Shown here: in pieces, positions 1 through 32,000 of the stretch
Numbering within the stretch: position 1 is the first letter of the stretch
Layout of the letters: each line of letters opens with the position of its first letter
Assembly: GCF_000582535.1 (NCBI RefSeq)
Contig: NZ_CP006932.1
Coordinates: 300,001-332,000 of the forward strand
Reading direction: 5' to 3'
DNA from: Candidatus Saccharimonadota bacterium
GTDB taxonomy: Bacteria; Bacillota_I; Bacilli_A; Mycoplasmatales; Hepatoplasmataceae
DNA length: 32,000 nucleotides
The notes under the pieces: model-generated
The model's database searches: none
What the model was told of the DNA's origin: nothing
Seen by the model: the letters and a program-made list of their open reading frames with translations, nothing else
Position numbers and translations under genes: made by a program

Positions 1-2079
1 GTTGGACCAGGAAGAGGATCTGCTGCTGGTTCAATTGTTGCTTTTCTTTTAAATATTACATTAGCTGATCCAATTAAATTAAATCTTTATTTTGAAAGAT
101 TTTTAAATCCTGATCGAATTTCTTTTCCTGATATCGATATCGATATTGAAGATGAAAGAAGAGAAGAATTATTTCTTTATTTAAGAAATAAATATCATAA
201 AGATCATTTTGCACAAATTATAACTTTTCAATCTTTAAAAGCAAAAATGTCCCTAAAAGATGTTTTTCGTTTTTTAAAAATTTCTCCTTCTGAAGCAAAT
301 AGAGTAACAAAAATTTTAGATGATCGAATTAGTTTACAAGAATCATATAAAAAAAATAAAAATTTTAAATACTTGATCGAAGAAAATATCAATTTTGCAA
401 AAGGATATCAAATTGCAAAGGAAATCGAAGGACTTCCTAGACAATTTTCAACACATGCTGCAGGAATTGTAATTTCTTATCAAAAAATTGATAATTTAGT
501 TCCCATTCAAAAAGGTTATAGTAATCAATATAATCAAACACAATATTCAATGAATTATCTTGAAGAAAATCAATTATTAAAAATTGATCTTTTAGGATTA
601 AGAAATCTTACCTTTCTTAAAAAAATTATTAATTTAATAAAGAATACAGAAAACAAAGAAATTAATTTACAAAAGATAGATTATAAAGATCAAAAAGTTT
701 TTAAATTATTAATGCAAGGAAAAACTTTAGGTATTTTTCAACTTGAATCCCCAGGAATGAGTGATGTATTAATGAAAATCAAACCAACAGAATTTGAAGA
801 CATTGTTGCCACAATTTCTCTTTTTCGTCCTGGTCCGATTAAGCAAATTGATCACTATATAAAAAGAAAAAATCAACAAGAAAAAATTTCTTATCTTATT
901 CCTCAATTAGAACCTATTCTTAAAAAAACATATGGAATTATTATCTACCAAGAACAAATAATGGAAATAGCACAAAAAATTTCTAAATTTACACTTGCAA
1001 AAGCAGATTTATTAAGAAAAGCAATTTCAAAGAAAAATAGCGAAGAACTTAATTTATTAAAACATGATTTTATTGATGGTGCTATTAATAATAATTATTC
1101 AAAAGAAATTGCAATTAAAATTTACGATTTAATATTTGAGTTTGCTCTTTATGGTTTTAATCGTTCACATGCTGTTTCTTATTCTTTTATTACATATTGA
1201 TTAGCATATCTTAAAACTTACTATCCACAAGAATTTATTGTCTGTTTATTAAATCAATCAATTGGAAATGATAATAAAACAATCCAATACATTGAAGAAG
1301 CTCAATATTTTAAAATTAAAGTAAAATATCCTGATATAAACGCAACAAATTACAATTATTTTTTAAAAGATGATCAAATTTTTCTTGCATTAGAAGTTAT
1401 TAATGGTTTAGGAAAGCAAACAATAAATGAATTAACAAAAGAAAGAAATAATGGAAAATATCTTGATTTTATAGATTTTGTTGTTCGTATGCAAAAAATT
1501 AAATTATCAATTAAGCAACTTGAATTTTTAATTAAAGGAGGAGCATTAGATTCTTTTTTACTTACAAGAAATACAATGCTTAATAATCTAAAGATAATTT
1601 CTGAATATGCAAAACTTGTTTTATTAAAAGATGGTGATAATTATAAAATTGATTATTCAATAGTTGATGAAAAACCAAAATTAAAAGAATACGAAAAAGA
1701 TAATTATCAACAATTTGAAAAGGAAGCATTAGGATTTTTATTGGAAGCTAATGATTTTATTAAATATCAAAATAAATTATCAAAAAAACAAAGTAAAGAT
1801 TTACTTTTGATAAAAGAATTAAATCTAATTCAAGATCAAGATATAAAAGTTTTTGGAATTATAAATTCCATACGTAAAATTAAGACAAAAAATAATCAAG
1901 AAATGGCTTTTTTAGAGATTAAAGATCAATCGGAAAAAATCTCAATTACCATTTGACCAAGAAAATATCAAGAGCTAGAACAAAAATTAAAAATAGGAAT
2001 AGGAATTATTATTCGTGGTAAGATAGATTTAAGAAGAAATAAAACAATTATTCTTGATCAAGCTGAAATAATTGTATAG
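1..2079 (+). CDS. dnaE: DNA polymerase III alpha subunit (DnaE), C-terminal 692 aa; 5' end lies outside the window
   Basis: Frame 1 is open from base 1 (VGPGRGSAAGSIVAFLL..FPDIDIDIE..) and runs through in-frame TGA codons at 1198-1200 and 1954-1956 to TAG at 2077-2079. It carries typical DnaE motifs: STHAAGIVIS, FRPGP, IYQEQIM, NRSHAVSYS followed by W-LAYLKTYYPQEF. Confidence 0.9.
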
Positions 2080-2109
2080 ATTATTAAACTTTTAATTGAG
2101 GATTAATAA

Positions 2110-3195
2110 ATGCAACAACTTTATATTAAAACAGTTACTATTCATTATTTGGGACCTTGAATAGATAATCATTTTCGTTTTAAAAAAAACAATTTAATTT
2201 TTGGAATAACCGAAGAAGAAGGTAATTTAGATTTAATTGATATCTTACGAGCAATTAAAGATATTCGTAAATTTCATAAAATAGATTTAAAATATCTTCA
2301 TCAAGATCTTAAAAAAAATATTGATTTTAATTACCATAAGTTTTTATTAAAAATAACTTATTTTAATTCAAAAAAAGAAACATATATCAAGATAAACAAA
2401 AATTTAAAAGTAGATTATAAAGAAAGTGTTAATTTTAATTTAATTAGTAGAGTATATATTAAATTTATTGAAAAAGAAGAAGAAATTGATCAAATTTTAA
2501 AAGATTTAGAAACAAGAAAAGAAAGAATTAATTTTATTAAGAACCGAATAATTGTTTTCTTAAAAGTTGAAAATTTATTAAAAGAATCCAAAATTGAAAA
2601 ATTATTGGATTTTTCTTATAAATTTTCTGGACAAACTTTTTTTTCTACAATATCTCCTAAAGTTATTGTTCATGCAATGAATAAATTTGATACAAGATTA
2701 CTTGATGTATTTTATATGGTAGATCATGTTGAAAAAAATTTAAAACCAAATTTATTGCAACAATTAGCAGAGTATACAGGAGAAAAAATTAGAAAAAAGA
2801 TTCTTTTTGTAGAAGGGATAAGTGATCGTTTAATTTTAGAAGCAATTGCAAAAAGAAATAAAATTAAAGATTTAGTAATTATTGATACAGGAGGAATAGC
2901 AAATATTAATTTTGAAGCAATTGCAAAATTAAATAATTTTTTAAATGCAAAAGCTTTGATTGATTATGATAATGAAAAAACAAGAATTTCTAATAGATTA
3001 ATTCATGTTCTTAAAAGAAGAGCGATCGAATGATATCTTGATCAAAATATTTTACATAAAAATAATCTTAATGATTTTAAAATGTCCTCACATAATAAAA
3101 TCTTGATGGCAGAAAATTTCAAAAATACTTATTTTAAAAGCAAAAATTATAAACAATTAGAATTTGAAGTTTTAAATTTATATAATTCTTTTTAG
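2110..3195 (+). CDS. OLD-family (ABC-ATPase plus TOPRIM) nuclease-like protein with a degenerate ATPase, 361 aa
   Basis: ATG at 2110 follows a GAGGA ribosome-binding site; TGA codons are read through (2158, 3031); stop is TAG at 3193-3195. The C-terminus has a TOPRIM pattern: ILFVEGISDRLILEAI, IIDTGG, IDYDNEK (E...DxD). The N-terminus resembles an ABC/OLD ATPase start (IKTVTIHYLGPW..NLIFG), but the Walker A site reads ITEEEGNL. A signature-like FSGQ and a Walker-B-like FYMVDHVEKNLKP are present, with His in place of the catalytic Glu. Confidence 0.6.
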
Positions 3196-3230
3196 CTTTT
3201 ATATCAATTAATTTAAAATTATATTAATAT

Positions 3231-5246
3231 ATGGAAACAGAAATAAAAGCAACAAAGAAAAGAATTTCTTTTGATATTTTAAAATTTCGTTTATTTAAAT
3301 TAATTATCGGAATTATTATTCTAATAATTTTTCTTTGAACAGAGATTTTAATGATTTTTAATTCTGATTCAAATTTACTTCCAGATTTATTTGTAAATAT
3401 TTGATGACAATTTTCTCTTTCTACAATAATTCTTATTTTAATAAGTTACGAATATTTAATAAATTCAATTAGAGATGCTTTTAAAAAAACAATTTCAGAT
3501 GATTTATTAGTTACAATTTCTGTTTTTACTTCTTATATTTTTTCAATAATTGCAATAGGAATAAATTTTACAGATTTAAAAGCAAATAATTGGCTTATTA
3601 CAAATTTTAATAATGGTGATTCTTTATATCTTTTGTTTGCAGCTTTTGTCGAAGTATCTGTAATTATTTATATTGGAAGAATAATTGAATTTTACGTTAC
3701 AGAAAAAACAGTAAATGAAATTACTGCAATTAATGATTTATTTGTAGAAGAAGCAATTATCTTAAAAAACAAAAAAGAACAAAAAATCGCAACAAAAGAT
3801 TTAAAAGAAAATGATATTATAATTTGTTATCCTGGAGAAGTAATTCCAGTAGATGGAATTATTTTAAAAGGAGAAGCTTTAATAAATGAAGCTTCATTTA
3901 CAGGTGAATCAAAATTAGTTAAAAAAATAAGAAATAGTGATGTTTACGGTGGAACAATTACAGATCAATATTTAAAAATAAAAGTTAAATATAAATTGCA
4001 AGATTCTCTTATTAGTAAAATTCACCAAGGAATATTAAAAGCAAAAGAAGCAAAATCTGATTATCAAAAAATAGCTGATAAAGTTGTTATATTTATGATT
4101 CCTACTATTTTAATATTAGGATTTATAGCACTTACACTTTGATCAATCTTTGCTGGATGAGAAAAAGGATTATTAGTAATGGTTACTGTTTTTGTTACAG
4201 CTTGTCCTTGTTCTTTTGCAATGATTACCCCTCTTTCAATTCTTGTAGCAAATGGTGTTGCTTTAAAGCAAGAAATTATCTTTAATTCGAAACGTCCCTT
4301 TGAGAAAAAACAAATTATAAATGCAATTGCTTTTGATAAAACAGGAACAATTACAACAGGTAAATTAGCAATTAAAAAAACTAATTTAAATAAAGAGAAT
4401 TTAAAATTAGTTTATTCAATTGAATTATATTCAAAACATCCAATTGCAACATCAATAATTGAAAATTATAAAAATTTATTCAAAGATAATTTTAATTTAA
4501 AAATTAAAACTATCGTAGGTGATGGATTAGAAGCAAAATATAATAATAAAACTTATTATTTAGGTTCTTTGGAATTTGCAAAAAAAATTTTAAACAAAAA
4601 TAATAATAAAAAAAATTTTATTAAAAGTGATGAAATAGTTATCTATTTATTTACAAAAGAAAAAATAATTGGTTATATTGAACTTGAAGATGAAATTAGA
4701 AAAGATTCATATCAAGTAATAAATTCCTTAAAAGCAAAAAATATTGAGATTTTTATGATTACAGGTGATCATAAAAATGTTGCTTTAAAAATTGCAAAAA
4801 AAGTTGGAATTAAATCCGAAAATGTCTTTTATCAAACTCTACCTTCTGAAAAAGCTTCAATTATTGAAAAATTAAAAAATCAAAATTACAGTGTTGGTTT
4901 TGTCGGTGATGGAATAAATGATGCAATTGCTCTTGAAACAAGTGATTTGGGAATATCTCTTGGTTCAGGTTCTGCTCTTGCTTTACAATCAAGCGATATT
5001 ACAATTAGAAATGATGATTTAAATCTTGTTGATCAAGCATTAAATATTTCGCAAAAAACATTAAAAACAATTTATATTGGTCTTATTGTTGCTAGTATAT
5101 ATAATATAATTTTAATCCCTTTAGCTTTAGGAGGAATATTAGTTCCTTCAATTGCTGCAATTGCAATGGCTATAAATGATACATTAGCAGTTATTATTGC
5201 AGCTAGTTTAAAAAGATTAAATTTTAAAAAAAATAAGAAAAATTAA
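3231..5246 (+). CDS. Heavy-metal-translocating P-type ATPase (P1B class), 671 aa, with no N-terminal metal-binding domain
   Basis: One frame-3 reading frame joins the 3633.. and 4179.. ORFs through TGA codons. Motifs: FTGES (actuator), TM CPC (TACPCSF), DKTGTIT phosphorylation site, ITGDH, GDGINDA, and YN..P in the following TM helix. Confidence 0.9.
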
Positions 5247-5310
5247 TTATTAAAAAAATATTTTTTTTGCTTTAAAAATATGTATAATAATATCGAATTA
5301 TCTGTTAGCT

Positions 5311-5346
5311 AGTTAAAAAATTCATGAATACCATACAACTCAAAAC
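5311..5346 (+). repeat. Solitary degenerate copy of the CRISPR repeat, abutting the tracrRNA anti-repeat with no spacer
   Basis: AGTTAAAAAATTCATGAATACCATACAACTCAAAAC versus the array repeat GGGTTAAACAACTCATGAATACCAACTAACCAAAAC. Same orientation and same 36-nt length, a shared TCATGAATACCA core and a CAAAAC end, roughly 70 percent identity with one offsetting indel pair. Confidence 0.7.
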
Positions 5347-5500
5347 ATTTTAAACAACTCATGAATACCAACTAATCAAGATAATGGTTTAAAATAAAAC
5401 AATTTTTTTGTTTTATGGAATATCTAAGGGTACACAGGTAACCCTATTATATAATCCTCCTGTAATCAAAGCCTACTTTTTAAAGTAGGCTTTTTATTTT
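5347..5500 (+). ncRNA. tracrRNA: Predicted tracrRNA: anti-repeat 5350-5382, internal hairpins, intrinsic terminator at the 3' end
   Basis: Bases 5350-5382 (TTAAACAACTCATGAATACCAACTAATCAAGAT) match 33 nt of the plus-strand array repeat with 3 transition differences. Each difference would give a G-U wobble against a minus-strand crRNA repeat (GUUUUGGUUAGUUGG...). Downstream are hairpins ATAAAACAA/TTGTTTTAT and AGGGT/ACCCT, then GCCTAC/GTAGGC followed by TTTTTATTTT. A TGTATAAT box lies upstream at 5281-5288. Exact 5' and 3' ends are not determinable from sequence. Confidence 0.75.
5468..5500 (+). terminator. Rho-independent terminator closing the tracrRNA
   Basis: AAAGCCTACTTT / AAAGTAGGCTTT inverted repeat followed by the T-run TTTTTATTTT. 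Confidence 0.7.
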
Positions 5501-5730
5501 ATTAAAATACAAATAAAATTAAAAATTAATATATATTTACTATTTTTTGTATAAAAATATAAAATGTAATATATTTTTTAGAAATTAAAAGGCAATTTTT
5601 ATGAAAAAAGAACATTTTAAAATAAAAACTAATATATTAAATGATATTTTTAATAGTAAAATAGTAAATAAAATCGAAAATATTTTAAATTAATAAAAAA
5701 TAAACTGAAAATGATTATATAAGTAAATTT

Positions 5731-6816
5731 TTAATAAATATTATCAAGAAATTTTAATTTTTTAAATTCCTTATTAATTCCTTTTATTTCATTTAATCGA
5801 AAAAATAAAATATCTCTTAATTTTTCATTTTCACTTTTAAAACTATATGGTCCAAGATATTCCTTTTTTTCAAGATCTAAATCTAACAATAAATAACTTA
5901 ATTTATCTTTAATAAAATTTTCTTCAATTTTTTGATAATCTTTTTTTTCAGCTACCATTTTTAATTCTTCAATTTTTTGATTAAATTGATCTGATGTTTT
6001 AATTTGTTCTTTTTCAAAAATATAATCTGAAAGAAAATAATTTTTTAATAAAAATTCTTTATTTAAATAAAATCTTTCCAATTTATTTTTGTTTAAAAAT
6101 AATATTTCTTCGATCGATATTTTAAGATTACGAATAATAAGAGGATTTCTTGTAGTTAATAATACAAAATTATTTTCTTTCAATTTATTAATTAAAGTTG
6201 CAAATTCTTGCAATTTTTTTCCATTAAATGATGAATCTATACAATCAAAAATAAAGATTTTATTTTTTGTATTACTATCAATTAATAATTTAAGATATAG
6301 CATTAATTGTTCTGAACGAGAAAGTCTTTTTTCATCAATTTCATTTTGTTCTTGATCATAAATTGTCAATTTAAATAAAAGATTAATTAAATCAAAATCA
6401 TTTTTGAAATTAAAAATAGGTTCAATATAATAATCATTAATTTTTGAGTTAATAATATTTTTTATTTTATTTAAAATTAATTTTATTTCTTTTTCTTCTT
6501 GAATTTTTCTAATAAGATCAATATTATTTTCTTCTAAAAAATAAATTAGATTGTTAGTAAGAAAGCGAAAGAGATAAGATTTCTTTTGCAAATTTAATTC
6601 TTTTTTTAATTCTCATTCCTCATTTAATATTAAATAATCTCTTGTATCTTCATATTGAACATCGGAGAAAATATGATAAGTTTTTCTTTTTAAAAGCAAT
6701 TCAAAATTATTAACAAATATTGTTTTTCCACTATTATTTTCACCGAATATTAATAATATATTATTTTCACTTTTCACTCTTTGATTATTATAAAATTGAT
6801 TTAATATTATTTCCAT
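5731..6816 (-). CDS. csn2: Csn2-position protein: ABC-like P-loop NTPase, 361 aa (probable divergent Csn2)
   Basis: ORFs 6613-6816 and 5731-6591 are in the same frame and are joined by TGA (6613-6615) read as Trp. The ATG at 6816 lies 2 nt after the cas2 stop. Motifs: Walker A GENNSGKT, signature-like LSRSEQ, Walker-B-like IFIFDCID, and TTRNP. Assignment to Csn2 rests on its position after cas1-cas2, not on recognised sequence similarity. Confidence 0.5.
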
Positions 6817-6818
6817 TT

Positions 6819-7127
6819 TTAGATAATTAAAAAATCTTCATCATTTGTATAAGATTCTTGTAAACTCTTTCTTCCTTTTAATATTTCTATTTCGCTATAT
6901 TGTTTATTTGTTACAATAATTATTCTAATATCTCCTTTTTCTGGAAGGATTTGTTTAATTCTAATTTTTGTTCTTTTTACTCAATCATGATTATAGCAAG
7001 GTTTCATATATACAGATTCTTGAATCATAATAAAACCTAATTTAATTAAATTATTTCGAAATTTATTAAAATTTCTTTGATCATTTTTTGTAATTGTTGG
7101 TAAATCATAAAAAAGAAGAATATTCAT
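6819..7127 (-). CDS. cas2: CRISPR-associated endoribonuclease Cas2, 102 aa
   Basis: MNILLFYDLPTITKNDQRNFNKFRNNLIKLGFIMIQESVYMK... shows the typical Cas2 N-terminal beta-strand with Asp and the QxSVY motif. One internal TGA is present. The start lies 4 nt after the cas1 stop. Confidence 0.85.
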
Positions 7128-7131
7128 CTGT

Positions 7132-8109
7132 CTAAAACGGGATTCCCTGTAGTTCATTTTTTTCTTTTTCTCGCAAATTTAAGGGAAGATGAAGTTCAGG
7201 AAGCAATAAATTTTCTTTTTTATTTTCTAAAAAAGAAATAATTGATTTAACCATAATATCTATTGCATGCCTTACCTTTGTTACTTTTCCGTCAATTATA
7301 ACTTCAAGTGATAAAACCTTTATTAATCTTATTCTTATAATTAATTCAAGATGATCATTTTGAATTAATTCATTATTTTCATAAACTATTCAATCTATTA
7401 AAGGTCTAAAAGGTTCTATTAAATCATAAGTAAGATTAAAATAATTAAGTTGATCTTTATGTTTAAATCCAATTGCAGGGTTTAAACCAAATTTTACAAT
7501 AGAAGAAGAAATTCTACTTGCTAGAATCTTATATCCATAATTTAAAGCACCATTTATAGGATTATCATCTCTTCTTACAAAATAATGATATATTCCAAAT
7601 AATTTTTTGAAATAAAATTTAGCAGCAACAGCTTCCATATTCTTAGTATCACCTTGATTTACTTTTTTAAGATATATCTTCATTTTTTCAAGATCATCTT
7701 TTGATAAATTTATTTTATTTTTTAAATCTGTAAGTAAATTTTTTTGATTTATTATTTTCTGGACAATAATTTGCTTTCAAACTCTCTGTTTATCTCTTAA
7801 TGATAATTCTAATTGCATATTAAAATTCTTAAGAGGATTATGATGTCCGGAAAGATTAAGAATTAAAGAAGAAGGATCGTGCGATCTATTATTTATAATT
7901 ATTGGAATATTTTCTTTATTTAATTCAATAATTGCTGGAATTGAAATATTTGTTCTTGTATTATCAATTATTATTGTATCTATATCTTTTATGTAGAATT
8001 TTAATTTTTCTTGATCTCCAGTTACAATTAATGAGTTATTTTCGACCCGCATATTTTGGTCATTTTTTATATATATTGTTCTCCAACTCATATAATCAAA
8101 GATTAACAT
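7132..8109 (-). CDS. cas1: CRISPR-associated integrase Cas1 (type II), 325 aa; the true start may be the second ATG at 8091 (MSWRT...)
   Basis: ORFs 7777-8109 and 7390-7683 plus the tail down to TAG at 7132-7134 form one frame through TGA codons. Motifs match type II Cas1: [59 protein letters not shown]. Confidence 0.9.
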
Positions 8110-8288
8110 AAAATTAATTTATTTTAATAATGCGTTATAATTGCTTTGAGAATTGATATTTAAATTAAGATTTAATTGTTAATTCAAAAGGGGAATTTTA
8201 TGAATGATAAAAAACATAAATACCATATTAATTTAAGGATTATTAATTGATTTTAGTTAATTATAATAGTGTTTTAGATTTAGATTCA

Positions 8289-9920
<1,632 letters not shown>

Positions 9921-11999
9921 TTATTTTTTTTTATCTTGCTTTTCTTCTTTTTTATTTTCCTTTTTTTGTAATTTGCTTAATTTATCCATTTCTTTTATTT
10001 TTTCACTAATTATTTTTTTATTATTATTATATTTATTTTTGGTTTCTTTCAAATCTTTTTGATTTTCTTTTGTTTTTTTTATTTTTTTGATATTATCTTT
10101 TATTTCAAATTGTTCAACTTTTAATTTTGTTTCTTCTTTTAAAAGTTTTTCAAATTTTTTGTAATGTTTTTGTTTTTCTTCTATAAATGTATTTCTATAT
10201 TTATATCTCTCAATATTTTCTGTATTTTTTTCTAGATTTTCTTCTACATCTTTTAAATAATCATTTCAACCTTCTGTTGATAATTTTGCAAATCAATGTG
10301 ATTTTTTAGAAAAAAGAATTGTAAGAAAAAAAGTTCAAATAACAGTTCCGATCATAATTAAAATATAAACTATTCATGCCGCTCATTCTGCATTTAAAGA
10401 ACTATTATTTACATTTAAAAATCCTAAAATTCCTCCCATTCCAATTCCATTTGCAGTTATTCCGAATGCGACATCAAACATTGAAGCAAGGGCAGATCCA
10501 AGCATTGCTGCTACGAAAGGAAACATAAATCTAAGATTTACTCCATACATTGCTGGTTCTGTTACTCCAAGTCAACATGTAATAGCAGCGGCATTTCCCT
10601 GCTCCCGCATTTTGGCATCTTTTCGTAACATATAAACAACAGCAAATACAGCAGCTCCTTGAGCCATATTTGATAATGCAAGCATTGGAAAAATAAAATT
10701 TGCATTTGTTGTTGTTAATTGCAACATTACAGCATTAAGTGTTTGATGTAATCCTGTAATAACAAGTACAGGATAAAGTAATCCGAATAATGGTCCAAAG
10801 AAATATTTTGCAATAGGTTGCGTAAATGCTCATTCAAAACTAACGGATATTGCTCATCCAATAATTGCTCCAATTGGACCAATTATTCCAAGTGCAACAA
10901 TTTGTATTACAAGAATTGTAATAAAGGGTGGTCAAACATATCTTACAGAGGGAATTGTATGTCTTTCAATTAAATCATAAAATCAAACTCCAAATCAACC
11001 AACAAGTAGTGCTGGAATTATTTGACCAATATATGAAATTGCAAGAGGTCAATATGATGTAAAATAAGAAGCATCTAGGGCATCGATCGCTTGAAAAATT
11101 GTTTTTACTTCATATGAACTAGTTAATCCTGCTTGATTTAAAATATTAATCATTTCTTCTTTATTGGGATCATTTGGATCAATTCCAGTAAAATCTACAA
11201 GATTATGAATATTATTAAAAGCAAGAATTTGATCAGGAGAATATACTCCTCCTGTAACTATGTAATATTCTGTACCATTTGGAATTGCATCTAAATTAAT
11301 ATAAATATTATGAGATTGATCATAATAAAAAGATTGTATATATATATTTCCTAAGGCATCTGAAACACTATACATATTAACTAATGTTCCTGGAGCAATT
11401 AACATTATTCCAATTGTTATTCCTAAGGCTCCTGGTTTATTTGCTCTTTGAAACATTGATCAAACAACATGAACAGGTAAATATCAAAATACAGCTTGTG
11501 CTGGTAATCATAATCAATCATCTAAATTCTTAGCAAAATTACTATTATTAATTGCTGATCCACCCTCACCAGTTCAATCAAGTTCAAGTAAATTTCGAAA
11601 TGCAAGAATTAATCCTCCAGCTACAATAACAGGAATTAAAGGAATAAAAATTTCTGAAAATACTGACATTACTTTTTGAAATTTATTTGCTTGTTTTTTT
11701 GCTGCAATTTTTGTTTCTTCTTTTGTTGCATTTGTTATTTTTGCATATTTTAAAAATATTTTATAAAAATCACCAACATCGGTTCCAATTATTATTTGAA
11801 ATTGTCCAGATTGTGTAAAAGTTCCTTTTACAGAATCTAATTTATCAATTGCTTTAATATCGACTATTGTTGGATCCTTTAAAACAAGTCGTAATCTTGT
11901 TTGGCAATGAGAAGCCGATATTATATTATTTTCCCCTAATAATAAAACTATCTTTTGTGCATCAATATCATATTGTTTTTTCTTTTGATTTGATGGCAT
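9921..11999 (-). CDS. PTS EIIBC component (glucose/sucrose/trehalose family), 692 aa, with a Lys/Glu-rich C-terminal extension
   Basis: The N-terminal EIIB has the phospho-Cys motif ASHCQTRLRL. A polytopic EIIC follows, read through many TGA codons, then a low-complexity tail of about 110 aa (..KKFEKLLKEETKLKVEQFEIKDNIKKIKKTKENQKDLKE..KKEEKQDKKKNK). No EIIA domain is present. Confidence 0.8.
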
Positions 12000-12248
12000 A
12001 ATATTATTCTATAAATTCCCTATTTTTATTTTTTTTACACTATATAATTAAATATTATTAAATTTTTAAAAATAGAAACTTATTTTTTTAAAAATAAATA
12101 ATTTAAAAAAATAAGAAATTAAAAAGTTTAATAATAATATTATTATGTAGTTTATTATTTATATTTTTTTAAAAAGAAAAAAATTTATTTAATTTTAGAA
12201 ATTTAAAAGTAATATAATTTATATGAAAAATTAGGAGGATTAAAAGTA

Positions 12249-12977
12249 ATGGATTTAAATTTAGGAGGAATATTCCTATCAGAAATGTTAGGAACTTTCT
12301 TTTTGATATTAATAGGTTGTGGGGTAAACGCTAGTGTTAATCTTAAAAAAACCTATTCAAATAATTCTGGTTGAATTGTAATCAGTTTTGGATGAGGAAT
12401 GGGAGTTATGATTGGAGCTGCCGTTGCCTTTTATTCTGGGGGACATTTAAACCCTGCTGTTACATTAGCAATGTGAGCGGAAAGTACAATAGATACTGGA
12501 CAAGCTTTTGTATATTTTGCAGGAGAATTAGTTGGGGCATTTCTTGGTGCTTTATTAGTTGCTTTTTTATTTTGAGATCACTTCAAAGAAACAAAAGATC
12601 CAAAAGCAGTTGCTGGTACTTTTCACACTACACCAGCAATTCCAAGATGATATAGAAATCTTGCAACAGAAATGTTTGCAACATCTGCATTAGTTTTACC
12701 ATTGTTAGCACTTACTGAAGCAGGATGAGATACATTAATACTAGGACCTTTATTTGCTGGTTTATTAGTTTTGGGAATCGGATTAACTCTTGGAGGATTA
12801 ACTGGATATGCAATTAATCCAGCAAGAGACTTGATGCCAAGATTAGTTCATCAAATTGTTAAAATCCCAAATAAAGGAACAAGTAATTGACAATATTCAT
12901 GAGTTCCAATTATAGGACCACTTATGGGATCAATGCTTGCTGTAGCTTTTTATGAATTAATCTTAGTAGCAATTTAA
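12249..12977 (+). CDS. glpF: Glycerol uptake facilitator (aquaglyceroporin), 242 aa
   Basis: AGGAGGA ribosome-binding site 10 nt upstream. Two NPA boxes are present (GGHLNPAVT and YAINPARD). The standard-code ORF call here (12371-12655) is in the wrong frame. Confidence 0.9.
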
Positions 12978-13010
12978 TAAAAGTAAGAAAAGAAAAAGGA
13001 TAGATTTAGA

Positions 13011-14507
13011 ATGAACAAAAAATATATATTAGCATTAGATTCAGGAACAACATCAGCAAGAGCTGTTTTGTTTGATAAAAAAGCAAATGTTATGTCAATC
13101 GGGCAAAATGAATTTACACAATATTTTCCTGAACCGGGTTGAGTTGAACATGATGCAAATGAAATATATGCTAATCAAGTTGGAGTTGTAATTCAAGCAA
13201 TACAAAAAAATCACACAAAATTAAGTGAAATTGAAGCAATTGGAATTACAAATCAAAGAGAAACAGTTGTAATTTGAGATAAAAGAACAGGGATTCCTGT
13301 TCATCATGCAATTGTATGACAAGATAAAAGAACTGCGGATTATTGTGAAAAATTAGCAAATGATCCTAAAGTAATCAAAATAATTAAAGAAAAAACGGGT
13401 CTTGTATTAGACCCTTATTTTTCTGGAACAAAAATAAAATGATTACTAGATAATGTAAAAGGATTAAGAAATCGTGCTGAAAAAGGCGAAGTTTTAGCAG
13501 GAACAATTGATACTTGACTTATTTGAAAATTAACAAATGGTAAATCATTTGTTACTGATTATACAAATGCTTCAAGAACTTTATTATTTAATATTATTAA
13601 TTTAAAATGAGATCAAGAATTATTAAAATTATTTGATATTCCAGAAAAAATTTTACCAGAAGTTAAAAATTCTTCTGATAATTTTGGTACTACAGATATT
13701 GATGCTTTTAAAGGTATTCCAATATATTCATCTATAGGTGATCAACAATCATCTCTTTTTGGACATAGAAGTAAAATTGGAGAATTAAAAGGTACTTATG
13801 GAACAGGAGCATTTTTAATGTTAAATACTGGAGAAAAAGTTGTAAGATCAAAAAATGGATTACTTACAACAATTGCTTTAGGATTAAATGGAAAAGTAAC
13901 TTATGCTCTTGAGGGTTCAATTTATATTGCTGGAAATGCGCTTAAATGAATAAAAGATGAATTACATCTTATTCAAGAATATGAACAAATCGATTATTAC
14001 TTGAAAGATAATTATGATACAAAAGGAGTTACTGTTGTTCCTTATTTTGTTGGAGTAGGATCTCCTTATTGAAATACAAAAGCAAGAGGATTAATTACTG
14101 GAATTACAAGAGGAACAAATCGTGGTGATATTATAAGAGCAACTGCAGCTTCAATTGCTTTTCAAACATATGATATTTTTAAAGCTTTTCAAGAAGATTA
14201 CAATTCAAAAATTATAAAAATGTCTATTGATGGTGGTGTTTCAAAAACACAAAATTTAATGCAATTACAATCAAACATTTTAGAAGCAAAATTATATAAT
14301 CCAGAATCATCAGAAATTACTGCACTTGGTGCAGCTTTTCTTGCTGGATTAAAAGCAAAATTCTGAAAAGATCAAGCAGAAATTGATAAATTAATTAAAT
14401 TTAAAAAAATTTATAAACCAAATGCCAAAGTAAGTGAAAGTGAAAAAATTATCAAAAATTGAAAAGAATCAGTAAGATTAGCATTAGAATGAAATAAAAC
14501 AAAATAA
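13011..14507 (+). CDS. glpK: Glycerol kinase, 498 aa
   Basis: [62 protein letters not shown] and IDGG.. are classic FGGY/GlpK motifs. There are many in-frame TGA codons. Confidence 0.95.
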
Positions 14508-14517
14508 AGGAAAAATA

Positions 14518-15642
14518 ATGAGTGATACAAAATCATATGATGTAGCAATTATTGGTGGTGGAGTAATAGGTCTTACCATTGCAAAAGAATTTTTAGAAAA
14601 AAATATTAAGAATATTTGTCTTTTAGAAAAAAATCGCGATGTAATGTTAGAAACTTCCTCACATAATAGTGGAGTCATTCATAGTGGGTTTGATGCAACG
14701 CCCGGAACGTTAAAAGCAAAATTTAATGTAGAAGGCCGTCATCTTTTTGAGCAAAGATATTTAAAAAAAGATGCAAAATTTCATTGAGAAAATATTAATT
14801 CTTATATCTTGGCATTTGATGATGAAGATATTAAAGAATTAAATTTACTGTATGAGCAAGGAATTAAAAATGGTTTAAATCCTAAAAGTATGCAAATAAT
14901 TGATAATAAAGAAATTCTCAAAGTAAATCCGTATCTTAATAAAAAGATAATTAAAGCTTTATTAGTAAATACTTCTAAAATTATTGATGCACATCAATTT
15001 GGGAATTTTATTTTTGAAGAAGCTAAAAAATTAGGACTTAAGTATCATTTAAATTTTAAAGTAAATGATATTAAAAAAGAAAAAAATGAATGAGTTCTAA
15101 AATCTGAAAAAGACCAAATTATAAAGGCAAAATATATTATTAATGCAAGCGGAGTTTGATCAGAAGAAATTGCAAGACTTGTCGAAAAAAATCCTTTATT
15201 TAAAATTAAAACCAGAAGAGGACAATATCTTATTTTAGATCATGATCAGAGAAAATATACAACTTTTGATGTATTTTTTTTAACTCCATCTAAACATGGA
15301 AAAGGAGTAATAATCGCTCCTTTGTTAGATGGAAGAGTTCTTGTTGGTCCTAATGCAGAAGATAACATTCCAAAAAATGATATTCAAATAGTAACAGAAA
15401 AAGGTCTTAAACATGTAAGGAAAATAGGAAAGAAAATAAATCCTAATATTGATCTTGGTCGTGTTGTTTCTGTACTTGCTGGTTCTAGATCAATAAATGA
15501 ATTAACAAATGATTATTATATTGAAAAAAGTAAAGAAGTAGATAATTTCTTTCATGTAGCAGGAATTCAATCTCCAGGATTATCAAGTTCTCCTGCAATT
15601 GCTAGGTATGTATATAAAAGATACACAGAAGTAAAAAAGTAA
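14518..15642 (+). CDS. glpO: FAD-dependent glycerol-3-phosphate oxidase/dehydrogenase (mycoplasma GlpO/GlpD type), 374 aa
   Basis: ORFs 14518.., 14809.. and 15322.. share one frame. The N-terminal Rossmann FAD motif is YDVAIIGGGVIGLTIA. Its position after glpF-glpK and its short length match the mollicute GlpO type. Confidence 0.85.
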
Positions 15643-15662
15643 AAGAGTAAAAGAGTAAAAAA

Positions 15663-15689
15663 ATATAGGGAAATTCCTATATTTTTTTT
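15663..15689 (+). terminator. Rho-independent terminator after glpO
   Basis: ATATAGG-GAAATT-CCTATAT hairpin followed by a T7 run. Confidence 0.7.
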
Positions 15690-15776
15690 ATTTTAATAAT
15701 TTTGTAAAATTTACATATATAAATAAGAATAAAATAATAAATTAACTAATCTATAATAATGATAATAAAGGAAAAA

Positions 15777-16553
15777 ATGGAAAATAATAAAATTGAATTT
15801 TTTACATGAATTAGAAAAATTGAATTTATTAAATTAAAAAAACATTATGAGAATTACTATTCAAATATTATAAATGTTGATAATAATGAATTTTTATTAT
15901 TAAAAAGATATCTTAATGAAAATTTATTTACTGATTATTCTAAAGAAGATTTTGAAAAAATAAAAGAAAAATTTAAAAAAGACGAAATTTTTGATCCAAT
16001 AAAAAATATAAATAAAAATATCAATAAACAAAAAGAAACTTTCAAGCAAAAAATTTATGATGTTTTAATTAATATAGAAGATCATTTAAATCAATTTTCG
16101 AAAAAAAATTATAATAAATTAAGAAAGCATAAAATAATTTATTTTATTATTGCTCATGCAATAAATACAAATAAAAAGTATGCACAATGAAAAGAAGAAT
16201 ATGATATTTTTGCTTCTTTTATATCAAATAAAAAAAATTATGAAAAGATGACTTGATGTGCTTTTGAAAATGGACCAATTTTAAATAGTATCTATAATCC
16301 ATCACCAAATGAAGATAATGATTTATTTATTTTATATCAAAATGAAAAACAATTAATTGTTTTTGAAATGGCTTATTTTTTCTTAAAAAATTTTTCAACA
16401 ATCGAACTTATTGAAGAAAGCCATAAGACAAAACCTTGAATAGACAATTTTGAAAGATACAGTTATTACAAAAAAATTAAAAATAATGAAATAATTGAAT
16501 ATTTTAAAAATAATAAACCTTTTTTTATTAAATTAATAAATGGAAATAATTAA
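15777..16553 (+). CDS. Panacea/SocA (DUF4065) domain protein, 258 aa, candidate antitoxin
   Basis: The C-terminal half has the Panacea pattern: KIIYFIIAHAI.., W-CAFENGPILNSIY, ..TIELIEESHKTKPW. The N-terminal ~110 aa has no motif I recognise. Three in-frame TGA codons are present. Confidence 0.6.
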
Positions 16554-16908
16554 AATTAAATTAAATAATTTTATAAACAAGTATTTAGAAATTATTTTTA
16601 CTATTGTATGATTTCTTTTTCTTTTAATTTTAGTTATTTTAATAATTTATATGCAAATAGATACTAAAGATTTTTTTTCATATTTAATTTCATTTACAAT
16701 TGCTTGATTTGCAATATATCTTACAATAAAAATTGGTAAAAATAGCCAGAAAACATTAGATAATATAAACGAAACAGTAATAGAAATAAAAAATTTGAAT
16801 CTAGAAAAAGATCAAATAAATATTAAAAAAGAAAATCAAGTAATAAAACAAAATAGAATAAATAAAATCCAAAAGGAAAATGATGAATATGAAAATAAAT
16901 TAAAATAA
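16540..16908 (+). CDS. Small two-TM membrane protein with a charged coiled-coil tail, 122 aa, candidate toxin/effector
   Basis: The ATG at 16540 overlaps the upstream stop by 14 nt, which suggests translational coupling. There are two hydrophobic helices (IIFTIVWFLFLLILVILIIY and FFSYLISFTIAWFAIYLTI), then a tail ..EKDQINIKKENQVIKQNRINKIQKENDEYENKLK. Confidence 0.5.
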
Positions 16909-16928
16909 GAATCTCATGAGAGATTCTT
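16907..16928. terminator. Hairpin between the convergent small membrane gene and cas9 (possibly a bidirectional terminator)
   Basis: AAGAATCTC-ATGA-GAGATTCTT forms a 9-bp perfect stem, followed by a T-rich stretch. Confidence 0.5.
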
Positions 16929-16951
16929 ATTATTGGTATTTTTTATATAAA

Positions 16952-19900
16952 TTATTCTATTTTTCCTAATCTTGTAATATTTACAAGTTTTAAATCTTGT
17001 GCTTTAGATATTGAAATTCTTAATTTAATATTAAACATTTCTTTATATTTTTTTGGATTTGTATGTTGTGTTAAATTAGAAATTGGTGCACTAAATCTTT
17101 TTTCTAATGAATCTAAAGATTTATATGTATAAATAATTTCATCATTTGATAATTTAAATTGTGCATTTTTAAATAAAATTAAATTTATTTTTTCTTTTTG
17201 TTTTGCAATTTCAGCTATTTGATTACGATAAATTGGAATTAGTTTTTTATTTTGATCATATGTATATCCAATATACTTTGAAATATCTCAAAAATTACCT
17301 TTTTTATCTTTAATAAATGAATTTTTTAATTTTCCTGTTTTTTGATCTATTGCTTCTTTTTTAGAACTAGGATTTTGCTTTGCAAGTAAAGTTCCTCTTA
17401 TTCTTTTGTCTATTTTATAAGATACATAAGGATAATCTTTAATGTTTTTATTATTCAAGTTTGCTCATTCTGTTGCTTCAATAGTATCCAAAAATGCTGG
17501 AATTTTTTTATATTTAATTTCTTTTATATATTCGTTTGTATTTGAATCAAATGTTGTTGCTGGATATTTTTGATTTATTTGCTTTAATCTTACAGGAATT
17601 AAATTGTTAATTTTACTAGGAAGATTTTCAATTAAAGGACTTATTAAATTTAAAATATTTTGATCGGTAGTAAAATCTATTCTTTCTAATCTTTGATTAG
17701 TTTTAATTTTTTGATCAATTAAATTTATTAAATAATTAAATACTTGATTTAATTTATTGTTTAATTCTTTTGTACCATAAAAATAGACAAATCCACGATC
17801 TTTAAATCGATTATCAATTATTCTTTTTTGTTCAAATAATTTTTCTTTAATATTAAATGAATCTTTTTTATTTACATAATAGTTATAAAAATTAATAATT
17901 CTAACTATCAATTGATAAAACTCAATATGTTGCTCAGAAATCATATTAGAAAGAATTATTGCATCTACAGCATGATGAAAAGGAGAGATATCACGAGGTT
18001 TATTAATATCTCCTCATAAGCTTCCATATTTATAATTAGAAGGATTTAATCATAATCTTCTAAAATATGAAGTAATTCCTCCTTGAATTTGTAATATTTT
18101 GGGAGACTTAATATTTTCTTTTCTTTCTTTTTTTGCAAATTCTAATTTTAAATAATCAGTAATATATTTTGTAATATATCTTGTGTCATTAATATTTCTA
18201 GATTCAAATCCTGTTTCCTTTGATCGATCTAAATTCTCCATAAATAAATATGCTAATTTTACATTACTATTTATACTTTTTTCAATTTTATTTTTTCAAT
18301 TATTTAATTGTTTATTAGTAAAATTTTGTATTTTAAAAAAATCAAGTGGTGTTTTGTTACTTTTAAGAGCATTATTTTTTCTTGAAGTAACTATCTTATT
18401 ATTTTTAGTATCATCATTTACTAAAGAATAAGGAGCAATATGGTCAACTTGGTATTCATTATTTTTGTCTTCAATAAAGTTTTTTAAATAAATTTTTTCT
18501 TTAAAATCAACATCATATAAATCATATGCAAAATTTTCTTTTTTTGAAATTTGATCTAATTGTTGATCTTTTCAAATTAAATATTTATTAATGTTTTTAG
18601 AAGTTGGAATTAAATTATGTTCTTTTAATTTATTTTCAGATTCTTCTCTTATTTTTTGATTTTTATCTTGATTACTTCTTATTTTATTTCTTAATGTTTT
18701 TTCTGCATAAAGATCTTTTGCTACTTCAATAATTAATCCATCAAAATTATGTATTTTTAATAAATCTCTTACTACTAATCTAACTTGATTTATTGCTCGA
18801 AAAACTACAGAATTTTTTTGCATATCTTGATCTTTAATTGGAGAAAATAATTTTATTTCCTTTTCTTTTAATTTTTCTAATTTTTCTTCTGTATTTTTTT
18901 CTCTTATTTTATTTTGATATTCAAAAATTATCTCTCCTGTATCTAATTGATTTTTAAGAGCAGATAAGATAAATTTGCTTGATGTAGATAAAGTTTTATT
19001 TCCTTTTCCTATTCATTTGTTATTTTTTCTAATTCAATTATATCCATCATTTTGATCATTAAAAAATGAATCTATTTTTATCAATTCATTTTTTAATTTT
19101 TCTGGTGTTTTATTTTTAAATAAAACATTTGCAATTTTATTTATTTTACTATCTCTAATTGTATTTAAAAAATTTAGATCTATTTTAAGATTTTTTAAAA
19201 TGAATTCTTTATTTTCATTATTTTGTGCAAACGAATGTAAAAATAAATTACTATTAGCAAAACTAATTCCATCTAATTTAGGTAAATTTAAATTATGTTT
19301 TGAAAATATTTCTGTAATTATTTTACGATCAAATTTTAAATTTTTAAAATAATTATCAAATATTTCTCTTGTAATTATTTTTATTTTTTCTGAATTAATT
19401 TGTTTTTCATTTTTTAGTTTTGAAAATATCTTTCCTGTTTCATTTAGAATAAACGAAATATCATTTTCAATTGAAAAGCAAGATAATCTTTTTTGATCTT
19501 GAAAAAATTCACAATTTCCTAAATTTTCAAAAAATTGTTTGTAATAAAATTGTTTAGAATCTTTATTTAATTTTTCTTTTCAAATTTTTTTTACTTCTGG
19601 ATCTTTGGGTCCTGGACCATCTTCAAAATCTCGTTGTCTAAATATAATTTTTTTTAAATCTTCTTTTATATCACTTAATTTATCATTATATTCGATCTGT
19701 TTATTTAATAATGCATCAAATTCATTTTCATAATCTTCACGATTAAATAAAATTTGATTATCATTATATTTCTTAATTAATGTATTTTTTAATATGTTAA
19801 TTAATTCTTTTTCTGATTCATTTTTATGATCTATATTATATTTTTTCAATAAATTTTGTAAATTAATTATATTTATTTCTTTTTTGTTTTTGTCTAGAAA

Positions 19901-20539
19901 AATTTGTTCATTAAATTTACTTTCATTAAAAACTCTACTACGATAGTTAAATTTACTTAGATCTTTTGGATTAAAATTAAAAAAAGAATCTTCTGTAATA
20001 GCTTTAATTGGATATTTATATTTTTTTATTAATTCTTTACTTTTTTCGATGCTTTTTCTTGCATCTTTATTTTCATTTAAATTTGGAATAAGAAAACGAT
20101 TACTATATCCTCTTCTTTTTGCAATATTAATTAAAGCAATTAATAATTCTAAATTTGTTAATTTTTCTTCTAATCCTTTTTTTCTTAAAATAATTGAATT
20201 AAATTTATCATCTTTAAAATATTTTTTTCCTTCTTTATTAATTTTTAAAATGTGATTTTGGTAATCTTCTTTTTTTAATAATTTATGATTATAAAAAGTT
20301 TTTTTAAGATCATTTATTCTTATTTTTTTACGAGAATTTAATCTTCTTCCAGATCTAAATTGTCTTCTTTCGGAAGTTTTTGTATCTAAAGATTTACTAT
20401 CTTCGGGTGCATCTCATAATCTAACACCAAAATCTAATATATTTCAATTGTTTTTTTGATTATTATATTCTGAGATAGCCCATCCTAATGATGTAACTCC
20501 AATATCTAATGCTAAATATTTCTTATTTTCTAATTGCAT
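16952..20539 (-). CDS. cas9: Cas9 (type II effector nuclease), 1195 aa, with all catalytic motifs intact
   Basis: A single minus-strand frame links ORFs 19580-19849, 18572-18823, 18050-18241 and 17465-17944 through TGA=Trp. Motifs: RuvC-I YLALDIGVTSLGWAI, Arg-rich bridge helix SERRQFRSGRRLNSRKKIR, RuvC-II IIEVAKDL, HNH YQVDHIAPYS..NNKIVTSRKNNALKSNKTP, RuvC-III FHHAVDAIILS. AAAGGA ribosome-binding site before the ATG. Confidence 0.93.
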
Positions 20540-20593
20540 TATTATCCTTTTATATATTTAAATTTCTATTTAAATCTATTATATAAAAATTAT

Positions 20594-22939
20594 TGATTAA
20601 ACAACTCATGAATACCAACTAACCAAAACAACTTCATTATCATTATCTTTGTAAGGAAAGGGTTAAACAACTCATGAATACCAACTAACCAAAACCATCT
20701 GATCAATTATATGTAGTTATTATTGGGGTTAAACAACTCATGAATACCAACTAACCAAAACTAATCTTAATGCAATATTAAATATTATTTCGGGTTAAAC
20801 AACTCATGAATACCAACTAACCAAAACAACGTAAATTTAAGCTTAATTGAACTATTAGGGTTAAACAACTCATGAATACCAACTAACCAAAACATTGAAA
20901 AGGTCCATCGCAAATGTTAATATGGGTTAAACAACTCATGAATACCAACTAACCAAAACAACGTAAATTTAAGCTTAATTGAACTATTAGGGTTAAACAA
21001 CTCATGAATACCAACTAACCAAAACAGCAGGTTTAGGAAAAACAACTACTGCAAAGGGTTAAACAACTCATGAATACCAACTAACCAAAACATAATATGG
21101 TATAAAAAACTATCAAAAAATGGGTTAAACAACTCATGAATACCAACTAACCAAAACTATGTGGTTTTTTTAGTTCCTCACTACCTTGGGTTAAACAACT
21201 CATGAATACCAACTAACCAAAACTATTAAAATTTGCTAAATATTCGTCTGGTGGGGTTAAACAACTCATGAATACCAACTAACCAAAACAAAGTAAGAGG
21301 CATTTATACCAATGTAAATGGGTTAAACAACTCATGAATACCAACTAACCAAAACTTTCATATACATTTGATTACATCAGATATAGGGTTAAACAACTCA
21401 TGAATACCAACTAACCAAAACCCGTATAATTTCATTGGTCATAATCTTAAAGGGTTAAACAACTCATGAATACCAACTAACCAAAACTAGGTGGGTAAAG
21501 AAAAAGGAAAAAAAAAGGGTTAAACAACTCATGAATACCAACTAACCAAAACTGTCCCTTAATATTAAACGGTCATTTTTAAGGGTTAAACAACTCATGA
21601 ATACCAACTAACCAAAACTAATTTTGCTTTTGAACCTTATATTAAAACGGGTTAAACAACTCATGAATACCAACTAACCAAAACACATTGGAATAAATTC
21701 CTCTTATTTTTAATGGGTTAAACAACTCATGAATACCAACTAACCAAAACAAAACTGAAGTAATCATAATGGTGTCTGCTGGGTTAAACAACTCATGAAT
21801 ACCAACTAACCAAAACTATAGCAATGTAAATCCACTAATATTTTTAGGGTTAAACAACTCATGAATACCAACTAACCAAAACAACGTAGAATATGAGAAT
21901 TGCAGTTGATTTGGGTTAAACAACTCATGAATACCAACTAACCAAAACAATTAGTTTTTTCTTATATAGTTATATTATGGGTTAAACAACTCATGAATAC
22001 CAACTAACCAAAACTAAATGTTGTTAAAAACAACAAAAAAATAAGGGTTAAACAACTCATGAATACCAACTAACCAAAACATCGCACAGATGGACCCGAA
22101 TACCATTAAAGGGTTAAACAACTCATGAATACCAACTAACCAAAACATCGCACAGATGGACCCGAATACCATTAAAGGGTTAAACAACTCATGAATACCA
22201 ACTAACCAAAACCCCATAAATATTCAATTAACATTTTAATCTGGGTTAAACAACTCATGAATACCAACTAACCAAAACACTTTTGCATATAATGACTTAA
22301 TTAAAATAGGGTTAAACAACTCATGAATACCAACTAACCAAAACTAATTACTTCGCAACTTAATTTTTAAATAAGGGTTAAACAACTCATGAATACCAAC
22401 TAACCAAAACACTTTAATGGTTAATGCATTCATACCACTAGGGTTAAACAACTCATGAATACCAACTAACCAAAACCCTTAGACCATCTACTTTCGCTTA
22501 TAACGAGGGTTAAACAACTCATGAATACCAACTAACCAAAACACAGAAATATTATATTTATACGTTCCTTACGGGTTAAACAACTCATGAATACCAACTA
22601 ACCAAAACAACGTTAGAGGATTTTACTCAAATGTTAATGGGTTAAACAACTCATGAATACCAACTAACCAAAACACATTTACACTAACTGATGATTATAC
22701 TAATTGGGTTAAACAACTCATGAATACCAACTAACCAAAACATAGAGTTTATGTTTAACTGAGAAGACAATGGGTTAAACAACTCATGAATACCAACTAA
22801 CCAAAACATACCGCCTCAATTAGATTGATTGGTATATGGGTTAAACAACTCATGAATACCAACTAACCAAAACCTTCTTTTAACAGAATCAAATATTTTT
22901 TTTGGGTTAAACAACTCATGAATACCAACTAACCAAAAC
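20594..22939 (-). CRISPR. CRISPR array: 36 repeats of 36 nt and 35 spacers (29-31 nt, mostly 30)
   Basis: The plus-strand repeat is GGGTTAAACAACTCATGAATACCAACTAACCAAAAC with a 66-bp period. Its reverse complement starts with GTTTTGG, as in type II repeats. The repeat nearest cas9 (20594-20629) is degenerate (TGA in place of GGG). Minus-strand transcription is inferred from the tracrRNA orientation and the position of the degenerate terminal repeat. Confidence 0.97.
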
Positions 22940-23071
22940 ATTAAATTAATTATAATAAAAAAAAGCAAGTAAAATAGACGTTATTTTAAATATTTTAAAA
23001 CTTAAAATATTTATATTTTGCTTTTTATTTATATTAATAAATAATATTTTTTCAATATTTTTATTTTTCCT
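22940..23071 (-). promoter_or_regulatory. Putative CRISPR leader (AT-rich) with a -10-like TATAAT 9 nt before the first repeat
   Basis: A minus-strand TATAAT at 22954-22949 is followed by TAATTTAAT and then the first GTTTTGG repeat. No coding potential is visible. In DNA this AT-rich such boxes arise by chance. Confidence 0.3.
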
Positions 23072-23080
23072 TGTTATAAT
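23072..23080 (+). promoter_or_regulatory. Extended -10 box (TGTTATAAT) upstream of the first RCC1-like gene
   Basis: Matches the TGnTATAAT consensus, 87 nt upstream of the ATG at 23167. Confidence 0.35.
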
Positions 23081-23166
23081 TTTTTTATTAAAAATATTTT
23101 ATATTTTTGAGCGTAGAGGGTTTTAATAAAAATTAATAAATAAAAGGAATTAATATTCTTAAAATA

Positions 23167-25821
23167 ATGAAAAAAAATAAATTTTTCAATTTTAAAATAT
23201 TTACTTTTATTTCTGTTTTTTTAGTTTTTTTAAATATTGGTTATTTTAATTTAAATAACTATGATAAGAATTTTAAAAAAGAACAAATAAATAGTAATCA
23301 AATTGGAAATATTATTGAACAAGTAAATGGGCAACAAGTTTATTCGGAAGAATCTGATCAAATTTATCCAGCAACTTCTGGAGCTTTAATTGATCAAGAT
23401 TTGGATGGATTAGCAGATACTATCTATATGTGAGGAGATAATGAATATGGACAAATTGGAATTAATGATCAAGAAAATGACTTTATTACTACACCACAAA
23501 AATTAGATATTTTTAAATATGGTAGTGGTAGTTTTTATCAATTAGAAAGTAGTGGAACACATTCTGGTGTTGTTTTTGATTCAGATAATGATGGTAAAAG
23601 TGATCAACTTTATATGTGAGGAGATAATAGATATCAACAATTAGTAATAAGCAATAGTATTACTAATTATAGTTATGTTCCAATGTTAGTTGATTTTAAT
23701 TGAGAAGGAGATATTATATCATTAGAATTATCTTATGGATATTCCGGAGTTACAATTGATACAAATGATGATGGTTATGCTGAAAATCTTTACATTTGAG
23801 GAAATAACGAAGATGGACAAATTGGGAATGGTGAAAAAAATAATACAATTTTAGAACCAACTTTAATTACTCCAAAAGATCAAGATAATTGAGGCGGAAA
23901 TATTATTGATTTTGAAATAGATGGTCATCATAGTGCTGTTACAATTGATACTGATTATGATGGTTATGCTGATACATTATATTCATGAGGAGCAAATGAA
24001 TATGGACAAGTAGGAAATGGAGAAGAAAGAAATGATATCGTTTCCCCAACAATAATTACACCACAAAATGGATATTGAGAAGGAAATTTAATTGATCTTG
24101 AATTAGGTTCTTCTCATTCTGGGGTTACTGTTGATACTGATTTAAATGGTTATGCAGATACGCTTTATATGTGAGGAGATAATTATTTTAAACAATTGGG
24201 AAATATAAATTCTTATCAAAATGAATTTATACCAACTGTTTCTTATGGTCCTGAACAAAATTGAGGAGGAGATCTTGTTAATTTTTCTCTTTCCGGAATA
24301 AATAGTTCTATTGCAGTTGATACTAATAATGATCATTTAGGTGATGTTATTTATCTTTGGGGAGATAATAGTTATGGACAGATTGGAAATGGAACAATAG
24401 ATAATCAATTAGAAAAAGGAATTTCTACACCAACTAAACCTTTAAATCAAAATGGAGAAGAATTTGATTGAAATGGAAATGTAATAAATATTGATTTAGG
24501 AGGAAATTCAAGTTCTGCACTTATTGATAGTGATTATGATGGATTAGGGGATGAACTTTATCTCTGAGGAGATAATAGCTATGGACAATTAGGAAATAGC
24601 CAAATAGGTGTGAATATATTAACTCCTGATCAACAAAATTTTAAATTAGAAAATTTTAAATTAGAAAATTATGAAATTATTGATACAAGTAATTATGGAT
24701 TGGAAATAAATATTACATTAGAAGATAATAATGATTTTTTTAATAAAAGTAATATACCTACTTTAAAATTAAAAAACCAAGATCAAGGAAATATCTATAA
24801 TACTACTTATGATTTTTTAAATTCTGATCCCGAATCTGATTCATATTCTTATAAAATAAATAATATTAAAAGTGGACAAAAATATCAATGAGATGAAATT
24901 TTAATAAATGATCAAGGAGATGATTTTAATGAAGATTTAATATTTAATATAAATGAAATTGAAATTTTATCTGATTATAAAATAAAAGAAGCTTCGATTT
25001 CAGAAGAAAATATTACTGAATCAGATGCTTTAATTGATCTTGATTTTGAAAATAAAATGAATTTTAATATTAATAATTTTACAGAAGAGGAATTAAAAGT
25101 TAGAATCAATTATCAAGATCAAGAAAATCAATATATAAAAGAAACAATTATTAATCAAAATGAACAAATTTTATTAGATGGATTAAATTCAGAAAATCAA
25201 TATACAATAACAAGTATTGATTATTTTTATCAAAATGGAAATTATAAATATACTTTTAATCCAGTTAATTTAGTTTTTTGAACAGATACATTAATTCCGA
25301 CATTTTATCAAATTAATAATACTTTCGAAATAGAACAGATTAATAGTGATTCCTTTCAATTTAAAATTGGATTAAATAATGTTATTGTAAATGAAGATGG
25401 TTCATTAGCAAATATTGATAATGTTTATCTTATTGATTCCAATAATAATATTTATGAAGGTGATTATGTTGAAAATAGTTGAGAATCAGAAGTAAATAGT
25501 ATTAATAAAGATTCAACAGTAAATAGTAGTATAGAACAAGGATACGCTAGATTTAATGTAACACAATTATCAGAGAAAACAAATTATAATTTTATTGGAA
25601 TTAGTTTTCAAGAAGATGGATCATCTGCAAGTTTATTTCAAGAATCAATAAATATTCAAACTGATAATAATTTTAATTTTAAATTAATGATTTCGATTAT
25701 TTTAGTAATAATATTAGCAATTTTATTAACATTAATAATTATTTATTTTGCAAGAAAATATAAACAATTCAAAAAAGCAAAAGTTGTAGATCAAGATGAG
25801 ATAACAAAAGTAGCTAATTAA
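23167..25821 (+). CDS. Surface protein, 884 aa: N-terminal signal/anchor, 7-bladed RCC1-like beta-propeller, three repeated beta-rich modules, C-terminal TM anchor
   Basis: One frame runs through about 20 TGA codons. Seven blades each carry DxDxDGxxD-x-LY-x-WG-x-N-x-x-GQ-x-GNG (for example VDTDLNGYADTLYMWGDNYFKQLGN). The N-terminal hydrophobic segment is FKIFTFISVFLVFLNIGYF. The C-terminal TM is LMISIILVIILAILLTLIIIYF followed by a basic tail. Confidence 0.75.
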
Positions 25822-25825
25822 AAAG

Positions 25826-25855
25826 AAAAAGGATCCTAAATTTAGGATCCTTTTT
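25826..25855 (+). terminator. Rho-independent terminator after the first RCC1-like gene
   Basis: Perfect palindrome AAAAAGGATCCTAAA/TTTAGGATCCTTTTT. Confidence 0.75.
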
Positions 25856-26002
25856 GAATTTATGAAAATTAATATTTTTTAAGAGCGATGTAAATAAAAA
25901 AGAAGATAAAATTTTTTATTTAAGTTTTTAATTAAGATATCTCTTAGCATCAATTAAAATATATTTATAAATTTCTTTTATTCTCAAAAATTAAATTTTA
26001 CA

Positions 26003-26011
26003 TGCTATAAT
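26003..26011 (+). promoter_or_regulatory. Extended -10 box (TGCTATAAT) upstream of the second RCC1-like gene
   Basis: Exact match to the TGnTATAAT consensus, 41 nt upstream of the ATG at 26052. Confidence 0.4.
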
Positions 26012-26051
26012 TAATTTATTAATTATAGTAATTGAATTGAGTTTATAAATT

Positions 26052-28028
26052 ATGAATAAAAAAATATTTTCTCTATTTACAATTTTATTGTTTCTTTTTC
26101 CTATTCATTCATATAATTTCAAAATTAATGAAAAGAAAAATACAAATAATTACGGATATATAATTGATCAAGAAAATGGAAATAATTATTCTGGATCAAT
26201 TATAGATAGTGATTTTGATGGATATGGTGATACTTTGTATATGTGGGGAAATAATCAATATGGCCAAATTGGAAATGGAACTAAAAATGATGTAAATAAT
26301 GGTCCAATTAAAATTTTACCTAAAGAAGAATCTTGAGAAGGTAATTTAATTAATTTAGAATTAGGGGATTCTCATTCTGGCCTTACTGTTGACACTGATT
26401 ATAATGGATATGGTGATACTTTATATATGTGGGGAAATAATAATTTAGGACAATTAGGAAATAATAGTGAACTTAATAATTTCACATATCCACAAAAAAT
26501 TCTCCCAGAAGGTAAAATTAATTGAGGTGGAAATATAATTGATTTATCTTTAGGAGAAGATTTTACAGGATTAACAATTGATAGCAATCTTGATGGATAT
26601 GGTGATATTTTATATATGTGGGGAGATAATAGTTTTAATCAATTAGGAGTAGAAGGTAATAGTAATTATTCTTATCCTATAACAGTAATTCCTGAGAACG
26701 AAAGTTGAAATGGTAATTTGATGGATCTTGAATTAGGAAAGGATAGTTCTGGCCTTACTGTTGATACTAATTATGATGGATATGCAGATACTGTTTATAT
26801 GTGAGGAGATAATCAATATGATCAATTAGGACAAGGACAAATAAGTCCTGAAAAACAAACATTTCCTAAAATTACTGAACCAGATAGAGGATGAAATGGA
26901 AATATAACAGATATCTCTGTTGGTTATTATACTTCAGGAGTAATAGTAGATAATAATGATGATAATTATGCTGATACATTATATATGTGAGGGTCTAATA
27001 TAAATGGAGTAATGGGAAATAATATTTCGTTAAATCCTAGTCCTATTACTATTTATTCTTTTCCTGGTAATTTAATTGATTTTGAAACAAATAATCAAAA
27101 TTCAGGAATTTTAGTGGATGTTGATCTTGACGGTTATGCAGATACATTATATATGTGAGGAAGTAATCAAAATGGACAAGATGGAATTGGTAGCTATACA
27201 GAAGAGGTAATTTATACACCAATTGAAATATTTCCTTATTATGGAAGTTGGAATGGAAATATTCTTGATTTTTCAATAGGTAGTACACATATTAGTACTC
27301 TAATTGATATAAATGATGATGGATACGCCGATACTCTTTATATGTGAGGATCAAATGAATACGGAGAAGCAGGAATTCCTGCTTCTAATGATATTTTACT
27401 TCCTAATGATATATTTGAATTTAAAAGTTTTTCAATTGAAAATATTACAATTATAAATGATTATGATCATGGGTTAAAATTAGAAATTAAATTAGATGAT
27501 TTTTGAGATTTATTTAATGAAAATAATATTCCTATTATTTATTTAATTGATCTAAATAATAATTTTTATAATACTTTATATGATCAAGATAATTCAAATA
27601 TAAATGATGATTTATATTATTATCAAATTGATCAAATTAATCCAGGAACAAAATACATTTTTGATAAGATTGAAATTAATAATAATTTATTCAATTTCGA
27701 ATCAATCATTGCAATAAGTGATTACACTATTTCTGATCTAAATTTAGAATCTATAGAAACTAATCAAGCAACACTAAAACTTGATTTAATTTTAGGAGAT
27801 AATGTTAATATAAGTTATTTTGATAATGAACAAAAACAAGTAAAAGTTAATTTTGCAGATGGAAGTTATCAAGAAGTAATAATTGATCAGCATTTAAAAA
27901 TAACTCTTGATAATTTAGAAGCAAATACTGATTATGAAATTACTGGAATTAATTATTTTTATGAAGATGGAAGTTATAAATATAATTTTAGTAAAGATAT
28001 AATCTTTACAACTTTAAATCAAGTATAG
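26052..28028 (+). CDS. Secreted paralog, 658 aa: signal peptide, 7-bladed RCC1-like propeller, two beta-rich modules, no C-terminal anchor
   Basis: Signal-like N-terminus MNKKIFSLFTILLFLFPIHS. Seven LYMWG-type blades carry the same DxDxDGYxD insert. The C-terminal modules align with those of the upstream gene (for example ..YEITGINYFYEDGSYKYNF versus ..YTITSIDYFYQNGNYKYTF). Stop is TAG at 28026-28028. Confidence 0.75.
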
Positions 28029-28035
28029 TTTTTTA

Positions 28036-28725
28036 TTATTTTTCTTTTTGATTAACTTTTGGTCAAATTCATTCCCCAAATAAAGGATGTTGGGGAAAAA
28101 TTCCTGATCAATGAGCAATTTTTTTATCTACATAAAATGTAAAAATAAAATCTCTATTTAAAACTATCTCTTCATTTTTTAAATTAAGTAATTTAGCATC
28201 GATTCTTATTTTATTACTCTTAAGATCGATGATTATGTAATTTATAATAAATTTTACATATGTTTCTTCATATTTAATTTCAACATTAATATTACTCTTT
28301 AATCATCTTCGAGATTTTCAATTAATTTTAATTAATTCATGTCTTATAGTTTCTTCATGTTCTATAATTTTTCCATATAAATCTTTATCTGCTTCAATTC
28401 TTAGAGGAACATTTACTTTTGTTGTAATTAAATTTGTTCCTCAAAATGTTTTTAAATTTTTTTTGATAAATCTTCTTTTAGTAATTGGAATTACAATAAA
28501 TGTATCAATAATTATAAGAATAATTACAACAAAAGTTGCTATTTCAAGACCATGGTTTATATTTTCATTAGATAATGTAAGAATTTCTGTAATTGATAAA
28601 AAACTCAATATTAAAACAGCAAGATGAAGTAGCATTGCTGAAAGTTCTAATATTTTATATAAATAAGAACCAACAATTAATACATCTTGTTGTTCCTTTT
28701 TTGATTGATTATTTTCCTTTTTCAT
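28036..28725 (-). CDS. Hypothetical membrane protein, 229 aa (two N-terminal TM helices plus a soluble beta-rich domain)
   Basis: ORF 28441-28725 extends through TGA codons to the double stop TAATAA at 28038-28033. I recognised no diagnostic motif. Confidence 0.5.
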
Positions 28726-28745
28726 AATTAACTCTTTTAATGTTT

Positions 28746-30053
28746 TTAATTATATATCAAATATTTTTTTTCAATCAAAAGAATTATTAAAATAAATTGT
28801 TCATAAACAAAAATTTGAAGAAAAGTAAATATTGCAAAATTTATTAAAAGATATGTATCTTTTAATAAATAAAATAAAGTAAAAAAGGGAATTAATAAAT
28901 ATTGGATAATTTCTCAAGAAAAAGAGAAAAAAATAGAAATAAAAAGGAGATAATAAGTAAATTTTATAAAAGGGTTTAAAACAAAACAAATAAAAGGAGC
29001 TAATAAATTATCATATCCTTGTCAATTTATTATAAAAGGGAAAGTAATTAAAAAAATAAATAAATTTATAAATAAAGATTTTATAAATTTATTTTTGATT
29101 TTTAAATCACTTGAAAATTTATAAAAAAAAGAAATCAAAAAGGATAATATTAATCCTGATTGTAATCCCAAATAGGGGTTGTAAATTAAAAAAATCAAAG
29201 CAGTAAATGCAAGAGAATTATATTTTCCTTTTTTTATTTTTTTATTTTGATTTATAAAATAATTACAAGCAGCCTTTATTCCTGTATTTGGAAAAAAGAA
29301 AAAATAAAGATAATAATTAACAATTAAAAATAATAAAAATATTTGTAAACATTTTCTCTTAAAAATAAAATTAATTCATAATTCATTAATTTTTATTATT
29401 AAAAAAATATGAAATCCAGAAATTATTATTAAAAAACTAATTCCCAATTTTTCAAATTGTTCAAAAATTTGTTCATTATAAATTGTTTCTTTTTTAAATA
29501 AAAATAAAATTGTAACTTTTTCATAAAAATTTTCTTGATCTATAAGATTAAAATAAATATAATTACGAAAACTTTTATTAGGTGATTTATCAATTTTATA
29601 AGTATCACAATAACCATAATAAATTGTATGATTTGCAAGTAAAAAAGAATTAAAGGAATCGTATTCATTATTTATTTTATAGTAATTACAATCAAAACTT
29701 ATAATAGTATGAGGAATTAAATCTGTACAATAATCATCGAAAATTAAAAAATATATTTGATTATCTTCTTTTACAAAACAAGATTTGGAATAACTTTTTA
29801 TTACTTCTCCTTGATGATAATAATTTAAATTAAGATTTGAATTAAAAATAGAGTAATCAAGAAAAAATAAATGAAAAAAGATTAGAAAATAAAAAATAAT
29901 ATAAAAATATCCACCATATTTGAAAATATAGTGGATACCAAAAATAAAAGAAAAAAGCAAAAATATCAGAATGAATTTAAAGATCAATAAATAAAATAAT
30001 AATAATAAATATACTAAAAGATAAAAATATTTGTTCTCATTTTTTTTAAGCAC
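28746..30053 (-). CDS. comEC: ComEC/Rec2-family DNA-uptake channel-like membrane protein, 435 aa (no beta-lactamase domain)
   Basis: ORF 29376-30053 continues in the same frame through TGA to TAA at 28746-28748. The track ORF 28801-28989 is off-frame. It has N-terminal TM helices, a soluble insert and the ComEC competence-domain hallmark LGISFLIIISGFHIFL (compare GISHLLAISGLH), followed by further TM helices. Confidence 0.55.
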
Positions 30054-30084
30054 ATAATTAATTTATTATAAAAAGATATATTTT

Positions 30085-31377
30085 CTATTTTTTGTAAAAA
30101 TAAATTCTAAAATAAATCCATGTAAATAAAATAAACATTGGATTTAAAATAAACATTGATATATAATAAGAATTTGTTTTATATCCATTTGATAAAAGAA
30201 TAGAAATTCCATTATTATAGAGACCAGGATTTATTCCAATATTATCAATTACAACACTATAAGATAATAAACCATTTTGTTCAATATGAACTGCTCCACC
30301 ATTTTGTTCAATTTGATTTCTTGTAATTGGATAAATTATGAATTTATCCAAAGAATAAAAGAAAATTAGATTAATAATAATTAAAGCAACAAAAAGATTG
30401 AATATAAAATTTGTTCTTTTATTTATCTTTACTTCATTACTTAGATCTTTATAATAAACATTATAAATTCAATATGAACAAGCAAGAATAAATATAAAGA
30501 CTCATAGAGCTAATAAAAGATATGAAGGAATATTATTATTTGCTCCTAATCATTTATTTTTCGGAGCAAGTGTATCTATAAAATTAATACTAATAGGAGC
30601 TAAGGCATTATTTACATTATTTTGCAATTGATTAATATCAATAAACTCAACATTTGCTGTATTTAAACCAAATGTACCTAATCCTTGCAATCCTTGAAAT
30701 GAAAATGTCATTGAAATAAAAGCAAGAATTAAAGTTGTATTTACTGTATATTTATATTTTAATTCATTTTTAATTTTTAATTTTTGAAAATAAAATAATG
30801 AACCTATAAATAAAGAAATTATTATACTTATAATTCATAATGATGAAAATAAATTATTAAAAATATTTAAATTATCTAATATTAAAATGTAATCAAGTCC
30901 TTCTTTTATTCCATTATTTATTACAGTTGGAATAAAATTTGCAAAATCAGCATTTGGATCTATTTCATTTGCAAATAATGTATTTGCAAATGTTATTGCA
31001 AGGAGAACTTGTAATGATAATAAAATAAAAGTAGAAACATAAATTGATCCATATGTAATAAGAATCGCTCTTCTTTTATGAAAATCATTATTTTTTCAGG
31101 TATTTATTAATCATAATATTATTAAAAAAAACAATATTCCTACAAATACTAAACAAACAATTGAAAATCATTCAAGATTAGTACAAAGAAAAGCTTCTCC
31201 AAAATAATGATCTGTATATTTTCCTAAAATTAAGAAATAAAAAATTCCAAATCAAGTTAATATTAACAATAATAAAGTACCTCATTTACTCTTAAAAAAG
31301 GATTTAATTTTTATAATAATTTTATTTTTATCATCTAAAGTAATATTAGGATTTTCTATTTTTTTACTATTTACCAT
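30085..31377 (-). CDS. Hypothetical polytopic membrane protein, 430 aa
   Basis: ATG at 31377. A single frame through several TGA codons connects to track ORF 30085-30351, whose listed start is an internal TTG. It has multiple hydrophobic helices and no motif I recognise. Confidence 0.5.
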
Positions 31378-31424
31378 AATTATCTATTTTAAAATTTATA
31401 ACAATTTCAAATCAGATATTAAAA

Positions 31425-32000
31425 TTAATTTTTATTTTTTAATTTTTTCTTTATTTCTTTTTTCATTTTTCGATTTTCTTTAGTTTCATTATAAATAACA
31501 ATTATATTGCTTTTATGCTTATAAATAACAAGAATAAATGATAATCATAAAATAGCAGAAGCATTTATTGTTCTTGATCAATCAAATAATGGTCAAGCTG
31601 AATTAAGCAAAGGATTAAATGTTCCTAAAATTGTAATTGCAAAAACAGCCCCTAATGAAGAATATGTAACTGTTCTATTTGTTGAAAAATAAATAATTAA
31701 AAAAATAATTCCTCCAATTGCACAAAAAATTCAATTAATTGCTAGCATTAAACCAAAAGTTGTTGCTACACCTTTTCCACCTTTAAATTTAAATCAAATT
31801 GGTCATAAATGACCAACTATTACAAAAAAAACAGCAATAGCTATATAATTTGTTACTGCCATAAAAATATTATCACCATTATTGTAATCTAAATTTTCTG
31901 ATAATTCTGTAAATATAATTGCAACAATGAAAGCTTTTAAAAAATCAAATAAAAAAACAAGAATGAAAGCCTCTTTTCCAAAAGTTCTTCCAGCATTTGT
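31425..32000 (-). CDS. plsY: Acyl-phosphate:glycerol-3-phosphate acyltransferase PlsY, C-terminal 191 aa (5' end outside the window)
   Basis: The minus-strand frame entering at 32000 reads [46 protein letters not shown], which covers the conserved PlsY motifs. Stop is TAA at 31425-31427. Confidence 0.85.

Follow-up and report, generated by a model that had tools for sequence, protein, structure and literature searches.

The window analysed here, i.e. the whole stretch of 32,000 nucleotides covering positions 300,001 to 332,000 of contig NZ_CP006932.1, has a G+C content of 22.5% and decodes TGA as tryptophan, the ORFs having been called with table 4; the gene order was derived from these calls together with Pfam matches. 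The coordinates of its CRISPR array are identical to those published for strain Av of Candidatus Hepatoplasma crinochetorum (320,594-322,939), whose split CRISPR-Cas locus has already been described (Leclercq 2014). The host of Ca. Hepatoplasma crinochetorum is an isopod, of which it is a gut symbiont. The genes and features that matter for the present analysis are the following:

247-2079, plus strand: C-terminal part of dnaE
2110-3195, plus strand: Toprim-like gene
3231-5246, plus strand: P-type ATPase gene
5283-5500, plus strand: tracrRNA gene
5731-6816, minus strand: fourth gene, at the csn2 position, encoding an ABC/SMC-like protein of 361 aa (weak SMC_N Pfam match only)
6819-7157, minus strand: cas2 (Pfam CRISPR_Cas2)
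7132-8109, minus strand: cas1 (Pfam Cas_Cas1)
8289-16908, both strands: treC, treB, glpF, glpK, glpO and two unknown ORFs
16952-20539, minus strand: cas9, 1195 aa (Pfam HNH, RuvC_III and bridge-helix)
20594-22939, minus strand (crRNA sense): CRISPR array of 36 repeats of 36 nt and 35 spacers

The tracrRNA gene is convergent with the cas1-cas2-csn2 block (5731-8109) and, because metabolic genes split the locus, it lies far from its partners, at distances of 11.5 kb (cas9) and 15 kb (array). Of the type II-A gene set, cas9, cas1 and cas2 were found by Pfam, and the fourth gene matches only ABC/SMC ATPases by sequence, no similarity to Csn2 having been returned by Pfam, NCBIfam and PDB sequence searches; this gene was named Csn2 on the basis of HHpred (Kawato 2024), while the system was elsewhere classed as II-C-like without csn2 (Ipoutcha 2019, PMC6882279). 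The fourth gene also follows cas2 in the loci L019 and L029-L031 considered below. The Cas9 encoded in the window is 93% identical to the H. crinochetorum Cas9. The repeat nearest to cas9 (20594-20629) is degenerate at its 3' end, so that the leader of the array is to be placed on the far side, from about 22940 onwards.

The stretch 5283-5500 of the plus strand almost certainly encodes the tracrRNA of the CRISPR-Cas9 system, putatively of type II-A, that belongs to Ca. Hepatoplasma crinochetorum Av, an identification that draws on sequence features: an anti-repeat to the repeat of its own locus, a structured 3' tail ending in a terminator, and a position beside cas genes. Its predicted elements, all on the plus strand, are:

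5283-5288: -10 box TATAAT, likely the tracrRNA promoter
5297-5303: leader box ATTATCT, complementary to AGATAAT at 5379-5385, i.e. to the last four bases of the working anti-repeat plus the junction
5311-5346: second, upstream unit (u1), imperfect and in the anti-repeat sense
5347-5382: working anti-repeat (u2), with a 33-nt core at 5350-5382, joined directly to the Cas9-binding scaffold
5383-5416: junction AA, then a hairpin in the nexus position (stem-loop 5394-5416)
5427-5463: conserved scaffold core, with the hairpin AGGGTAC-ACAG-GTAACCCT at 5427-5445
5468-5500: intrinsic terminator, an 11-bp stem (5468-5493) followed by a T-rich tail; one found, against 0.0 in shuffled sequences

The 33-nt core of u2 reads TTAAACAACTCATGAATACCAACTAATCAAGAT, and the plus strand of the repeat TTAAACAACTCATGAATACCAACTAACCAAAAC, the crRNA-sense repeat on the minus strand being GTTTTGGTTAGTTGGTATTCATGAGTTGTTTAACCC. 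As the preliminary description had stated, core and repeat are identical at 30 of 33 positions and differ by exactly three changes (C to T, A to G, C to T), each of which (3/3) swaps a Watson-Crick pair for a G-U pair in the duplex with the minus-strand repeat; the unbroken, bulge-free duplex of 33 bp that it had predicted is recovered in silico by RNAduplex, at -46.7 kcal/mol against -10.5 +/- 2.8 kcal/mol for shuffled repeats. The same tracrRNA had been predicted earlier (Ipoutcha 2019, PMC6882279, Table S4 and Fig. S6), with a repeat:anti-repeat stem of 33 bp entered as "bulge: No", a nexus with a stem of 12+ bp and a terminator, and its authors commented on the missing bulge; the tracrRNA and its bulge-free 33-bp duplex are already known and are not new here. 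Nor can the resemblance be taken, as had been proposed, for direct evidence of kinship between tracrRNA and repeat, since near-perfect complementarity is also expected from selection for pairing and does not in itself show recent descent; that anti-repeats arose from repeats was put forward before and is the accepted view (Chylinski 2013, PMC3737331; Faure 2019).

Upstream of u2, and adjoining it directly with a spacer of 0 nt, lies u1, which is the subject of most of what follows. That this unit is derived from the repeat, as first described, is borne out; the identity of about 70% assigned to it is not reached in the register originally used, where only 17 of 36 positions match, and is recovered without gaps by a shift of 1 nt (71-74%). 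When three single-base indels are allowed, 31 aligned matches to the repeat are obtained, with one G-U change and one or two mismatches, and over its whole length u1 is predicted by RNAduplex to pair with the repeat at -32.3 kcal/mol, compared to -9.8 +/- 2.7 kcal/mol for shuffles (z = -8.3). No further repeat-like sequence was found in the 32-kb window outside the array.

Ahead of both units stands a single TATAAT, the only one in 5247-5349, the chance expectation of this hexamer in a 70-nt stretch being 0.12; the earlier claim of a sole -10-like box in this position holds, while a reading as a canonical extended -10 element does not, the preceding TG being directly adjacent instead of in the arrangement TGnTATAAT. 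A weak TAnnnT motif (TACCAT, 5329-5334) is present inside u1. With the promoter at 5283-5288, transcription would start near 5295 and yield a primary RNA of about 205 nt carrying both units.

Orthologous loci were collected by means of the csn2-position protein and of Cas9, and genomes were in addition scanned with the scaffold motif AGGGTACNCAGGTAACCCT. A tracrRNA gene with the same scaffold is present in a 98% strain (L002, L003), in strain Ps (L013), in H. scabrum (L001, L011) and H. vulgare (L007, L012), in the metagenomic lineages L008 and L009, and in a MAG of the Mycoplasmataceae that comes from the Snake Pit vent field (L019); L029/L031, a related lineage, shares the two-unit layout and has another scaffold. 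Over this two-unit set, the identity of Cas9 to that of the window falls from 93% down to 33%, and in all two-unit loci, which represent at least seven lineages, the order of elements is constant: a TATAAT-type box, a short leader, u1, a linker of 0 to about 18 nt, u2, scaffold and terminator. The genomic setting of the gene varies: it follows the csn2-position gene, convergently, in Av, scabrum and L019; it lies upstream of cas9, divergently, in vulgare, L008, L009 and L029/L031; and in Ps, which lacks cas1-cas2-csn2 at this site, it occupies the same place beside the P-type ATPase gene that it has in Av. In L030, a single anti-repeat begins 20 nt after the -10 box and no leader box is present; the two-unit module is therefore not universal. 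In Ca. Tyloplasma litorale (L010), the 10 kb around cas9 gave no anti-repeat at the thresholds applied; as the array runs off the locus, this lineage is not informative for the comparison. A scan of JGI metagenomes with the scaffold motif returned only chance matches of high G+C content.

The downstream two-thirds of the gene behave in this comparison as expected for a tracrRNA. A hairpin in the nexus position is predicted in every ortholog with unrelated stem sequences, and a terminator hairpin is likewise found in all orthologs with differing sequence; the 19-nt scaffold core is invariant except at N in seven lineages, and the loop of its hairpin (ACAGG, 5434-5438) is predicted to pair with CCTGT (5459-5463) in a pseudoknot, the stem NCAGG:CCTGN being closed by A-T, T-A, C-G or G-C depending on the lineage. 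With the named structure the share of paired cells is 97.5%, and it drops to 33-48% on sliding the partners, a count to be read with the few and related lineages in mind and with the structures derived from the same sequences that were used for counting. An Rfam scan of the whole window gave no match at the tracrRNA region at E<=1, which is weak evidence, since conservation of tracrRNA sequence does not extend across distant type II branches (Faure 2019; Ipoutcha 2019). The strand assignment made in the preliminary description, a plus-strand tracrRNA pairing with minus-strand crRNA repeats, is supported by the conservation of scaffold and terminator with compensatory changes in seven lineages, and by the cas9-proximal position of the degenerate repeat.

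As far as u2 is concerned, leaving aside 2-3 unpaired bases at its 5' edge, its differences from a perfect anti-repeat consist only of G-U-keeping transitions (3/3 in Av, 8/8 in scabrum, 4/4 in vulgare, 6/6 in L008 and 4/4 in L009), a single mismatch to the repeat being present in L031; moreover, a U to C change of the repeat between Av and scabrum is matched by an A to G change in u2. A comparable relation to the repeat is found for u1. Its predicted duplex with the repeat of its own lineage amounts to -32 to -41 kcal/mol (z = -8 to -15), compared to -4 to -29 kcal/mol with foreign repeats, and u2 follows the same pattern; the MAFFT alignment of L019 being unreliable over the two units, this lineage was treated by eye and with RNAduplex. 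In vulgare, L008 and L009 every internal difference of u1 from a perfect anti-repeat is C to T or A to G, and its duplex equals that of u2 in length and continuity, but this G-U-keeping test is weak for u1 because C to T is also the commonest mutation in an AT-rich genome. The u1 sequences of vulgare and L009 are identical except for the first few bases, compared to an identity of 55% between their Cas9 proteins and of 56% over the adjacent hairpin region.

These observations bear on the origin of u1, for which the preliminary description had offered, as one possibility, a remnant of an array formerly placed after csn2 and later relocated. This reading fails, since both units are also found upstream of cas9, with the array elsewhere, in vulgare, L008, L009 and L029/L031. 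A relic or miniature array at the tracrRNA site was likewise rejected: there is no spacer (0 nt) between the units, the pair recurs upstream of cas9, and u1 changes along with the repeat of the genome in which it lies. A more general form of the idea, in which u1 has no function and is the fossil of an anti-repeat duplication or of an antisense mini-array with two repeats, its likeness to the repeat being renewed now and then through gene conversion by u2 or the array, has some observations on its side. Extra degenerate repeats are common near type II loci (Chylinski 2013, PMC3737331), the accepted descent of anti-repeats from repeats fits it, and the variable linker between the units does too; in the branch of the window, u1 is degenerate over its 3' third, where Av, Ps and scabrum vary by indels and mismatches. 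Within the crinochetorum/scabrum branch identity is 74-76% for u1 vs 81-92% for u2, the constraint on u1 being the weaker, and the unit may, to judge from these sequences, be decaying in Av, Ps and scabrum. Against a fossil, u1 persists down to 33% Cas9 identity while the flanking non-coding DNA is saturated, and its position relative to promoter and leader box is fixed in two genomic contexts. Orthologs moreover share fixed differences of u1 of its own (e.g. the G in AAATGTC of vulgare, L008 and L009), which argue against repeated copying from u2 or the array and hence against frequent conversion. A functionless leftover is in our view rather improbable; conservation across the family suggests a function, and u1 is likely to be under selection in the family.

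A further reading is that u1 acts as promoter DNA only, the relevant tracrRNA starting just upstream of u2 from an internal box, for which the candidates are TATAAA, located 21 nt ahead of u2 within the u1 units of the vulgare group, and the weak TACCAT in the window. The anti-repeat of L030 follows its TATAAT at 20 nt, which is the spacing between the internal TATAAA and u2 in the vulgare group. The tracrRNA of S. pyogenes has two promoters, which provides a precedent. The internal -10-like motif is however not conserved, Av having TACCAT and scabrum having no TAnnnT there, and upstream of u1 the -10 box is kept in every ortholog, in the same position relative to both units (with the variant TATAAC in Ps), together with a leader box complementary to u2, an arrangement hard to explain if this region were not transcribed. 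This alternative appears very unlikely, and u1 is probably transcribed together with the tracrRNA; the putative primary transcript with two tandem anti-repeats envisaged in the preliminary description is supported by the one conserved promoter box ahead of both units.

The leader box deserves separate attention. Its helix with the end of u2 and the junction closes the minimum-energy fold in 8 of the 8 two-unit tracrRNAs tested, at -6.7 to -8.9 kcal/mol, a value that 0.6-6% of shuffles equal; across six Hepatoplasma sequences it is 95% paired, with one pair alternating between U-A and C-G, so that it reads AUUAUCU:AGAUAAU in one Hepatoplasma group and ACUAUCU:AGAUAGU in the other. Leader box and u1 moreover co-occur, being found together in 9/9 two-unit genes, while L030, with its one unit, lacks both. 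The palindromic core of u1 (TTCATGAA in Av, TTTATAAA in vulgare) is in addition able, in Hepatoplasma, to pair with the core of u2. It could then be proposed that the two elements only lock the RNA upon itself: leader box and u1 would fold back on u2, as in the long tracrRNA form of S. pyogenes (tracr-L) though with no guide, and never pair with crRNA, protecting the 5' end from exonucleases or masking the anti-repeat until it is displaced or processed. Besides the complementarity of the leader box in every two-unit tracrRNA and its one compensatory change, the core pairing and the co-occurrence of leader box and u1, such a closed fold would leave just 2 nt unpaired at the putative 5' end. On the other hand, the helix between the two cores follows automatically from the duplication of a palindromic repeat core and, judged from the sequences, is apparently absent from L019 and L031; the energies of the closed folds are modest (-9 to -14.5 kcal/mol, z = -0.1 to -2.8). 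A pure self-lock leaves unexplained the capacity of u1 to pair with the repeat over its full length in all lineages, as well as the state of its 3' half: a loop in the closed fold, this segment has one and the same sequence throughout the vulgare group and perfect complementarity to the repeat's 5' end. We consider this explanation unlikely on its own.

The explanation that accounts best for the observations overall, to which we would give an even chance, is that of a two-unit tracrRNA in which u1 is kept for pairing with crRNA repeats, so that one molecule would bind two of them. The specific manner of this pairing is put forward more tentatively, as a model that falls somewhat short of an even chance. 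The long tracrRNA would engage two adjacent pre-crRNA repeats, repeat n through u2 and repeat n+1 through u1, while the 30-nt spacer between them would form a loop; RNase III would presumably cleave both the u1 and the u2 duplexes, and of the products only the piece comprising the scaffold and the 3' part of u2 would enter Cas9, the leader and u1 being discarded. When a repeat-spacer-repeat fragment is cofolded with the long RNA, both units are predicted to be paired at once, u2 with the upstream and u1 with the downstream repeat, and the spacer is looped out. As long as the RNA is free, u2 would be covered by the leader box and by the palindromic core of u1 folding back on it. The 3' half of u1 would stay exposed, and this exposed half might be the first contact with the pre-crRNA and open the RNA. 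A role in pairing in trans is accordingly the one we favour, possibly combined with the unlocking of the closed fold. What speaks against it is that a crRNA bound to u1 cannot load into Cas9, which looks costly unless it brings a regulatory or kinetic benefit.

A more far-reaching version of the combined role, improbable as it stands, would make the Hepatoplasmataceae the bearers of a "double anti-repeat" class of tracrRNA that is self-locked, the exposed half of u1 sensing the pre-crRNA and its pairing with one repeat unlocking u2 for the neighbouring one. If such sensing were true, the activity of the tracrRNA would depend on whether pre-crRNA is present, a kind of regulation for which no Cas9 system is known to provide an example.

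Some features of this gene recall known systems, from which it differs in other respects. The prediction of Ipoutcha 2019 (PMC6882279) concerns the same molecule, with its 33-bp bulge-free stem, nexus and terminator; the upstream unit, the leader box, the conserved promoter and the orthologs are not mentioned in the searched text and supplements of that work. The long form of the S. pyogenes tracrRNA, tracr-L (Workman et al. 2021), is reported to carry a 5' extension transcribed from an upstream promoter and able to fold on the anti-repeat. The leader box resembles it in this, being a short crRNA-sense segment predicted to pair with the last bases of the anti-repeat, and a tracr-L-like pairing within the same RNA is predicted here, by the 7-bp helix between leader and junction and the helix between the two cores, both conserved and of modest energy. 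The extension of tracr-L is however repeat-like in the crRNA sense and includes an 11-nt guide against the cas promoter, whereas the extension described here consists mostly of u1, in the anti-repeat sense. An autoregulatory guide of the tracr-L kind was considered and rejected, at most about 5 nt lying 5' of the leader box; in the search for a target of such a guide no match to a cas promoter was obtained, and the chance 9-mers found lie inside coding regions only.

More than one anti-repeat-like sequence in a type II locus is known from Lactobacillus gasseri, with two separate anti-repeats, and from L. coryniformis, with a degenerate terminal repeat, and these copies were discussed as evidence for the origin of anti-repeats from repeats (Chylinski 2013, PMC3737331); they are scattered in the locus and were read as relocation intermediates, whereas in Hepatoplasmataceae the two units abut in what would be one transcription unit and are conserved in the family. 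The scaRNA of Francisella novicida and the standalone repeat-like mini-arrays (Shmakov et al. 2023) share with u1 their derivation from the repeat and their location outside the array in a type II locus; they are in the crRNA sense, pair with the tracrRNA and carry a guide, while u1 is in the anti-repeat sense and would pair with crRNA. An assignment of u1 as a scaRNA was discarded for its wrong strand sense. A literature search found no published mention of tandem or of second, abutting anti-repeats in type II systems; what is new here is the conserved double anti-repeat with its leader box, as predicted from the comparison of these loci.

The tracrRNA is the least understood part of Cas9 systems in its origin and regulation. 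The comparison defines a guide-RNA scaffold for a compact, AT-rich Cas9 family, made of a bulge-free 33-bp duplex and a conserved hairpin/pseudoknot core, and the long and short RNAs provide a concrete, testable pair for an uncultured, genome-reduced symbiont. Should u1 prove inert, the locus would document for how long a duplicated anti-repeat can persist. If instead a second anti-repeat is indeed part of the transcript, it would represent a new element in crRNA maturation or in the control of the tracrRNA, co-evolving with the repeat, and a natural counterpart to the long tracrRNA form of S. pyogenes.

The cas locus of Ca. Hepatoplasma crinochetorum is interrupted at 8289-16908 by about 8.8 kb carrying trehalose genes (treB and treC), glycerol genes (glpF, glpK and glpO) and two unknown ORFs, so that cas9 and the array are found on one side and cas1-cas2-csn2, together with the tracrRNA gene, on the other; the cas locus of H. 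scabrum is split likewise. The site of the array differs widely across the family: in some members it lies upstream of cas9, in others it follows cas9 directly or comes after csn2.

The identity of the gene following cas2, and its surroundings, are described by the following features of the window:

5731-6816, minus strand: gene in the csn2 position, following cas2, with a 361-aa product
5603-5695, plus strand: 30-codon ORF, within 5500-5730

Kawato 2024 named this gene Csn2 by means of HHpred, contrary to Leclercq 2014 and Ipoutcha 2019, in which csn2 is stated to be absent. The 361-aa protein has an ABC/SMC-like signature, and its Walker A motif (GENNSGKT) is intact; Pfam and PDB searches returned no match to Csn2. 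In three related loci (L029, L030 and L031), it is the fourth gene, X, of a contiguous cas9-cas1-cas2-X operon. In the window, 230 nt (5500-5730) separate the tracrRNA terminator from the stop of this gene; H. scabrum is devoid of the stretch, 30-codon ORF included.

In strain Ps, described as being without CRISPR-Cas by Collingro 2015, cas1-cas2-csn2 have been lost from the tracrRNA locus; the entire tracrRNA gene is retained (L013 5270-5477), including both the upstream and the working anti-repeat units, with TATAAC as its -10 box.

Within the window array two spacers each occur twice, duplicates likewise counted by Ipoutcha 2019, and the leader adjoins two large paralogous genes:

20828-20857, identical to 20960-20989: first duplicate spacer
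22081-22110, identical to 22147-22176: second duplicate spacer
23167-25821 and 26052-28028, plus strand: paralogous genes

Each paralog contains about seven RCC1-like repeats (YxWGxNxxGQLG) and both have hydrophobic segments at the N-terminal end; the arrangement is kept in H. scabrum and in the Tokyo strain.

Outside the array, partial repeats in the crRNA sense occur in pairs in H. vulgare (L007) and in one relative (L008), none such being present in the window:

L007 16773-16860 and 21271-21340, crRNA sense: partial-repeat sites of H. vulgare
L008 7374-7430 and about 13202, crRNA sense: partial-repeat sites of the relative

They consist of 24-26 nt from the start of the repeat, some adjoining terminators, and could be either scaRNA-like RNAs or decayed mini-arrays.

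The scaffold portion of the tracrRNA comprises one further element:

5427-5463: hairpin AGGGTAC-NCAG-GTAACCCT and downstream CCTGN, with which the loop pairs

Across seven lineages, the loop N and its partner in CCTGN form A-T, T-A, C-G or G-C pairs. This pairing, with its covarying N pair, suggests a compact, pseudoknot-type fold of the scaffold, which may be of relevance to guide design.

Follow-up and report, generated by a model that had tools for sequence, protein, structure and literature searches.

How should a Cas9 system be read when its effector and its adaptation genes lie kilobases apart on the chromosome? The question is raised by the CRISPR-Cas locus of Candidatus Hepatoplasma crinochetorum Av, which we analysed in a window of 32,000 nucleotides (genome positions 300001-332000). 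The split itself has been published: Leclercq 2014 (PMC3942034) placed an array of 35 spacers and 36-bp repeats at 320,594-322,939, reported cas1/cas2 to be separated from cas9 by 7 genes, and described cas9 as being in reverse orientation to the array. Published views of the locus conflict, since it has been called 'probably inactivated' (Leclercq 2014, PMC3942034), 'incomplete' in structure (Ipoutcha 2019, PMC6882279) and 'likely intact' (PMC10928387). The first two views favour a decaying, non-functional remnant, in which the rearrangement was tolerated as the system was already inactive. Tests of selection, spacer turnover and covariation are absent from all three papers.

In ORF calling, table 11 breaks up every gene, and code 4 (TGA = Trp) was used instead; read in this way, all cas ORFs are intact. 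The initial annotation had described an array, cas9, a gap of 8842 bp, cas1-cas2 with a fourth gene, and an antisense tracrRNA, and each of these was found where it had been placed. On the minus strand, leader, array and cas9 make up the interference half. The adaptation half consists of cas1-cas2 and a csn2-like gene, with the tracrRNA antisense directly downstream. Between the cas9 stop and the cas1 start lie 8842 bp of non-cas DNA. The locus is physically bipartite, its modules being parted by glycerol/trehalose utilisation genes, and we consider it quite likely that it is a working Cas9 system.

The cas genes have the domains and clade membership of a type II system. Cas9 (16952-20539, minus strand, 1195 aa) scores 369 bits against TIGR01865 (NCBIfam cut-off 100) and matches PF13395 (HNH_4), PF18541 (RuvC_III) and, weakly, a bridge-helix model, so that both the RuvC-like and the HNH nuclease domains are present. 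Its identity is 93% to the Cas9 of strain Tokyo2021 and 65% to that of Ca. H. scabrum. Cas1 (7132-8109, minus strand) scores 272.5 bits against TIGR03639 (cas1_NMENI; cut-off 120) and Cas2 (6819-7157, minus strand) 78.6 bits against TIGR01573 (cut-off 24.5), with a PF09827 match; both belong to the type II clade. The likely true start of cas1 is at 8091, giving 319 aa as in its homologs, and that of cas2 gives 102 aa (6819-7127), the length annotated in relatives.

The fourth gene (5731-6816, minus strand) encodes a 361-aa P-loop ATPase of ABC/SMC type with an intact Walker A motif (GENNSGKT). It had been labelled csn2 in the initial annotation. A gene after cas2 is indeed there, and in relatives its counterpart always directly follows cas2; the label fares less well, as the protein matched no Csn2 model of Pfam or NCBIfam and gave only weak SMC_N/RecN matches. 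The profile of its family matches PtuA, ABC, SMC and Rad50 ATPases and no Csn2 chain. In a Foldseek search with a low-confidence model (pLDDT 48.6) of a close homolog folded with three sequences only, the Csn2 chains 3s5u_H and 9hp8_O ranked 4 and 14 among ABC ATPases, and all TM-scores were below 0.55. The gene has been identified as a Csn2 homolog by HHpred (Kawato 2024, PMC10928387). The P-loop is kept in Hepatoplasma and lost in Tyloplasma, and the protein may stand midway between canonical Csn2 and active ATPases of the ABC type.

The array (20594-22939, minus strand; repeat GTTTTGGTTAGTTGGTATTCATGAGTTGTTTAACCC) has regular repeats and unique spacers, as in type II systems, with its trailer end adjoining cas9. 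It contains 35 spacers of 29-31 nt, with two spacer duplications, and 36 repeats of 36 nt, of which 35 are identical and one, the terminal repeat beside cas9 (20594-20629), is degenerate. The leader (22940-23166, minus strand) has a conserved core of a T-run and TATAAT (22949-22954), located 9 nt ahead of the first repeat. An 18-nt leader sequence, CTTTTTTTTATTATAATT, is common to H. vulgare, and in H. scabrum and Tyloplasma, too, the core motif stands before the first repeat. In all species the repeats begin GTTTTGG on the cas9 strand, and the degenerate repeat always stands at the array end distal to the leader core. This polarity places the array and cas9 on the same strand, unlike the reverse orientation given by Leclercq 2014. 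We also considered whether the array had been moved upstream of cas9 by excision and re-integration, its repeats recombining with the repeat units associated with the tracrRNA. This model was dropped because the solo repeat downstream of cas9 and the loss of the leader that it predicts are both absent.

The predicted tracrRNA (5347-5500, plus strand) has an anti-repeat, a 3' scaffold and a terminator, the composition expected in type II. The anti-repeat (5347-5382) and the repeat form an ungapped duplex with 33 of 36 positions paired and an energy of -47 kcal/mol. The conserved scaffold (CAAGATAATGG..., with GGGTACACAGGTAACCC at 5428-5444) is followed by a terminator hairpin (5468-5493) and a T-run, the hairpin being found in a scan that returned 3 terminator-like sites against 0.3 expected. 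The fold has a z-score of -4.2. Across five species the scaffold stems are 100% paired and co-vary, the pair 58-87 occurring as AU, UA, CG and GC. A tracrRNA with a 33-bp duplex and no bulge had already been predicted for Av (Ipoutcha 2019, PMC6882279); no Rfam family matched within the window. Upstream lies a second anti-repeat-like unit, unit B (5310-5345, plus strand), in which 28 of 36 positions can pair with the repeat. Its equivalent is found in all five lineages and tracks the repeat of its own species (28-34 of 36). A candidate -10 element, TATAAT, is read at 5283-5288 (plus strand) and occurs at the equivalent place in H. scabrum, H. vulgare, Tyloplasma and the SnakePit MAG. Scans for sigma-70 promoters were at or below shuffle background and are uninformative in this AT-rich DNA, so the putative promoters are placed only by cross-species conservation of TATAAT.

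The DNA between the modules holds a treC-like gene, a PTS EIIBC gene, glpF, glpK, a glpO-like gene and two hypothetical ORFs. In its first part (8289-11999, minus strand), the code-4 ORFs have orthologs with PF00128 and PF00367/PF02378 and are syntenic with H. scabrum, to which their amino-acid identity is 72-85%. The second part (12249-15642, plus strand) comprises glpF (12249-12977), glpK (13011-14507) and a glpO-like FAD oxidase gene (14518-15642), whose orthologs carry PF00230, PF00370/PF02782 and PF01266 and whose products are 75-83% identical to those of H. scabrum. The two hypothetical ORFs (15759-16908, plus strand; 264 aa and 122 aa, the latter with predicted membrane segments) are specific to H. 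crinochetorum, being present in Tokyo2021 and in the metagenome contig L005 and absent from H. scabrum. They had been taken for a Panacea pair, a name that is not supported. Neither has a match to PF13274 (SocA_Panacea) or any other Pfam family even at E<=10, nor to an NCBIfam family, and the only trace is a marginal BLASTP match to an H. vulgare PF13274 protein (E=0.009, 25% identity over 72 aa). We therefore rejected the reading as a Panacea toxin-antitoxin pair as unsupported, since no match to the Panacea/DUF4065 domain was seen and the 122-aa partner could be assigned to no family.

Repeat arrays often break or mis-join assemblies, and the initial annotation had named a contig join inside the region as a finding that would undo its reading. 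The order cas9, then glpO-glpK-glpF, PTS and treC, then cas1-cas2-csn2-like gene also occurs in Tokyo2021 (a complete MAG from ONT and Illumina data), in H. scabrum and in the unrelated metagenome contigs L005 and L006. Contig L005 ends near the expected position of cas9 and the array, as a mis-join in this region might suggest. However, both junctions, cas9 to cargo and cargo to cas1, are reproduced in Av, Tokyo2021 and H. scabrum, and the junction from the cargo to cas1-cas2, the csn2-like gene and the tracrRNA is present on L005 and L006. An assembly artefact is thus exceedingly improbable. Because the split is shared by four independent assemblies and Ca. H. scabrum, it is old and not an artefact. 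From these sequence comparisons, it predates the divergence of H. crinochetorum and H. scabrum and is maintained under selection.

The separation extends across the family. In every Hepatoplasmataceae locus examined, cas9 adjoins the array and is separated from the cas1-cas2-csn2-like unit, which in most cases has the tracrRNA with it. The synteny check suggested by the initial annotation thus finds cas9 and cas1 set apart throughout. H. scabrum has the layout of Av minus the two hypothetical ORFs. In H. vulgare, tracrRNA-cas9-array is followed by about 7.7 kb of different sugar genes and then by cas1-X-cas2-csn2-like gene, and in Tyloplasma the order is cas9, an array of about 16.6 kb, one gene, cas1-cas2-csn2-like gene, one gene and the tracrRNA. 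As in Av, cas9 and the array are adjacent on the same strand in H. scabrum, H. vulgare, Ca. Tyloplasma litorale and the SnakePit MAG, and the family's loci share a homologous tracrRNA scaffold with two tandem anti-repeat units. The array and tracrRNA had been described as being in swapped positions; this holds only relative to S. pyogenes, since within Hepatoplasmataceae the array usually adjoins cas9 and the tracrRNA usually lies downstream of the csn2-like gene.

Like the II-A systems of S. pyogenes SF370 and S. thermophilus CRISPR3, the Av locus has a Cas9 with HNH and RuvC domains, type II Cas1 and Cas2, and a fourth gene that follows cas2. Its 36-nt repeat likewise has the form GTTTT..., its spacers measure about 30 nt, and its tracrRNA comprises an anti-repeat, a nexus-like element and a terminator. 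The Av locus differs in that no contiguous cas9-cas1-cas2-csn2 operon with a downstream array is found: the array is upstream of cas9, not downstream of csn2, and the tracrRNA follows the fourth gene instead of preceding cas9. The repeat:anti-repeat duplex is bulge-free, and the fourth protein retains its P-loop and lacks a Csn2 model match. The II-A loci of M. gallisepticum, M. mobile and M. synoviae resemble Av in their code-4 cas genes, in a variable tracrRNA position and in a fourth gene without obvious Csn2 sequence similarity (Chylinski 2013; Ipoutcha 2019, PMC6882279). Unlike Av, with its intervening non-cas genes and its array and tracrRNA elsewhere, they are contiguous, usually as cas9-tracrRNA-cas1-cas2-(fourth gene)-array. 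The non-contiguous layout is a feature of architecture, not of mechanism.

Is the system, then, a remnant? Strain Ps of H. crinochetorum is reportedly without any CRISPR-Cas (PMC4536667), so the system is dispensable. This, the missing match to a canonical Csn2 family and the lack of protospacer matches fit decay. The whole Av array gave only chance matches to GenBank phages (E 0.2-0.7), two spacer cores had 0 matches in IMG/VR, and the target core common to spacer 17 of Av and spacer 11 of Tokyo2021 had 0 matches in JGI metagenomes; as none of these searches found anything credible, no PAM was derived. Among the host loci compared, no spacer had a full-length self match. However, three genomes have intact ORFs for all four cas genes, no frameshift being seen, and between Av and H. 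scabrum dN/dS is 0.32 for cas9, 0.22 for cas1, 0.12 for cas2 and 0.25 for the csn2-like gene, near the 0.17-0.22 of flanking housekeeping genes. These values indicate that all four genes are under purifying selection similar to that on their neighbours, and the csn2-like gene itself is conserved.

The spacers and the repeats also speak against decay. Av (35 spacers), Tokyo2021 (25) and H. scabrum (64) have no spacer in common, although the repeats of Av and Tokyo2021 are identical and the dS of neighbouring genes between these strains is only 0.03-0.07. The same target is matched by spacer 17 of Av and spacer 11 of Tokyo2021, which overlap at 24/25 nt with a 5-nt offset, and this points to independent acquisitions. 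Whole-array replacement through recombination could mimic such turnover. In four species the repeat and anti-repeat of the same genome pair at 33-34 of 36 positions (-44 to -48 kcal/mol), whereas cross-genus pairings are weaker (-12 to -30 kcal/mol), and a change at position 9 of the H. scabrum repeat is mirrored in its anti-repeat. With these compensatory changes and the conserved leader core, a decaying remnant is unlikely. The initial annotation had favoured a working system that was split by rearrangement of the chromosome, as opposed to a decaying locus or an artefact, and the comparative sequence evidence supports this. Purifying selection, spacer turnover, repeat/anti-repeat co-variation and the same split in relatives together suggest that the split system is conserved and probably active rather than dead.

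The two modules appear to be separate transcription units, because terminators follow both cas9 and the tracrRNA. A bidirectional terminator hairpin with a 12-bp stem (16904-16931), called on both strands, lies between the 3' end of cas9 and the 122-aa ORF. Between the array and cas9 the terminator scan found none, and the 54-nt junction (20540-20593, minus strand) carries TATAAT and an AAAGGA ribosome-binding site, both kept in Tokyo2021, where a 99-aa ORF parts the array from cas9. Transcriptional independence would allow only one half to work, for example interference or regulation by Cas9, array and tracrRNA on a frozen array with another role for cas1-cas2 and the csn2-like gene, or the reverse. 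The dS of cas9, which is 3-5 times that of its neighbours between strains, suggests a separate evolutionary history, and the csn2-like protein keeps its Walker A motif, unlike canonical Csn2. However, the complete difference in spacers between strains shows that the arrays are not frozen, purifying selection is similar on both modules, and covariation with the repeat persists in the tracrRNA, which Cas9 needs and which sits with the adaptation module. We regard a half-working locus as very unlikely.

If both halves work, expression and interference can be sketched by analogy with characterised type II-A systems. The array would be transcribed from the T-run/TATAAT leader toward cas9. The tracrRNA, encoded 11-15 kb away, would diffuse and pair along 33 bp of each repeat, and RNase III and Cas9 would process the duplex. 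Transcription of cas9, driven by a promoter of its own or continuing from the array, would end at the cas9 terminator, and Cas9 would then carry out interference with the dual RNA. The comparative data suggest that Cas1-Cas2 and the csn2-like protein act in trans, integrating spacers at the leader 13-15 kb off. None of these components needs to be physically linked to the others, since each works through a diffusible product or on a DNA site.

In conclusion, the Av locus does not amount to a novel kind of system, and its architecture has been described before: the split since 2014, the tracrRNA since 2019 and the Csn2 homolog since 2024. Added here are the same split in relatives, purifying selection, spacer turnover and repeat/anti-repeat co-variation, which correct the first published reading of the Av genome. 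The compact (1195 aa), AT-rich, code-4 Cas9 with its bulge-free 33-bp guide duplex is of modest practical interest. In Hepatoplasmataceae, the interference and adaptation units may as a rule stay functional while lineage-specific sugar-metabolism cargo inserts between them, and the two tandem anti-repeats of the tracrRNA precursor may have a regulatory or processing role undescribed in other Cas9 systems; taken jointly with an intermediate fourth protein, these proposals are possible but doubtful. The locus represents a natural Cas9 system in which the effector and array, the adaptation genes and the tracrRNA are unlinked and which apparently has kept working across speciation, as would be expected if every component acts in trans.

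The region has a GC content of about 20% and resembles gene debris under the bacterial genetic code, but intact ORFs result when code 4 (TGA = Trp) is used. These ORFs coincide with the elements of the initial annotation, and model scores, all far over the curated cut-offs, support the identities of cas9 (16952-20539, minus strand; TIGR01865, 369 bits), cas1 (7132-8109; type II Cas1 model, 272 bits) and cas2 (6819-7157; 79 bits). The nearest Cas9 relative is from Candidatus Hepatoplasma crinochetorum (93% identity). The symbiont with this locus is carried in the hepatopancreas of Armadillidium vulgare. The CRISPR array (20594-22939) consists of 36-nt repeats, 35 identical and one degenerate at the cas9-proximal end, and 35 spacers of 29-31 nt, which include two duplicated pairs. 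The anti-repeat of the tracrRNA, which pairs with the repeat, is at 5347-5382 on the plus strand, and a strong hairpin with a T-run is found 3' of it (5468-5493, plus strand). The separation of cas9 from cas1-cas2 was found to be 8842 bp, as proposed initially, and it contains genes for a treC-like glucosidase, PTS EIIBC, glpF, glpK and a glpO-like oxidase together with two hypothetical ORFs. A "Panacea pair" had been named there; this label is not supported, as the 264-aa and 122-aa ORFs have no Pfam match at E<=10 and the sole alignment touching that reading is marginal, over an NGP motif.

Other ORFs lie around the locus. A 30-aa ORF lies at 5602-5694 (plus strand), past the tracrRNA terminator and before the 3' end of the csn2-like gene; two metagenome contigs have it annotated, and in H. 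scabrum the intergenic region is shorter and lacks it. A 361-aa ORF (2110-3195, plus strand) between dnaE and a P-type ATPase gene weakly matches an OLD-like TOPRIM domain (E=1.4e-4, just under the Pfam cut-off), is kept in H. scabrum at 69% identity, and may encode a defence-related nuclease. Next to the leader end of the array are two paralogous ORFs of large size (884 and 658 aa; 23167-28028, plus strand) with RCC1/WD40_RLD-like repeats and N-terminal signal-like segments. They are kept in Tokyo2021 as well as H. scabrum and probably encode surface proteins.

The order array, cas9, glpO-glpK-glpF on the other strand, PTS-treC, cas1-cas2-361-aa gene and antisense tracrRNA is also present in H. 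crinochetorum Tokyo2021 (ONT+Illumina) and in Ca. H. scabrum, whose Cas9 is merely 65% identical, and its cargo-to-tracrRNA portion recurs on two unrelated metagenome contigs. Since the split order is found in independent assemblies, an assembly artefact, which the initial annotation had considered, is excluded as its source. Judging from this gene order, the rearrangement is older than the split between H. crinochetorum and H. scabrum as species. H. scabrum does not have the 264-aa and 122-aa ORFs, so the H. crinochetorum lineage acquired this pair at a later time. H. crinochetorum strain Ps is reported to lack CRISPR.

Layouts in the family Hepatoplasmataceae were taken from the cas1-centred loci of the genome collection (code-4 annotation) and from cas9-centred loci. 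In cas strand order, Tyloplasma litorale has cas9, an array of about 16.6 kb, one gene, cas1-cas2-csn2-like, one gene and tracrRNA, and H. vulgare has tracrRNA, cas9, array, about 7.7 kb of ROK, rpiB-lacAB and aldolase genes, cas1, one gene, cas2 and the csn2-like gene. The SnakePit shrimp MAG has cas1-cas2-csn2-like-tracrRNA without cas9 or an array within 10 kb upstream, and in the GLR43 MAG the array is immediately upstream of cas1. In this family, cas9 always adjoins the array, cas1-cas2-csn2-like is always apart from cas9 (by the array, other genes, or both), and tracrRNA usually follows the csn2-like gene. The "swapped positions" of array and tracrRNA described initially hold relative to S. 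pyogenes but not within Hepatoplasmataceae, where this tracrRNA placement, and cas9 beside the array, are usual. H. crinochetorum and H. scabrum differ from the rest of the family in that the array is upstream, not downstream, of cas9 and the cargo is glp/PTS/treC. The Tyloplasma litorale array (L007 13413 to L012 7907; record 457838-474424), directly after cas9, has about 250 repeats, an unusual size for a genome of 0.6 Mb.

No transposase or integrase was found in the cas9-cas1 interval among the code-4 ORFs and ortholog annotation, in agreement with the initial proposal that the split arose by rearrangement and not by insertion of a mobile element. However, the cargo sets differ between lineages, a hint that metabolic islands may have entered repeatedly at this site between the CRISPR modules. 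In both lineages the cargo consists of carbohydrate-utilisation genes, for glycerol/trehalose in the window (8289-15642) and for ROK kinase, rpiB/lacAB and aldolase in H. vulgare (L009 2330-8830). Extra pairs of degenerate repeat-like units within the array-cas1 cargo of H. vulgare (L003 16774-16854 and 21279-21326) may be remnants of an older array into which, or next to which, the cargo was inserted.

In H. crinochetorum, H. scabrum, H. vulgare and Tyloplasma litorale, the repeat pairs with its own anti-repeat without gaps (33-34/36 paired, -44 to -48 kcal/mol), whereas pairing with the tracrRNA of the other genus is far weaker (-12 to -30 kcal/mol). A substitution at position 9 of the H. 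scabrum repeat is matched by a change in its anti-repeat. The tracrRNA scaffold is conserved and shows compensatory changes: both of its interleaved 5-bp stems are paired in 100% of cells, and one scaffold pair is A-U, U-A, C-G or G-C across five species. This covariation, in five sequences only, is supportive of constraint but not conclusive. The stems (GGGU/ACCC plus one co-varying pair, and NCAGG/CCUGN') interleave at 5428-5475 on the plus strand (alignment A2 columns 51-87). So arranged, they would give either an H-type pseudoknot or two folds that exclude each other, around the nexus-like element. All tracrRNA loci of Hepatoplasmataceae also carry, 1-14 nt 5' of the functional anti-repeat, another anti-repeat-like unit (window 5310-5345, plus strand; L004 7231-7266; L003 9815-9850; L012 14805-14840; L011 about 12470-12500). 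It pairs with the repeat of its own species at 28-34/36 positions, and the two change together in evolution. This unit could be left over from the origin of tracrRNA out of neighbouring repeats, or it could serve as a second pairing site within a long precursor.

Leclercq et al. 2014 (PMC3942034) described cas9 as reverse-oriented relative to the array. However, GTTTTGG opens the repeats of all species when they are read on the cas9 strand, and the conserved leader core and the degenerate terminal repeat are always at opposite ends of the array. In addition, the way in which the tracrRNA scaffold and terminator are oriented requires transcription of crRNA from the cas9 strand. This evidence puts the array and cas9 on the same strand. 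A junction scan found no terminator between the array and cas9; the 54-nt junction carries a conserved TATAAT and a ribosome-binding site, and a bidirectional terminator is located at the cas9 end (16904-16931). From the terminators and this junction, the two modules are probably separate transcription units, in line with the uncoupling suggested initially. The interval between array trailer and cas9 contains a 99-aa ORF in Tokyo2021 (L001 9564-10000) and 113-aa and 54-aa ORFs in H. scabrum (L002 9234-10000), and is only 54 nt in strain Av (window 20540-20593), which points to a deletion in Av sparing the TATAAT and ribosome-binding site of cas9.

The dN/dS values between Av and H. scabrum (Nei-Gojobori, code 4) were 0.32 for cas9, 0.22 for cas1, 0.12 for cas2 and 0.25 for the fourth gene, and 0.17-0.22 for neighbouring housekeeping genes. 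No frameshifts were seen in the cas genes in this comparison, consistent with the view that they are intact. Av, Tokyo2021 and H. scabrum have 35, 25 and 64 spacers, respectively (124 in total), none in common, although the repeats of Av and Tokyo2021 are identical and the dS of their neighbouring genes is just 0.03-0.07. Spacer 17 of Av agrees with spacer 11 of Tokyo at 24/25 nt with a 5-nt offset, which would be the pattern expected of independent acquisitions from related invaders. The leader core, a T-run and TATAAT, is 8-16 nt ahead of the first repeat in 4/4 species. The cas9 dS between Av and Tokyo2021 is 0.176 (window 16952-20539 vs L001 10001-13585) against 0.03-0.07 for neighbours including cas1, and suggests allele exchange or recombination confined to cas9.

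The fourth gene, which encodes 361 aa after cas2 (5731-6816, minus strand), had no Csn2 family match in family model searches. A ten-member family profile gave weak ABC, SMC, Rad50 and PtuA ATPase matches and matched no solved Csn2. The homolog model from three sequences was poor (pLDDT 48.6), and Foldseek on it returned the Csn2 chains 3s5u_H and 9hp8_O alongside many domains of ABC ATPases, with every TM-score < 0.55. Walker A (GENNSGKT) is kept in the Hepatoplasma proteins and lost in the Tyloplasma and SnakePit homologs. The label "csn2-like" is reasonable by position and the published HHpred result; Csn2-family membership, and with it the assignment of the locus to subtype II-A, is provisional.

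All three features of this locus (split, tracrRNA and fourth gene) had been published before, so that our finding is a rediscovery. Leclercq et al. 2014 placed the array at genome 320,594-322,939, exactly our coordinates plus 300,000, with 35 spacers and 36-bp repeats; they reported seven metabolic genes between cas1/cas2 and cas9, did not find csn2 and judged the system probably inactivated. Ipoutcha et al. 2019 (PMC6882279) classed the locus as "incomplete" and included the H. crinochetorum tracrRNA in a supplementary alignment and table, with a bulge-free 33-bp duplex. Kawato et al. 2024 (PMC10928387) identified the gene after cas2 as a Csn2 homolog by HHpred and considered the system likely intact. 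Chylinski et al. 2013 described wide variation of tracrRNA position among type II loci and Mycoplasma loci with a fourth gene unlike known Csn2. This study adds to the literature evidence for function (selection, spacer turnover and covariation), a corrected array polarity, the modular layout across Hepatoplasmataceae and a conserved tandem second anti-repeat. The working split system proposed in the initial annotation is well supported by four lines of sequence evidence, namely selection, spacer turnover, tracrRNA constraint through covariation, and leader conservation. Its parts are trans-acting, and mechanistically their linkage is not required.

Follow-up and report, generated by a model that had tools for sequence, protein, structure and literature searches.

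To our knowledge, Panacea is the most promiscuous of all antitoxin domains. In 2013, Aakre et al. reportedly found that SocA of Caulobacter crescentus, the founding DUF4065 member, acts as a ClpXP proteolytic adaptor for a toxin that blocks the DNA-polymerase β clamp. The SocA–SocB pair and the locus described here appear to have a domain family in common (PF13274, SocA_Panacea), but the partner here sits in the membrane, and there is no sign of an adaptor mechanism. PanA–PanT pairs with membrane toxins are found in E. coli STEC O31, Bartonella apis/choladocola and Helicobacter sp. (Kurata et al., 2022, PMC8832971; Ernits et al., 2023, PMC10440598). Membrane depolarisation has been validated for three PanTs, and many of the predicted ones are small transmembrane (TM) peptides; antitoxin-first is the commoner PanAT order (943 versus 325), and multidomain PanAs neutralise via N-terminal add-on domains (PMC8832971, PMC10440598).

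The locus resembles these pairs in several respects. The Panacea gene comes first, a small TM gene lies directly downstream or overlaps it, and the two make up a chromosomal two-gene operon with a patchy, multi-copy distribution. A cytoplasmic region of the putative toxin beside the TM segment would be free for binding, as predicted for the complex of B. choladocola. The locus departs from them in that its Panacea domain is too diverged for PF13274 and follows a helical N-terminal extension of about 100 aa, which is neither an HTH nor, as far as tested, PAD1. Moreover, the partner has two TM helices first and a long charged helix last, whereas the Helicobacter PanT has its coiled coil first and its TM segment last, and the T3/T12 clusters have a charged N-terminus and a C-terminal TM segment. 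The partner has no sequence relative outside the loci reported here, and its role as a toxin is putative.

Gene structure and transcription signals

The window, by which we mean the whole stretch of 32,000 nt analysed, corresponds to positions 300001-332000 of Candidatus Hepatoplasma crinochetorum Av, an isopod gut symbiont with a tiny genome. The features of the locus, in window coordinates, are as follows.

7132-8109, − strand: cas1, on the far side of the segment from cas9
15660..15689, + strand: hairpin followed by T8 (TATAGG-GAAATT-CCTATA, extendable by A/T pairs), read directly from the sequence
15710..15738, + strand: promoter-like site TTTACA-17 nt-AATAAT, 39 nt upstream of the gene 1 ATG, 10/12 matches
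15777..16553, + strand: gene 1, 258 aa, cytoplasmic, with a helical N-terminal extension and a divergent Panacea (DUF4065/SocA-like) domain; putative PanA-like antitoxin/sensor
15777..16079, + strand: N-terminal extension of gene 1, aa 1 to ~101, a short strand and four helices
16080..16517, + strand: Panacea domain of gene 1, aa 102-247, with motifs RKHKIIYF, AFENGPILNSIY and ESHKTKPW
16540..16908, + strand: gene 2, a 122-aa membrane protein; putative pore-forming/depolarising PanT-like toxin
16591..16653, + strand: TM helix 1 of gene 2, aa 18-38, Kyte–Doolittle value 3.46 in a 19-residue window, within AF2 helix 2-39
16669..16728, + strand: TM helix 2 of gene 2, aa 44-63; AF2 helix 43-121 runs on into the tail
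16729..16905, + strand: charged helical tail of gene 2, aa 64-122 (59 aa), 13 K+R and 10 D+E
16904..16931, no strand assigned: bidirectional terminator, a hairpin with a 12-bp stem and T-runs on both strands, common to gene 2 and the convergent cas9
16952..20539, − strand: cas9, 1195 aa, convergent neighbour of gene 2, outside the module
20597-22939: CRISPR array, in agreement with the published 320,594-322,939 (PMC3942034)

Gene 1 and gene 2 are readable solely under genetic code 4 (TGA = Trp). Four in-frame TGA codons lie in gene 1 (aa 11, 138, 160 and 221), three of them at family-invariant Trp positions that include the W of the ‘KPW’ hallmark, and two lie in gene 2. The start of gene 1 was placed at 15777 rather than at the alternative in-frame ATG at 15759 because 11 homologues all open with M-x-N-x-x-IEFF and AAGGA lies 4 nt upstream. 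No Shine–Dalgarno-like sequence was found ahead of the start of gene 2. The two reading frames overlap by exactly 14 nt (ATGGAAATAATTAA), so that both the overlap and the antitoxin-first order described in the initial annotation were confirmed from the sequence.

The pair is flanked by two terminator-like hairpins. The upstream one is a probable terminator of glpO and would isolate the pair transcriptionally; we infer this role, since the stem holds too few G–C pairs for the filter of the scanner. Downstream, the scanner found two terminator-like sites (one hairpin, each strand), compared with 0.1 expected in shuffles. The promoter-like site carries little weight, because 18 such sites were found where 18.7 are expected in shuffles of this AT-rich DNA.

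The end of gene 2 is separated from the end of cas9, identified by Pfam HNH_4 and RuvC_III matches on its orthologue in locus L001, by 43 nt. As initially annotated, the pair belongs to the segment that separates cas9 from cas1, which holds treC, treB, glpF, glpK, glpO and the gene 1/gene 2 pair, an interval already noted as ‘7 genes’ (PMC3942034).

The Panacea-like protein and its N-terminal extension

The assignment of gene 1 to Panacea was originally made on the hallmark motifs ENGPI..IY and SHKTKPW, and a search with PF13274 was put forward as a check. The motifs are present, with RKHKIIYF at aa 116, AFENGPI at aa 162, ENGPILNSIY at aa 164 and SHKTKPW at aa 215. All three elements of the Panacea motif set occur in gene 1, namely the K-x-x-K-(L/I)-(L/I)-Y-F helix, the A-(W/F)-x-x-G-P-(V/I) turn and S-H-x-x-x-P-W. 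The PF13274 search, on the other hand, did not provide the expected support: the window protein gave no match at E ≤ 1, and none of the 25 family members scanned singly reached the gathering cutoff of 25.7 bits. Six of the 25 matched below threshold (best E 0.0036), and PF13274 was the sole Pfam family with sub-threshold matches in more than one of them. Direct scans of Pfam, NCBIfam and PADLOC with gene 1 returned no family.

We observed the relationship at the level of profiles. Homologues of gene 1 number 11 in Hepatoplasma and 40 in an exhaustive search for which P0001, an orthologue 86% identical to the window protein, was the query. The family profile from this search reaches remote proteins, and eight of the ten scanned pass the PF13274 cutoff (36–78 bits). 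When the gene 1 family alignment (A1) was compared by hhalign with an alignment of 11 remote matches (A3, including seven of the eight that pass PF13274), the probability was 99.2% and E 7.6e-20 over 127 columns, covering query aa 102-247, and the motifs of gene 1 align with nearly invariant K, Y, W, G, P, V, H, P and W columns of A3. A3 was drawn from matches of the gene 1 profile itself, so this comparison and the profile search are not fully independent; the PHROG test is independent. In that test the window protein matched phrog_1281 directly (E 3.1e-7, aa 89-247), the only library family that it matched in this way. Five relatives scored 1e-7 to 1e-12 against phrog_1281, and five bona fide PF13274 proteins 1e-25 to 1e-47.

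Structural comparison was carried out with the AF2 model of P0001, in place of the window protein (pLDDT 89, pTM 0.88). After aa 85 the model shows helices and short strands in the right order for the Panacea fold, which is predicted to be a compact α1–α7/β1–β2 arrangement (PMC10440598). The top three Foldseek matches in BFVD were unnamed phage proteins of about 147–150 aa (probability 0.99–1.0, E 0.01–0.06, TM 0.51–0.57). Among PDB entries, a sequence search with the family profile gave no match, and Foldseek with the model gave nothing at E ≤ 0.001, only noise. On the basis of the profile–profile comparison and the PHROG matches, gene 1 is, as judged from sequence, a highly diverged Panacea-domain protein, as the initial annotation had claimed.

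The extension that precedes this domain contains a strand at aa 4-7 and helices at aa 8-31, 37-45, 56-69 and 85-104 in the same orthologue model. It carries the invariant motif IEFFxWxRxIEF at aa 6-17 (alignment A1), is present in all family members that have a membrane partner, and matched no known domain in Pfam and NCBIfam scans. The initial annotation was right that an unrecognised region lies before Panacea, but its view that this arrangement is unusual did not hold, as it is a known PanA layout (HTH in 343 PanAs, PAD1, ZBD-HTH; PMC8832971, PMC10440598). The novelty lies in the particular helical extension and not in having an N-terminal region.

In the multidomain PanAs, which comprise PAD1-Panacea, ZBD-HTH-Panacea and Panacea-Phd-C proteins (PMC10440598), an extra domain fused to Panacea likewise tracks strictly with one toxin class. 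PAD1-PanAs possess conserved histidines and have a toxSAS toxin encoded upstream. In contrast, there is no invariant His in aa 1-101 of our family, the invariant residues of the extension being I, E, F, W, R and L, and the 2TM partner is encoded downstream; this separation from PAD1 was made by description. Pfam and NCBIfam scans detected no ZBD, HTH or Phd-C in the family, the HTH being absent from the window protein and from 25 relatives, and a DNA-binding domain that could serve autoregulation was not detected.

The membrane partner and its recurrence

The description of gene 2 as a protein of two TM helices and a charged tail with no assignable family was substantiated by hydropathy, by AF2 and by family scans. 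The AF2 model consists of two helices, 2-39 and 43-121 (mean pLDDT 78). According to the positive-inside rule, the tail is predicted to be cytoplasmic, and it is likely to form the surface open to the gene 1 protein. Across the partner family, Ser51 in TM helix 2 alone is nearly invariant, within the motif I/F-S-x-x-I/F-A/S/T (alignment A5). The sole sequence homologue of gene 2 itself is the Tokyo2021 orthologue. No family reached its cutoff in Pfam, NCBIfam, PADLOC and PHROG scans, a partner-profile search of 5.8 billion proteins returned only the input loci, and a PDB Foldseek search with the gene 2 model gave no match. Homology between partners is weakly supported, with pairwise BLASTP values ranging from E 1.5e-6 to non-significant and one nearly invariant Ser.

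Several candidate relationships were considered and rejected. A PDB profile search with the partner alignment brought up only designed coiled-coil barrels and, from bacterial Nav channels, the S6 helix with its C-terminal coiled coil (E 1e-10 to 0.1), which we judged to be compositional or architectural likeness and not homology. For MG406 (NCBIfam NF033688), a conserved mollicute membrane protein family that would have indicated a housekeeping function, gene 2 scored 20.2 bits against a cutoff of 40 in the TM region only, and none of the nine other partners matched. SLATT models matched two of ten partners, both below cutoff (SLATT_4 16.7 against 27 bits, SLATT_1 15.9 against 41 bits), and the window copy did not match. 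Class II holins are similar in architecture, but no endolysin or phage genes lie in any locus and no holin model was reached at cutoff; one partner matched holin_phiLC3 at 14.8 bits against 39.7. T6SS_Burk_ExIF was sub-threshold for three of nine partners. All these SLATT, holin and T6SS-effector matches fall below threshold and are spread over different partners, and they were kept as architectural analogies only. The partner shares with such 2TM pore-forming effectors (SLATT domains, class II holins, the Burkholderia T6SS ExIF-type model) a small two-TM hairpin followed by a cytoplasmic helical or charged region, and an association with defence loci. It differs from them in that it has no match at a curated cutoff and no SMODS/SLOG nucleotide-signalling enzyme or endolysin nearby, so that the likeness is one of architecture and not of demonstrated homology.

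An N-extended Panacea gene followed by a membrane ORF within −53 to +17 nt (−14 nt in the window) was found at 11 of the 12 loci examined, which is the outcome of the check on neighbourhood conservation proposed in the initial annotation. Complete partners of 122–221 aa, with two or three TM helices and a charged tail, are encoded in the window and at nine other loci (L004, L005 with two copies, L006, L008, L010, L011, L012, L013 and L020). Those at L009 and L014/15 open with a TM helix and then meet the contig end, and L001-3 are orthologues of the window pair. The hosts are H. crinochetorum Av and Tokyo2021, strain Ps/H. scabrum, H. vulgare Av-JP, MAG GLR43, LSMX01 and metagenome/Logan contigs, and span several Hepatoplasmataceae as well as further AT-rich genomes of mollicute-like character, among them unrelated assemblies. 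There are at least four copies in strain Ps and at least two in Tokyo2021. By contrast, the partners of two short canonical Panacea proteins, which come from AT-rich genomes of a similar kind, are soluble proteins of 150–154 aa. Pattern-based scans, which are insensitive for the gene 1 family, returned one locus from metagenomes and two from genomes (both strain Ps). Co-divergence of the partners with the PanA-like proteins was marginal (mirror-tree Mantel r 0.33, p 0.024; Spearman not significant) and for this reason is not relied on.

Each locus has its own flanking genes (glpO/cas9, aldehyde dehydrogenase/adh_short, carbamate kinase/RCC1, gmk/PP2C, Pkinase/rpmF, hsdM/hsdR, DpnII), and therefore no larger operon is conserved. 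The in-silico criteria used for PanATs are a gap of no more than 100 nt, conservation in at least two species and the absence of a conserved operon of more than three genes (Kurata et al., 2022, PMC8832971). The gene 1/gene 2 pair displays all three properties, in line with the PanA/PanT-type arrangement originally proposed. NetFlax predicted no TA systems in the H. crinochetorum Av genome, a zero that probably reflects sensitivity; it is not positive evidence for TA.

It could be argued that two unrelated hypothetical ORFs have come to lie side by side by chance or through an annotation artefact, since DNA of 80% AT readily yields hydrophobic ORFs rich in Lys, Asn and Ile, and the partner has no detectable family. 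The local DNA is 20% GC, with a per-codon stop probability of 0.077 and a mean open run of 13 codons, but the lengths of both ORFs are far above chance (P ~1e-9 for at least 258 codons, ~6e-5 for at least 122). Furthermore, a terminator directly follows gene 2, TGA codons fall on invariant Trp positions, and the partner architecture recurs downstream at 11 of 12 independent loci with different flanks. The conservation data effectively refute chance adjacency, which we regard as extremely improbable.

The phage matches of gene 1 raise a different prospect, in which a holin-like or superinfection-exclusion membrane protein of a prophage, together with a Panacea-type, antiholin-like regulator, was stranded and duplicated and now has little function. 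The only family that gene 1 matches directly is a phage family (phrog_1281), its best structural matches are phage proteins, the two TM helices and charged C-terminal tail of gene 2 follow the class II holin layout (with the one sub-threshold holin_phiLC3 match), and the partner has decayed in two lineages. However, phage genes (endolysin, integrase, structural) are absent near all 12 loci, and no relative of gene 1 was found in an IMG/VR scan or by tblastn against 50,697 phage genomes. Gene 1 is also under purifying selection, and the ten complete partner ORFs remain open where random frames close every ~13 codons. A degenerate phage cassette is accordingly quite improbable.

At four loci, cas9 or restriction–modification (R-M) genes are no more than 1.6 kb away. 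Three copies are associated with R-M systems, L008 and L004 inside or beside type I R-M and L011 near a DpnII R-M system. The position beside cas9, which the initial annotation emphasized, is correct for the window but is shared only by Av and Tokyo2021, the two genomes of H. crinochetorum that were examined, the other copies being located elsewhere; cas9 adjacency is lineage-specific. Mobile elements are the usual vehicles of TA systems, and the report that the H. crinochetorum genome is without them (PMC3942034) speaks against the TA reading.

Selection, partner loss and proposed mechanism

Comparison with the Tokyo2021 orthologue gave a dN/dS of 0.16 for gene 1, indicating purifying selection, and 0.54 for gene 2, a weaker constraint from a small sample. 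In this small sample the putative toxin is less constrained than the putative antitoxin, whereas type II systems commonly show the opposite, which is a point against the TA reading. Strain Ps carries a 413-nt deletion that took out the partner and left the PanA-like gene intact. In three Tokyo2021-type assemblies, an 11-nt deletion unhooks the partner ATG, and gene 1 stays under purifying selection. Loss of the partner with retention of gene 1 looks like TA-like decay.

The retention of gene 1 after partner loss also suggests that it has some value of its own. It is conceivable that the pair is a non-toxic, membrane-tethered sensor or regulator, in which the 2TM protein anchors or recruits the Panacea protein and serves a lineage-specific signalling, surface or exclusion role, for instance by keeping phage DNA out, and does not kill the cell. 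For multidomain proteins, sensing rather than neutralisation has been proposed as the function of Panacea, and roughly one in two DUF4065 proteins is found outside TA-like loci (PMC10440598, PMC8832971). The weak constraint on the partner (dN/dS 0.54), the resemblance of its tail to a generic charged helix, the purifying selection on gene 1 where the partner ATG is lost and its intact ORF where the partner is deleted would all be compatible with such a role. Yet the tight overlap, the antitoxin-first order and the site beside cas9 and R-M genes have the look of a TA/Abi cassette, and a sensor system of this composition is not known. A housekeeping or structural complex, which the initial annotation had named as an outcome that would overturn its proposal, is unlikely to be multi-copy, to move between differing neighbourhoods and to lose one partner by a clean deletion (strain Ps) or through loss of its ATG (Tokyo2021-type strains). 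Overall, we consider the non-toxic reading unlikely.

We therefore favour, with a probability of roughly 0.6, the view that gene 1 and gene 2 form a self-contained bicistronic PanA/PanT-type (type II-like) TA or abortive-infection cassette, in which gene 2 would be toxic and gene 1 would neutralise it. The gene 2 product would be a small inner-membrane hairpin with an N-in/C-in topology, its second TM helix running on as a long charged helix in the cytoplasm. In the free state the protein may oligomerise and depolarise or permeabilise the membrane, like validated membrane PanT toxins, holins and 2TM effectors. The cytoplasmic, two-part gene 1 protein would bind the exposed cytoplasmic part of its partner and hold it inactive. 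The overlapping stop and start would couple translation of the two genes, and the toxin would therefore never be made without the antitoxin.

The division of labour within gene 1 can be proposed by analogy. In other multidomain PanAs the extra domain neutralises and Panacea is thought to be the sensor (PMC10440598). Since the extra domain here also tracks strictly with one toxin class, the N-terminal extension (aa 1 to ~101) may be the neutralising element for the gene 2 toxin class, and trigger sensing or regulation may fall to the Panacea domain (aa 102-247). A more speculative proposal, which we hold only tentatively and rate as unlikely, is that the N-extended-Panacea/2TM pairs are a mollicute-specific abortive-infection family. 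Panacea would sense a phage or mobile-element cue, the N-terminal domain would release a new class of pore-forming 2TM effector, distantly SLATT- or holin-like, and multiple diversifying copies would be kept beside CRISPR-Cas and R-M systems in 0.6-Mb ‘mobile-element-free’ symbiont genomes. If the abortive-infection reading is true, the pairs would open, against a minimal-cell background, a first experimental route to the cue that Panacea senses. In practical terms the gain is modest, a compact antitoxin/membrane-toxin pair suited to minimal-cell chassis, and no new principle is involved.

The role of Panacea in multidomain antitoxins, as neutraliser or as sensor, is still debated, and the gene 1 family bears on this question. 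It adds a Panacea lineage that current HMM-based censuses miss, as in the NetFlax result above, and a new accessory N-terminal domain that strictly co-occurs with one new class of membrane partner. A further addition is a TA-like family present in multiple copies in mollicute genomes that are nearly minimal and have been described as free of mobile elements and toxins. These results suggest that the reported scarcity of TA and defence systems in mollicutes is due in part to sequence divergence and genetic code 4, and not to true absence.

Gene order and reading frames

The window has a G+C content of about 20%, and its long ORFs are open only if TGA is translated as Trp (genetic code 4). It covers positions 300001-332000 of Candidatus Hepatoplasma crinochetorum Av (CP006932), a mollicute of woodlouse midgut glands.

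Features of the window (code-4 ORFs where a strand is given)
247-2079, +, dnaE fragment
2110-3195, +, OLD-TOPRIM-like ORF
3231-5246, +, P-type ATPase
5731-6816, -, csn2
6819-7157, -, cas2
7132-8109, -, cas1
8289-9920, -, treC
9921-11999, -, treB
12249-12977, +, glpF
13011-14507, +, glpK
14518-15642, +, glpO
15660-15689, weaker hairpin with T8, 3' of glpO, read from the sequence
15777-16553, +, gene 1
16540-16908, +, gene 2
16904-16931, terminator-like hairpin with a 12-bp stem and T-runs on both strands, between gene 2 and the convergent cas9
16952-20539, -, cas9
20597-22939, CRISPR array, 66-bp period, 35.5 units
23167-25821 and 26052-28028, +, two RCC1-repeat surface proteins

Gene 1 contains four TGA-Trp codons in 258 aa and gene 2 two in 122 aa. 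Since a random code-4 frame in the window DNA closes about every 13 codons, both ORFs are far longer than expected by chance (P ~1e-9 for an open run of 258 codons and ~6e-5 for 122). The sequence bears out the initial annotation in its 14-nt overlap between the gene 1 stop and the gene 2 start (ATGGAAATAATTAA), in the gene 1 motifs that it cited (ENGPILNSIY at aa 164 and SHKTKPW at aa 215, with RKHKIIYF at aa 116 in addition) and in its account of the second product as a 122-aa protein with two hydrophobic helices and a charged tail. A terminator scan returned two terminator-like sites against 0.1 expected. Given the hairpins 3' of glpO and 3' of gene 2, the pair looks like a separate bicistronic unit. 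A promoter-like site at 15710-15738 has no statistical meaning at this base composition.

The 361-aa product of 5731-6816 (-), 3' of cas2, is clearly a Csn2 protein (PADLOC Csn2, E 1.8e-93). In the original genome paper, and again in a survey of mollicute CRISPR systems from 2019, csn2 had been called absent and the system probably inactive or type II-C, which was already put right in 2024 by means of HHpred (PMC10928387). The 35-spacer CRISPR locus has been published at 320,594-322,939 and the genes between cas9 and cas1 have been given as '7 genes' (PMC3942034). In the window, 8.8 kb carrying treC, treB, glpF, glpK, glpO and the pair separates cas9 from cas1-cas2-csn2 (7132-20539), and the gene order is the same in strain Tokyo2021 (L001). 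Downstream of the array, the two large paralogues at 23167-25821 and 26052-28028 (+) are secreted or membrane-anchored and built of RCC1/WD40_RLD-type repeats (D-x-D-G-Y-A-D-T-L-Y-M-W-G-x-N). The 361-aa ORF directly 3' of dnaE (2110-3195, +) has an OLD-like TOPRIM region at aa 229-287, scoring 22.8 against a Pfam cutoff of 23.2 bits, and no match in a PADLOC scan; the product may be a nuclease of OLD/Gabija type that has degenerated, or a TOPRIM protein of some unrelated kind.

Gene 1 and the Panacea domain

The initial annotation described gene 1 as a Panacea (DUF4065) protein and proposed a PF13274 search as a check. That search gave no match at E<=1, and scans against NCBIfam and PADLOC also returned nothing. 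Support came instead from four lines of evidence. A homologue search recovered 11 full-length relatives (44-86% identity), all from Hepatoplasma genomes, which have invariant residues in common along their entire length. An exhaustive search of 1.84 billion representative proteins with their profile gave 40 matches, of which the nearer ones (210-255 aa) have a two-part layout like gene 1 and the farthest are 145-190 aa long. Eight of ten distant matches scanned exceed the PF13274 gathering cutoff by themselves (36-78 bits). Profile-profile comparison of the family with the distant matches gave a probability of 99.2% and E 7.6e-20 over aa 102-247, aligning the columns K-x-K-L-L-Y-F, A-W-x-x-G-P-V and S-H-x-x-P-W. 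Separately from this chain, the gene 1 protein matches phrog_1281 (E 3e-7), as do five of its relatives (1e-7 to 1e-12); five bona fide PF13274 proteins match the same family strongly (1e-25 to 1e-47). In addition, Pfam scans of 25 family members gave sub-threshold matches to PF13274 in six, and no other Pfam family was matched by more than a single member. An AlphaFold2 model of an 86%-identical orthologue is confident (pLDDT 89, pTM 0.88); no PDB neighbour was found for it, and its top BFVD neighbours are three phage proteins of about 147-150 aa (probability 0.99-1.0). On these homologues and profiles, the Panacea assignment is correct.

In the orthologue model, aa 1 to ~101 comprise one short strand and then four helices. 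This N-terminal extension contains the most conserved part of the protein (I6-E7-x-F9-x-W11-x-R13-x-I15-E16-F17) and matched no known domain. The initial annotation considered a region preceding Panacea to be unusual, but the arrangement is already known (PMC8832971, PMC10440598): Kurata et al. recorded 343 PanAs with an N-terminal HTH and defined PAD1 (PMC8832971), and Ernits et al. later added ZBD-HTH and Phd-C to the PanA accessory domains (PMC10440598). Unlike HTH-Panacea proteins, gene 1 and the 25 family members have no HTH in Pfam scans. PAD1-Panacea proteins have conserved histidines and toxSAS partners, with the toxin gene upstream, whereas the gene 1 extension lacks an invariant His and its partner is a two-transmembrane-helix (2TM) protein encoded downstream. 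The extension is thus not PAD1-like in context.

Conservation of the pairing with a 2TM protein

The key result of the analysis is that the pairing is conserved. All loci that could be fetched were translated with code 4, and every complete downstream ORF begins with two hydrophobic helices and ends in a Lys/Glu/Asn-rich tail.

PanA-like genes and their downstream ORFs (locus; source; PanA-like protein; downstream ORF; gap in nt)
Window; H. crinochetorum Av; 258 aa; 122 aa, 2TM; -14
L001-L003; Tokyo2021 orthologue and two metagenome contigs; 258 aa; synteny with window, gene 2 with 11-nt deletion
L004; Tokyo2021 paralogue P0010; 261 aa; 157 aa, 2TM; +1
L005 copy a; strain Ps, P0009; 274 aa; 140 aa; -14
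L005 copy b; strain Ps; 253 aa; 140 aa; +17
L006; strain Ps, P0011; 248 aa; 122 aa; +4
L008; Hepatoplasmataceae MAG GLR43; 235 aa; 142 aa; -26
L009; Logan contig; 230 aa; TM start, then contig end
L010; metagenome; 235 aa; 125 aa; +3
L011; LSMX01; 247 aa; 221 aa, long repetitive coiled-coil tail; +9
L012; H. vulgare Av-JP; 254 aa; 170 aa; +7
L013; GCA_040777585 contig, GC 0.24; 224 aa; 126 aa; -53
L014/L015; Logan contigs; 210 aa; TM start, then contig end
L020; Logan contig; 241 aa; 168 aa; -8

The flanks vary from locus to locus, so that conservation stops at the pair; adjacency by chance has next to no plausibility, being excluded by these data. Two genomes of similar AT-richness encode short Panacea proteins of the canonical kind, and there the next gene encodes a soluble protein of 150-154 aa instead, which indicates that the 2TM partner tracks the N-extended subfamily. 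Defence genes lie within 1.6 kb at four distinct loci: cas9 in the window, type I R-M at both L004 and L008, and DpnII-type R-M at L011. Adjacency to cas9 was seen only in Av and Tokyo2021, the two genomes of H. crinochetorum that were examined, and is not a conserved functional linkage.

Several other ORFs accompany the pairs. Genes similar to the RCC1-repeat proteins of the window adjoin them at L004, L005 and L006. Between the L004 pair and the type I R-M genes, a 129-aa ORF (8126-8515, Tokyo2021) consists almost entirely of C-K-E-C-K/C-N-x-x-C repeats. In one distant relative, an acidic 46-aa ORF (L014 18-158 and L015 40-180) shares an ATGA overlap with the beginning of the PanA-like gene, a hint that certain forms of the cassette may include a third gene.

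The hydrophobic helices of gene 2 span approximately aa 18-38 and 44-63, followed by a tail of 59 residues (13 K+R, 10 D+E). AlphaFold2 predicts just two helices, 2-39 and 43-121 (pLDDT 78), so TM2 would run unbroken into the tail. The partners are collinear and have in common a nearly invariant Ser at the start of TM2. Their mutual similarity is weak (BLASTP E 1.5e-6 to non-significant). A partner profile searched against 5.8 billion proteins recovered the input loci only, and no Pfam or NCBIfam family reached its cutoff. Sub-threshold matches to SLATT_4, SLATT_1, a T6SS effector model (3/9 partners) and a phage holin lean towards 2TM effector types, but are scattered and unreliable. The MG406 family, a conserved housekeeping protein, was rejected for gene 2, falling far under the cutoff and matching none of the nine other partners.

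Divergence, decay and possible function of the pair

In genomes of 0.6 Mb there are at least four copies in strain Ps and at least two in Tokyo2021. An adh_short gene adjoins three paralogous pairs in Tokyo2021 and Ps (L004 7282-8043; L005 4053-4835 and 7780-8538), which suggests that pairs have spread within the genome by segmental duplication along with adh_short. At the Pkinase-rpmF site, the related L020 carries the full pair, whereas in strain Ps (L007) a clean 413-nt deletion takes most of the partner gene and leaves an intact, orphaned PanA-like gene (L007 4727-4908 against L020 3719-4225). In the Tokyo2021-type gene 2, an 11-nt deletion by an A8 run near the 5' end, identical in sequence in three independent assemblies (L001, L002, L003), puts the ATG out of frame (L001 10763-10800). 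A 115-codon ORF with both TM helices is still open, which suggests that translation starts elsewhere or that the lesion is very recent; an ATT/ATA start just past the stop codon of gene 1, slippage at the run of A and incipient pseudogenisation are all possible.

Between Av and Tokyo2021, dN/dS is 0.16 for gene 1, indicating purifying selection, and 0.54 for gene 2. Synonymous divergence is very uneven inside one syntenic block (window 12249-20539 versus L001): dS is 0.38 for gene 1, 0.18 for gene 2 and cas9, and 0.05-0.07 for glpK, glpO and cas1, so that gene 1, gene 2 and cas9 are far more diverged than the adjacent glp genes (dS 0.05-0.06). Recombination, or conversion between paralogous genes, might account for the unevenness. 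The multi-copy state, partner loss, dN/dS and defence neighbours are signs of TA-like evolution.

Taken together, the analysis favours a PanA/PanT-type cassette, to which we assign a probability of roughly 0.6. The pair agrees with the in-silico PanAT locus criteria of Kurata et al. in three of three. Against this reading, the partner is under less constraint than the putative antitoxin, the partners' mutual homology is weak, co-divergence is marginal (Mantel r 0.33, p 0.024) and no autoregulatory DNA-binding domain was found. That the pair is a non-toxic membrane anchor with a sensor seems unlikely. A stranded phage holin-like or exclusion cassette is more doubtful still: no locus has a phage context, and relatives were found neither in IMG/VR nor in 50,697 phage genomes.

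If the pair is a PanA/PanT-type cassette, the gene 2 protein would insert N-in/C-in, as the positive-inside rule predicts, and when unrestrained would oligomerise via TM2 and the continuous cytoplasmic helix to depolarise the membrane, the behaviour of three validated membrane PanTs (PMC8832971). The gene 1 protein would bind the cytoplasmic part of its partner and stop depolarisation. In multidomain PanAs, neutralisation resides in the add-on domain and Panacea has been proposed as the sensor (PMC10440598); from this precedent and the strict co-occurrence of N-extension and 2TM partner, we propose that the extension may neutralise and the Panacea domain sense. Translation of the two genes may be coupled, as suggested by the stop-start overlap and the lack of a Shine-Dalgarno-like sequence upstream of gene 2.

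PanAT systems with membrane toxins are already known, and the PanA census contains mollicutes too: Spiroplasma, members of the M. mycoides cluster and a phytoplasma that has 25 DUF4065 genes. 'Hepatoplasma' is absent from the portion of the Kurata et al. dataset that was covered, and Panacea-seeded NetFlax, which searched the very genome of the window (GCF_000582535.1, 580 proteins), predicted no TA systems in it. No TA system is mentioned in the Hepatoplasma genome papers, and according to one of them the family appears not to encode toxins (PMC10928387). The N-extended Panacea/2TM family has not been described before. What is new is a Panacea lineage lying under the Pfam detection limit, an accessory N-terminal domain on a Panacea protein and a 2TM partner class.
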